DNA of 64,000 nt from NCBI RefSeq assembly GCF_963921235.1, contig NC_086097.1, positions 106,642,001 to 106,706,000 of the forward strand, in the 5' to 3' direction. The position numbers and the translations under genes are program-made. The number at the start of each line of letters is the position of its first letter. Within the stretch, counting starts at the first letter, position 1. The notes under the pieces are model-generated. The model was not told the DNA's origin, searched no databases, and saw nothing but the letters and a program-made list of their open reading frames with translations. Below, piece by piece: positions 1-64,000 of this stretch. This stretch comes from Mobula hypostoma (taxonomy: Eukaryota).

Positions 1-215
1 GAAGGGTATTGGTCCAAAATATTGATGGTTTATTCCTCTCCACAGATGCACTTTGACAAGTTGAGTTTGTTGTTCATTCTGTTTGGTACCTTCAAAGGCA
101 TTGCAGCCACTAAATTTTCTGTCATCCTCACATTCAATCAATTGGTTGATTATTTCTTTCTTCCCACTTATGCTGCATGACCTACTGAGTTTCTCTAGAA
201 TATTGTTTGTTGCTC
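1..215 (+). repeat. Degenerate Penelope pLTR-derived short repeats
   Basis: gaagggtattggtccaaaatattga...ctccacagatgc and tatgctgcatgacctactgagtttctctag resemble the pLTR tail seen intact at 18680-18790; heavily mutated, ends approximate. Confidence 0.55.
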
Positions 216-564
216 ACCTTTAACCAAAATCTCAGCTGGATCAGCCAAATAAATATGCTTCAGAGGCACAAGTGAACAGGTTAGAGGCTTCTATCCTGCA
301 GCAGGATGTTTATCCTGATTATCAACAGCCTTTCTGCTAATCTACATAACAAGAAAGAAGTCGAAGTCTACTTGACACCATTCAGGCAAAGAAGACTACT
401 AGACTGTAGAGTATATAATCTACAAAAACATTATAGCAATTTTCAAGACTTCTTCAAAAGTAGCTTCCAAACCTGCAAACTTACAACCTTTAGGCCACAA
501 ACTATCTCTAACCAGTAAATAAATTATTGCTCTCTCTAAGTCACTAGTTCTAAATTCTGGAACT

Positions 565-990
565 CAGAATCAGAATCAGGTTTACTATCACCGGCACGTG
601 TCGTGAAATTTGTTAACTTAGCAGCAGCAGTTCAATGGAATACATAACATAGAAGAAGAAGAAGAAAAAAACAATAATAATAATAATAAATAAGTCAATC
701 AATTACAATATACAGTGTGTATATTGAATAGATTAAAATCATGCAAAAAAACAGGAATAATATACATTAAAAAAGTGAGGTAGTGTTCAGGGGTTCAAAG
801 CCCATTTTGGATGGCAGAGGGGAAGAAGCTGTTCCTGAATCGCTGAGTGTGTGCCTTCAGGCTGATGGTAACAATGAGAAAAGGACATGCCCAGGGTGCT
901 GGAGGTCCTTAATAATGGAAGTTGCCTTTCTGAGGCACTGCTTCTTGGAGCTGTCCTGGGTATTTTGCAGGCTAGTACCCAAGATGGCAC
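565..990 (-). mobile_element. Rex1/Babar-type LINE, 3' fragment
   Basis: (TCAGAA)n tail and 3' UTR closely match the 3' end of the long copy at 28866-29300. Confidence 0.75.
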
Positions 991-2342
991 AGGAGTATCT
1001 TCATCACAAGGTCTGTAGCTGTTCAAGAAGGTAATTCACGAGTTCCTTCTCAAGGCAAAAAGGTTGTACATCAAAGCTGTCCATGCCTATGACACCACAT
1101 CCCATAAATTAAGAAAGTAACCGGTTGCACAGGTCCACTGGTGTGTAGCCTTCAGTTACAACCATAATGAGGAGATGCAGTCTGTGGATGGTGCAAGGAA
1201 TGGAGACTTAATGGAGGAGGACCAGGTCTGGTTAGGATGGTTCACTTACGATGCACAATAGATGTCCATACCTGTCTGTAAATGTGGCCAACATTGCACT
1301 GAAAATACAAGTGCAATGTTCTCTATTTCAACTCACCATACACATGGAGGGTATAGAACAAGTTTGGCATTTTATCTGAACCAAATAATAGGTATCTGAT
1401 CACACTTAGCAATCAGGTTTGTGCTTCTCTGCTTTTGCACTGAATACAAAAACAGTATTACTTGAAAAACTGTTTAAATCATATTGCACAATATCTCTTT
1501 ATCCTTTACAATTAATTCTAATTACAAATTGGGCTACATTTCGCTTTTCGCTTTCATCAAGCAAGGTTCTTTTATAGTCTTTCTGATACGGTGCCTGTTG
1601 CCCCAATGTGGGATGCTGTTTTATCAGGTAACAGTATGAAATGGGTGTAAAATATGTCAGGTCACCACTGCCATCTGCATTTGGTGGTAGTCCGCTGCAA
1701 TTTTCTTAAGGTGTATCCAACTCAAAGCAGTGAAAGGTCAGTGCCATCTGTGGTGCAGCTTATGCACTTGTCTCCTTTTGGATCATCCCAGTTATCATCC
1801 TGTACTTCTTTGCATTTGGATCAAGCAGTCTTTCTATTGTTGGGTGCTCTGGTTACTAGCACCTGTGATGGACTGCCTGTCATCCCTTGGTTTTGGTATT
1901 GCATTGTGAATATGATCGTGATCACTTGGCTATCTTCAGATATCCCTTGGCCTCCTTGACAGTCAATACTCTCACTTTTTAATATTCTTCAAGGTGAAGT
2001 GATATTGTTTAATAATTAAACTGCCAATCCTTCAAGAACTCACATGGATGCCTGCTGTGAACAGCAACACATTTTATATGATCTGCATCTAAGGAATGTC
2101 ATCTCTGCCAAACTGTCCTTTAAGCCCATAAATATCAGTTAATGAATGGGTGTCTTAAGAGGTTTATCTCACAAAACAATTGAAAAATTAACAATTTTCA
2201 CCAAGTACATTTTCCCATTTAGGTCAAACAGACCTGATCCAAGTATTTCATTGGGTAGGACTAGGAGTTAGTAAGAGTGATATACAGTATGTCCTTTCAA
2301 CACATACATTCTAAGATCTATAGGTCTTCCCACAATTCTGTG

Positions 2343-3041
2343 TGTAACCCCCCCCCCCCCGGCGACCCTCAGGATCGCTCGGCTCACTGTTGTCTAGGGA
2401 AACAGCCTCGGCCCCACCAAACTGGGTAATTAGTTTGTGTGGATGCTGTGTGATGCACCCCACCCCGCCCAAATAACAGACAATACACCAGATACAATTA
2501 AATGATTTACAGTTTATAGATATTACTGGAACTATATAATTAAGAGGGAATAAAATATAAAAGGAAAATAAAAGGCGCCACACTTATCAAAGTTCAATCT
2601 CTTCGTGCACAAAACAGTTGGAGCTCAAGAACCTTCTTCCTCACCCTGCGACCCCTCGGACCACCTTGACCGGCCGCCTGGGACCACCAACGGTGGTCAA
2701 CCAGATACTCCACACTAGTCCGTCTCCGTCTCCTCGCCGAACGCCCTCCTCGGGGTCCGACCCTGTTAGTGGACATCACAGCACCTCGTCCATCCTCTGT
2801 CTCGCTATCCCGCCTTCTGCCCCAAAACCCCGCGTATACAGTATCTTCAAATACACCAAAACCATAACAACTATCCCAATTGGTTAATAGCACCCTCTTA
2901 TCACACTCTAAACCAAAACAAGCTGCTAGCGCAAACTTTCTCAGCGTTTAACACAACAAAGCCGCATTCCCCAGATTAACATAACAAAGACGCCATTTTA
3001 ATTAGCCTCCGCAGTAACGTAAAAGTCGAAACCCCCTTACA
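2343..3041 (-). mobile_element. 3' LTR (699 bp) of a Gypsy-type LTR retrotransposon
   Basis: TGTAA...TTACA inverted termini; on the minus strand it is immediately preceded by a purine tract GGTGGAGCGAGAG (3042-3054), the PPT position. Confidence 0.85.
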
Positions 3042-4722
3042 CTCTCGCTCCACCAAATAAAGTCATGTCCTCATGACTTCTAAATAACTCGCCAACCAGT
3101 CCTGCAGACACACAACACACACATACTCAGATACACACAGTGACAGTGCTACCCAAACAGTGGACCTTACTCCCGTCCCACAGGCGCTACATAGGCCAAC
3201 CTATCTGAGAGCTTCTTAACCCTCCGAGACCTCTGTACTCCCTCACCTAAACCCAAAAGGTTCAGACACTACTAGGGATACCTCGGGCCTGCTTGCCAAC
3301 TCCTCTGTCACTCAGGCCACCATTACAGCTCAGAGCCCACTGTCCCGTGTCTGGGGCCCCGCCTCTCCTCCTTCCTGATCCTGCCGTAATTCAGACTGCC
3401 CACAGCTAGCCCTCCCCACTACCCCTGACTGAGTGGGAGAAGGGCCAAAGGTCTCTTCCTCAATCACGGGGAAGTTAGGCAACATGTTCCACATGTGCAG
3501 CACATCATCCTTCGAATCCATATCCTTCCTCATTCCTTCGATCGGTAGCTGCTGTTTGAGTTTCTCCAAACTGAAACATTTAGCCGGGGCTACCCCTTCA
3601 GCCTCCTGCAGTCGAGACGTCAGCTTCTTCGGGGACTCCTTCAACTCTCGCCACAGCCTCAGCAGTTCTGACTCAGGGTTCTGGGCCATCTCAGTCTGGG
3701 ACGCAGTTACCCCACCAGCTTCTTCCACCCTGACCTGGAAAGCAGCAGTTAAAGAATGTTCAGCCTCCGGTTGTTTCTTCCTGAGGACGTCTTCCAGGTC
3801 AACTTTCAGTTTTTCCACTTCATTTAAACTGTCAGGTTCCTTTCAAGCGTCCGCCTCCCTTTTCCGAGATCTGTCCTCCATTTCTTCACTTCCTCAGGAT
3901 TGTGGTCAAACTCCCCTCCCTGGGCTCTCGGTTTTCTGTTGGCCTTAGTCAGAACACTTCCTTGATCTTCCCCAACTTGTAAGTCTTCCAATTTTTTCTG
4001 AATCGATGTCTCGAGTTTCTGCTGATGGTTCATTGTTTCTTCTTGCTGGATTAATTCATCAGTACATGACCTCAGTGTGGTGCAAATCTCCTCTCTTCCC
4101 TGTGTCTCATTCAGATTGACGACCTGGGATTCCATCCCCCGGTCCATCACCGTCTGTCCCAACACCAGGAAGTTCAACTGGTACGTCAGGTCATTTTTCT
4201 CACATTGCACCAAAGTCCTCCGGCTAAAAACTCCTCCACATTTGACACTTCGCTTCGGTCGCCCAGGCTCAGCCACTTGCCTCGCCTCATAGTCCCCCCA
4301 GGCGAATCCAAGCTCTAGGCGGTCATCCACATACGTCAAAACTCCACACACCTTCACTTCCCCCATGGTCTTCCTCATGCCCCGCGGGAAGGATGCAGGG
4401 GCTCCGGATATGCCCTTGGGCATCTTTTCGGATCGGAAGAATCCTAGGGAACTAGTAATGGCCGTCTTCGGCTCAACAGCCGCACTCCTCAGGATCTGGC
4501 AACACCCACTCCTCAGATGCAGCACATTAAACCACATCGCATAATCCACACACACGCTGCCTTCATCTTCCACGCCGCTAGGGTCCAGTTACCGCGACCT
4601 CTCTCTCACTGAGGTGTCTTCAGCAGTCAACTCCCCTCCCTTGTGGTAGTTCGGAGCATCTACTAAGAGGGTCTCACCCTCAGCTACTTTCCCCAAGCCG
4701 TACCACTGCTGTGGGTTGCTAG
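3042..4722 (-). mobile_element. Internal region of a non-autonomous Gypsy element: decayed RT, captured myosin rod segments and Gypsy C-terminal tail; 5' LTR not found
   Basis: RT-like motifs CVDY..WFNVLHLRSG..KTA..LGFF..MPKGISGAPASF..YVDD (YVDD at 4333-4322); tail GVQRSRRVKKLSDRLAYVAP at about 3180-3245 is typical of vertebrate Gypsy pol C-termini; adjoins the PPT and LTR. Confidence 0.8.
3537..4225 (-). pseudogene. Captured, intronless, internally deleted myosin II heavy-chain rod (S2/LMM) fragment, MYH16-like
   Basis: Collinear blocks [125 protein letters not shown] correspond to conserved sarcomeric myosin rod motifs (EKNDL, DDLQAEEDK..LTK, RLEEAGGATSAQIEM, KKLAQRLQEAE..AKCSSLEK); frameshift near 3830. 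Confidence 0.8.
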
Positions 4723-5050
4723 TAGCTCAGAAATAGTCACATAATATAACTCACTTAATGACCTACAGAATGCAACAAGGAGAATATTATTTAAAGAAGG
4801 AACAGATACAGAAGGTCCAAGAGGTCTTTAAATATGCTGAATTTCTCTGTCTTTTCCATTATCAGAATGAAAATGTAACTTTCCACAATTCTCCTCAGTT
4901 CTTTTGAACAATTATCTTAAACCTATTCTTTAGTTATTGATCTTTTTGCCAAGGAAAATAAATTTATCTTATCGAAGCCTTTCAAAATTATTATATAATT
5001 TAAGTAAATCGTCAATCAGCTTCCTTTGTCCAAAATATAATAACATCAGT

Positions 5051-5243
5051 GATTTTCGGATCTCCCCCTCCCCCTCCCACTTTAAAATCTCTTACTATCT
5101 CTTCTTTCAGTTAGTCCTGACAAAGGGTCTCGGCCAAAACGTTGACTGTACCTCTTCCTATAGATGCTGCCTGGCCTGCTGCATTCACCAGCAATTTTTA
5201 TGTGTGTTGCTTGAAATTCTAACATCTGCAGATTTCCTCATGT
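5051..5243 (+). mobile_element. Short Penelope pLTR-derived insertion with 10-bp TSD
   Basis: Matches the PLE 3' end; direct repeat taacatcagt at 5041-5050 and 5244-5253. Confidence 0.8.
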
Positions 5244-5539
5244 TAACATCAGTCCAGTCCATCTTTTGTCATATTACTATTCTTGGGAAAGATGTTGCTA
5301 GTTTTCCTACTGCTTCTCATATTTCACCTGGGCCCAGGAATTTATCTGCTTCCAAAGATACTAAATCACCTCGTATCATTTCTCTCTTAAAGTACGTATC
5401 CTACTGCTTACACTCCTCCCTTTTAAATGCAACAAGCATTTCGTAACACTGTTCTGTAAAGGTATGTTATGAACTGCTTTTAGTTCTGGGTATGTCACTT
5501 GAGGAAACATACACTGAACCTGTAAGATCTACCAGCTTG

Positions 5540-5985
5540 ATACCAAGATTAAATTAATGATGCCTGAAAACAAGTTACATAGATAAGCCTTGTGTTCCAT
5601 TTAATGTAGTAGATTAACTGACAATCTAACTGTGAGATTTAAGATTATATGATTTGATAGGGCAAAGAAAGAGAAATCATTTCCACTGGTGGGGATGTCC
5701 AGAATTAAATTTGGCTACAGTGGTCTGGGTTGAAGTTAAAAAGCATCTTTTACACAAATATAGTGTAAATCAAGTACCACTCTGCTCCCACCAGCATTAC
5801 CAAAGCTGCTGAGGTTAGTAGAATTGAATAATTAACAACTAAATATGATAGATATTTCTTTACATTAATCAATAAAGGCACGGGAGCATTACAAATGGAA
5901 AGATACCAATATAGATATCAGCCACGACTTAATTGCCAAAAAAAGCACCAAGGGGATGAATAGCTTGGTTATTTTCCTATCTTCT
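5540..5985 (+). mobile_element. Old, highly degenerate CR1 3' fragment
   Basis: Residual CR1 3' motifs (ttccactggtggggatgtccagaa, ttttacaca, gatatcagccacgacttaattg); ends approximate. Confidence 0.5.
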
Positions 5986-6191
5986 TACTAATTTACTTTT
6001 AAACAAAATGATCTTGCTGTTAACAATTTTTATAGATTCCTTTGGTGTTTGCCCATAGTCCTAAATGATAGATTGACCAACCAAGCAAAGGCCTATCATA
6101 TCCAAATAAGTAGGAACACTGGCCAGGAAGAGAAAGCAGATGAGTTTTGGAGGGCTATATTTCTTGGATTCCACAGGACTCAGTAATTAGT

Positions 6192-6324
6192 CCTGACAAA
6201 GGGTCCCGGCCCGAAACGTCGACTGTACCTCTTCCTATAGATGCTGCCTGGCCTGCTGCGTTCACCAGCATTTTTTGTGTGTGTTGCTTGAACTTCCAGC
6301 ATCTGCAGATTTCCTCGTGTCTGC
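6192..6324 (+). mobile_element. Short Penelope pLTR-derived insertion with 9-bp TSD
   Basis: Near-identical to the PLE tail; direct repeat gtaattagt at 6183-6191 and 6325-6333. Confidence 0.85.
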
Positions 6325-6509
6325 GTAATTAGTACTTGTATGACATGATATTTTTCAAGGACATAGACTTTAATGGAGGAATGATGATTAACAAATTAGC
6401 TGATGATACTAAAACTGGCAGTATGGTTGTTAATAGTAAGAAAACTCCAGCTTATAATAAGATATTTCTTTATCTACCTTTGGAATATCCTAAACTGAAT
6501 AATCCACTG

Positions 6510-6790
6510 GCTGCTCTGGGCTCTGTGATGTTCATTCGGCTCATCGCCGAACTGAGGCTGAGGCTGTGGCCTACTCCAGATGCTCCATGCTTCATATCTA
6601 TGGACTCATTTTTCTTCTCAATGCTATTTGCTTACTTATATTTTTTTTCCTCTCTGTGCACTGGGTGTTTGATGACTTTTTTATGAGTCCTTTTGGGTTT
6701 CATTGTTTTGTGGCTGTCTGAGAGAGAGGAATCTCAAGGTTGTAAAATGTATACATACTTTGATAATAAATGTACTTTGAACTTTGATAT
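6510..6790 (+). repeat. LINE/SINE 3' end with aataaa and (ACTTTGA)n tail, Rex1-like
   Basis: Ends aataaatgtactttgaactttga; a similar tail occurs reversed at 8378. Confidence 0.5.
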
Positions 6791-6802
6791 TAATGTAGTG
6801 AT

Positions 6803-7150
6803 GAACACGCACACACACAACATGCTGGAACAACTCAGCAAGTCAGGCAGCAACTATGGAGGAAAATAAACAGCTGATGTTCCAGACCAAGACCATTCGT
6901 CAATACTGATCAGCCTGCGATAAACACAAGAGGTTCTGCAGATGCTAGAAATCTTAAGTGACACACATAAAATGCTGGAGGAACTCAGCAAGTCAGGCAG
7001 CAACTATAGAGAGGAATAAACATATGATGTTTCGGGTCGGTTTATTCAGCCAGTTCATTTCCCTCCATAGATGCTGCTTGAACAGTTGAGTTCCTCCAGC
7101 ATTTTGTGTGCATTGTTCTAGATTTCCAGCATTTGCAGAATCTTCTGCGT
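6803..7150. repeat. Cluster of Penelope pLTR derivatives: two tandem minus copies and one inverted plus copy
   Basis: atgctgga..aactcagcaagtcaggcagcaacta occurs at about 6822 and 6972; inverted ccatagatgctgc...ttccagcatttgcagaatc at 7060-7150. Confidence 0.7.
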
Positions 7151-7169
7151 CAATAATATACTGATTAGG

Positions 7170-7760
7170 TGGATGTAAGAGCAGCAAATGGAATTTTTTC
7201 CCAAGAACTGTGAGTTGATACATCTGAAGAAGGCAACAAAGGAAGACAATTTCATAATATATGATAGATGCCCAGTTGCATAAGTAATGGGGAGATCTTG
7301 TTCATGAATCCCTGAAGGTAAGCAAGACAGGTAAATAAAAGCAGCATATTATCATCTAAAGCACAGAATGCAAAAGCAAGGGAGTCATGTTAAAGCTGTA
7401 TAAAGCACTAATAAACCACAGTTTCAGTACTGTGAATTTCTGGTCACTCTTACTGAAAAGGTATGAGATCACTAGAGAGGATGCTAGTAGACTAAAGAAT
7501 TGAGATTTAAAAAATTGACTTGGTTGGGATCATTCTCTTATTGCAACAAAAGGATCTAAAGGAGATTTAAGAATATGTACATATTATGCAGGGGCTAAAA
7601 TGGTAATCAGAAAGGACTTATTACTGTGGCACTGAGGTTGATAACCTAGGGACATTAATTTAATTTAAATAGTGGGAAGCATTTGAGGAGAAATCAGGAA
7701 ACACATTTTCTATCAAATTGTAGAAGGGCTCTGGAAGTCAAAGGGTGGCAGAGCTTTTAA
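7170..7760 (+). mobile_element. Old degenerate CR1 RT/3' fragment
   Basis: agcaaatggaattt, gtcatgttaaagctgtataaagcacta, tggtcac and ggagatttaa correspond to CR1 motifs WQMEFN, VMLQLYK, WSP, GDLI. Confidence 0.6.
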
Positions 7761-8029
7761 AGAGAACAAAAATAAAGCAAACTGTTGAAGGAAACGAAAA
7801 ATGCTTCCAATGCTTTGGACTTTCTATGGAGATTGAAATAACTGAATAATTTAATTTTTATAATTCACTTTAATTATTTTAAAACTTTTAAGTTTTATGT
7901 TAAATGGATTAGTCTTGTACTTTGGACAGCTCTAGAATAAAGGGATCATGAGATATATTTTTCGCTACTCCTTGAATGAATTTTAAACTTGAGAATTTTA
8001 TTACCTGTAATGCGAAACAGTTTGGTGCT

Positions 8030-8190
8030 GACACCTAGGAAGCTGGAATTTGGAGCAACAAAGAATCTGCTGGTAGAACTCAGCAGGTCAAGTAGTATCA
8101 GAGTCCTGATGCAGGGTTATGACGAGAAACATTGACAATGCCTATCCCCCCATGGTGGTACTTGAAATGCTGAGTTCTTCCAGCAGATTT
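8030..8190. repeat. Head-to-head palindromic Penelope pLTR remnant
   Basis: aatctgctggtagaactcagca ... tgctgagttcttccagcagatt form inverted arms around a decayed ctgatgcagggt..gaaacattgac core. Confidence 0.6.
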
Positions 8191-8377
8191 TTAATTCATA
8201 TAATCTGAATACTTTGTATCAGTAGAAACAATCAACAATACAGAGGGCATAAATAAAGATACTGGATGTAATGCTTGGTCTGGTACTGAAATCTGGCAAA
8301 TACCAAAATTGGAATCAAAGAAATATATAAAAATCTGTTCGGATTCATGCCTTTGTTGTTCCAGATCATCAATATAT

Positions 8378-8748
8378 TCAAAGTTCAAAGGGAATTTTAT
8401 TATCAAAGAACATATATGTCACCAAATACAACCCCAAGATTCATTTCCTGCAGGCATACATAACAAATCTATAGAATTGTAAATATAATAGAATCAACGA
8501 ACGACCACCAAACTAGGGCATTCAACCAGACTGCAGACTGAAAGAAAGAAGAAACAATAATACAAATAAATAAACAATAAATATCAAGAACATGAGATGA
8601 AAAGTCCCTGAATGTGAATCCATTGGTTGTGGGAACAGTTCAATGATGGGGCAAAAGTTAACCCCTTTTTTTTAAGAGTCTGATGGTTGAGAGGTAGTAA
8701 CTGTTCCTGAACCTAGTGGTATGAGCCCTAAGGCTCTTGTACCTGCTT
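8378..8748 (-). mobile_element. Rex1/Babar-type LINE 3' fragment
   Basis: (TTCAAAG)n tail, then agagtctgatggttgagaggtagtaactgttcctgaacct, the reverse of the FRNSYYLSTIRL C-terminal motif. Confidence 0.65.
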
Positions 8749-9884
8749 ACATCTCTGACAAACAACCTCCAACTCCTACTCTGATTAAAACCTTCCTTTC
8801 AACTTACATTAACTACTGTGCCTTCAGCAGCTTAGCTCATACTCTGAAATCTCTTCCTGAAAACCTCTGCTTCTCCAACTTCATCAAGTGCATACTTACA
8901 TATTTCATCAAAGATTTTTAACTCATGTCCCATCTATCCTTTGGTTTGCCTTCCATGTTTAGCAGGATGTCTTCATAAAGACCCTCGTCTGTTTTTGCAG
9001 CAGAAAATCACTTAAGATTTAACCCACTTCCTCTATGGTAGATATCATGCTGTATGCTCAATAGGTGGTAAGGTTTAAACATTTGACCTTTATAGAATAC
9101 ATTTGCCATCAACCTAACTGATGCCAGCAATAGATGAGTAAGTATTAATAATTTATTTTGCATCCTTTTCCTCATAAAATTACTGCATTGTTTCTGCTGT
9201 TGTTCGTTGGGAGAATGAAGGCAAAGAGTACATAATTAAATTTGCTTAAAATTCAGATATAATCTGGAAAACTATCAATTCTGAAATAACAGTCCCTTAA
9301 CAAATGCTTAATGCTCACTGGAACATAACTGAAGGAAATAAGTGCTCAAAAACGGTAACTAAAATTAGCACTCTTAAAGTAATCAGACGTAGATCATAAG
9401 GAAATAGATAAGTTCAAAATGACCCCATTTATACTGGCTGTGCAAATCATTTTCATTGCTGACCTGATGGAGGATTTTACAAACTGTTTGAATATAAACA
9501 TGTGTAGCTGTCCCATTCATTCGGACCACAGAATAAAAAAAACACATTTCCAGGCCTGACTGCTGAAAAACAGAGTACTTATATTAACCTAGCTATAAAC
9601 AGTGAAAATTGATCTCTTGTCAACTTGTGTTGGAAATCAAAAGTGAATTATGTGTGTCAGGCAGGGAATGTCGTATCTCCTGATTCATCAACTAAATCAA
9701 GGCTTTCCCCTGTTTAAATCCTGAGGGATTATGTTCAGTTCAGGTCATAATGACCTGGCAGAATTTGATTTCTCTGAAGTTAAAAGTGTAAATGAAGCAA
9801 GAGAACAGAATTAGCAATTTACCAATTTCAGTTTTGATACCAGAACATTTTGATATCCAGTCGTTGATTACCTCCTGTACTGAA

Positions 9885-12460
9885 CAAGGTGCCTACTGAG
9901 TGTACGTCCGTGGTCTTACATAGAAACACAGAAAATAGGTGGAGGAGTAGGCCATTCGGCCCTTCGAGCCTGCACCGCCATTTATTATGATCATGGCTGA
10001 TCATCCAACTCAGAACCCTGCACCAGCCTTCCCTCCATACCCCCTGATCCCCGTAGCCACAAGGGCCATATCTAACTCCCTCTTAAATATAGCCAATGAA
10101 CTGGCCTCAACTGTTTCCTGTGGCAGAGAATTCCACAGATTCACCACTCTCTGTGCGAAGAAGTTTTTCCTAATCTCGGTCATAAAAGGCTTCCCCTTTA
10201 TCCTCAAACTGTGACCCCTCGTTCTGGACTTCCCCAACATCGGGAACAATCTTCCTGCATCTAGCCTGTCCAATCCCTTTAGGATTTTATACGTTTCAAT
10301 CAGATCCCCCCTCAATCTTCTAAATTCCAACAAGTACAAGCCCAGTTCATCCGGTCCTTACTTCATATGAAAGTCCTGCCATCCTAGGAATCAATCTGGT
10401 GAACCTTCTTTGTACTCCCTCTATGGCAAGGATGTCTTTCCTCAGATTAGGGGACCAAAACTGCACACAATACTCCAGGTGTGGTCTCACCAAGGCCTTG
10501 TACAACTGCAGTAGTACCTCCCTGCTCCTGTACTCGAATCCTCTCGCTATAAATGCCAGCATACCATTTGCCTTTTTCACCGCCTGCTGTACCTGCATGC
10601 CCACTTTCAATGACTGGTGTATAATGACACCCAGGTCTCATTGCACCTCCCCTTTTCCTAATCGGCCACCATTCAGATAATAATCTGTTTTCCTATTTTT
10701 GCCACCAAAGTGGATAACTTCACATTTATCCACATTAAATTGCATCTGCCATGAATTTGCCCACTCACCCAACCTATCCAAGTCACCCTGCATCCTCTTA
10801 GCATCCTCCTCACAGCTAACACTGCCGCCCAGCTTCGTGTCATCCGCAAACTTGGAGATGCTGCATTTAATTCCCTCATCCAAGTCATTAATATATACTG
10901 TAAACAACTGGGGTCCCAGCACTGAGCCTTGCGGTACCCCACTAGTCACCGCCTACCATTCTGAAAAGGTCCCGTTTATTCCCACTCTTTGCTTCCTGTC
11001 TGCCAACATCAATACCTTACCCCCAATACCGTGTGCTTTAAGTTTGCACACTAATCTCCTGTGTGGGACCTTGTCAAAAGCCTTTTGAAAATCCAAATAT
11101 ACCACATCCACTGGTTCTCCCCTCTCCTAGTTACATCCACTCTACTAGCTACATCCTCAAAAAATTCTATGAGATTCGTCAGACATCATTTTCCTTTCAC
11201 AAATCCATGCTGACTTTGTCCGATGATTTCACCACTTTCCAAATGTGCTGTTATCACATCTTTGATAACTGACTCCAGCAGTTTCCCCACCACCGACATT
11301 AGGCTAACCGGTCTATAATTCCCCGGTTTCTCGCTCCCTCCTTTTTTAAAAAGTGGAGTTACATTAGCCACCCTCCAATCCTCAGGAACAAGTCCAGAAT
11401 CTAAAGAGTTTTGAAAAATTATCACTAATGCATCCACTATTTCTTGGGCTACTTCCTTAAGCACTCTGGGATGCAGACCATCTGGCCCTGGGGATTTATC
11501 TGCCTTTAATCCCTTCAATTTACCCAACACCACTTCCCTACTAACATGTATTTCCCTCAGTTCCTCCATCTCACTGGACCCTCTGTCCCCTACTATTTCT
11601 GGAAGATTATTTATGTCCTCCTTAGTGAAGACAGAACCAAAGTAATTATTCAATTGGTCTGCCATGTCCTTGCTCTCCATAATCAATTCACCTGTTTCTG
11701 TCTGTAGGGGACCTACATTTGTCTTTACCAGTCTTTTCCTTTTTACATATCTATAAAAGCTTTTACAGTCAGTTTTTATGTTCCCCGCCAGTTTTCTCTC
11801 ATAATCTTTTTTCCCCTTCCTAATTAAGCCCTTTGCCCTCCCCTGCTGAACTCTGAATTTCTGCCAGTCCTCAGGTGAGCCACTTTTTCTGGCTAATTTG
11901 TATGCTTCTTCTTTGGAATTGATACTATCCCTAATTTCTCTTGTCAGCCACGGGTGCACTACCTTCCTTGATTTATTCTTTTGCCAAACTGGGATGAACA
12001 ATTGTTGTAGTTCATCCATGCAATCCTTAAATGCTTGCCATTGCATATCCACCGTCAATCCTTTAAGTGTCATTTGCCAGTCTATCTTAGCTAATTCACG
12101 TCTCATACCTGTAGCTCATCTACTTCATGTCATACATTCAGAGATGCTCTTCTGCACATCACTGTTGTAATCAGTGGTTACTTGAGTTACTGTTGGCTTC
12201 CTGTCAGCTTGAACCAGTTTTTTATTTGCACCATTCTCAGCAAGTTCAGAGATTGTTCGGTGTGAAAATCCCAGCAGATCAGCTGTTTCTGAGACACTCA
12301 AACCACCATGGTCAAAGTCACTTGGATCACATTTATTCGCATTCAGATGTTGATCTGAACAACTAAACCACTTGACCATGTCTGCATGCTTTTATGCATT
12401 GGCTGATTTGATATTTGCATTAATGAGCAGGTGGACAGGTGTACCAAATAAAGTGGTCAG
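9885..12460 (-). mobile_element. Tc1-derived non-autonomous element, split by a CR1 into pieces at about 9885-9917 and 12109-12460
   Basis: The two pieces join to match the intact copy at 35883-36393; TIR-like caggtgtaccaaataaagtggtcagactgta at the right end. Confidence 0.75.
9919..12108 (-). mobile_element. Young CR1 LINE, 5'-truncated (ORF2 RT and C-terminus, few frameshifts)
   Basis: ORFs 11186-12106, 10638-10949, 10347-10610 and 10010-10339 carry KSPGPDG, NYRPVSL, QHGF, SGVPQGSVLGP, FADD, RPHLEYC, RRLRGDLI, WNSLP; TTTCTATG-type tail. Confidence 0.95.
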
Positions 12461-12589
12461 ACTGTAGGTTTTACTTTTGTTTTCTATTAAGCATAACAAA
12501 AGAAAATCATCATTTTAATCAATATTAGGCTGGGTTCAAGGTTAGATAAAGTCTCACTACCTAGCACTAGTTGCAGAGTAAGAAAGGAA

Positions 12590-12780
12590 AGGTACGTCGT
12601 ATCCAAAGTTTCTCCGGTTAGCGGACGATTCCCCTCCACACCTCTCTGAAGTAGTGGGGAACTGCATAGGAGGCAAGTTACAGCAGTGGTTTGCCACTGC
12701 CTTCTGCCGGGAGAGTTTCCAAAGAGGTCACCAGCTCATAACCTTGCATGGATGGAAAGCGTGCAGGGAACTGATTGCAA
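12590..12780 (-). repeat. SINE-like remnant with an RTE 5'-UTR-like motif
   Basis: Minus strand reads agaaggcagtggcaaaccactgctgtaac, similar to the gaaggcaatggcaaaccact motif of RTE/BovB-related SINEs. Confidence 0.4.
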
Positions 12781-12900
12781 CAGGCAAAACAGAGCAACAC
12801 AAATAGCAGTGTCTGTTTACAATTTAAAACAACTGTCCACGAATGCACATGTTCTCAGCTGTAGCTCATGGCTGTAGAGTCAGCCATGATAGAATGACAG

Positions 12901-13135
12901 CAGCAACACACACAAAATGCTGGAGGAACTCAGCAGGCCAGGCAGCATTATGGAAAAGAGTACAGTCGATGCTTCATGCCAAGACCTTTCATCAGGTCTG
13001 GGGTTATGATGAAGGGTCTCAGCCTGAAATGTCAACTGTACTCCTTCCTATAGATGTTGCCTAGTCTCTGAGTTCCTCCAGCATTTTGTGCATGTTGCTT
13101 GAATTTCCAACATCTGCAGATTTTCTCTTCTTTGT
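12901..13135. repeat. Inverted (head-to-head) pair of Penelope pLTR derivatives
   Basis: 12901-12997 (minus) and 13003-13135 (plus) are reverse-complement copies of the PLE tail. Confidence 0.8.
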
Positions 13136-13222
13136 GAATGGAATGACAGGAGCGGACTCAATGGGCTGAACAGCCTAATTATTCTTCTATGTCTTATGGT
13201 CTTACGGAAATGACCAAGTGAG

Positions 13223-13925
13223 ATAGAAACGTAGAAACATAGAAAACATACAGCACAACACAGGTCCTTCAGCCCACAAAGCTGTGCCGAACATGTCCCT
13301 ACCTTAGAACTACCTAGGCTTTACCCATAGCCCTCTATTTTTCTAAGCTCCATGTAGCCATCCAAGAGTCTCTTAAAAGACCCTATCGGTTCCGCCCCCA
13401 CTGGCAGCCCATTTCATGCATTCACCACTCTCTGCGTAAAAAACTTACCCAACATCTCCTCTGTACTGACTTCCAAGCACCTTAAAACCTCTCGTGCTAG
13501 CCATTTCAGACCTAGGGAAAAGCCTCTGACTATCCACACGATCAATGCCTCTTATTATCTTGTATACCTCTATCAGGTCACCTTTCATCCTCCGTCGCTC
13601 CAAGGAGAAAAGGCCGAGTTCACTCAACCTATTCTCATAAGGCATGCTCCCCAATCCAGGCAACATCTTTGTAAATCTCCTCTCCACCCTTTCTATGCGT
13701 TCCATGTCCTTCCTGTAGTGAGGCGACCAGAACTGAGCACAGTACTCCAAGTGGGGTCTCACCAGGGTCCTATAGAGCTGATACATTACCTCTCGGCTCT
13801 TAAACTCAATCCCACGATTGATGAAGGTCAATGCTCCTTAACCACAGAGTTAACCTGTGTAGCAGCTTTAAGTGTCCTATGAACTCGGACCCCAAAATCC
13901 CTCTGATTCCTCATACTGCCATGAG
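13223..13925 (-). mobile_element. CR1 LINE 3' fragment (second family)
   Basis: ORF 13445-13831 with RPHLEYCAQFWSP and RRRMKGDLIEVYK; TTTCTA(C/T)G tail. Confidence 0.92.
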
Positions 13926-14649
13926 ATTTGCCGTTTTCTCATGGGGTCTGTATGAAACTGCATGTATGACTCAAACTGCTCTCATGGTTATTCAGAGCAG
14001 AATTTGTGATGTCAGAAAGTTGATCTCAGTTACTTGACACATATAATGAGAAAAGAGTAAACAAATTAACTAGCAAATAAACCTGTAGATGTATTGCCAA
14101 CTACACCAATTACTATCACAGCTTTTATTTTCCAGCTTCTATACCTAATCTCTTGCCAGTGATGTTTGCATTGACGCACTGATAGGTACTTTGAGAGCAA
14201 TAAAATAATAAATGTCACATGTGTAATCTGCCCTAAAAAAAATTTACTGGGATGTTACCTTGTCTGTAAGTTTATAATTTCCATCTGTGTCATGATACAT
14301 TTAGAGCTCTAAATGCAAATTTCTGTCATGTGAATTGAAAGGAGCAGATTTTTACCAGTACTTTCCATTGTATAGTCATGTCACAGAGGAATACTTCTTT
14401 GAGAAATAATATTCATTACTGGGATCCAAATCCAAATCCAAATTCATCGTACATTGTGAATGGATAATGCCAACAATCTCCACATCCCCACATTACCACT
14501 ATAACAAGGTTTTGGAGATATTTTACTCCAAAGAATAGCAAGGAAAATTAACCCCCACAATTTGATAAAATAATGGACCAGGTTGTGTTTGATTCAACCT
14601 ACTATCCACAAGGCTTTAAGTGGCAAGCTCTCTCTGTGAGTTGCAAGTG

Positions 14650-14930
14650 GTAAGCACACCCAAGGGTGTCCCATAGCCCAGGTTCAGTTTTGACTCTCAA
14701 TTCTGTCTATGTGGAGTTCTGCACATTCTCCACGGCTTTCTTCTGGTTGCTCCAGTTTCTCCCACATTTCAAAGACATGGACTGGTAGGTTATTTGGTTG
14801 CTGTACATTGCTCATAGTATGTGGGTAAGTGGTACAATCTAAAGAAAGTGATAGCAGTCTGGGGACAATAGGATGGGTAGAATGAGTGCAAGGAAAAGGG
14901 TGCTTGATTGTCAGCATGGACTTGATGGGC
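14650..14930 (+). mobile_element. V-SINE (HE1-like), degenerate, interrupted in its tail by a CR1
   Basis: V-domain-like tgtggagttctgcacattctcc...ggttgctccagtttctcccacatttcaaaga; CR1-like tail agcatggacttgatgggc. Confidence 0.65.
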
Positions 14931-15429
14931 AAAGAAGGTTCACCAGATTGATTCCTGGGATGGCAGGACTTTCATATGAAGAAAGACTGGATGAACTGGG
15001 CTTGTACTCGTTGGAATTTAGAAGATTGAGGGGGGATCTGATTGAAACGTATAAGATCCTAAAGGGATTGGACAGGCTAGATGCAGGAAGATTGTTCCCG
15101 ATGTTGGGGAAGTCCAGAACGAGGGGCCACAGTTTGAGGATAGAGGGGAAGCCTTTTAGGACCGAGATTAGGAAAAACTTCTTCGCACAGAGAGTGGTGA
15201 ATCTGTGGAATTCTCTGCCACAGGAAACAGTTGAGGCCAGTTCATTGGCTATATTTAAGAGGGAGTTAGATATGGCCCTTGTGGCTACGGGGGTCAGGGG
15301 GTATGGAGGGAAGGCTGGGGCGGGGTTCTGAGTTGGAGGATCAGCCATGATCATAATAAATGGCGGTGCAGGCTCGAAGGGCTGAATGGCCTACTCCTGC
15401 ACCTATTTTCTATGTTTCTATGTTTCTAT
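14931..15429 (+). mobile_element. Young CR1 3' fragment, same family as 9919-12108
   Basis: Near-identical reverse complement of 9919-10410; (TTTCTATG)n tail. Confidence 0.95.
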
Positions 15430-15594
15430 ATATAACTCTGTACCTTTATGGCAATGCACATTGAAGTCCTGATAGTCTTTGAAACTTACATTGTCAAAAA
15501 CTTGTTTCACTGTTTTAAATACAGAAAATCAAATCTATTGTAAAATAATGCATCTATTTCAAAACAAAGCTAATGAATTAACAATGTATACACA

Positions 15595-16310
15595 TTTGTC
15601 TAAATTTAATCCAGATAAATGTGAGGAATTACACTTTGGGAGGTCAAATTCAGAAAATGACAGGGACGTTAAGAGCAACGGTGTACAAAGAGACCTTGGG
15701 GGTGCAAGTCTGTAGTTCCCTTAAAGTGATGACACAGGTGGATAGATTAGTGAAGAAGGCATTTGATGTGCTTGCCAACAGTTATACTTAAGAACATCAT
15801 GTTAGAATTGTACAAAACACTGGTGAGACCAGTTCTGTTCTGTTGCCACACAATATGAAGGGTGTTGTAGCAATAGTGAAAGTGTAGAAGAGATCCACCA
15901 GGATATTGTCTGGACTGGAGGACTATCTAAGGGGAAATTAGATAGGATAGGCTTATTTCACTGCTGAACAGCACAATGAGGAATGACCTTATAGAGACAC
16001 ATTAAATTATACAGGGCATAGAAAGAACAGATTGAATCCCTTCCCCAGGGCAAGAGGGTCTTGACCTGAGGTGAGAGAGGTGAAACTTAAAGAAGATCTG
16101 AGAGGAAGGTTTTTCACACAGAGGGTGGAACAAACCATCAAGAGGAGGCAGGACTGGCAGATACAATTACAATATTTAAAAGGCATTCGGACAAGTACTT
16201 AGATAAAAGGGGAATAGAGGCCAAATAGGAATAGTGTAGACAGTCGCCATGGACAAGGTGAGACAAGGTGGGAAATTCCTGTGCAGTCTTTTTCTATGAT
16301 CCACTATGCT
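15595..16310 (+). mobile_element. Old degenerate CR1 RT/3' fragment
   Basis: FNPDKCEELHFGRSN, VQRDLG and catgttagaattgtacaaaacactggtgagacc motifs. Confidence 0.75.
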
Positions 16311-17424
16311 TCTACGCTGTGAGCTAATGTACAGTAAACTAAAGAAATATATGATTTACCTTTTTAAATGAAGGTTGACCAATTAATGCACCTCCTTTGG
16401 CCAGCATAAAACAGAAGAGCCAGACATAAAGATACAGAATAATCTGAGTAAAGAGTAATTCTAGGGTTAAGCAAGATGCCACATACCTGACTTCCAGGAC
16501 ACTCCATATTTCTGTGCAGCAATGCACACACATGGAGGTCAACCTGGTAGGTATTTATCTACAGAACTGCCAAAGACCCACAAACAAAATAGGCCCTCCC
16601 CAAAAAAAAACTTTTTCTCCAATTGCGCAAATCATAGTTTTGTTATAACATTCCTCAAAAGGCAAAATAAAAAAAAACTCTTGATATTATTTCTATGCAG
16701 AAGTTAAATGTGCTACAATGCAGTCCTTTTCTACATTTTTATTCAAGCCTGAACAGACTGCCTGTTCTCCTCTCTGCCTACTAACATAAAACAGCTCTTA
16801 TCTTTATCCTGCGATGGTAATTTCCTTCCAATTTATCATGCACTTCTACAGATTTAAAAGTAAATGTGAAAATTAATGATAAATATGGAATTTGATTTTT
16901 CTGATTATATCAATCTTCTGTACTACAGTCAGTTCCTCTTAAGTGTAAAACCTATTTGCCATGAAATTTTATACACTTATCAGGAAACCACACTTAACAA
17001 GAATTTACATGAAAATTGCATTAAACTGTGCAACTACCGAGCAGAGTGACAATTAATTATTGACTACATGCAACCATATTTTTTAAAATAAAACCTGGGC
17101 ACTACTCCTACCATTAAAATAATATTATGCTCTGAGACCCATAAAATGTTGGTTATTACGAACTGCAATCTAAAATGAAATGAGCAATTAAAATTAGTGA
17201 ATGAATAAATTAGCAGCACTTGAAAGAGCCATACATTTATACAACAATAAAGTATGATAGGAAGCATTGTTCCAGATTCTTCTCTTTATTATTAACAAAT
17301 ACTAAACTCTATCTTTTAAATTTTTTTTTGTTTTGCGCATATAAATTATATGGCATCTTTTACCACATTCAGACAAATTAATCTCTACATACTAAAATAA
17401 TTTATCTGAATTTCCATAATATTT

Positions 17425-17722
17425 ATTTATTGATTTAAAGATACGGTACAGAACAGGTCCTTCTTGTCCAACGAGCCCCACCTCCAGCATACCACCTATT
17501 TTAACCGTAGCCTAATCACTGGTCAATTTACAATGTCCAATTAACCTACTAACCGATACATCTTTGGAATTTGAGTGGAAATCGGAGCAACTAGAGGAAG
17601 CACACGCAGTTCACGGGGAGAACATATAAATTCATTATAGATGATGCCGGAATTGAACTCTGAACTCCTGAACATCCTGAGCTGTAGTTAGCACAAAGTG
17701 CTGTGCTAACTACTGTGGCACC
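17425..17722 (-). mobile_element. V-SINE (HE1-like), degenerate
   Basis: Reversed V-domain: tacatctttgga...aatcggagcaactagaggaagcacacgcag..cacggggagaacat; B-box-like ggaattgaactc. Confidence 0.65.
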
Positions 17723-18169
17723 CAATTATTTAAAAGCTTATATTATAGTACGCATATATCACACTTCAAATTGCATTTAGAAAAAGAAAAGGAAACCAGT
17801 TGTCTGCTATTCTTGCACTTGGTAACCTGACTTTTCCCTTGGGGACAATCTGATGATTATACTATATAAAGTGTCAGGAGCTCAATAAGTCATCTCCACT
17901 TACTCAGTCAAAGGGCAACTTTGATTGCTGTTTCATAGTGCTTTATTTTATGGGCAAACATCCTCAAGTAATAGATATTGACCTATAACTAATGTAAAAA
18001 GCCTCAGAATATACCAATTTATAGTAATAATTTATGTTCTGGTTCTGATAAATCTTATGGCCTGAAAGAAAAAGACTGATATACAGTTCCACTGCCAGAA
18101 AGCTTTCCTCAATACAGACCATTTCACATCTATTAAGAAATGTCTATAAAACACACAGTATACACTCCC

Positions 18170-18304
18170 CAAACAACAGGAATTCTGCAGATGCTGGAAA
18201 TTCAAGCAACACACATCAAAGTTGCTGGTGAACGCAGCAGGCCAAGCAGCATCTATAGGAAGAGGCGCAGTCGACGTTTCAGGCCGAGACCCTTCGTCAG
18301 GACT
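18170..18304 (-). mobile_element. Young Penelope pLTR-derived short copy with intact hammerhead motif
   Basis: Almost identical to 18674-18778; flanked by short direct repeat actccc. Confidence 0.88.
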
Positions 18305-18679
18305 CCCATCCTGGTGCATTGAACTGTATAACACATCTGTTAGTATTTAAAAATGCACATGATGATTTGGTACAACAGCATAGATCAAGTAGTTGCTGTA
18401 ATTTCTGGAATTAAAACTTTTATTTCTATAATTCATACATCTAGGTTTTCTCACGAAGTATTCTGTGCCACATATCATCTCATAAAGAGGAAACAAAATC
18501 ACTGCTTTGCAGCAACAGCAATGGCATTGACAAGAATGTACTGTGACGGGTAAAGTTACTGTGACCAGCTGTAACTTTAAACTTCATGGGTATAATTTAA
18601 CCAGATAAATCACTAATAAATAACACTGGCATGATATGACCTGCTGCAATTGTATAAATCCATTCTAATCCTCATTCAA

Positions 18680-21144
18680 GCAACATACATCAAAGTTGCT
18701 GGTGAACGCAGCAGGCCAAGCAGCATCTATAGGAAGAGGCGCAGTCGACGTTTCAGGCCGAGACCCTTCGTCAGGACTAACTGAAGGAAGAGTGAGTAAG
18801 GGATTTGAAAGCTGGAGGGGGAGGGGGAGATGCAAAATGATAGGAGAAGACAGGAGGGGGAGGGATGGAGCCAAGAGCTGGACAGGTGATAGGCAAAAGG
18901 GGATACGAGAGGATCATGGGACAGGAGGCCTAGGGAGAAAGACGGGGGGGGTGACCCAGAGGATGGGCAAGAGGTATATTCAGAGGGACAGAGGGAGAAA
19001 AAGGAGAGTGAGAGAAAGAATGTGTGCATAAAAAGGAGTAACAGCTGGGGTACGAGGGGGAGGTGGGGTCTAGCGGAAGTTAGAGAAGTCAATGTTCATG
19101 CCATCAGGTTGGAGGCTACCCAGACGGAATATAAGGTGTTGTTCCTCCAACCTGAGTGTGGCTTCATCTTTACAGTAGAGGAGGCCGTGGATAGACATGT
19201 CAGAATGGGAATGGGATGTGGAATTAAAATGTGTGGCCACTGGGAGATCCTGCTTTCTCTGGCGGACAGAGCGTAGATGTTCAGCAAAGCGGTCTCCCAG
19301 TCTGCGTCGGGTCTCACCAATATATAAAAGGCCACATCGGGAGCACCGGACGCAGTATATCACCCCAGTCGACTCACAGGTGAAGTGATGCCTCACCTGG
19401 AAGGACTGTTTGGGGCCCTGAATGGTGGTAAGGGAGGAAGTGTAAGGGCATGTGTAGCACTTGTTCCGCTTACACGGATAAGTGCCAGGAGGAAGATCAG
19501 TGGGGAGGGATGGGGGGGACGAATGGACAAGGGAGTTGTGTAGGGAGCGATCCCTGTGGAATGCAGGGGGGGGGGAGGGAAAGATGTGCTTAGTGGTGGG
19601 ATCCCGTTGGAGGTGGCGGAAGTTACGGAGAATAATATGTTGGACCCGGAGGCTGGTGGGGTAGTAGGTGAGGACCAGGGGAACCCTATTCCTAGTGGGG
19701 TGGTGGGAGGATGGAGTGAGAGCAGATGTACGTGAAATGGAGGAGATGCGTTTAAGAGCAGAGTTGATAGTGGAGGAAGGGAAGCCCCTTTCTTTAAAAA
19801 ATGAAGACATCTCCCTCGTCCTAGAATGAAAAGCCTCATCCTGACAGCAGATGCGGCGGAGACGGAGGAATTGCGAGAAGGGGATGGCGTTTTTGCAAGA
19901 GACAGGGTGAGAAGAGGAATAGTCCAGATAGCTGTGAGAGTCAGTAGGCTTATAGTAGATATCAGTGGATAAGCTGTCTCCAGAGACAGAGACAGAAAGA
20001 TCTAGAAAGGGGAGGGAGGTGTCAGAAATGGACCAGGTAAACTTGAGGGCAGGGTGAAAGTTGGAGGCAAAGTTAATAAAGTCAACGAGTTCCGCATGCG
20101 TGCAGGAAGCAGCGCCAATGCAGTCGTCGATATAGCGAAGGAAAAGTGGGGGACAGATACCAGAATAGGCACGGAACATAGATTGTTCCACAAACCCAAC
20201 AAAAAGGCAGGCATAGCTAGGACCCATACGGGTGCCCATAGCTACACCTTTAGTTTGGAGGAAATGGGAGGAGCAAAAGGAGAAATTATTAAGAGTAAGG
20301 ACTAATTCCGCTAGACGGAGCAGAGTGGTGGTAGAGGGGAACTGATTAGGTCTGGAATCCAAAAAGAAGCGTAGAGCTTTGAGACCTTCCTGATGGGGGA
20401 TGGAAGTATATAAGGACTGGACATCCATGGTGAAAATAAAGCTGTGGGGGCCAGGGAACTTAAAATCATCGAAAAGTTTAAGAGCGTGAGAAGTGTCACG
20501 AACATAGGTCGGAAGGGATTGAACAAGGGGTGATAAAACAGTGTCGAGGTATGCAGAAACGAGTTCGGTGGGGCAGGAGCAAGCTGAGACAATAGGTCGG
20601 CCAGGACAGGCAGGTTTGTGGATCTTGGGTAGGAGGTAGAAACGGGAAGTGCGGGGTGTGGGAACTATAAGGTTGGTAGCAGTGGATGGGAGATCCCCTG
20701 AGCGGATAAAGTCGTTGATAGTGTGGGAGACAATGGCCTGGTGCTCCTTGGTGGGGTCACGATCGAGGGGTAAATAAGAGGAGGTATCCGCGAGTTGTCG
20801 CTGTGCCTCGGCAAGGTAGAGGTCAGTACGCCAGACTACAACAGCACCCCCCTTATCAGCGGGTTTAATAATAAGGTTAGGATTAGTGCGGAGGGAGTGG
20901 AGAGCAGAGCGTTCCGAAGGAGTGAGGTTGGAATGGGGACAAGGTGCGGTGAAGTCGAGACGGTTGATGTCCCGTCGGCAGTTGGAAATAAAGAGATCCA
21001 GAGCAGGCAGAAGACCAGAGCGGGGTGTCCATGAAGAAGAGGAGGGTTGAAGACGGGAGAAGGGGTCATCGGTGGGGGTGGAAGAGTCCTTGCCGAAGAA
21101 GTAGGCTCGGAGACGGAGACGGCGGAAGAAAAGTTCCGCATGAA
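18680..21144 (-). mobile_element. Penelope-like retroelement (Neptune-type), 5'-truncated, young, with 14-bp TSD
   Basis: RT/GIY-YIG ORF followed by a pLTR-type 3' region; taatcctcattcaa at 18666-18679 and 21145-21158. Confidence 0.95.
18742..18779 (-). ncRNA. Minimal type I hammerhead ribozyme motif in the Penelope pLTR
   Basis: Minus strand AGTC-CTGACGA-A-GGGTCTCGGCCT-GAAAC-GTC-GACT: CUGANGA and GAAA core boxes, stem II hairpin, GUC triplet, stem I AGUC/GACU. Confidence 0.7.
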
Positions 21145-21154
21145 TAATCCTCAT
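19070..21154 (-). CDS. Penelope RT plus GIY-YIG endonuclease, 694 aa without stops
   Basis: IKPADKG, LPKIHK, GRPIVS, MDVQSLYTSI, GVAMGT, RYIDD, FLDL, YYKPT; linker CKRNKCYTC; GVIYCVRC..LYIGET..RFAEH. Confidence 0.92.
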   Translation of the reverse strand: MRIIHAELFFRRLRLRAYFFGKDSSTPTDDPFSRLQPSSSSWTPRSGLLPALDLFISNCRRDINRLDFTAPCPHSNLTPSERSALHSLRTNPNLIIKPADKGGAVVVWRTDLYLAEAQRQLADTSSYLPLDRDPTKEHQAIVSHTINDFIRSGDLPSTATNLIVPTPRTSRFYLLPKIHKPACPGRPIVSACSCPTELVSAYLDTVLSPLVQSLPTYVRDTSHALKLFDDFKFPGPHSFIFTMDVQSLYTSIPHQEGLKALRFFLDSRPNQFPSTTTLLRLAELVLTLNNFSFCSSHFLQTKGVAMGTRMGPSYACLFVGFVEQSMFRAYSGICPPLFLRYIDDCIGAASCTHAELVDFINFASNFHPALKFTWSISDTSLPFLDLSVSVSGDSLSTDIYYKPTDSHSYLDYSSSHPVSCKNAIPFSQFLRLRRICCQDEAFHSRTREMSSFFKERGFPSSTINSALKRISSISRTSALTPSSHHPTRNRVPLVLTYYPTSLRVQHIILRNFRHLQRDPTTKHIFPSPPPAFHRDRSLHNSLVHSSPPSLPTDLPPGTYPCKRNKCYTCPYTSSLTTIQGPKQSFQVRHHFTCESTGVIYCVRCSRCGLLYIGETRRRLGDRFAEHLRSVRQRKQDLPVATHFNSTSHSHSDMSIHGLLYCKDEATLRLEEQHLIFRLGSLQPDGMNIDFSNFR

Positions 21155-21249
21155 TCAATACCTTTGTGATATCAGGGATGATAGCAGGCATGTAAAACCA
21201 AAAAAAAAGTTAAAAATGTAAATTAACTTCAGTATTCAGGTATTAAAGT

Positions 21250-22209
21250 ATTAAGACATTTGGCCCACTGAGTTTGATGTGCCATTTCATATGGCTGATC
21301 CATTTTCCTCTCAATCCCAATGCCCTGCCTTCTCCCTAAAACCTTTGACGCGCTGACTAATTAAGAACCTATGAAACCCGCCTTAAAAATACCCAATGAC
21401 CTGGCCTACACAGCCACTTGTGGCAAAAAATTCCACAGATCCAGCACCCTCTGGTGAAAGAAATTCCTCCTCATCTCCTAAATGGGCACCCCTCCGCCCC
21501 CCAGTTTATTCTGAAGCTGTGCTCTCTGGTCTTAGACTCGCCCACCATAGGAAACATCCTCTTCACATTCACTCTATCTAGCCTTTCACCATTCAATAGG
21601 TTTCAGTGAGATTCCCCCCAAATCTTCTAAATTCCAGCGAGTAAATTCCGGGCCCAGAACTATCAAAAGCTCCTCTTACGATAACCCTTTATTTCCTGGA
21701 ATCAATCTCGTGAACCTCCTCTGAACTTTCTCCAATATCAGCACATCCTTTCTTTGATAAGGGGCCAAAAACTGCTCACAATACTTCAAGTGAGGATTCA
21801 CCAGTGCCTTATAAAGCCTCAAGATTATATCCTTGCTTTTATATTCTAGTTGTCGAATGCTAACATTGCATTTGCATTCCTCACCACCAACTTAACCTGC
21901 AAATTAACCTTTAGGGTTAATTTCCCAAGTCCCTTTACACTCGGATTATTGAATTTTCTCCCCATTTAGAAATAGCCAATGCTTTTATTTCTTCTATTGA
22001 AGTGCATAACCATACACTTCCTGACACTATATTCCATCTGCCACCTCTTTGTCCATTCTGTTAATCTAAGTCCTTCTGCAGCCCCTCTACTTCCTCAACA
22101 CTACCTGCCCCTCCATCTACCTTCATATCATCTGCAAACTTGGCCACAATGTCATCAATTCCACCACCCAAATCATTGATATACAATGTAAAAAGAAACA
22201 GTCCCAACA
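21250..22209 (-). mobile_element. CR1 RT/3' fragment (third family), moderately decayed
   Basis: Reverse of FADD (tcatctgcaaac), WNFLP (ttccacagat) and the 3' UTR; many stops. Confidence 0.85.
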
Positions 22210-23805
22210 CAGGTTTCCCCCACCACCCGAAGGTACAGCGTTCCTATGAAATGGTTCGTAAGCCGGAATGTCGTAAAGCGAAGAAGCAATTACCATTTAT
22301 TTATATGGGAAAATTTTGTGAGCGTTCGCAGACCCAAAAATAACCTACCAAATCATGCCAAATGACACATAAAACCTAAAATAACAGTAACATATAGTAA
22401 AAGCAGGAATGATATGATAAATACACAGCTTATATAAAGTAGAAATACTTTTCCACAATCATTGCCTGAACTGTTCTCCGTAGCAAAAATCTCACGCAAG
22501 CACCATCGGCAGAAACACAGCACAAGCGCTCTCCAGTAACCTTTATGCTATGAAGCTGCCAAATCATACCAAATAACACGTAAAAATACACAGCCTATAT
22601 AAAGTAGAAATAATGTATGTACAGTGTAGTATCACTGACCGGAATCGGGAAAGCGCGGAGCACACTGATGGTGGTGTGTTAGACTGAGTCGTCGGAGTTT
22701 GGGTGCTGCAGTGGCCCCCACCCTCTGGGCAGCGAACCCATACCGATCCATGAAGCATGCAGCGGTAGTCGGGAGGCACACAGCACATCTTTAAGAGAAA
22801 AGCCAAAATAAACATGCTAATTAATTAGGTGCCGCCCAGCACGTAATTGTTGGCCTAGATCAGTGCCGATTTCCGATTTCATCGTCTCTGATCCGGGCCA
22901 ACAATTACATGTCGGGCGACACCTAATTAATTAGCATGTTTATTTCGGCCTTTTTCTTAAAGGTGTGCTGTGTGCCTCCCGGCTACCTCTGCATTCTCCG
23001 CGAATCGCGGGGTGGTGGGACACTGGGGTGTCATCTTGTCGTCTGTTTCCATTAGAGCAGGCAGCTCATCTTCTCCTATGACTGCCTGCCTCGATGTTGA
23101 AGGTCGAGGTTCGTTGTCTGCTGTGGCTGATGTGGAAGGCTTGCTTGACTGCTGAGCCTCGCGCATTTTTCTATCATACAGTTCTTTGTAAGGACTCAAA
23201 CCATCCTGCAAATATCCCCTAAACCTACGTACCCTTTCAAAAATAAAGTCGTACTTTATCATTGCAGCACAAATCTCACACAGTTGCTTCGCGTTCAGTT
23301 CGCTACTGCATTCGGTTTCGATTGTTATCCTTTCTTCTTCCAATTGCATCAGCTCTTCATCTATCAGTTCTTGGTCATGGGATGCCAAAACCTCTTCAAC
23401 GTCATGTTCGTCAGCTTCCACAAGCCAAACTCACTTTGTCCTTGCTTCGTTCACCACGATCAAAACGCTTAATTATGTCTAGTTTTACGCTAAGCGTTAC
23501 ACCCTTACGAGCTCTTTCAGGCTTTTCCGATACCATAGAACTCATCTTGTAAACGGCTGCTCACAGACACGTGTTTAAGCAATGCCGGCTAGAATGCTGT
23601 TCCGAATCCGGGGGAGAGCAGCTACTCGGAGTGCACGCTGCCTTTTATCGTGCGTTGATTTTTTTGCGCGCCGATTTTCCCCACGCGCTGCTTTCTTTTC
23701 ACAACAGTGAAAACACCTTCTGTTAGCGAAAACGGGGTACTAATGTAGGTCTTTCGTAACAGTGAGGTTTCATAAAGCAAACATTCGAAAAGTGGGGGAC
23801 ACCTG
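22210..23805 (-). mobile_element. Tigger/pogo-like DNA transposon, internal deletion derivative lacking the DDE domain
   Basis: TIRs CAGGT(T/G)TCCCCCAC at both ends, TA at 23806-23807; minus strand encodes CENP-B-type HTH start RKGVTLSVKLDIIKRFDRGER joined to TIGD1-like C-terminus DVEEVLASHDQELIDEELMQLEEE..YKELY. Confidence 0.85.
22757..22994. repeat. Long inverted repeat (107-bp arms, 24-bp spacer) inside the Tigger derivative
   Basis: 22757-22863 is the near reverse complement of 22888-22994. Confidence 0.92.
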
Positions 23806-24390
23806 TAGCTGCAATATTACCTCTCGGCTCTTAAACTCAATCCCACAATTGATGAAGGCCAATGCACCACAGAGCCTTAACCACAGAGTCAACCTGCGTA
23901 GCAGCTTTGAGTGTCCTATGGACTCAGACCCCAATATCTCTCTGATCCTCCACACTGCCAAGAGTCTTGCCATTAATGCTAAATTATATTTTATGTTGGC
24001 ATTGACTTCCCTTATCAGTCACAGTTGCCTCATCCTCCCTTTAGAATATTTCTTCATCTTTGGGTACATCTATCCTGCACTTCTCAAATTGCCCCCAGAA
24101 GCTCCAGCCATTGTTCGTCTGATGTTATCGCTGATAATGTCCCATTCCAATCAACTCCTGCCAACTCCTTTCTCATGCCTCCATATTTGAATGCAGACAG
24201 TATTTGGAATAAGGTACAAGATCTTGTAGCGCAACTAGAGATTGGCAGGTATGATGTTGTAGGTATCACTGAATTGTGACTTAAGGAAGTTCATAGCTGT
24301 GAGCTTAACATCCAAAGATATACATTGTATTGAAAGGATAGGCAGGTAGATAGAGGGTTGCCGTGGATCTGTGGGTGAAAGATGAAATCA
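23806..24390. mobile_element. Mosaic of CR1 fragments (two minus pieces, then a plus endonuclease piece)
   Basis: 23806-23985 matches 13780-13925; 23990-24182 is ORF2 linker (minus); 24183-24390 reads YLNADSIWNK..YDVVGITE (plus). Confidence 0.8.
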
Positions 24391-24391
24391 A

Positions 24392-24720
24392 TGGTTGCTG
24401 CAGCTACTGTGCTATACAAAATGCACACCAGCCACAGCCCTGCAGACCTTCACACCATGCTGCCTTCATCTTATGAGAGATGACACACCACACGATCAAG
24501 TTTATCTATGCCTGCTCATGCTGTTTCTATGCCTGATGAGACAACCTACACACTGGATAGAAGCTTCCTTCACTGTGCTGTCAGAATTTGGAACAGCCTT
24601 CCAAATGCTGTGGTTGGAAACATCTGCGATGATGGGATCCAAGCCTTCAAGAGTAGAGTGCACAAACACCTATTATCTCTGGGAGGGAAGTCACATGCTT
24701 CTTCATAAGCTATCACAAAG
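24392..24720 (+). mobile_element. 3' end of a distinct CR1-group LINE
   Basis: VAAATVLYKMH...TLDRSFLHCAVRIWNSLP...IQAFKSRVHKHL, a typical non-LTR ORF2 C-terminus, unlike the other CR1s here. Confidence 0.65.
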
Positions 24721-25177
24721 GGGACCAGGATGGCAATGCTTGGTTGTTGGTAGGTAAGGTTAATACTGGACTTTCAAGAGCACTTCTGAGTTATGTTCCG
24801 GCTGGACTTAGTCCTTAAGCTGCTGGAGAACAGTGCAGAAAGAAGAGGTGCTGCTTTCTCCCAGCAGGGTTTAGTTCTTAGTTCCAAGTGCTCCTGCCAC
24901 ATTTTGTCACCCTACAACCTTATCCTTATCCTTCTCTTTGAATTATGGAGGACAGCATGTGTATAAACGTCTCTCTCCAGCAGACTTCATCATGATCATC
25001 ATGACTCTAGTATTTCTACTATTTTTAATGTTTCTCAATTGTACATATGACTTTTTTGTGTTCTATCGCTGAGCAGCAGTGAACCATCTGATTGGCCTAT
25101 CAGAGTTCTCTTTGGGAACTAGTTGACTTGATCAGCATTTCTGATCTGGCTATTGTTCACGATTGCATTTAATTTTT

Positions 25178-25790
25178 TAACAAAGTCCTTAGAAAGGGGT
25201 GACATAGGATCAGAAAAAATGTAGAATCCTTGTGTGTAGAGTTAAGAAACTGTAAGGGTAAAAAGACCCTGCTGGGAGTTATATACAGGCTTCTGAACAT
25301 TAGCAATGGATATAGCAATTTGGAAGGCACAGGGTATACACATCCCAAGGAGAAAGAAGTATTCTAAAGGCAGAACAACAGAGCTGAGGCTGACTTGAGA
25401 ACTCAAAGCCAACATAAAAGCCAAAGAGAGGACATAAAATAGAGCAAAAATCAGGGGGAAGTTAGAGGATTGGGAAGCTCTTAAAAACCAACAGAATGCA
25501 ACTAAAAAAGTCATAAAGAAGGAAAAGATGGAACATAAGGGTAAGCTAGCCAATAATGTTAAAGACGATACAAAAAGTTTCTTCAGATACATAAAGTGTA
25601 AAAGAGAGGCGAGAGTAGATATCGTACCACAGGAAAATGCTGCTGAAGAGGTAGTAATGGGGGAGATAAGTATTTCGCATCAGTCTTCACTGTGGAAAAT
25701 ACTAGCTGTATGCTGGACGTTCGAGGGTTTCAGGGGACAAAAGTGACAAAAAGGAACAAAAAAGTTGCCATTTCTAGGGAGAAGAAGATT
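25178..25790 (+). mobile_element. CR1 ORF2 fragment continuing the endonuclease piece at 24183-24390
   Basis: ESLCVELRNCKGKKTL and KLANNVKDDTKSFFRYIK motifs, with deletions. Confidence 0.8.
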
Positions 25791-27979
25791 AGCAATAAGG
25801 ATAAAGGGTTGAAATATTAAGTAAAATTAGTTGACAGGCAAAGTAACATTAAGACTTAACCCTTTCACAAAAGCAGAAGATCTTAAGGCCTGTTTCTATG
25901 TGAACTGTAATTATGGACCACAGGCCGTGAATTTTGTGTTAATAACATTAGAGAGTACATCACACCTTGCTTGTCATCACCAAGCATGGCTGGTGGTCTT
26001 GGTGGGAAATTCAGAGGACTTGCTCACAAACAGCTTGATCAGCATGAGCAACTACATTAATGCAACACAGTAAAGAATTACCAGTGTTTGATTTACTAAC
26101 AACTGAATCACTGGTGTAGAATGAATCAGCAAAGAAAATACAAATATGGTTTGTATTTATGTTTCCTGGAGATGCAAATAATGAGATGTAACTAATATTC
26201 CCACCTCATGCTTTCCCATTACCAATGAGAGGCATCCATGGAATTCAATTAAGTGTGGCACTTGTGAAGGAGATCATGCAAGCATCTTCAAAGTTTTATT
26301 CAATTAAAGTTGCAGAGAATATTTGTGTGAATCTGAGATATTCTGGCAAAATTTTGAAGCAAATGGCCAGTCAATATACGACACCTAAAATTACATATTA
26401 ACAAATATGTGGGCATTAGAAGGCTTGACAGTGTGAAAAAACAGTTGGTTTTAGGAAACAGGTGACCAGATTTTAACAGTCTCAAATTACTTCCAGTATT
26501 CAAAAAATCATATATCACTGAAGACCAAACCTGTCTATCATGCCTTTGAAAGAACAATCCAAATAGTCCATGACCCCCCCATTCTTTCTTGCAGCCCTGC
26601 AAAACCTACCCTTTCAAAATGGATTCTATTTCCTTTTGAAAATCACTACTAAGCTACTCCATAGCATTTACAGTTAGAGTGACTTTTAGAGCTGAAGATG
26701 TGAATCTCCATAATGATCACAAACTGGAATTCAGTGTTGCCCATAACCTTCCCATTAAAGGCCTACATTGCTAACAGATGGATGTCTTTCATGAAACATT
26801 TGGTACAACATTCACAGATCAATGTTAAGAGTGCACTTTCATTTAGTTTACAAACATTTCTGATTCAATACATTCCGTGTGCAGAATAATTTTTGACTTT
26901 GCCAGCACATCCAGAGAACTGACCAGCTGTTGATTATATAAGGTCACATAATCTTTATGTGCACTTACATAGTTGGAAATTTTTCAGGTTAACACTTTCA
27001 CTAGCACTTCTAATAATATTTACTTGGTACCAAAACATCATTTTCATTTGTGTGCTGAAATCCTGAACTGGGATTTGAACCTCTCACTCTATCCAAAAAT
27101 AATAATGTTATTTCTATGTTTTGGCTGACATTTGCAAGTTTTTGATTGTTATTGGTACCAGACTGGTAATTTTTAAGATAACAAATATAGGTAGTAAAAG
27201 TATTGTGTAAATGTGGTTGACACCCCATTAATTGGGTAAGGGGGATGATTATTAATTGTTTATGATAGCTTTACCTCAGCTATACACTAAATTAAAACTT
27301 GAAGAATTATATCTGTATTATGCTGAGGATGACTTATATATTTATTGGAATGACATACACTAGATGCAAGACTTAATTATACAGATAAAGGGAATGGAAG
27401 TCTAATATTCATGTGGTCCTGAGAAACGACTATAATATAAAATAAATTACAGTAATTAAGTTCAAAATTAGCTTTCAAAAACAGTGAACAAAATCTATTC
27501 AAAATATACTTGTAGATACTCAGCCAAGGTGTTCAGTTATTTATACTGAAAATTGCCTGCATGCCCAGGCTTTATTCAAATGTAAAACAAATATTTGCAA
27601 AATTATCCAGGAAGTAAGTAGTCTTCTCTAAATTTGAACAAAAACATCACATGTACTGTTTACTATGATTGTTATATCAAGGTTTTCTTGAAGACATGAT
27701 GTTGACATCTAAAGGGAAGAATAAGGATAATACTGGAAAAGTGAGTGTGAATTGCATCCTGCTTAGATTCACAACTGATCTGCTGAAAATTATTCTGGAA
27801 ATTTGTGATCTGATCTTACTGGTGTGCCCAAATGGAGGTAATGGTACTGCAGATGACCTTGGCGCTAATAAGAGCAACCAATTTTCAGAAGTTCCTAGTA
27901 ATAAACGCAGCAGGTCTACAAGTCCTCAGGTTTATCATAATAACCACAGCATGATAATTATAGGGAAAATGCTGTGAAC

Positions 27980-28862
27980 AAAGACAGCCCTTGTACTTGA
28001 ATTTCATAGATCTCACTAAGGCATTCGATACAGTTGACTGCCAAGCTCTCTTGCTTATGCTATCAAGACATGGTTCCCTGACGAGTACTTACAAATACTG
28101 AGGCTGCTGCTTGATGGCATGTCAGCCACCATACTCTGCAATAGTGGTTCTGAATCAGAGCCCTTCACTGGCAATACAGGAGTCAAATAGAACTGTATCA
28201 CTGCACTTAGCCTATCTGCTACCTTTATTGCTGATGTCCTTCACCTCCTTGGCCAAGACCTATCTCAGAGAATCTCAATCGTATATTGAATGGACAAGAG
28301 GTTTTTCAACCTCAACTTTTCAAGGCCAAGAAGTATCAGTATGCAAATGACAATGACATCGCAATGACATCTGAAGATGACCCCTGGGTCTTGTTTTGAA
28401 TGTAAGAAAAGACAGGTCCTACATCAACCACTGCCCAACGAGCCTTTTACCGGCTGAGTAATGCTAATGGAGCCTATGTAAGATTAAGGAAAAGAGGCTT
28501 TGAAGATCATGACATACAGGTCCAAACAACACTTTTGGTCTAAAGAGCAGTTATCCTGCCTGCATTACTCAATGGATCTGAATCATCTGATACAGTAGGC
28601 ACCTGAAAACCCTGAAATAACACTACCTAAGTGCATTATGAGAACTTTGAGAATCAGCTGAAAGGCAGATACACTTATACCAATGCACTGGAGGAGGCCA
28701 ACTTGAACAGCATCTCCACCGTGATAAAGCAATACCAACTCTGATTTGATAGATCACGTCATTCAGATGCCTAACTCATGTCTCCCCAAACAGATCTGTT
28801 ACTCCCAGTTGAAGGAAGGTCAGTGAGTCCCTGGTGGGCAAAGGAAAATCTTCAAAGATAGC
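27980..28862 (+). mobile_element. Old RTE-clade LINE RT remnant
   Basis: FIDLTKAFDTVD, LQILRLL.DGMSAT, SEPF..NTGVK and HVIQMPNSCLPKQICYSQLKEG...GGQRKIFKD. Confidence 0.8.
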
Positions 28863-28865
28863 AAC

Positions 28866-31865
28866 AAAATCAGAATTATTATCTCCAGCATGTGTCGTGA
28901 AATTTGTTAACTTAGCCAGAGCAGTACAATGCAATACATGATAATATAGAAAGAAAAAAAGTAAGTAAATCAATTACAGTAAGTATATACATGTATATTC
29001 AATAGATTAACATTGTGCAAAAACAAAAGTAAAATATATTTTTAAAAAATGAAGTAGTGTTCATGGATTCAATGTCCATTTAGGAATTGAATGGCAGAGG
29101 GGAAGAAGCTGTTCCTAAATTGCTGAGTGTGTGCTTTCAGACTTCTGTACCTCCTTCCTGATGGTAACAATGAGAAAAGGGGGTGTCCTGGGTGATGGGG
29201 ATCCTTAATGTAGGACTCCACCTTTCTGAGGCACCACTTCTTGAAGATGTCTTGGATCCTATGGAGGCTAGTACCAAAAATGGAGCTGACTAATTTTACA
29301 ACATTATGTAGATTCTTTCAGTCCTGTGCAATAGCTCCCCCCCCCCCATACCACAGTGATGCAGCCTGCCAGAATGCTCTCCATGGTACATCTATGGAAG
29401 TTTGAATGTTTTACGGTGACAAACCAAATCTCCTCAAACTCCTAATGAAAGATGGTCACCATCTTGTCTTCTTTATAGCTGCATCAATATGTTGGGACCA
29501 GGTTAGATCCTCAAAGATCTTGACACCCAGGAACTTGAAATTACTCATTCTCTCCACTTCTGATCCTTCTAGAGGATTGGCTTGTGTTCCCTTGTCTTAC
29601 CCTTCCTGAAGTCCACAATCAGCTCTTTCATCTTACTGACAGTGAGTGCAAGGTTGTTGCTGCAGCACCACTTAACTAGCTGATAGATCTAGCTCTTGTA
29701 CACCCTCTCATCGCCATCTGAGATTCTAACAAGAATGGATGCGTCATCAGAAAATTTATAAATAGCATTTGAGCTATACCTAGCCACCCAGTCATGGGTA
29801 TAGAGGGAGTAGAGTAGTGAGCTAAGCACATACCCAAGGTGCACCAATGTTGATTGTCAACGAGGAGGATATATTATCATCAATCCACACAGATTTGGTC
29901 ATTTGGTTAGGAATTTGAGGATCCAATTGCAGAAGGATGTACACAAGCCCAGATTCTGTAGGTTATCAATCAGGACTGCTGGAATGATGGTGTTAAATGC
30001 TGAGCTATAGTCAACAAACAGCATCCTGACATAGTGTTTGTATTGTCCAGGTGATCTAGGGCCATATGAAGAGCCATTGAGATTGCGTCTGCCGTAGACC
30101 TATTTTGGTGATAGGCAAATTGCAGTGGGTCTGGGTCCTTGTAGGACCAACCTCATCACTATAAATCTGACTGCTACTGGGCGATAGTCATTAAAGGACC
30201 TCACTCTACTCTTCTTAACCACTGGTATATTTGTTGCCTTTTTGGAGCAGGTGGTAACTTCCAACCACAGAAGTGAGAGGTTGAAAATGTCCTTGAATAC
30301 TCCTGCCATTTGGTTGCCACAAGTTTTCAGAGCCTTACCAGGTACTCCATTGGGGTCTGCCACCTTGCAAGGGTTCACCCTCCTGAAAGACAGCCTAACA
30401 TTGGCCTCCAAGACAAAGATCACAGGGTCAACTGGTGTAGTAGGGATCTTCACAGCTGTAGTTTTGTTCTCCCTTTCACAGCAGGCATAGAAGGCGTCGA
30501 GCTCATCTGGTGGTGAAGCATTGCTGCCATTCATGCTATTGGGTTTCGCTTTCTAGGAAGTAATGTTCTGCAAACCCTTTCAGAATTGGCATGCATCCAA
30601 TGTCCCCTCCAACCTCACAGAGAATTGTTTCTTCGCTCTCGAAATAGCCATCCTCAAATAATTCCTGGTTTTCTTGTGGGTCACCAGACTTAAACGCCTC
30701 AGATCTGGCCCTCAACAAATGATGAACCTCCTGGTTCATCATGGCTTTTGGTTTGGGAATGTACTGCAAGTTTTCCTAGGCACACACTCATCCAAACAGG
30801 TTTTAATAAAGTCAGTAACAACTGCAGCATACTCATCCAGATTCAAAGATGATTCCCTGGAAACAATCCAAACCACTGATTCAAAGCAGTCCTGTATGCG
30901 CTCCTGTGATTCCCTTGTCCATACCTTCTTGTCCTCACTACTGGTGCTGCAGTCTTCAGTTTTTGCCTATACTCAGGGAGTAGAAGTACAGCTAGCTATC
31001 AGACTTTCCAAAGTGTAGGTGTGGATTAGCACGGTAGGCATTCTTGATGGTGGTGTAACAATGGTCCAGTGTGTTGTTTCCTCTGGAAGTACAAGTGATT
31101 TGTTGATGGTAATTATTTTGTGACTTTTTCAAGCTAGCCTGGTTAAAATCACCCAAAATGATGGGGAAGGCATCAGGGTGTGCTGTTCCGTGCATGTTAA
31201 TCCCATTGTTTAGATCATCCAGAGCCTGTCTGCCATTGGCCTGAGGTGGAATGTATAACACTACCAAACTGATCACAACAACCTCCCATCGTAGGTAAAA
31301 TGGCCAACACTTAATTGTGAGATACTCCAGGTCTGGTGAGTAGAACTGGGACATCACTGATATATTTGTGCACCAGGAGGAGTTGATCATGAGGTGTACA
31401 CCTCCACCTCTGCTTTTGAGAGACCTGATGGTCTTGTCCAGATGGTGTATAGTGGAACCTGTCAATCTGAATTGCTGCATCTGGTATGGAAGGGGTTAAC
31501 CAGGATTCTGTGAAACAAGTGATCATAATGTCCCTCTGATACAGCATTCTAGTTCTGAGATATTCGATTTTGTTTACTGGAGACTATGTTTGCCAGCAGA
31601 ATAGTCGGTATTGGGAGTTGAAAACCCTGTTCTCTTAAATGCACTTCTATCCCTGAGCAGCAGCCACATTTCTGACAAGGAGTCTGGCCATAATCGACAT
31701 TGCTTCCATCAGTTTTAAGCAGCGATAAATTATTTAAGACATCTTTATTAACTGTACAGAACTTGAAAGCAGTTGTGATTTTCAGCTGTATCAAGCTGAA
31801 ACGGGAATATTTAATCATATTCATCGAGCTGTACTGCACAAGATTGCAGTCTTCAAGGCACCCCT
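28866..31865 (-). mobile_element. Near full-length decayed Rex1/Babar-type LINE (AP endonuclease and RT)
   Basis: CFTESWL, RGGGV, LYIPPQAN, ILGDFN, TLDHCYT, FGKSD; FNDYRPVA; 3' UTR shared with 565-990. Confidence 0.88.
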
Positions 31866-32911
31866 TCAGCCTGAAGAAATGCAACATTACATCTAAAAAC
31901 TGGGAAGACTAACTACTTTACCTGCTGCATAGTTCCAAGTTGTTAAGTAAGGCAAGGTTTCCATAATTGTGCGATTGTGGATTATAATTAAAATTAAGTG
32001 TATATTAGAATCCATCTCCAGCCATCAGATCAGAGTCTAGAATGAAACATTAAATGGTCTAGAACTGAATGACCATGTACCTTCTTTTCTTATCTTTGGC
32101 AAAACAGGGTCAGACAGTAGTCATAGCTCACCTTGTGACAAGTTTTAAATTACTCCACGTACTTGCCTATCCTATCTCCTATTAGCTGAATATAGTTGCC
32201 TTCAAACTTGTATCTCAATCATGATTTCAAATTAATTTTAGAATACTGTTGGCTTTTGCTGAACATTGAGCAGTATTTCACAACCATAAAATTTTTTAAA
32301 AATTGAATGCTAGGAGATTACATTTTTCATGCCTGCTAATGAAAGGAAATTCTTTTATCACAAGGAAAAATAATATTTCAAATGTGATTACAAAATCAGT
32401 CTGCAGCATAGCAGGATAAGGTACTAAGCATACCACCCCAAGTCAGATTTGTATTTCAGGACAGCTTAATCATTGATCATACAGCTCCAACTCCATGTTT
32501 TTACTTAGCCGTTGAATTTGAGCATTTATAATTATGTATTTATTAAGGGATTTTCCCCCTCTATTCAACAACATTTAGTTGTTACTACAATTATTCTGAC
32601 AGGTTATGAAAGTAATTGAATCATAATATTTTGAGGTAGACACTGAACTAAATGGTTTCAATCATTACTGAACTTTATTTTATATTTGTCTGTTATATTT
32701 GACAACATATTTGTCTGGATGCATCTTACTAATATTCTATATGTACCTTTATACGTGAGGGCAGGGCCTCTAAGTGGCGATATCACAGGTCTGGTGTTGA
32801 GAACTGTCGAGAGATGATCTCAGTGGGCTAGGAGGTCTGGATTACATACATGCATATTCCGTTACTTTTACTAATATTCTATGCATGCTTGTACAGGTCA
32901 GGACTGGGCCT

Positions 32912-34400
32912 CTTTCTTTATTAATCTTTTTATTGATTTAAAAGGAGTATAAATACAAGCAAGAGGAGATTTATCCCAAATATATATATCAATAACAATA
33001 CAAAGAGTGAAATAGACATTCTCAAAATTATACATAGTGTTAAGCTAGTATATAACAAAAAAGAAGGTAGCTAATTCTCCTCATCGATTCATGGAGAGGA
33101 AAAAAAAAACTTTAAATTTTAAACGAAGAAACAGCCCCCCCCCCCCACTACACTATACACAAAAAAAGGAAGGAAAAAGAAAGAAAGGGACTGGGCAGTC
33201 CATTCTGAGGATACGACCAAAAAAAAAGAAAGACTTTCTGATCAAATCTAAAACTTCGAAAAGAAAATTGGAAGGGTAATAAATCAAATCAAATGAAAAT
33301 ATTGAATAAAAGGCGCCAGATTTGCTCAAATTTAAAGAATGTCTCAAATGTCTAACTTCTTATTTTCTCTAAATTTAAACAAGACATAATGGAGGAAAGC
33401 CAATAAAAGACAGTAGGTGGATTAGAATCCTTCCACTTCAGTAAAATGGCTCTCCTAGCCAATAAAGTTGAAAAGGCCATCATACGTTGAGGAGAAACAG
33501 GAATATTTCCTGGTTTCGATGGTATAATCCCAAATATTGCTGTAAGTAAATTAGGTTGTAGGTCCAGATCCAAGACTTCTGATAACTTGTTAAAAACATC
33601 TCTCCAAAAATTGTCCAGCTTTATACAAGACCAAAACATATGAGTTAAAGTAGCCACCTCAATATTACATCTGTCACAAATAGGATTGATGTTTGAAAAA
33701 ATACGTGCTAGTTTATCCTTTGACATATGGGTCCGATGCACTACCTTGAACTGTATCAAGGAATGGCGGGCACAAATAGATCAGTTATTAACCAAATGAA
33801 GGATTTTACTCCATTGATTGTCTGAGAATGACTCTTGAACGTCTAACTCCCAAGTACGTTTAATTTTATCGTTAGATATCACCTAAGTTACAGAGAAAGG
33901 TTGAACAAGTTAGGTCTTTATTCTTTGGAGCATAGAAGGTTGAGGGGGGACTTGACAGAGGTATTTAAAATTATGAGGGAGATAGATAGAGTTGACATGG
34001 ATAGGCTTTTTCCATTGAGAGTGGGGAAGATTCAAACAAGAGGACATGAGTTGAGAGTTAAAGGGCAAAAGTTTAGAGGGAACTTCTTTACTCAGAGAGT
34101 GGTAGCTGTGTGGAACGAGCTTCCAGTAGAAGTGGTTGAGGCAGGTTCGATGTTATCGTCTTGAAGTTAAATTGGATAGATATATGGACAGGAAAGGAAT
34201 GGAGGGTTATGGGCTGAGTGCAGGTTGGTGGGACTAGGTGAGAGTAAGAGTTCAGTACGGACTAGAAGGGCCGAGATGGCCTGTTTCCATGCTGTAATTG
34301 TTATATGGTTATATATCATCCGTAAATTCAATGTCCGTTTATAAATTATAGCTATCAACCCTTTTTGAAGTGGTTTAAGCTGAAAGAGAGCATTTGTCAT
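32912..34400 (-). mobile_element. L1/Tx1-type LINE 3' portion, interrupted by a CR1 at 33881-34312
   Basis: ORF 33352-33759 IQFKVVHR..CDRC..LTHMFWSC (CCHC zf-RVT); aataaa and A-rich tail at about 32915-32935. Confidence 0.85.
33881..34312 (+). mobile_element. CR1 3' fragment (fourth family, TTATATGG-type tail)
   Basis: LGLYSLEHRRLRGDL..FFTQRVVAVWNELP; short duplication atatca at the flanks. Confidence 0.88.
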
Positions 34401-35882
34401 ATTAGGTGGTTAAGCAGAAGGGTAAATTGGCAGCAAGGACTGGGCGTCAAAACCACATTGTCGCCTAGTGGGCGTTGGGGTGGGTTGTCAGATGATATCA
34501 GTGGACCGGGGGATCTGAACTGTATATGTCTTTGTATTATACTGATAGTCCATACGGGTTTGTTGACTTGTACATGCAAGGACTGGGCTTCCACAGTGTC
34601 ACGGAGTGGGGGAGTGGTCTTCAAGATTCTTTTGTGTTCTTGAATGTGTTCTTGTGTGTGACTGTTGGTAATGTGTTTTGCCACCTTGACACCGTAGTAA
34701 TGCTGTCTTATTTGGCTGTATTCATGTATGGTTGAACCACAATTAAGCTTGAATTGAGTTTACTTGGAAACTGAGGTAAAAGGTGAGTAAGTTAAATGGT
34801 GAGAAGACTATGATAAGGGACAGCAATGTAAAGGATGAGAAAATGAGGAAGGGAAAAAAGTGAAACACGAGAGGAAAAGGCTAAGTGAAAGGTAAAACGG
34901 GAATGCAAAGTCAGGTTGTCTCTAAATTCTTCAAAGGGCAATTGTTTATAAGAGTGGTACAGATAGAAAACTTGGTTTGAGGCTGTGTGAGAGGTCCCGA
35001 TTATATCCCCAACTATCATTGCTCAAACAGTTAATGATGATGAGATTTCTCACTGTGGCCCCCTGTCAAGGCTTTGCACCACTAACACAATACAGGCATA
35101 TTATCTCCCCTAGCCTGCAAAACTGTGGCTGAATTTTCTAGATTGTCCTTCAGCACCTTGAACTGTGCTTCCATGTTCCAAATCGGGCACACTTCTCCAC
35201 ACATTCTCATGTCTTTGAAAGTGTTACAAAGCCATCAGGGTACTTTCCCATGCCACAGACTGTGCTTAGAGCCTCAGATGCCCTTCTGCACACCAGGCTA
35301 CGCTTTTGTACAACAGACTTTGCTTTCATATCTCCGGTTAACTTTGTGCACGCAGTGCTGTGCTCCTGAACCTAAGTGTTCCCATGCCCCAGATTGCCCT
35401 CTTGTGCTCCCTTTTCCCCTATGTTTCTCCTGCACCCTTGGTATGCTTCTGGACCCCATGCTACAGATTCTTCCCTAAACCTCAGCCTGTGCTCCTGTAT
35501 CCCAGTAAGCATTTCTAGCCTCAAACCATGGCCCAGTAGCACAAACTGCTCTCTTGCCCTAGCTTGTGATCTGTGCTACAGAATGTGCTTCCATACCCAA
35601 GACTCCTTCACTTCAGACTGTCTTCCTAAATCTAGGAGTGTGCTCCAAAATTCCAGGTACAATGCATCATACTGTCCTCTGACTACCAGGAAGTTTAACC
35701 CGAAAGTACTACAAAACAACATGCAGTCTGTATCCCATTCTGGCAGTTTTCTGCTACTGCAAGGAGTACTGCTTCCATGAAGCATTCAACGCAGGATTTT
35801 GATGAGTTGGGATATTTAGTAAGTGTGTGGAAAGAAGTGCTGTGTTGGTATTTTGAAGAAATGCTAAAGATTAATTAATATA

Positions 35883-36393
35883 AACTGAGTGACCACTTTA
35901 TTAGGTAGACTTGTACACCTGCTCATTAATGCAAATATCTAATTAGCCAACCACATGGGAGCAAATCAATGCATAAAAGCACGCAGACATGGTGAAGGCG
36001 TTCAGCTGTTGTTCAGACCAAACATCAGAACAAGGAAGAAATGTGATCTAAGTGATTATGATCGTGGAAAGATTGTTGGTGCCAGACAGGATGGTTTGCA
36101 TATCTTAGAAACTGCTGATCTGGGATTTTCACGCAGCCTCTAGAGTTTACAGAGAACAGTGCAATAAACAAACATCCAGTGAGCTGCAGTTCCGAGGGCG
36201 AAAACGTCTTGTTAATGAGAGACTGAGGTCAGACGTTGGCCAGACTGGTTCAAACTGACAGGAAGGTGACAGTAACTCAGATTATTTTGTGCTACAACAG
36301 TGGTGTGCAGAACAGCATCTCTGAATGCACAGCACATTCAACCTTAAACTGGATGGGCTACAGCAGCAGAAAACCACTAACATACACTCAGTA
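35883..36393 (+). mobile_element. Tc1-derived non-autonomous element
   Basis: TIR-like actgagtgaccactttattaggta; N-terminal transposase remnant KKCDLSDYDRGKIVGARQDGL.ILETADLGFS. Confidence 0.75.
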
Positions 36394-37011
36394 TTATTAA
36401 AACTGGATTTCTAATTTATATTCTAATGTACCTGTATGTTCATGAATTTTAGAATATTACCTACATATATCACTAAAAACAAATGAATCTACTTCATCTA
36501 CTTCATTTACTTCATTAGCTGTAAATTTCTCCTCCTTGGTAGGGAGGGGAGACCCACCGCTCAAATAGTGGGTGTTTGCAGCTGGACTTGCCATGGAGGA
36601 CAAACAGGGATGTGATCTAGCCTTTGAAGAGTAGGTGGCTACAGTTAACCTCCCTTTAGTGAGGGTGCCCACAGCTCTCTATATCAGATAGGGTTTAAGT
36701 TCTGAACTTTATGGACAGCAAACCCAAAACCATCACAGAAAATTAATTGCTATTGAAATTATGACAGACATATGGTCTCCATTAATGCTCATATGTACTG
36801 TCCATTGTGCCTTGAGGATGTGGGTGCAGACGGAGACCACTATAACCAACAGCATTTTGCATGAGCAACTAAAGGAACTCCAGCTGAAGTGGATTTTGAA
36901 CTTTGGGATGGAGAATATTAGCTGTATACTTTGTCCCTCAAGGCCATTTACTGTTATAGATTCAGTTAATGGAAAGGTACAGCAGACTGAAGCAGTATTG
37001 AGGATCTAGAA

Positions 37012-37080
37012 TGGGGGTTCTCAACTTGGAGTACACAGATCCATTGCTTAATAATATTGGTCCATAGTTGGAAACCCCTG
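37012..37080. mobile_element. 69-bp hAT-type mini-MITE with 8-bp TSD
   Basis: TIRs tgggggttctcaac / gttggaaacccctg; atctagaa at 37004-37011 and 37081-37088. Confidence 0.8.
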
Positions 37081-37199
37081 ATCTAGAAGACTGCATTGGA
37101 AATGCTTCAGGCCTTAGGTACAACATCCTAGGAGCTCATGTAGTCAAGAACAGGATAAAGTTGAGCAAACTGATAGAACACTTATATCTTTACATCGAT

Positions 37200-37380
37200 T
37201 TCATGTTACACTTAAACAGGAGTTTGAAATTGCAAGCAGTGTCAAACTCCTGGGAGTACACATCACACACAACCACTCATGGTCCCAGAACACATCCTCC
37301 ACAGTCAAGAGACCTCACCAATGCCTCTACTTTCCGAGAAGGCTGAAGAGAGCTGGACTGCACACATCTATACTCATGTC
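37200..37380 (+). mobile_element. Small Rex1-type RT C-terminal fragment
   Basis: KLLGVHITHN.SWSQNT and QCLYFPRRLKRA motifs. Confidence 0.6.
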
Positions 37381-37659
37381 ATGGAGAGGTTTTTGCAGGG
37401 TGGTGGGAAGCAGAGTGTAGGGACCCAGGATAGGATGGATAGTTTTAAAAAAAAGTGAAGATAGCAAGCAGTCAGCCTATCAGGAAGGGTAAGCAGATGA
37501 TAGGACAAAATTACAGCCAGCAGGATGAGTACCAGTGCATTGGGGATGCAGAATCAAAAAGGGTAGCAAATACAGTGCTCAAAGTGTTATATCTCAGTGC
37601 ATGGAGTATAAGAAATAAGGTGGATGATGTTGTTGCACTATTACAGATGGTCATTACAG

Positions 37660-38347
37660 ATAGTCATAGTCATACTTTATTGATCCCGAGGGAAATTGGG
37701 TTTCATTACAGTTGCAGCAACCAAGAATAGAGTATAGATAGAGCAATATAAAACCATAAATAATTAAATAATAGTATGTAAATTATGCCAGGAAATAAGT
37801 CCAGGACCAGCCTATTGGCTCAGGGTGTCTGACCCTCCAAGGGAGGAGTTGTAAAGTTTGATGGCCACAGGCAGGAATGACTTCCTATGACGCTCAGTGT
37901 TGCATCTCGGTGGAATGAGTCTCTAGCTGAATGTACTCCTGTGCCCAACCAGTACATTATGTAGTGGATGGGAGACATTGTCCAAGATGGCATGCAACTT
38001 GGACAGCATCCTCTTTTCAGACACCACCGTCAAGAGTCCAGTTCCATCCCCACAACATCATTGGCCTGACGAATGAGTTTGTTGATTCTGTTGGTGTCTA
38101 CTACCCTTAGCCTGCTGCCCCAGCACACAACAGCAAACACGATAGCACTGGCCACCACAGACTCGTAGAATATCCTCAGCATCGTTCGGCAGATGTTAAA
38201 GGACCTCAGTCTCCTCAGGAAATAGAGACGGCTCTGACCCTTCTTGTAGACAGCCTCAGTGTTCTTTGACCAGTCCAGTTTATTGTCAATTCGTATCCGC
38301 AGGTCTTTGTAATCCTCCACCATAGTCCACACTGACCCCCTGGATGT
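37660..38347 (-). mobile_element. Rex1/Babar-type LINE 3' fragment nested in the CR1 endonuclease
   Basis: ORF 38030-38362 [35 protein letters not shown]; (ATGACT)n tail. Confidence 0.88.
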
Positions 38348-39259
38348 TGTTGTGGCCATCACTGATTTGTGGCTGAAGGATGGTTGCAGTTGGGAGCCAA
38401 ATATCCAAGGTTACACATTGTATTGGAAGGATAGAAAGGTGGGCAGAGGGGCTGGTGTGGCTCTACTGGTAAAGAATGGCATCAAATCAGTAGGAGGATG
38501 CGGCATAGAATTGGAAGATGTTGAATCCTTGTGGGTTGAGTTAAGAAACGGCAAGGATAAAAGGACCCTGATGGCAGTTATACACAGGCCTCCTAACAGT
38601 AGCTGTGATGCAGACCACAGATCACAACAGGAAATAGAAAAGGCATGTCAAACGGGCAATGTTATGATAGCCATGGGAGATTTCAACATGCAGGTCAACT
38701 GGGAAAATCAGGTTGGTAACAGATCTCAAGAGAGTGAGTTTGTTGAATGTCTATGAGATGTCTTTTTTAAAGCATTTGTTGCTGAGCCTACTAGAGAATC
38801 AGCTGTACTGGACTGGGTGTTATGTAATGAACTAGAGGTGATTAGGGAGCTTAAGGTAAAAGAACCCTTAGGAGGCAGTAATCACATGATTCAGTTCAAT
38901 TTGAAATTTGATAGGGAGAAAGTAAAGCCTGACATAGCAGTATTTCAGTGGAGTAAAGAAAATTACAGTGGTATGAGAGAGGAGTTGGCCAAAGTACATT
39001 GGAAGGAGATGCTGACAGGGATAAGAACAGAGCAGCAATGGTGTGAGTTTCTGAGGAAAATGAGGAGAATGCAGGACAGATGTATTCCAAAAATGAAAAA
39101 ATACTCAAATAGCAAAATAGTACAACTATGGCTGACAAGGGAAGTCAAAGCTAATGTAAAAGCACATGAGAGGGCATACATCAAAGCAAAAATTAGTGGG
39201 AAGAAAGAGGATTGGGAAGCTTTTACAAACCAACAGAGAGCAACTAAAAGAATCATTAG

Positions 39260-39877
39260 ATTTTGAAGACACATAGTTCCCTTTTATTGTCATTTAGTAA
39301 TGCATGCATTAAGAAATGATACATTATTTCCTCCAGTGTGACATCAAAAAACGCAGGACAAACCAAGACTGAAAAAACTGACAAAACCACATAATTATAC
39401 ATATAGTTACAACAGTGCACAATACCATAACTTGATGAAGAAAGTCCGTGAGCACAGTAAAGTTCAAAGTTTCTCAAATGTCCCACATCTCATGCAGACG
39501 GGAGAGGGAAGAAAAACTCTCCCTGCCATGCTGACCACAATCCAACTCTGAGTCATCCGAAAACTTCGAGCTCTGATCAGCTCTCCGACACCGAGTACTG
39601 AGTGCCATCTCTGTCCAAGCGATTCGACCTCTCTCTCGGTCGCCAAAAGCAGGCAAGCCCGGGGATTTTGAGGCCTACCCTCCAAAAGATTCCCGCCCAC
39701 ACAGTAACGACAGCAGCGGACGGGCGTTTCAGAAATTTCTCCAGATGTTCCTCTGTGATTTCACGTCCATTTTCCATCAAATCAGAATTGTGCATGGCCC
39801 CTATTTAACAGATACGACATCATTTTTCACTGGAGAGTTGCGCATGCGTGGCGCACTGCCATCTTCTCCTCCGGCCT
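39260..39877 (-). mobile_element. About 620-bp non-coding interspersed element nested in the CR1
   Basis: Cleanly interrupts CR1 ORF2; CpG-rich 5' end ggaggagaagatggcagtgcgcc; 3' end aatgacaataaaagg resembles Rex1-type tails. Confidence 0.65.
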
Positions 39878-41112
39878 TTTAAGAGGGCAAAGATGAACTA
39901 GGAAAGCAAGCTCGCAAACAACATAAAAATGGATAGTAAAAACTTTTACAAGTACAATGTATGTTAAAAAAAAAAGAGATGAGAGTGGATATAGGGCTGC
40001 TAGAAAATGAGGCCAGGGAAATAATAATGGGGGCAAGGAGATGGCAGGTGAACTAAGTGAGTATTTTGCATCAATCTTTCACTGTGGAAGACACGAGCAA
40101 TGTGCCAGATGTTGAAGGGTGTGAGGGAAGAGAAGTGAGTGCAGTTACTATTATAAGGGAGAAGATGCTCAAAAAGCTGAAAAGCCGAAGGGTACACATC
40201 ACCCAGACCAGATAAACTGCACCCGAGGGTTCTGAAAAAGTTAGCGGTTATGGAGGCATTAGTAATGATCTTTCAAAAATCATTGGATTCTGGCTTGGTG
40301 CTAGAGGACTGGAAAATTGCAAATGTCACTCCACTCTTTAAGAAAAGAGGGAGGCAGCAGAAAGGAAATTCACCTGAGCTCAGTAGTTGGGAAGATGTTG
40401 GAATCAATTGTTAAGGATGAGGTTATGGAGTAGTTGGTGACATATTTGGTCTACTTCTCTTCACCTATTGTCTATTGTCTAAGATAGGACAAAGTCAGCA
40501 TGGTTTCCTTAAGGGAAAATCTTGTCTGACGACTCTGTTGGAATTCTTTGAGGAGATTACAAGTAGGATAGGTAAAGGGGACGCAGTGGATGTTGTATTT
40601 TTGGACTTTGACAAGGTACCATACAAGAGGCTGCTTTCCAAGTTAAGAGCCCATGGTACCGCAGGAAAGTTACTGGCATCGTTACAGCATCAGCTGATTG
40701 GTAGGAGGCAGCAATTAGGAATAAAAAGATCCTTGTCTGGTTGGCTGACACTGACTAGTGGTGTTCTGCAAGGTCCAGTGTTGGGACCAGTTCTTTTTGT
40801 GCTGTATATCGATAATTTAGATGATAGAACAGATTTTTTTGTTGCCAAGTTTGCAGCGATAAGAAGAATGGTGGAGGGGCAGGTAGTGTTGAAGAAACAG
40901 GTGGCTGCAGAAGGACAGACAGATTAGGAGAATGGGCAAGAAAGTGACAAATACATGGCCATGCACTTTGGTAGTTGATATAAATGTATATATTATTTTC
41001 TAAGCAGTGAGAAATCCAAAAATCTGAACTGCAAAGGGACCTGGGAATCATTGTGCAGAACACCCTAGAGATTAACTTACAGGTTGAGTCGGTGATGAGG
41101 AAGGCAAATGGC

Positions 41113-41775
41113 TGTGTTGCCCTTAAGGCATTTATTTGACTTTGTTGGGTCTACGCTTTAAATGATTTGTTTGGAACTATTTTCTAGTTAAAGTTAAAGG
41201 TTGATAATTAAGTATAACAAAGGTAAATTCATTGTCTATGGTATATCGCGGCATGTGATGACGTCACCTCCGGTTTCGCCGCGTCTTATGTGTAACCTCC
41301 GGTTCGGAGAAGGTGTAAAGGTGGGTGCCATGCGTGCAGCATGATCGTGAAAAGCTCCGTGTCTACCCACAAAGAAACATTATAGAAGCAATGCCGTAAG
41401 TTCATAAGGAAGTATTTGAAGTAAAAATATTAATGCAGTTTCTGTTAAGGAAGCGGCGGTTCGGGTGGCGCGCGTGTCGGCTTTTCAATTTCAAATGCAG
41501 GGTGGGCTCAGGCCCGGCAGTGGTTTGACACGACCCCCTTGTTCTCTACTCGGGGCGGCTGGAGACACTCGCTAAAAGAAGAGAGCGCGCATGGTCTCCA
41601 GAATGAAACAGACGCTGTACATGTTTGTATTTTTTTTATAAACAGTTTTCACCATACAATGTTAATGTGGAAGAGTGCACAGTAAATGGTTAACCTTACT
41701 ACGACTCTGCCTTATTGGCTCCGGTTTAACTTGGTATTTAGTCAGAGTTTCAACACACTGCACGAGAACACTGCA
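41113..41775 (+). mobile_element. Solo LTR (663 bp) with 5-bp TSD
   Basis: TG...CA termini; atggc at 41108-41112 and 41776-41780; CpG-rich core; AGTAAA at 41681; orientation tentative. Confidence 0.75.
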
Positions 41776-42047
41776 ATGGCATCAAAGGTTACGGGGAGAA
41801 GGCCGGGGAGTGGAGCTGAGGAGGTGAAAAAAGGATCAGCCATGATTGAATGATGGATCAGACTTGATGGGCCAAATGGCCTAATTCTGCTCCTACGTCT
41901 TATGGTCTTGTCTTTCTACAGATGAGCAGTAGAAAGCATCCTATCAAGCTACATCACTGCTTGGCACAGAAACTGCACTGCGGAAGACAGGTAGTTAAAA
42001 CTGCCCAATGCATCACCGGCACCAGCCTATCCACCAACAAAGACATA

Positions 42048-42740
42048 TCAAGTCAAGTCACTTTTTATTGTCATTTCGACCATAACTGCTGGTACAGTAC
42101 ACAGTGAAAACAAGACAACGTTTTTCAGGACCATGGTGCTACATGAAACAATACAAAAACTACATTGAACTACGTAAAACAACACAAAAACTACACTAAA
42201 CTACAGACCTACCCAGGACTGCATAAAGTGCACAAAACAGTGTAGGCATTACAATAAATAATAAACAAGACAATAGGCACAGTAGAGGGCAGTAGGTTGG
42301 TGTCAGTCCTGGCTCTGAGTATTGAGGAGTCTGATGGCTTGGGGGAAGAAACTGTTACATAGTCTGGTCGTGACAGCCTGAATGCTTTGGTGCCTTTTGC
42401 CAGATGGCAGGAGGGAGAAGAGTTTGTATGAGGGGTGCGTGGGGTCCTTCATAATGCTGTTTGCTTTGTGGATGCAGCGTCTGATGTAAATGTCTGTAAT
42501 AGCGGGAAGATCTTCCCCGATCTTCTCAGCTGACCTCACTATCCGCTGCAGGGTCTTGCGATCCGAGGTGGTGCAATTTCCGAACCAGGCAGTGATGCAG
42601 CTGCTCAGGATGCTCTCAATACAACCTCTGTAGAATGTGATGAGGATAGGCGGTGGGAGATGGACTTTCCTCAGCCTTCGCAGAAAGTAGAGATGCTGCT
42701 GGGCTTTCTTTGCTATGGAGCTGGTGTTGAGGGACCAGGT
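42048..42740 (-). mobile_element. Rex1/Babar-type LINE 3' fragment
   Basis: [47 protein letters not shown]; (TGACT)n tail. Confidence 0.9.
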
Positions 42741-42848
42741 GGGTCTCGTCCCGAAACGTCGACTATGCTTCTTCCTATGGATGCTGTCTGGCCTGCATTT
42801 TGTGTGTGTTGCTTGAACTTCCAGCATCTGCAGATTTCCTCGTGTTTG
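42740..42848 (+). repeat. Short Penelope pLTR derivative
   Basis: gggtctcgtcccgaaacgtcgact..ttccagcatctgcagatttcctcgtgttt. Confidence 0.8.
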
Positions 42849-43059
42849 AGACTCAAAAACAGTTACTTTCCTCAAGCAAAATGCTGATCAGCACCACCAC
42901 CCACTAACTCCAACACTACTTTCTTATTTACCATCAGTTACCTTCTATACAGCTTTACATCACTTTATGGGCATACAAGAAATGTACATAAGCTATCTTA
43001 TGTATCCATATTTATTGTGAGATTTTTAAATTATTATTGTGTTCTTTATCTGTAGCTTG

Positions 43060-43500
43060 GGAGATAGGTGTCATTTTCTAAAACTGAAAGCACAAAGTCA
43101 AGAGGGCTTCATTGCTTGCTTGATACCAGGGTTAAGGACATCTCGAGGACTGGAGAGAAACTTGGAACAGGAAGGTAAACATCTAATTGTCATTGTGCAC
43201 TTAAATAACAATTTCACGGATACAACTGAAAAGCAAGTTCCGCAGAAGGACAATGATATCATTGCTCCAAATTAAAAAAGGGTAATAATCTCTGAATTCT
43301 TACCTGAATAAGACAAATTGGCATTAGGTCAAGATGATCTGTGGTCAACAACAAGTGGGTTTCAATTAACGGGCACTGGCACTGGGACTGAAGGAAGTAT
43401 GAGCTGATCCATTGGGATGGGCTTCAGTTGAATAGGGCTGGGACAGGAGTCACAGTGAATTGTATAACTAGAGCTGCAGACACGACTTTAGATAAATAAC
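43060..43500 (+). mobile_element. Old CR1 ORF1 (esterase) remnant
   Basis: ACLIPG..LERNLEQEG..VIVH and gatgggcttcagttgaa (DGLQLN) motifs. Confidence 0.6.
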
Positions 43501-43659
43501 AGGGGTGAAGGATTAAGGCAAGTTTATAAAGTTGAAGACAAAGAGCAGTGAACAACTAACAAAGGCTGATTAAAATTACAAAGAAGGAGACAATAAAATT
43601 ATGACAGTGCAGTAGAAGTATGAGAAAACAGAAATAAATCTATATAAATTTTTATCTGT

Positions 43660-43812
43660 TTCTTTATTTAGAGATAGATGAGGAACAGGCCCTTCCAGCC
43701 CAAGTTACAATGACCGAACAACCTACTAACTGCTACATCTTTGGAATGTGGGAGGAAATCAGAGTACCCACAGAGCACTCATGGAGAGGATGTACTAACT
43801 CCTTACAGATGG
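43660..43812 (-). mobile_element. V-SINE remnant
   Basis: Reversed V-domain tacatctttggaatgtgggaggaaatcagagtaccc. Confidence 0.55.
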
Positions 43813-43849
43813 CTAAATCCATTTATTAGTTCTTTAAGGTTGTCATAGC

Positions 43850-44200
43850 TGGGGGAGATAGTGGAAATAAGCTGTGACTACCTATCAAATGCTCCCAATG
43901 ATGTGCATCCTAAATAGCCTCTGACAACTAAATCCAGCTCCTGGCCTTCACATGCGGCTTAGCTGCTAAACCTAGCAAGAACTATTTCTACTGATGGGGA
44001 GAAGGGGTAAAGGTGGGTTACTGGTGCCTTAAAACCAGTCACTTCGGACAGATGGAGCTTGTCAGCCATGGTTGGCAGATCATGGAGAAGGAAAATTCTG
44101 ATCTCAAACCTCTGCTGCTTTGCAGTTATACCCATTCATCGGGAAAACCTCGGGTGTAATCCTTGCGGAAAAGTCCAGAGCTGAAGTCCCTAAGGCAGTC
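43850..44200 (+). repeat. Unclassified interspersed repeat, possibly derived from an RTE 5' UTR
   Basis: GC-richer block containing ggagaaggaaaattctgatctcaaacctctgctgc; recognised from memory only. Confidence 0.3.
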
Positions 44201-45660
44201 CAGAAGAGCTCAATGCCTTCTATGCTTGCTTTGATCATTAGAACAGGGAAGAATGATTGTCCACTCCCATGACTCCTAATGATCCTTTGGTCTCAGTGCC
44301 TGCACATGATGTGCAGGCTGCCTTCAAGAGGGTGAATCCAAGGAAAGCATCCAGTCCGGATGGAGTACCTGGCCGAGTACTGAAGACCAGTGCTGACCAA
44401 AACTGGCTGGTGTGTTCATAGATATCTTTAACCTCTCACTCCAGCAGTGTTTGGTACCCCACCTGCTTCAAGCAGGCACCAATCGTACCGGTGTCCAATA
44501 AGAGTGAGGTAACCTGTCTCGATGACTATCGCCCAGTGGCACTTACATCCACAGTGATGAAGTGTTTTAAGAGGCTGGTGTTGGAGCAGATCAGCTCCTG
44601 TACAACTCCCCTACCGAAGCAACAAGTCTAGGGCAGATGTTCTCTCGTTGGCTCTTCACACAGCTCTGGAATATCTGTACAGGAAAGATACATACATCAG
44701 AATGCTCTTTTATCGATTACAGCTCAGCATTCAACACCATCATCCCCTCAAAACTAATCAGTAAACTCCACTACCTGGGCTTCAATACCTCCTTGTGCAA
44801 TTGGATCCTGGATTTCCTCACTTGAAGACCCCAGTCTGTTCGGATTGGCAACAAATCTCATCCATGATCTCAATCAGCGCAGGAGCACCACAGGGATGTG
44901 TACTTAGCCCCTGCTCTACTCGCTTTACACCTGTGACTGTGTGGCTGGTACTGCTCCAACACCATATACAAGTTTGCTGATGACACCACTGTTGTGGGCT
45001 GTATCAAAGGGGGTGATGAAACAGCATACAGGAGGGACATTGAAAATTTGGCTGAGTGGTGTAATAACAACAACCTCTCACCCAATGACAATAAGACCAA
45101 GGAACTGATTGTAGACTTCGGGACAGGAAAACCAGAGGTCCATGAGCCAGTAATCATCGGAGGATCAGAGTGGAGAGGGTCAGTATCTTTAAATTCCTGG
45201 GTGACACTATCTCAGAAGACCTGTTATATAAATATAATTGTGAAGAAAACATATCAGTGCCTTTACTTCCTCAGGAGTCTGTGGAGATTCAGCATGTCAT
45301 CAAAACCTTGACAAACTTCTATAGATGTGTGGTGGAAACTGTGCTGACTGACTCCATTACAGCCTGGTATGGCAACACTAATGCCTTTGAGCAGAAAGTC
45401 CTACAAATGTAGTGGATTCGACCCAGTACATCACAGTTAAACCTTCCCAACCATTGAGCACACCCACATGAAACATTGCTGTAGGAAAGCAGCATCCATT
45501 ATCAGAGATTCCACCTCCCCACCCAGGTCTTGCTCTTTTCCCTTTGCTGCCATCAGGTAGAAGGTACAAGTGCCTCAGGACTTGCATCACCGGGTTCAAG
45601 AACAGTTACTACTTCTCAACCTTCAGGCTCCTAAACAAAAGGGAATAATTACACTCATTT
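44200..45660 (+). mobile_element. Decayed Rex1/Babar-type LINE RT and C-terminus
   Basis: [54 protein letters not shown]. Confidence 0.9.
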
Positions 45661-45661
45661 A

Positions 45662-46150
45662 AGCAAGCAAGTTTATTTCAAACCCAAGGTAATTTAAAGT
45701 GCTTTACACAGAACAAGATATAAAAATCAAACAGCAAATTTCAGACAATATACAAGAGAATAAAATCACACAAAATAGATACGATAGATAGAAGTTACAG
45801 TGCAGGAGATTCTAATTAAAAGCTACAGCGAAATGATAAGTTTTAAGCCTCAATTTAAAAAAGCTTCAAGTTGGGGCAGACTTCAGATTCTCTGGAAGGT
45901 TATTCCAGATATGTGGAGCATACTAACGAAAAGCTCCTTCACCATGTTTAGTTTTGACACTGGGGTCGGTAAGCAGACCCATGCAGACGACCTGAGAGCT
46001 CAGGAAGGTTCATAATGCAGCAAGAGATCAGGGATGTATTTTGGCCCTGGACCATTCAATGCTTTATAAACCAGTAGAAATATTTTAAAGTCAATCCTCT
46101 GATAGATGAAGCTATTGTAGTGATCTGAGAGCTGGAGTGATATGTTCAAC
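45662..46150 (-). mobile_element. L2-clade LINE 3' fragment
   Basis: Minus strand EHITPALRSL..QRIDFKIFLLVYKALNGPGPKYIPDLL..ALRSS..WNNLP; tail tgtaaagcactttaaattac. Confidence 0.8.
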
Positions 46151-46399
46151 TTTCTGCATCGTTAAGTATTAAGAGTTTATACTGTACACAGTTTTATAGT
46201 ACTGTGGTACCATTGCTAGTGTTCTGACTTGTTCTGTATTTCACTTAAATACACAACTTGTTACTCAGTTGGATGGCAATTTGTCTTTCATACTTTTTTA
46301 AATATTTCCATGCAACTTTGGTTAATTGGGGCAGCCACTTAAATGGGCTATAATGTACAAGTCCCAATGTGTCCCAATTAAGCAAAATCCACTGTATTT

Positions 46400-46945
46400 T
46401 AAAAAAAAGATGAGGCAAACTTCAATCAGACTTAAGAAATAATAATGGAAAATAAGGAAACAGCAATCTTTGCAAAATTACCTTACCTGAATTTACAGTT
46501 AAAGACTCTGAAAGTACACCAATAGTACAAACTTCAGGGACAAAAAGAAAAGAATATGTTTTAAATTGTCACTACAACATAGGAAAATACACTTAAGAAA
46601 TTAATGAGACTAAAGGCCAACTAGATCTCTGGACATGATGGTCTACGTTCAAGGGTGTCAAAAGTTGCAAATGCAGAAATAGTGGAAGAAATGAGGAAAA
46701 ACAAAAGCAGGAAGCAATAAGAGGATTAGCCTGTTATCTGTTGTGAAAAATGCTAAAATCCAACATTAAGGAAACAGAAATGTGACACTTATAAAACAAC
46801 AATACAATTAAACAGAATCAATATGGTTCTATGAAAGGAAAATGATATTTAGCAAATTTATAAAGGAGTTTATTGAGGATATAATCCACTGGGGAACCAG
46901 TAGATATAATGTATTTGGATTTCTAAATACCATTTGACAAGTAGC
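46400..46945 (+). mobile_element. Old degenerate CR1 ORF2 fragment
   Basis: Residual SGHDGLR, QYGSMKGK and MYLDF motifs. Confidence 0.6.
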
Positions 46946-47704
46946 TAGACTATCTGACTTCCTTCTTCTGGCAACCAACACTGTTGTTAACAACCCCCTG
47001 TGTTCATGTTAGAAGGTGGCACAACCAACAGAATCAAACACTTCTCACCAATCCAGCCATCGCCTGAACATATGGCTCTCTGTCCCCCATCCAGTTGGGG
47101 GTTTTGTTTGAGCAAGGAATGTCAGGAGATCTCAAATGGAAATGATCCAGACTCCACCAAGATTTTCAGTTGGAGGCATTTGGGATGTAGAGTGAGTGAG
47201 TTTGAAGGAACGAAAATGCAGCTTTTTTATTATTTCCTGAATTCTTCTTAATATTAACATTTTCTTCAAAATATGACATTCACCCAGGGGTCTATGTGTA
47301 ACAGGATTAAGCAAGGACAACAAAAATAAGCTCCCTTCCCCTCAATCAAGTATCCAACGGTCTGTTGCAAGATGGAGACTCTCTAAACCAGGAACCATAT
47401 CTAGCAAGAAAAGGAGGCGGCATGTTAGCAATGATTGTGGATCCTTTTCCCTTCAGACCTCTTCTGACCTGCTGATGTTATTTTGCACCTAAGCACTATG
47501 ACTAGTCATAATTCTTTCCTTTTTGTACTGATGACCTCCAGTCTACTCATATATGGCTGGTGGCGATGCGCTGAGAGTGGTCAACTATACTGCAAGCCTA
47601 ACAATAAATGAAAATGAATAAATAGAATCAACAATAAATAGGAAATGTGATAATAAACATCAACTCCTTAAAAAAAGGAAAATGAACCCATTGTTTCCAG
47701 TGGA

Positions 47705-47912
47705 GTCACAAGATACAGCAGTTGCTGGAATCTGGAGCAAAAAAAAAACACTGCAGGATGAGCTAACTAGGTCAGGCAGCATCTGCACATTTAGGACAGT
47801 CAACATTTTTGGTTGAAACCTTTACAGGATGCAGAAATGTCAAATAACCTTTAGCCTCCACAGATGCTGCCTGATTTGCTGAGCTCCTCCAGCAGTTTAT
47901 CTTTGGTTCCAG
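47705..47912. repeat. Degenerate palindromic Penelope pLTR remnant
   Basis: ggtcaggcagcatctg ... cagatgctgcctgattt inverted arms. Confidence 0.55.
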
Positions 47913-48248
47913 TTACATCATGTTGTATTCTTCAAATGTTCATAACACAAGACACTTCACAAGGCAGAGACAATAACTATCATGGCAGATGTAAATGAAG
48001 ATCAAATTTCTTAAATAAAAGCATTTTGCTTCCAAAGAACTTCAAAGGAAGGAGATAGTGTTGCACAAAATGATTTCAGCTTTGTTATATTCAGTGGGCA
48101 CTTCAAATACAGCTTTGGTTTGGTGATGGGCTGCTTTGTTGCCAGAAAATGGAGAAAAGTCAGAATAGGAAAGCCAGTGCTTTTGTTTATCCAATCTTCT
48201 GTCAGTTAAATAGAGATAAAATTGGATGGGGTGACTAGATGAGTAGAA

Positions 48249-48326
48249 CAAGAGTTCCCAACCTTTTTGGTGCTATGGACCAATACTATTAAGCAAGGGA
48301 TCTGTGGACCCCAGGTTAAAAACCTG
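48249..48326. mobile_element. Second copy of the hAT mini-MITE, in opposite orientation
   Basis: Internal tatggaccaatactattaagcaagggatctgtg is the reverse complement of 37035-37066; TSD not preserved. Confidence 0.65.
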
Positions 48327-48511
48327 ACTTACAGGATCTAAAATTGACAAAATGTATTCGATAGTCTCCATACAATGTGAGCCCATTTCACTTTGGATGC
48401 ATACCTTCAAAGCCAAGTGTGGGCAGGGGATCATACAAGGTAATGCAGAGGGCTGTACTGTTCCGGACAGATGATCAGCGGAGTTAGTAAGACAGACGGC
48501 AGGTTGAGTCA

Positions 48512-48958
48512 GTGAGATGGAAGGTAAATGCACTGTTAGCATTCATTTCGAGAGGGCTAGAATGCAGGAGCAAGGATGTAATGCTTAGGCTTTATAAGGC
48601 ATTAGTCAGACCACATTTGGAATATAATGAGCAGCTTTGGGCTCCTTATCAAAGAAAAGATGCGCTGGTATTGGAAATGGTCCAGAGGACATTCATGAGA
48701 ATGATTCCAAAAATGAAAGTGTTAATATATCAGGAACATTTGATGGCTCTGGGCCTGTACTCACTGGAGTTTTGAAGAATGAAGGGGATCTCACTGAAAC
48801 CTCTCGAATATTGTAAGGTCTACTTAGAGTGGATGTGGAGAGGATGTTTCCCATAGTGGAGGAGTCTGGAACCAGAGGGCACAGCCTCATAATTGAGAGC
48901 CATCCATTTAGAAAAACGATGAGGAAAAATTTCTTTAGACAGATGGTGTTGAATCTGG
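48512..48958 (+). mobile_element. CR1 C-terminal fragment
   Basis: LAFISRG..LYKALVRPHLEY motifs. Confidence 0.85.
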
Positions 48959-51172
48959 GGAAAACAGAAATAAATCTAAGATAGTGAGCAGTAAAGACGT
49001 CAGGAAAGACAGGCAGGTGATAACGCAAATTTCTAGCCATTGGGATGAGTTGCAGAGCAATAAAGTTGCAGTGCAATCAAAGCGAAAAGTACCAAACACT
49101 GGCCTTAAGCTGTTATACTTAAATGCACGAGCATAAGGAATAAGGTGGATGATCTTGTCGTACAACTACAGATTGGCAGGTATGATATTGTGGCCATCAC
49201 TGAGATGTGGTTAAAGGATGCATGTCTCAGGGAGCTGAACGTCCAAGGATACACGATGTATTGGAAGGATAGGAAGGTAGGCAGAGGGGGTGGCATAGCT
49301 TTATTGGTAAGAAATGATATCAAATCATTAGAAAGAGGTGACATAGGATCGGAAGGTGCAGAATCTTTATGGGTTGAGCTAAGAAATTGCAGGGGTAAAA
49401 GAACCCTGATGGCAGTTATATACAGGCCTCCAAACAGCTGCAGTGATGTGGACTACAAATTACAACAGGAAATACAAAAGGCTTGTCAGGGCAGTGTTAT
49501 GATAATTGTGGGGGATTTTAACATGTGAGTGGATTGGGAAAATCAGGTCAGCACTGGACCTCAAGAGAGAGAATTTGTAGAATGTCTGCGAGATGGCTTT
49601 TTAGAACAGCTTGTTGTTGAGCCCACTAGGGGACCGGCTGTACTGGATTGGGTATTGTGTAATGAACCGGAGGTGATTAGAGAGATTGAGGTGAAGGAAC
49701 CCCTAGGAGACAGTGATCATACATGATTGAGTTCACTGTGAAATTTGAAAAAGAGAAGCTGAAATCCGATGTGTCGGTATTTCAGTGGAGTAAAGGAAAT
49801 TATAGTCGCATGAGAGAGGAACTGGCCAACGTTGACTGGAAAGGGACACTGGCGGGAAGGACGACAGAGCAGCAGTGGATGGGGATTATGCGAGAAGTGA
49901 GGAAGGTGCAAGACGGGTATATTCCAAAAAAGAAGAAATTTTCAAATGGAAAAAGGATGCAACTGTGGCTGACAAGAGAAGTCAAGGCCAAACTTAAAGC
50001 AAAGGAGAGGGCATACAAGGAAGCAAAAATTAGTGGGAAGACAGAGGATTGGGAAGTTTTTAAAAGCTTACAAAAGGAAACTAAGAAGGTTATTAAGAGG
50101 GAAAAGATGAACTATGAAGGGAGGTTAGCAAATAATATCAAAGAGGATACTAAAAGCTTTTTCAAGTATATAAAGAGTAAAAGACAGGTGAGAGTAAATA
50201 TAGGACTGATAGAAAATGATGCTGGAGAAATTGTAATGGGAGATAAGGAGATGGCAGAGGAACTGAACGAGTATTTTGCATCAGTCTTCACTGAGGAAGA
50301 CATCAGCGGTATACCAGACACTCAAGGGTGGCAGGGAAGAGAAGTGTGCGCAGTCACAATTACGACAGAGAAAGTACTCAGGAAGCTGAACGGTCTAAAG
50401 GTAGATAAATCTCCCGGACCAGATGGAATGCACCCTCGTGTTCTGAAGGAAGTAGCTGTGGAGATTACGGAGGCATTAGCCATGATCTTTCAGAAGTCGA
50501 TATATTCTGGCATGGTTCCAGAGGACTGGAAGATTGAAAATGTCACTCCGCTATTTAAGAAGGGGGCAAGGAAGCAAAAAGGAAATTATAGACCTGTTAG
50601 CTTGACATCGGTGGTTGGGAAGTTGTTGGAGTCGATTGTCAAGGATGAGGTTATGGAGTACCTGGAGGCATATAACAAGACAGGCAGAACTCAGCATGGT
50701 TTCCTTAAAGGAAAATCCTGCCTGACAAACCTATTACAATTTTTTGAGGAAATTACAAGTAGGTTAGACAAGGGTGATGCAGTGGATGTTGTATATTTGG
50801 ATTTTCAGAAGGCCTTTGACAAGGTGCCACACATGATGCTACTTAACAAGATAAGAGCCCATGGAATTACGGGAAAGCTATATACGTGGATAGGGCGTTG
50901 GCTGATTGGCAGGAAACAGAGAGTGGGAATAAAGGGATCCTATTCTGGTTGGCTGCCGGTTACCAGTGGTGTTCCACAGGGGTCCATGTTGGGGACGCTT
51001 CTTTTTACATTGCACATCAGCGATTTGGATTATGGAATAGATGGCTTTGTGGCTGAGTTTGCTGATGATACAAAGATAGGTGGAGGGGCCGGTAGTGCTG
51101 AGGAAACAGAGAGTCTGCAGAGAGACTTGGATAGATTGGAAGAATGGGTAAAGAAGTGGCAAATGAAATACA
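48959..51172 (+). mobile_element. CR1 ORF2 (endonuclease and RT), fairly young, 3' end missing
   Basis: ORFs 49145-49528, 49529-49726 and 49723-51195 (490 aa): GDFN, SDH, KSPGPDG, DFQKAFDKV, GVPQGS, FADD. Confidence 0.93.
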
Positions 51173-52310
51173 ACACACATCAAAGTTGCTGGTGAACGCA
51201 GCAGGCCAGGCATCATCTCTAGGAAGAGGTACAGTTGACGTTTCGGGCCGAGACCCTTCGTCAGGACTAAATGAAAGAAGAGCTAGTAAGAGATTTGAAA
51301 GTGGGAGGGGGAGGGGGAGATCCAAAATGATAGGAGAAGACAGGAGGGGGAGGGATGGAGCCAAGAGCTGGACAGTTGATTGGCAAAAGGGATAGGAGGG
51401 GATCATGGGACAGGAGGCTCAGGGAGAAAGAAAAGGGAGGGGGGGAGAAACCCAGAGGATGGTCAAGGGGTATAGTGAGAGGGACAGAGGGAGAGCAAGG
51501 AGAGAGAGAGAAAGAATGTGAGTATATAAATAAATAATGGATGGGGTGCGAGGGGGAGGTGGAGTATTAGCGGAAGTTTGAGAAGTCAATGTTCATGCCA
51601 TCAGGTTGGAGGCTACCCAGACACAATATAAGGTGTTGTTCCTCCAACCTGAGTGTGGCTTCATCTTTACAGTAGAGGAGGCCGTGGATAGACATATCAG
51701 AATGGGAATGGGACATGGAATTAAAATGTGTGGTCACTGCGAGATCCTACGTTCTCTGGCGGACAGAGCATAGGGGTTCAGCGAAACGATCTCCCAGTCT
51801 GCATCGGGTCTTGTCAATATATAAAAGGCCACATCGGGAGCACCGGATGCAGTATATCACCCCAGCCGACTCACAGGTGAAATGTCGCCTCACTTGGAAG
51901 GACTGTCTGGGGCCCTGAATGGTGGTAAGGGAGGAAGTATAGCGGGAGGATGGAGTGAGAGCAAACTTGCGTGAAATGAGGGAGATGTGTTTGAGAGCAG
52001 AGTTGATGGTGGAGGAAGGGAAGCCCCTTTCTTTAAAAAAGGACATCTCCCTCATCCTGGAATGAAAAGCCTCATCGTGAGAGCAGATGCGGCGGAGACG
52101 GAGGAATTGCGAGAAGGGGATGGCATTTTTGCAGGAGACAGGGTGAGAAGAGGAATAGTCCAGATAGCTGTGAGAGTCAGTAGGCTTATAGTAGACATCA
52201 ATAGATAAACTGTCTCCAGAGATAGAGACAGAAAGATCTAGAAAGGGGAGGGAGGTGTCAGAAATGGACCAGGTAAACCTGAGGGCAGGATGAAAGCTGG
52301 AGGCAAAGTA
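51171..52310 (-). mobile_element. Second Penelope-like element, 5'-truncated with an internal deletion
   Basis: High similarity to 18680-20075; lacks the segment between PSS and YTSSL; GIY-YIG partly mutated; hammerhead motif at about 51232-51268. Confidence 0.92.
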
Positions 52311-52312
52311 AC

Positions 52313-54430
52313 TTTGCATTGTGATCACTGGATCCGAAGTGCTCCCCAACACAAACCTCCGTCACCTGACCTATCTCATTCCCTAACAGGAGATCCAACA
52401 CTGCCCCTTCTCTAGTTGGTAACTCTATGTATTGCTGCAAAAAACTATCCGGCACACATTTTACAAACTCCAAACCATCCAGCCCTTTTACAGTGTGGGC
52501 TTCCCAGTCTGTGTGTGGAAAATGAACATCTCCCACAATCACAACCTTGTGCTCACTACAAATATCTGCTATTTCCTTACAAATTTGCTCTTCCAATTCT
52601 CACTCCCCATTTGGTGGTCTATAATACACCCCCATAAGAGTTACTACATCTTTCCCATTCCTTAATTCCACCCAAATAGCTTCCCTAGAGGAGCCCTCTG
52701 ATCTATCCTGCCAGAGCACCGCTGTAATATTTTCTCTGACAAGCAATGCAACACCTCCCCCTCTTGTCCCTCCGATTCTATCACACCTGAAGCAATTAAA
52801 TCCAGGAACATTTAGTTGCCAATCACACCCCTCCTGTAACCATGTTTCACTAATAGCTACCTCATCATACTTCCAGGTATCAATCCATGCTTTAAGCTCC
52901 TCCACCTTTCTTATAATGCTCCTAGCATTAAAATAAATGCATTTAAGAAGTTTTCCACCTCTTACTCTCTGTTTATCACTAACGGTACAAACCACTTTAC
53001 TATTTTCTTTTTCTTCCTTCTTCCCTACATCTGTTCCTACACTCTAGTTCCCCTCCCACCTCGTATCTAGTTTAAATCCACCGGAGCCTCTCTAGCAAAT
53101 CTACCTGCAAGAATATTTGTCCCCCTCCAGTTTAGTTGTAGACCGTCCTGCCAGAACAGGCCCCACCTTCGCTGGAAAACTGCCCAATTATCTATAAATC
53201 TGAAGCCCTCCCTCCTGCACCATGTCTTCAGCCACGTGTTGATCTGCTCAATCTTACTATTTTTAAACCCGCCTGCACATGGAACCGGTAGCAATCCTGA
53301 GATTGCTATCCTGGAGGTCCTGTTCTTTAACTTGGCTCCTAACTCCATAAACTCTCCTTTCAGGACCTTCTCACTCTTCCTACCCACGTCATTGGTCCCT
53401 ACATGGACCACGACATCTGGCTGCTCACTCTCCCACTTGAGAATACCAAGGACTCGATCCGAGATATCGCGGACCTTGGCACCAGGGAGGCAACAGACCA
53501 TCTGGGATTCTCAATCTCTTCCACAGAACCTTTTATCTGTCCCCTTAACTATTGAATCCCCAATCACTACTGCTCTCCTCTTTTCCTTCCTTCCCTTCTG
53601 AGTTGAGGGTCCCATCTCAGTGCCAGAGACGCAACCACTGCAACTTGTCCCTGGTAGGTCGCCCCATCAACAGTATCCAAAATGTTGTACTTATTACTGG
53701 TGGGAACGGCCACAGGGGTGCTATGCTCATTCTGTATATTCCCCTTCCCTCTCCTGACAGTCACCTGTCTCCGGACCCTTAGGGGTGATTATCTCCCTGT
53801 AACTCCTCTCTATTTCTGTCTCTGCCTCCCGAATGATCCGAAGTTCATCCATCTCCAGTTTCAGTTCCCTTACTCGGTTTGTCAGTAGCTGCAGCTGGAT
53901 GCACCTTTCGCAGGTGTAGTTATCAGGGACAATTGTGCTCACCCTGACTTCCCACATCCTGCAAACGGAGCACTCAACTGCCTCTATTACCTACTCTTAA
54001 GGTAATTAGATTTATTAAAGGAACTTACCCGGCCTTACCACACTTAGAGTGAACCTCTTCCTCAGCCTCTGCTCGCCGAAGCCTCAGAAGCCAAAGCCTT
54101 CCTACTCTGTCCCCCTCTACTCCATCACCCGCTCCGTTAATCTGCTCTCCTTTAAATACTCCCGCTGCCTCACGGGCCGACTTACACGCGCTGGCGCAGT
54201 CGTGCCCCGTTCAACTGCCGAAGAAAATGACCGACTTCCATAAACTGCTCTCTTTTAAATACTCCCGCTGCCTCATGGTCCAACTTACACGCGCTTGCGC
54301 AGTCGTGCCCCATTCAACTGCTGAAGAAAATGACCGACTTCCACAAAATGCTCTCTTTTAAATACTCCCGCTGCCTCATGGTCCGACTTACACACGCTTG
54401 CGCAGTCGCGCCCCATTCAACTGCCGAAGA
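52313..54430 (-). mobile_element. 5' half of a CR1: repeat-containing 5' UTR, ORF1 (Zn-finger, coiled coil, SGNH esterase) and ORF2 endonuclease
   Basis: MWE..YTCERCIQL..RVRELK; MVCCLPGAKV..VHVGTND..DGLQLN; KCIYFNARSI..SETWL..YRPP..SSDHN. Confidence 0.92.
54142..54430. repeat. Tandem repeat, 103-bp unit, about 2.8 copies, at the CR1 5' end
   Basis: Units start at 54142, 54245 and 54348. Confidence 0.92.
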
Positions 54431-54444
54431 AGAAAAAAAATGAT

Positions 54445-55625
54445 ATCAAAGAGAGGTAGATTATCTTGCAGCACGGTGTGTTCATAACAATTTGGAGCTT
54501 AATGCTATCAAGACAATGGAAATGAGAAGTGACTTCCACGGACAACCCCCTATCTGGCACCCTTGGAAATTAATGGTCAGGCTGTGGTCAAGTCATTTGA
54601 ATTCCTGAGGACTACCATTACCAAAACATTGAAGTGGGATAAGCATGTTACATCCACCTCTAGGAATGCCCAGCAAAGATTGTCTTTCCTACACCAGCAT
54701 AGGAAACTTAACATCTTAGGGTGTATCTTGATGATAGTTTACTCAGCCATCATTGAGAGTGTTGTGACTACTTCTATCACCTGCCACCTCCCCCTTCTCC
54801 AAGTCCAGATTGCAGCAAGTGGTCCACTCAGTGAAGAACATCTTTGGCTGTCAGCCACCAACATTAAAAGACCTGTTCATCACCGGAGTGAAGAAAAGAG
54901 TTGGAAAAATTACTGCTGACTCCACCTATCCTAGCAGTCACTTATTCACCATATTGGGGATCAGGGATATGCTACAAGTCCACTACCACCAGGACTACAT
55001 TTCATCTCCAAAGCTTCTTTCCTGTAGCTATCCAGCTTCCCAACAAAACTGACTCAGGTGTAATAATACCCTAATTGTCCCTGCACAACATCTGTTCTCC
55101 TTGTTCTATTGATAATTATTTAGTCTGTTCATATATTCACATTTAAGTTTGATTATTGCACTAATTGTTGATTGCTTTTGGCTGTATACACTATTATCTT
55201 GTAAATTGTTGGTTGCTACTGTGTTGTCTGTTATGGTAATGTCCTGTGTTTTATGCTTGGCATCAAATCACAATCAATTCTGGTCTGGTATGTTTTTATA
55301 GGCATCCGTTAGTTTCATGAGACCATGGATTTGCACCTTGGAAGGTTTCCAAGATTGTATGGAAGACTGGCAGTTGCCCATGCTGCAAGTCTCCCTTCTC
55401 CATGCCACCGATGTTGTCCAAGGAAAGGGCATTAGGACCCATACAGCTTGGCACCAGTGTCGTCGCAGAGCAATGCCTTGCTCAAGGATACAACACACTG
55501 CCTCAGCCAAGGCTCGAACTAGCAGCCTTCAAATCACTAGGCAAACGCCTTAACCACTTGGCCACGTGCCAACACACTGGTCTGGTATGTTTTACATACT
55601 GGCAATAAAGTGATTCTGATTTGGA
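54445..55625 (+). mobile_element. Old Rex1-type LINE 3' part with a SINE inserted in its 3' UTR
   Basis: NNLELNAIKTMEM, AQQRLSFL, YSAIIESV motifs; tail caataaagtgattctgatt. Confidence 0.7.
55297..55576 (-). mobile_element. tRNA-derived SINE with 17-bp TSD
   Basis: A box TGGCCAAGTGG, B-box-like AGTTCGAGCC; ctggtctggtatgtttt at 55280-55296 and 55577-55593. Confidence 0.85.
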
Positions 55626-55714
55626 CTACCATAGCGCAGAGTGGAAAACTGCAATATATGTGGAAATGTCGGCTGATGTGCTGCAACACTGTGGGGTAAT
55701 TTAATAGATGGAAA

Positions 55715-58700
55715 TGTACAGAATTCACAGCCACCAGCATTGAATTGGGGTTCACTTTAAGAGGCTGGTCTGATGTAAAGTACTTTTACCACACCTTGTG
55801 TTCAGTGTTTGGAGTACAATAAATGAGTTGCTACAATTTTTCTTCATCATAAAATGCCTCCACTGTTTTTATTTGTGAATATTGACATTGGTGACCCTAA
55901 TGCTCTAGGACAAATCCAGAGTTATTGAATGTGACGGCCAACACAGTCACTTTGAAACTGACGGAGCTTTGGGAGCAAAATGTCATTGCTTGGTTTGTAC
56001 ATGCTAAGGCTCAATTACGCTGCGAGAAATCTCCACCAACACCAAATATTTCGATGTGGTAGCATCTCTCAGCAACTCTGTCGCTGCAAGAGTGGTGAGT
56101 CTACTAGGACACCCATCTGAGCACAACACTGATCACTAAAAACTCACCCTTTTGGACTATCAGAATTGGAGAATACCAGACATTTGCTCCCCTTGCCCAG
56201 CTTCGCCGATACCAAGCCATCGGAGCTAATGGACTCTCCTGAATCTCCTGGGAAATCACCATCCTTGTTTTATTTTTAAAGAACTCTTCATGCAGCAAAT
56301 GCCTGATCAAGTTCACATTGCCCTCACCAAGGCAGCCATGAAGGACAATAGGGAGCTTGCTAAAATGGTTGATAGTCTGCATTCAGCCAGCCAGCAGCGC
56401 ATCATTCTTCCTCCTTTCTCTACCTCAATAAGCACGGTCAGCAAGGACCCCAACATAAGGATCAGCCATGATCATAATAAATGGTGGTGCGGGCTCGAAG
56501 GGCCGAATGGCCTACTCCTGCACCTATTTTCTATGTTTCTATGACACACAGGCCTGCGAATCCGCCAACACTGAGCCTGTCTTTTTGCCACACTTCCTTG
56601 GTACGAATGCTTGGAAGTGCCAACCACCTTGCAGCTTCAACTGTGCCAGCGCATCGAGACAAGAGAGGTCCGTGAACACCATATGTTTCAGCTGCCAGGG
56701 CCGTCTACTGTTCATTATGTACACCCTCAGGGCAATGCTTCCTGTATGACACAGGTGCTCAAGTGACCGTGCTGCCAGCTTCGCCTATTGATGAGAAGGC
56801 AAAGAGCGATGAAACCTCACCAGAGGCCACTAACCACAGCAAAATCCAGACTTATGGGACACAACAGATGACACACCACTTCACTGGACAACATTACACA
56901 TGGGATTTCATCCTGCCTAAAGTGGCTAGACCTCTGCTCAGTGCAGATTTCCTGTGTGCTCAAGGACTATTGGTCAATCGTAAGAATAGGCTGACTTGTG
57001 TATGTCAACAACTTTTGGGTCGTTACCCTGCTCTCCCAGTAAGTTCTCCACAACGTCTCTGTCAAGTGCATGCACTACCACACACAAGTTTACTCAACTG
57101 CTGAGTGAATTCCCAGACCTCACCAAGCCCTTATTTGTCACTAGCCACAAAACATGGGATCGAGCACTATATTTCTACAACTGGCGCGCCAGCCCATGCC
57201 CGCAAGGGTAGACTGGACCCAGAAAAGCTGACAACCATGAAGGCTGAGTTTGCCAACATGGAAAGACTTGGCCTTGTACACCTGTCGAAGAGTCTCTGGG
57301 CTTCACCCCTCCATATGGTCCCTAAATCCGATGGTGGTTGCTGTCCATGTGGTGATCACCGACGTCTTAACGAGGCCAACACCTCCCATCATTACCCGGT
57401 CCCACACATCCAGCTCTTTACAACACACATAGCCAAAAAGTTCATCTTTTCAAAAGTAGATCTAGTTAGAGGCTACCATCAAGTGCCCATGTGCTGGGAG
57501 GACATTCTCAAAATGGCTGTGATAACCCCGTTTGGGTTCTTTCATTTTCTACGCATGCTGCTTAGGCTGAAAAATGCAGCAGAGATTTTCCAATGGCTGA
57601 TGGACTCTGTATTAAAATATTTATATTTTCTTTTAGTTTACCTGGATGACATACTTGTTGCCTTTGCATCCAAATCCGAGGATGTATCTCAGCTCCGCAC
57701 ACTTTTTGAGCACTTAAGGCAACACGGGTTGATTACTAACCCTGCTAAGTGACAGTTTGGATTGTCAACCATTAACTTTCTCGGCCTTTGCATCTCCACA
57801 ATAGGTGCAAAACCTCTCCCATCAAAAGTAGCCAATATTGTGGATTTCTCATCACCTTACACTACTAATAAACTACAGGAGTTCTGCAGTATGGTGAATT
57901 TCTATCACCGCTTCATTCCGCAAGCTGCTGAACTTCTGCTTTCCCTATATAGTGCGTTTAAAGGCAATACCGCTAATCACATGCTCAGCTGGTCAGTGGA
58001 CATGACCAGGGCATTTGATGACACCAAATGAGCTCTTTCCAATGCAACCCTGCTGGCACAACACTCTCCAAAGCACCTGTAGCTATTACTACTTGTAGTC
58101 AGTGCTGTGCACAAACAGTGGTTGGAGGCATGTGGCAGCCGCTCACGTTCTTCAGTCAGCAGCTCTGAAAGAAAGTACAGCACATTTGACCATGAGCTTC
58201 TTGGTCTCTATCTGGCTGTCCAATATTTTAGTTTCCTTCTAGAGGGTTGCCAATTCACAGTGTGTGTTGACCACAAATCCCTCATGCAAATAATGGCCAA
58301 AATATCAGACCCTTGGTCTGCACGGCAACAATGCCAACTGGACTACATATCAGAGTCACAACTGATATACAACGTATCAAGGGGTAAAATAATGCCATGG
58401 CCAATTGCCTCTCATGGCCAGCTATTAAGGTCGTACACAAAGGGGTTGATTGACTTTGCCGGCACAGCAGCTGACCAAGCTACTGACCCAGAGATCCAGG
58501 CTTACTGAACAGCAGTAACAGGCCAGCAGTTGGCTGCCATTAAGTTCGGGGAAGCTGTGGTTTTTCTCCTGTGTGATGTCTCAACCAGCCCCCCTCGCTC
58601 CATACTGCCCACAAACTGGAGGTGGTCTCCATACATGTCCTCCCACATCCGGGCCAAAAGGTCTCACAGAAACTGGTTGTACCAAAGCTTGTGTGGCATG

Positions 58701-59885
58701 TCCTTAGGAAGGACATGCATGATTGGAGTGCTAGTGGGCAAAAATTAACCGTCATATCCATTGGCACCTTTTGAGGTCCCTGAGAGATAGCTTGACAATG
58801 TCAAAATGGACCTTGTTGGTCCTCTTGCCGCCCTCACGCAGCTTCGTGCACCTCTTTACTACTATGTTGGACCGTAGCAGCAGGTGGCCAGAGGTTGTCC
58901 CACCAGCGTCAATGATGGCCACAGACGTGGCTCAAGCAGTCATCAGCACCCGGGTTGCTCGGTTTGGCACCCGCCTGGTATTTCTGCTGAGCTCAGTCCC
59001 CAGTTCGTAGCAGACGTCCGGGCTGTGAAGGCCTGGGACCTCAGCGTATCACCCACAGTCCAATAGCCTATGCAAGTGGTTTCACCGCTCCTTAAAGGCT
59101 GCTCTAAGGGCTTCCCTGACAGATGATTGTTGGCATGATCGTCTCCTGTGGGTCCTGCTGGGGCTCACACCAGCTCCAAAAGAGGACCTGCAGTCGTCCA
59201 TGGCTGAATTAGTATACCGGCAGTCATTATGAGTGTGAGGTGATTTAATTCCTGATGCCACAGCCATCTGGTGGGCCTTCCCCAGTAAATTCAATTCCTT
59301 CTCTCCTATTCCTACCTCCCATCATGGCATACAGCACTCTTGGGTTCCTGTTGACCTACATTCCACCTCGTTTGATTTCATCCACGATGATGCACTCCAA
59401 CATCCACTTAGGCCCCTTTACAATGGCCCATTCTGCATTTTAGAATGAAGAGAAAAGACTTTTATCATAGCTAAGAGGGGTAAACATAAATGTATTTCGG
59501 TAGATCACCTTAAACTGCCCCACCAAGATATGGGGAATTCTGCCACCATGCCCCTGCCATCACGATGTGACCATGAGCATCTCTCGACAAGCCAAAGGCC
59601 TCTGCTATGCTTCCACCCATGGAACATAGGACCCGAGCCGGGCGGCTCATCCGAGCTCCGGACAGGCTCACAATGCCGGTTTTAGTGAATTCTGGGGGGA
59701 CACAATTCATAGCCACTGACATTGAGTGGAGGTTCACTTTAATGGAGTGGAGGCTGGCCTGATGTAATGATGTCAATTACTTTTCCTGCACTTCGTGTTG
59801 AGATTTTTGGAGCACAATAAATGAGTTGCCACGTTTCTTCTTAAACATAAGGCACCTCTGCCATTTCTATTTGTGAAAACCTACA
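55715..59885 (+). mobile_element. Full-length decayed Gypsy LTR retrotransposon, CsRn1/Kabuki-like
   Basis: Short diverged LTRs at about 55715-55887 and 59701-59885; PBS TGGTGACCC at 55889; gag LKLTELW..AWFVHAKAQ; protease YDTGAQ; RT WASPLHMVPK, DLVRGYHQ, YLDD; RNase H ERKYSTFDHELL, DHKSL; integrase RWPE; G-tract before the 3' LTR. Confidence 0.9.
56459..56543 (+). mobile_element. Very short CR1 3'-UTR insertion in the Gypsy gag
   Basis: Near-identical to 15337-15421. Confidence 0.9.
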
Positions 59886-59999
59886 ATACATTGTGAGTTA
59901 CTGATGAAAAAGGGCTGTGAAATTAATGAACAATGTGGGTATGGGATAAAAGTCTAAAGAACTGGAGGGCAGAACATGAAAAAACATCAGATAATGTAC

Positions 60000-60225
60000 T
60001 TCAGTATTACTGAAAGTGTTTCCGTACTCCAGATCATATACCAGCACCCATCACTGCTCTCCAAGAATTGTGGAGATAGAATTACTGAATATATTCAAGG
60101 TGGAAACTAGCAAAAATGTCAATTGCAAAGGAGTTACGAGGTATGGCAGGGAGAGTGGGGAGGTGGTTTGAGGCCAAGATTGGTATAGCAGCCTCAAGGG
60201 TAAATCACCTTTACTCCTGTTCTTG
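60000..60225 (+). mobile_element. Old CR1 3' remnant
   Basis: aatatattcaaggtgga..aaaggagttacgaggtatgg..cctttactcct. Confidence 0.5.
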
Positions 60226-61275
60226 ATAGATAAAAATAATAAGAAATGCAAATTAAAACATTGAAATTCTCCCTTTTTAGTTAAGTATTTCTGATAATTT
60301 CAATTATTTCACAATTCATTTCAAAATGTCGTGTTCTGACAGATTTTACTCATAACTTTCATGTGCCATAGTAACCTGGGGTATATCCCATCTTGCCCAT
60401 CATCTATCCTAATGCCCTCAAAAGCTCATTTACCATCGGGAAAAGTCCTCTTCACAGTCTTATCTCACCCATTCACTTAGAGTGGCACAGCAAAATAATG
60501 GAAGCAGATCTGGAACCATCTCCAAGATTCCCTGCGGTCAGATTTTCTGGGCCCTGGCATTTATATTGTTGGCTGGTGTAACTCATGCAAGGAAACCCGG
60601 AGTGTCAGGTTACCCACTCTCACCCCATTAAAGTTGATGGAAGTGGAACAAACTTCAGGATTCAGGCAAGGATTGGCATTGGGCAGTAGGATGGGTAAGT
60701 GGAGATGAGGCTTTTACATATTAAAAAATTTGAATTGTCAAAGAATAAACAAGACACCGGGGGAACTCAGCAAGCCAGGTAGTACCTGCAGAGGAAACGG
60801 ACAGTCAATGCCTCAGGTCTCCCATGGTGATAGATGCTGCCTGAGTCACCGAGTTCCTCCAGCTATCTTGTTTACTGATACAGATTCCAGTCTTACTCAT
60901 TTATATCAAGTTGGTAAGGACATTAAAACAAAACTGGATCCCTCATTTGGAAAAGAGACGTATTTATAATTGATGGAGAGCAATTGCAGGCCTGCTCAAA
61001 AGCAGTCATCTATTTTCACTCGACATTAAAAAAATTCTTTTCCTCAACTAAGAACAGCCTCTAAACAGGTGTTTTCAGATCATGCAGCAGCTTCTACTTT
61101 ATAATGTATTATCACAAAGGTCAAAAGCAAATTAAATTCTAACAGCATCTTTACACACATTTAGAATAAAAATAAAATTTATCAGCTACAGTATGTAATT
61201 TGATTATCTGATAAAGTAATATTCACAGTAACAAAAATAAAGAAATAAAATAGATGGGGGAAAGCTGAGATGTAC

Positions 61276-61365
61276 CTGGTCCATTCCAGTCTTCCAGCTC
61301 CAAGTTAGACTGGCTTGGCTTTTCTCCATCCGATTCTGCTGCTTCCTGACTGCCATCTTCATCAC
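61276..61365 (-). CDS. Probable internal coding exon of an unidentified host gene (90 nt, phase 1-1): (G)DEDGSQEAAESDGEKPSQSNLELEDWNGP
   Basis: Acceptor tacactttag|GT and donor CCAG|gtacat; open frame; purine-rich and more GC-rich than the AT-rich unique flanks; no TE resemblance. Confidence 0.65.
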
Positions 61366-62049
61366 CTAAAGTGTACAAGGATCTTATTTACTTTCATGAT
61401 AGCTGTCTCCTTAAATGAAAACTAAAATACAATTAGTAAAAATAACAGTCAACCACCAGATAAATGTACTTTCATGCAAGTTGCCAACTAATTGATTCAA
61501 ATAGAAAGTTCAAATGATTAGCTTTTATCAGTTGTAATGTGCTACAGAAATAAATAGCCTCAAACATTTGTATGAAACCCTGCATAAATTCAATGTAGAT
61601 GTAGAAAATTTCAGTTGCCTGGGAGACACAAAAAGTCAATTGATAAGTCTAAGCCATTTTAAAAATCCATGAAAATGTTAATTAGCAGTGTCTGTGTATA
61701 GGTAGTGCTCCTAATATGCGCCTGGTATTGGTTGAAGTAATGATATGTGATCCTCTTCCCATTCATCTGGACCCCTTAGCAGACTTGCTACTCAAGATGT
61801 GGAATGATGCCACTATTGGACAACAGTATTGTTTTGTCACCTGCAACTGAGCAGGACAAATTAATATTCCCTTTAGAGATTAGAATTTTCCTGGCACTGG
61901 CTTGCCAAATAGAGAAATTCTATTCAAATTAATAGCTTTAATGTGTCATTATTATACAGATTTTATAGTCTAGCTTCTGTGTAGCATGCCAGATCTCTGA
62001 TAGATAACAACGTCTTTGAAATCAGGAACTTGCATAAACAGTAAGCCAT

Positions 62050-62315
62050 GAACTCTCATCCAACAAACTTCCCAGCTCTTTACTTTACCCTCTCCTGGTT
62101 TCACCCCTCACCTAACACCTTGTATTTCTTTCTCCCATCCCCCCTCCCCATCTTCTTTCTCTGACTTCTCTTCCTTTCCAGTACTGATGAATGGTCTTGG
62201 CCCAAAATATCAACTGTTCACTCTTTTCCATAGATGCTGCCTGGTCCGCTGAGATCCTCCAGCATTTTGTGTGTATTGCTTTGGATTTCCAGCAACTCCA
62301 GATTTTCTCATGTTT
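62050..62315 (+). repeat. Older Penelope pLTR-derived copy
   Basis: cagtactgatgaatggtcttggcccaaaatatcaactg..ccatagatgctgcctgg. Confidence 0.75.
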
Positions 62316-63219
62316 ATGATAAACTCTCAAATAATAACTTAAGCAATTCTGAGAATAATACCTTAGTAAGAGTCAAAATTAATGCTCATAATTAACCTGA
62401 ATTCAAAATATCAGGAAAGTAAACTTTTAATTTACTTGATGAATACCTAGGAATGTGTATTATTATTATTTGTAAAGATTGCTGGACAAGCTGTTAATGG
62501 GAACTGTTGTTTGCTCTCATTTTTATTCTACAGCCTGGAAACCAGTGTTGGCACTTAGCCTCCTACTTGTGGTATGTTAATTTTATTAATCGGTAATTTA
62601 GTGAGTGCTATTTAGCCCAAGTTTATGTCTATTTGCCAACTACTACGAAGTTCATTGTGGACTGGACTGCTAAAGTCTGTTAAATCACAGAGAAAGTGTG
62701 CCAGTCATCAATCCTGTTATTGCCCATATAACAACCTGCTAAGAATATACAACTGTTTGGAATATAACACTCTACATATAGACACCATGCTCAACCTCAC
62801 ATAATACTGAATATTCCCAAGGAAAAATGAACTCCTATACTTGACCTTGCAATTCTAGTTTTCTTGACATGAATTAAAATGATTTCAGTATCATAACAAA
62901 TGGCAGGAGCAGCAAGAGAAGGAAAGAAATCTGGCCAAATGGAAGATACACTACAAGGTTGCGGCAAATAGTCAATTGGAAACAAGATGTTGGAAGAGCC
63001 TTTGATATAATGAGATTAGTTCCTTAAAATTGCATCTAGAAAAGAGTATGCGAAAATAGTAGTTAACCTGTCAATACCAGTATCTAAAGGTCTGTATAAC
63101 TGATCCAGAGATATACATTTAAATCCTACAATGACACCTGGGAAGTGAAACTGAAATATTTCAACAGTCCTAAAAAAAAAACCTGGCATTAGTAATGGTA
63201 GCCATGAAACTCCAGACTG

Positions 63220-64000
63220 ATGTGAATGTCCAGAAGATCGGCTGGTAGGTTGTTCCAAGGATCTTGGAGAACTTGCCATAGTTCTTCTGTAGACTTTGGC
63301 TGTCTTACTTGCTTCTGTCTCTACATGTATTCCCAGACAGCCTTAACGACGTTGAGATCAAGGCTCTGTGGAGGCCATACCTGCTGTTATAGAGCTTCTT
63401 CTTTTTCTTTTTGATGAAGATAGTTCTTTATGATTTTGGCCGTGTGTTAGGGGTTATTATCCTGCTTCAGAACGAAGTTAAAACCTATCAGATGCCTCCA
63501 CGATGGTACTGCAAGATGGATGAAAACCTGCTTGTACTTCTCAACATTGAGATTCCATTAATTCTGACCAGATCACCAACTACATTTGCAGATATGAAAA
63601 CCCAAACCTGTAGGGAACCTCCATCATGCTTCTCTGTTTGCTGGAGTGCTGTGCTCTCTAGCTCTTCTACGGACTGCGGCCTGTTTGAGCCAAAAAATTC
63701 AAATTTTGACTCATCTGTCCACAGCACTTGCTCCCAATGTCCAGTATGTTTTTGTATGTAGGTGAGTCTTTTGGCTTTGTTTCCACTTCAGAGGAATAGC
63801 TTTTTTAGCAGCTGTTCCATGAGAACCACTTCTGACAAGAGTTCTCCAGATTGTAGAGGGGTTCCAGTGGTTTCTGTGAGTTCAGCACTATAGCAGTGCT
63901 GGACTTCTACCAATTTAGAAGGGACGTCAGTTTGATGTATCTCTCGTCTGCTGCTCTTACTTTCCATGGCCAAACACAGCGTTTCTGGTCCTCAATCTTC
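63220..64000 (-). mobile_element. Decayed Tc1 transposase gene, running off the window end
   Basis: VLWTDESKFEFFGS, KHDGGSLQVW, QDNNPKHT and PPQSLDLN motifs, with frameshifts. Confidence 0.88.

Follow-up and report, generated by a model that had tools for sequence, protein, structure and literature searches.

We found that positions 4711 to 2343 on the minus strand of the analysis window (64,000 nucleotides of the ray Mobula hypostoma, contig NC_086097.1) form one broken, 5'-truncated copy of a non-autonomous, Ty3/Gypsy-derived LTR element of about 4.1 kb, whose internal frame carries a piece of sarcomeric myosin rod. Very probably, this copy belongs to a Gypsy-derived family in which the integrase region was replaced by spliced mRNA of a MYH16-related myosin gene, and which was then amplified and now carries the myosin piece as a decaying passenger. 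This account builds on direct observations of the anatomy of the element, the homology of its cargo, the absence of introns, the copy number, the target-site duplications (TSDs), the existence of cargo-free autonomous relatives and the occurrence in two ray families. An initial annotation of the same DNA had described a Gypsy element with captured myosin rod in place of RNase H and integrase; its core interpretation is supported, and its observations are confirmed in part.

Anatomy of the element

The internal frame comprises, in this order, decayed pol sequence, a reverse transcriptase (RT) with the YVDD motif, a short RNase H remnant, approximately 200 codons of sarcomeric-type myosin rod in three colinear blocks, and the native pol tail that follows the integrase in autonomous elements (Table 1). 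The YVDD motif was found exactly where it had been annotated, and the Gypsy-type tail, the polypurine tract (PPT) ahead of the LTR and the TG..CA LTR itself are likewise present. Position 4711 is the 5' truncation point, with the alignments of other copies to the window starting at 4711 or 4709 and running downward; the first 1.7 kb of the element, with its 5' LTR, primer-binding site (PBS), gag-like region and protease remnant, is absent from the entire window. Myosin block 1 carries a family-specific internal deletion at 4079/4078. Two further gaps in this block are seen in the window copy, one of 12 nt near 4025 and one of 13 nt near 3830, and the second of these breaks the frame. Stretches of 12, 13 and 6 nt that are missing in the window copy are present in seven other aligned copies. 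Compared with either LTR of full-length copies, the 3' LTR of the window matches at 92-94%.

Table 1. Features of the element copy in the window, listed from its 5' to its 3' end
Feature	Positions	Strand	Details
Decayed pol remnant upstream of RT	4589..4711	-	Stop at 4591-4589 closes the frame
RT remnant	4226..4588	-	YVDD at 4333-4322; reaches KCGGVF at 4243-4226
RNase H remnant (FSRRTL...VMDR)	4139..4228	-	Includes EKNDLTYQL; sister copies align to P0282 702-731
Myosin-rod block 1	3732..4138	-	Profile columns about 43-61 and 103-234 (about MYH7 905-1095)
Myosin-rod block 2	3633..3731	-	Profile columns 277-309
Myosin-rod block 3	3537..3632	-	Profile columns 513-551 (about MYH7 1385-1425)
Native Gypsy pol C-terminal tail (post-integrase)	3330..3536	-	Stop at 3332-3330
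Decayed 3' end of pol frame / 3' untranslated stretch	3042..3329	-	Polypurine tract at 3054-3042
3' LTR (TG...CA)	2343..3041	-	699 nt; TGTAAGG to TTACA

Gypsy parentage and autonomous relatives

Judged from its sequence, the element is a non-autonomous derivative of the Ty3/Gypsy (Metaviridae) lineage, because its RT remnant stays below the Pfam cut-off for RVT_1 (E 0.024 in the window; E 0.019 against Ty3 RT in the PDB) and has internal deletions relative to autonomous RT, integrase is absent, and the protease motif reads DPG. The RT, the RNase H remnant and the tail all align to the autonomous pol P0282, which has the domain order RVT_1, RT_RNaseH, Integrase_H2C2 and rve; in the element, the RT remnant is followed by the RNase H remnant, with no integrase. 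The RT of sister copies and subfamilies matches P0282 at 48-60%, and the tail aligns to P0282 residues 1339-1395 (E 2.8e-5 for P0003, 0.003 for P0001). At the DNA level, the tail is 72% identical over 113 nt to the equivalent place in the autonomous copy L038 of the same genome, and the region across the PPT and LTR start is 77% identical to this copy over 205 nt. In the autonomous pol proteins P0282 and P0285, the C-terminus reads through the region equivalent to 3042..3329 into the start of the LTR. Autonomous and element LTRs are 77-83% alike, in patches only.

The boundary between pol and myosin lies further downstream than initially annotated. The EKNDLTYQL motif (about 4198-4172), which had been taken for the first of four myosin motifs, falls in the RNase H remnant, and this FSRRTL...VMDR stretch is 50% identical to P0282 702-731 over 30 aa (E 7e-5), within the Pfam RT_RNaseH/RT_RNaseH_2 region of P0282. 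The myosin sequence, annotated as 4225-3537, thus keeps its end at 3537 and begins near 4138; the integrase and most of the RNase H were replaced as proposed, but an RNase H remnant survives. In the older subfamily copy L039, an RNase H domain above the Pfam cut-off (E 2.5e-11) lies immediately upstream of the myosin part.

The parent Ty3/Gypsy lineage is abundant in the M. hypostoma genome. Full-length autonomous relatives in the same genome are 63-76% identical to P0282 over residues 1-1522. They match this range contiguously within about 4.46 kb and therefore have no space for a myosin insert. A native occurrence of the myosin sequence in autonomous relatives, which would have spoken against capture, was thus not found in this genome.

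Homology and splicing of the myosin cargo

Comparison of an unbroken copy with the PDB yielded 12 hits at E<=1, all of them class II myosin heavy chains (best E 1.1e-7). The phmmer alignments cover MYH7 residues of about 978-1062, about 1145-1175 (the EEAGG region) and about 1361-1430, and bear out the reading of the coiled coil as colinear sarcomeric myosin rod. In a custom profile of ten myosin rods, used with filters off, 16 element-derived peptides scored 15.6-175 bits, 15 of them at 49.7 or more, with the block 1 domain of the family peptide reaching 70.9 bits over columns 102-216. Among the 336 controls, none of the 16 reversed peptides exceeded 5.2 bits and none of the 320 shuffled peptides exceeded 10.4 bits. 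The three remaining annotated motifs (DLQ..ED..LTK; EEAGG.T..Q.EM; KKL..RLQEAE..AKC.SLEK) are therefore real, and the match is specific to myosin rather than generic to coiled coils. When a rod piece of a shark myosin-16-like protein was compared with the genome, 149 of the 150 scored matches (of 1566 candidates; E 1e-39 to 4e-13) were long and uninterrupted, the exception being a true MYH16 exon (87%).

The insert is a decayed fragment of a myosin and not a myosin. Pfam Myosin_tail_1 (PF01576) was reported for none of 19 element-derived proteins, which returned only weak, unrelated coiled-coil families; the homology is based on PDB phmmer, BLAST and the custom profile. Longer relatives of the element protein P0005 did not appear at E<=1e-3 among 6643 candidates from 5.8 billion proteins, a database too large to expose a 35-bit similarity.

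Host myosin genes have introns at profile columns of about 106, 160, 210, 241 and 518, and MYH16-type host genes have further introns at about 262 and 289, the last of which is spanned by block 2. The element reads through every one of these columns, and the annotated absence of introns, despite the several host exons represented, was borne out at no fewer than five host intron sites. The blocks interrupted by deletions were aligned by per-domain hmmalign, as MAFFT --addfragments misplaced them. An origin of the cargo from spliced myosin mRNA would be the best explanation.

The donor gene

With non-muscle myosins of the host as the root, the tree places the cargo within the vertebrate sarcomeric myosin radiation, as the sister group of the MYH16 clade as a whole (split 89.7/96). 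The initial label 'MYH16-like' is thus accurate at the level of the clade, but not in the sense of a position nested within MYH16. Placement of the cargo as sister to shark myosin-16-like, the MYH16 orthologue, was rejected by the AU test (p 0.008), and MYH16-diagnostic sites in the cargo are mixed. The tree sample did not include MYH7B and MYH15. Its outgroup consisted of four intron-rich host loci of non-muscle type (C68:25.5 Mb, C36:126.1 Mb, C45:100.2 Mb and C80:36.0 Mb); these were also considered as relatives of the cargo and discarded, with nothing colinear in tblastn with element peptides.

The best host match, at C68:14.66 Mb, reaches 74% over only 37 columns; host MYH16 has 64%, and three further loci have 49-54%. 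No significant further exons of this gene were found within 8.7 kb upstream, where one match with E 0.85 was disregarded. The host loci C2 and C40 were compared over a single exon. On present sequence comparisons, the donor would best be explained as a MYH16-related gene for a sarcomeric myosin heavy chain.

Copy number, mobility and distribution

The family has been copied to more than 1000 places in the M. hypostoma genome, with approximately 1500 candidate copies (1495 candidates). Among the 40 of these that were scored, 38 are further near-full matches at 90-93%, and one is a split copy. The element is therefore not the single copy that would have spoken against a propagating family. A 5' LTR lies about 1 kb upstream in six of seven flanked loci. 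Four full-length copies (L009, L010, L012 and L013) have paired LTRs of about 690 nt, which are 94.8-95.9% identical in three copies and 92.2% identical in the fourth. All four are bounded by perfect 4-bp TSDs, in line with the initial view of a propagating family, and all four carry an 18-nt PBS-like sequence 2 nt past the 5' LTR, which we take to be of the tRNA-Pro type; a purine tract precedes the 3' LTR.

Annotated homologues occur in Mobula birostris (four contigs), Hypanus sabinus (four contigs) and Hemitrygon akajei (two contigs), and the species with such homologues fall in Myliobatidae and Dasyatidae. Across these two ray families, every subfamily still has the cargo. Related copies are also present in contigs of three sequencing runs, whose kind we guessed and which have no bearing on expression.

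Origin of the chimera

In an ancestral element, spliced sarcomeric myosin mRNA amounting to at least some 540 codons would have taken the place of the integrase region, the part of pol between the RNase H end and the acidic tail behind the integrase. The structure suggests that this most likely happened by two RT template switches within a virus-like particle that held the co-packaged mRNA. The chimera would have retained its LTRs, the tRNA-type PBS, the PPT and the gag-like region, so that the proteins of autonomous relatives could have copied it in trans. It has since been amplified beyond 1000 copies, and the subfamilies into which it split have each lost different parts of the RT, the RNase H and the myosin rod through deletions between short repeats. 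Comparison of L039 and L040 with P0282 shows decayed sequence at both junctions, where RNase H meets myosin and where myosin meets the tail.

Recombination of a Gypsy copy with a processed myosin pseudogene or cDNA at the DNA level, by illegitimate recombination or repair, followed by transcription and mobilisation, would have left the same structure. Further long myosin-tail matches without introns, such as C18:48745314-48746731 and C21:138691427-138692201 of this genome, could represent such partners, and the frequent internal deletions between short repeats indicate that recombination-like events do happen in this family. However, the cargo is oriented like pol and shares its reading frame in many copies, and the same architecture, a partial mRNA in place of a portion of the internal open reading frame with both LTRs kept, is ascribed to RT template switches by Tan et al. 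(2016; PMC5131818). We therefore consider an origin at the DNA level improbable and favour template switching.

Decay of the cargo

After capture, the myosin piece appears to have decayed neutrally along with the rest of the copies, as far as substitution patterns can tell. Substitutions in eight copies are spread evenly over codon positions, with 24/21/30 singletons and 7/9/9 shared variants in the myosin part. The subfamilies have lost different rod segments, and internal deletions between short repeats are frequent. From this we infer a passenger that drifts without clear coding constraint.

Some features could instead point to a functional frame, in which a protein of Gag-protease-RT remnant and myosin coiled coil is made and aids the family or acts on its helper. 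The frame is open across RT, myosin part and tail in several copies, and dN/dS (NG86) between subfamilies is 0.36-0.56. No indels are shared within the 1428 nt of the frame versus eight in about 990 nt of UTR and LTR; overall, the frequency of indels in UTR and LTR is about five times that in the frame, the LTR containing homopolymer runs. In addition, every subfamily of both ray families has kept the cargo. Yet control frames give similar dN/dS values (0.43-1.0; 0.43-0.61 for the +1 frame), hits are even over codon positions, and rod segments are freely deleted in subfamily-specific ways. The translations also show many helix-unfriendly residues, the protease motif is DPG and the RT is internally deleted. 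We regard a functional frame as decidedly unlikely and retain the drifting passenger as our reading. The more specific idea that a coiled-coil fusion protein is made, whose oligomerising rod helps the family to get into its helper's particles or to compete for them, is unlikely; if true, this particle-entry role would explain the in-frame retention of a host segment through a radiation common to two ray families.

A probable single capture

The element-borne myosin sequences form one clade with 100/100 support, all subfamilies have the myosin-to-tail junction in common, and those subfamilies that retain block 2 share the breakpoint from column 309 to column 513. We infer a single capture event. 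That related elements took up myosin mRNA more than once, as differences between subfamilies in the RNase H-to-myosin junction and in the rod blocks retained might suggest, is highly unlikely in view of this common clade, junction and breakpoint. Nested deletions, starting from a longer ancestor to which older copies still bear witness, explain these differences: L040 retains columns 17-252 plus 525-556, and one copy on C1 covers about columns 94-351. The reading as a generic likeness between coiled coils, or as a domain native to this clade of Gypsy elements, as the empty Pfam Myosin_tail_1 search and the lack of longer relatives among 5.8 billion proteins could suggest, is next to impossible given the three colinear blocks with myosin-specific motifs, PDB hits to myosins only, 50-175 bits in 15 of 16 peptides versus at most 10.4 in controls, the position within the vertebrate sarcomeric radiation and autonomous relatives that do not have the segment.

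Implications and relation to known systems

Our results indicate that LTR-mediated capture of host mRNA, beyond isolated retrocopies, can seed a large and long-lived vertebrate repeat family. This family moreover offers a dated natural series of a transduced coding segment as it erodes through nested short-repeat deletions and near-neutral drift. Annotation pipelines name its members as myosins, and ray myosin gene counts are therefore inflated: a Hypanus member is annotated as 'putative uncharacterized protein MYH16', and Mobula members as 'myosin heavy chain, striated muscle-like', 'skeletal muscle-like' or 'cardiac muscle isoform-like'. A literature search of titles and abstract openings found no description of such a family.

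In acutely transforming retroviruses, host mRNA sequence displaces viral coding sequence, and the product is replication-defective and helper-dependent. Unlike these, the ray element is a germ-line repeat with no env, evidence of infection or sign of an advantage conferred by its cargo. LARDs and TRIMs are non-autonomous elements that keep LTR, PBS and PPT, have no working pol and are mobilised in trans; they contain no recognisable host gene, whereas the ray family shows pol remnants and a host-derived insert.

The family is a high-copy, long-lived vertebrate example of a known mechanism, the LTR-mediated retroposition of host mRNA, for which animal retrocopies were described by Tan et al. 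(2016, Genome Res 26:1663, PMC5131818). As in the retrocopies of that paper, an intronless partial host mRNA replaces a portion of the internal open reading frame while both LTRs are kept, and the chimera is able to act as a non-autonomous LTR element and to retropose again; in M. hypostoma, this secondary retroposition is evident from a multi-copy family with TSDs. The cases described there by Tan et al. are young and present in single or few copies (15 polymorphic in Drosophila, 5/7 in zebrafish, 4/10 in chicken), whereas the ray chimera has approximately 1500 candidate copies, has split into subfamilies and is common to two ray families. Microsimilarity is seen at the junctions of the former, but the junctions of the ray family are too old to be read in this way. 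Among further systems named in the same paper, the maize element Bs1 and rice LTR elements carry host gene fragments between their LTRs and were further retroposed; these plant elements are of low copy number, and Bs1 contains pieces of three genes, while the ray family carries one muscle-gene fragment at high copy number. In humans, the HERV-K-derived processed pseudogene of FAM8A1, also named there, represents host mRNA captured by a vertebrate LTR element; this one locus stems from an endogenous retrovirus and is not transcribed, in contrast to the amplified Gypsy family of rays.

The copy in the window and its family

Gypsy parentage, homology to the myosin rod and read-through of host introns support the core interpretation of the initial annotation, a Gypsy element with captured, intronless myosin-rod sequence. 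The underlying observation holds in part, one motif block of four having been wrongly assigned. The minus-strand stretch 4711-2343 of the window is a single copy of a repeat, in which the YVDD motif is read where that annotation had placed it and a TG..CA LTR is preceded by a purine tract (see table). Homology to other copies begins abruptly at 4711; the element's 5' 1.7 kb are missing from this copy and were found nowhere else in the window. The copy carries a stop codon and lacks 12, 13 and 6 nt present in seven other aligned copies, and the 13-nt gap near 3830 splits its frame into ORFs 4588-3824 and 3842-3330.

A search with window stretch 3330-4722 of the 3.48-Gb genome, whose contig C1 holds the window, yielded, besides one insertion-split copy, 38 other matches of near full length at 90-93% identity (among 40 scored of 1495 first-look candidates). 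In six of seven copies fetched with flanks, a 5' LTR precedes the window copy's start point by about 1 kb, the seventh being 5'-rearranged itself. The four copies fetched whole measure about 4.04-4.10 kb, with LTR pairs 95.9, 95.6 and 94.8% identical in three and 92.2% in the fourth, which has a deleted 5' LTR. An 18-nt PBS, which we take to be of the tRNA-Pro type, sits 2 nt inward of the 5' LTR, and eight aligned copies share 93.9-95.8% pairwise identity. Perfect 4-bp target duplications in all four full copies (TAAA, CATA, CTGG, TATG), together with the number of matches, identify a propagating family.

Features of the element, and other repeats and myosin loci observed
Feature	Sequence	Position	Strand	Remarks
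YVDD	window	4333-4322	minus	
LTR	window	3041 (TGTAAGG...) to 2343 (...TTACA)	minus	
Purine tract	window	3054-3042	minus	directly ahead of LTR
Stop codon	window	4591-4589	minus	
RT of element proteins	P0282	residues about 353-551		46-60% identity
Short RNase H piece	P0282	residues 700-746		alignment
Post-integrase tail	P0282	residues 1334-1395		alignment
442-nt inverted repeat arms	window	9918-10359, 14982-15423		97% complementary, 4.6 kb apart; likely the terminal repeats of a different mobile element
Third piece related to arms	window	56460-56543		
~1.9-kb repeat, two copies	window	18157-20073, 51164-52309		83-94% identity
Short pieces related to ~1.9-kb repeat	window	5054-5244, 6187-6336		immediately upstream of the myosin-bearing element
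Another interspersed repeat	window	24199-25745, 38344-40616, 49130-50812		three diverged copies, 62-82%
Tandem array	window	54124-54432		three 103-nt units, 83-86% identical
Short interspersed repeat	window	6811-7168, 12906-12976, 62201-62325	direct and inverted copies	~70-nt core ...GCTGGAGGAACTCAGCA.GTCAGGCAGCA...; looks SINE-like
Later Myosin_tail_1 (profile positions 514-993)	C18	48745314-48746731		long, uninterrupted; internal stop codons
Same	C50	30689110-30689772		long, uninterrupted; internal stop codons
Same	C21	138691427-138692201		long, uninterrupted; internal stop codons
Same	C184	304888-305403		long, uninterrupted; internal stop codons
Same	C157	172388-172903		long, uninterrupted; internal stop codons
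Divergent MYH16-like locus (L036, L037)	C68	14663720-14666736		two clear rod exons only; best host match to EEAGG block
Tandem cluster, 8 fast-type sarcomeric myosin heavy-chain genes	C68	15.31-15.89 Mb		90-100% identity over one 130-aa exon; one of the genes lies on L033, L034
LINE-type reverse-transcriptase ORF, 391 aa	L033	4126-5301	minus	within intron of one clustered gene

Gypsy parentage

The PR-RT remnant of one copy matched 347 proteins at E<=1e-3 among 1.84 billion representatives. P0282, an autonomous Gypsy pol protein of 1522 aa from the cluster of the best long match, has the Pfam order RVT_1, RT_RNaseH, Integrase_H2C2, rve and aligns with the element proteins in three parts. Of the four myosin motif blocks originally proposed, EKNDL is Gypsy and not myosin, because EKNDLTYQL lies inside the RNase H piece, which aligns with SEKNYPTHKLEFLAL of the pol protein at 50% over 30 aa; the other three (DLQ..ED....LTK, EEAGG, RLQEAE) are colinear with the rod. 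The older subfamily L039/L040 retains RNase H through to the domain's end (Pfam RT_RNaseH, E 2.5e-11), and myosin adjoins directly.

The same genome holds 37 matches to P0282 at 63-76% identity, many full-length, and several cover residues 1-1522 contiguously in about 4.46 kb, with no space for an insert. At the DNA level, the 3' end of the autonomous relative L038 matches the element in the tail (72% identity over 113 nt), in the PPT and LTR start (77% over 205 nt) and in part of the LTR interior (83% over 71 nt). These shared parts and the lack of insert space show that the Gypsy-type tail noticed behind the coiled coil is native to this lineage and that autonomous relatives do not carry the cargo.

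A myosin rod from spliced RNA

The window's two ORFs gave weak, colinear matches to MYH7 and MYH4 (phmmer against PDB), and for the protein of an unbroken sister copy, P0001, all 12 PDB matches at E<=1, led by one at E 1.1e-7, were to class II myosin heavy chains. Every subfamily matches our custom profile of 575 columns, made from 10 vertebrate rods (6 MYH16-type, 4 others), in colinear blocks at columns about 41-234, 273-309 and 510-556. Full-sequence scores reached 49.7-175 bits in 15 of 16 element peptides and 15.6 bits in the remaining one, which has the last block only, against at most 5.2 bits for 16 reversed and 10.4 bits for 320 shuffled peptides. Such values put the homology of the cargo to the myosin rod beyond chance and argue against generic coiled-coil similarity. 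A 194-aa piece of the shark myosin-16-like protein P0072 gave E-values of 1.4e-39 to 3.9e-13 (150 scored matches of 1566 genome candidates); one of them, at 87% identity, is the genuine MYH16 exon of C36, and the others, including the copies studied here, are long and uninterrupted at 33-53%. Pfam Myosin_tail_1 was reported in none of 19 scanned element-derived proteins, and no longer relatives of the element protein appeared at E<=1e-3 among 5.8 billion proteins. Five Myosin_tail_1 matches elsewhere in the genome (see table) do not belong to the element family and resemble further myosin-tail fragments that were processed or captured.

Exon borders of a host fast-type gene (C68:15.82 Mb) fall at columns about 106, 160, 210, 241, 375, 420, 452 and 518. 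Further introns, at columns about 262 and 289, occur in the MYH16 orthologue (C36:112.72 Mb) and the divergent MYH16-like locus (C68:14.66 Mb), where 2.7 kb separate an 11-residue stretch from IEMNKKRESELLRL... The element sequence is unbroken across these sites, as expected for the intronless, multi-exon cargo first described, which makes spliced RNA the origin of the insert.

Capture, erosion and constraint

Element-borne sequences form one clade (support 100/100) with a common myosin-to-tail junction, and subfamilies are set apart by deletions, whose breakpoints fall in repeated ...ELEE... motifs. The window's family is without columns 62-102, 235-276 and 310-512; L039 and L040 keep 17/85-252 and then jump to 525, the EEAGG block being absent; a degenerate C1 copy at 175.39 Mb is unbroken across columns about 94-351. 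The retained columns give an ancestral insert of at least columns 17-351 and 510-556 and, most simply, all of columns about 17-556. One long myosin capture would thus have come first, followed by erosion through differing subfamily deletions.

Across eight copies, substitutions are evenly spread over codon positions in both the RT (24/23/22 singletons, 4/5/6 shared variants) and the myosin part (24/21/30 and 7/9/9). NG86 dN/dS between subfamilies is 0.36-0.56, compared with 0.43-0.61 and 0.72-1.0 in control frames +1 and +2. Indels are scarcer within the frame, with 6 in 1428 nt, all private, against 21 in about 990 nt of UTR/LTR, 8 of them shared; the LTR has homopolymer runs. We read the cargo as a passenger, leaving a minor chance of some function.

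The donor myosin

The proposed MYH16 affinity stands in part. Identity to MYH16-type rods is slightly higher than to others, both in L039 (55-58% vs 45-52%) and in the window's family (48-52% vs 41-44%), but diagnostic states are mixed: at columns separating the 6 MYH16 rods from the 4 others, L039 has 21 MYH16, 13 other and 20 neither, and some subfamilies lean toward non-MYH16 states. A tree with three host non-muscle myosins as outgroup, and with MYH7B and MYH15 types outside the sample, makes the cargo clade the sister of the MYH16 clade as a whole (split from fast/cardiac and outgroup 89.7/96), and the AU test rejects a position beside shark MYH16 (p 0.008). Over 37 columns, the sole block comparable across the host loci examined, C68:14.66 Mb is closest, with 74% mean identity to nine element rows; host MYH16 has 64% and the fast, C40 and C2 genes 53.5, 52.8 and 49.4%. 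Both the sister position and this closeness point, among the types sampled, to a MYH16-related paralogue as the donor, not necessarily to MYH16 itself. The C68:14.66 Mb locus, whose best named relatives are 'myosin-16-like' proteins (61-67%), showed no additional exons over the 8.7 kb that precede it; either a pseudogene or very long introns may account for this.

Distribution and comparison with known systems

The RT-myosin-tail arrangement recurs in annotated proteins of Mobula hypostoma, Mobula birostris (4 contigs, up to 97% identity), Hemitrygon akajei and Hypanus sabinus (P0006, P0008, P0134 and P0136, on 4 contigs, 59-61%), and thus in Myliobatidae and Dasyatidae within Myliobatiformes; annotation pipelines gave several of them myosin names. 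The H. akajei protein P0013 (330 aa), with the EEAGG and RLQEAE blocks between unrelated sequence and a weak MIR-domain match, probably reflects a gene model into which a fragment of the element was drawn.

A literature search at title and abstract-start level turned up no ray element described as carrying myosin. In LTR-mediated retroposition, a partial mRNA replaces internal ORFs, both LTRs are kept and the chimera can retropose again (PMC5131818). Architecture and inferred origin of the element family match this mechanism, and the family stands out by scale and persistence, not by mechanism. The family is an unusually successful case of an already known kind.
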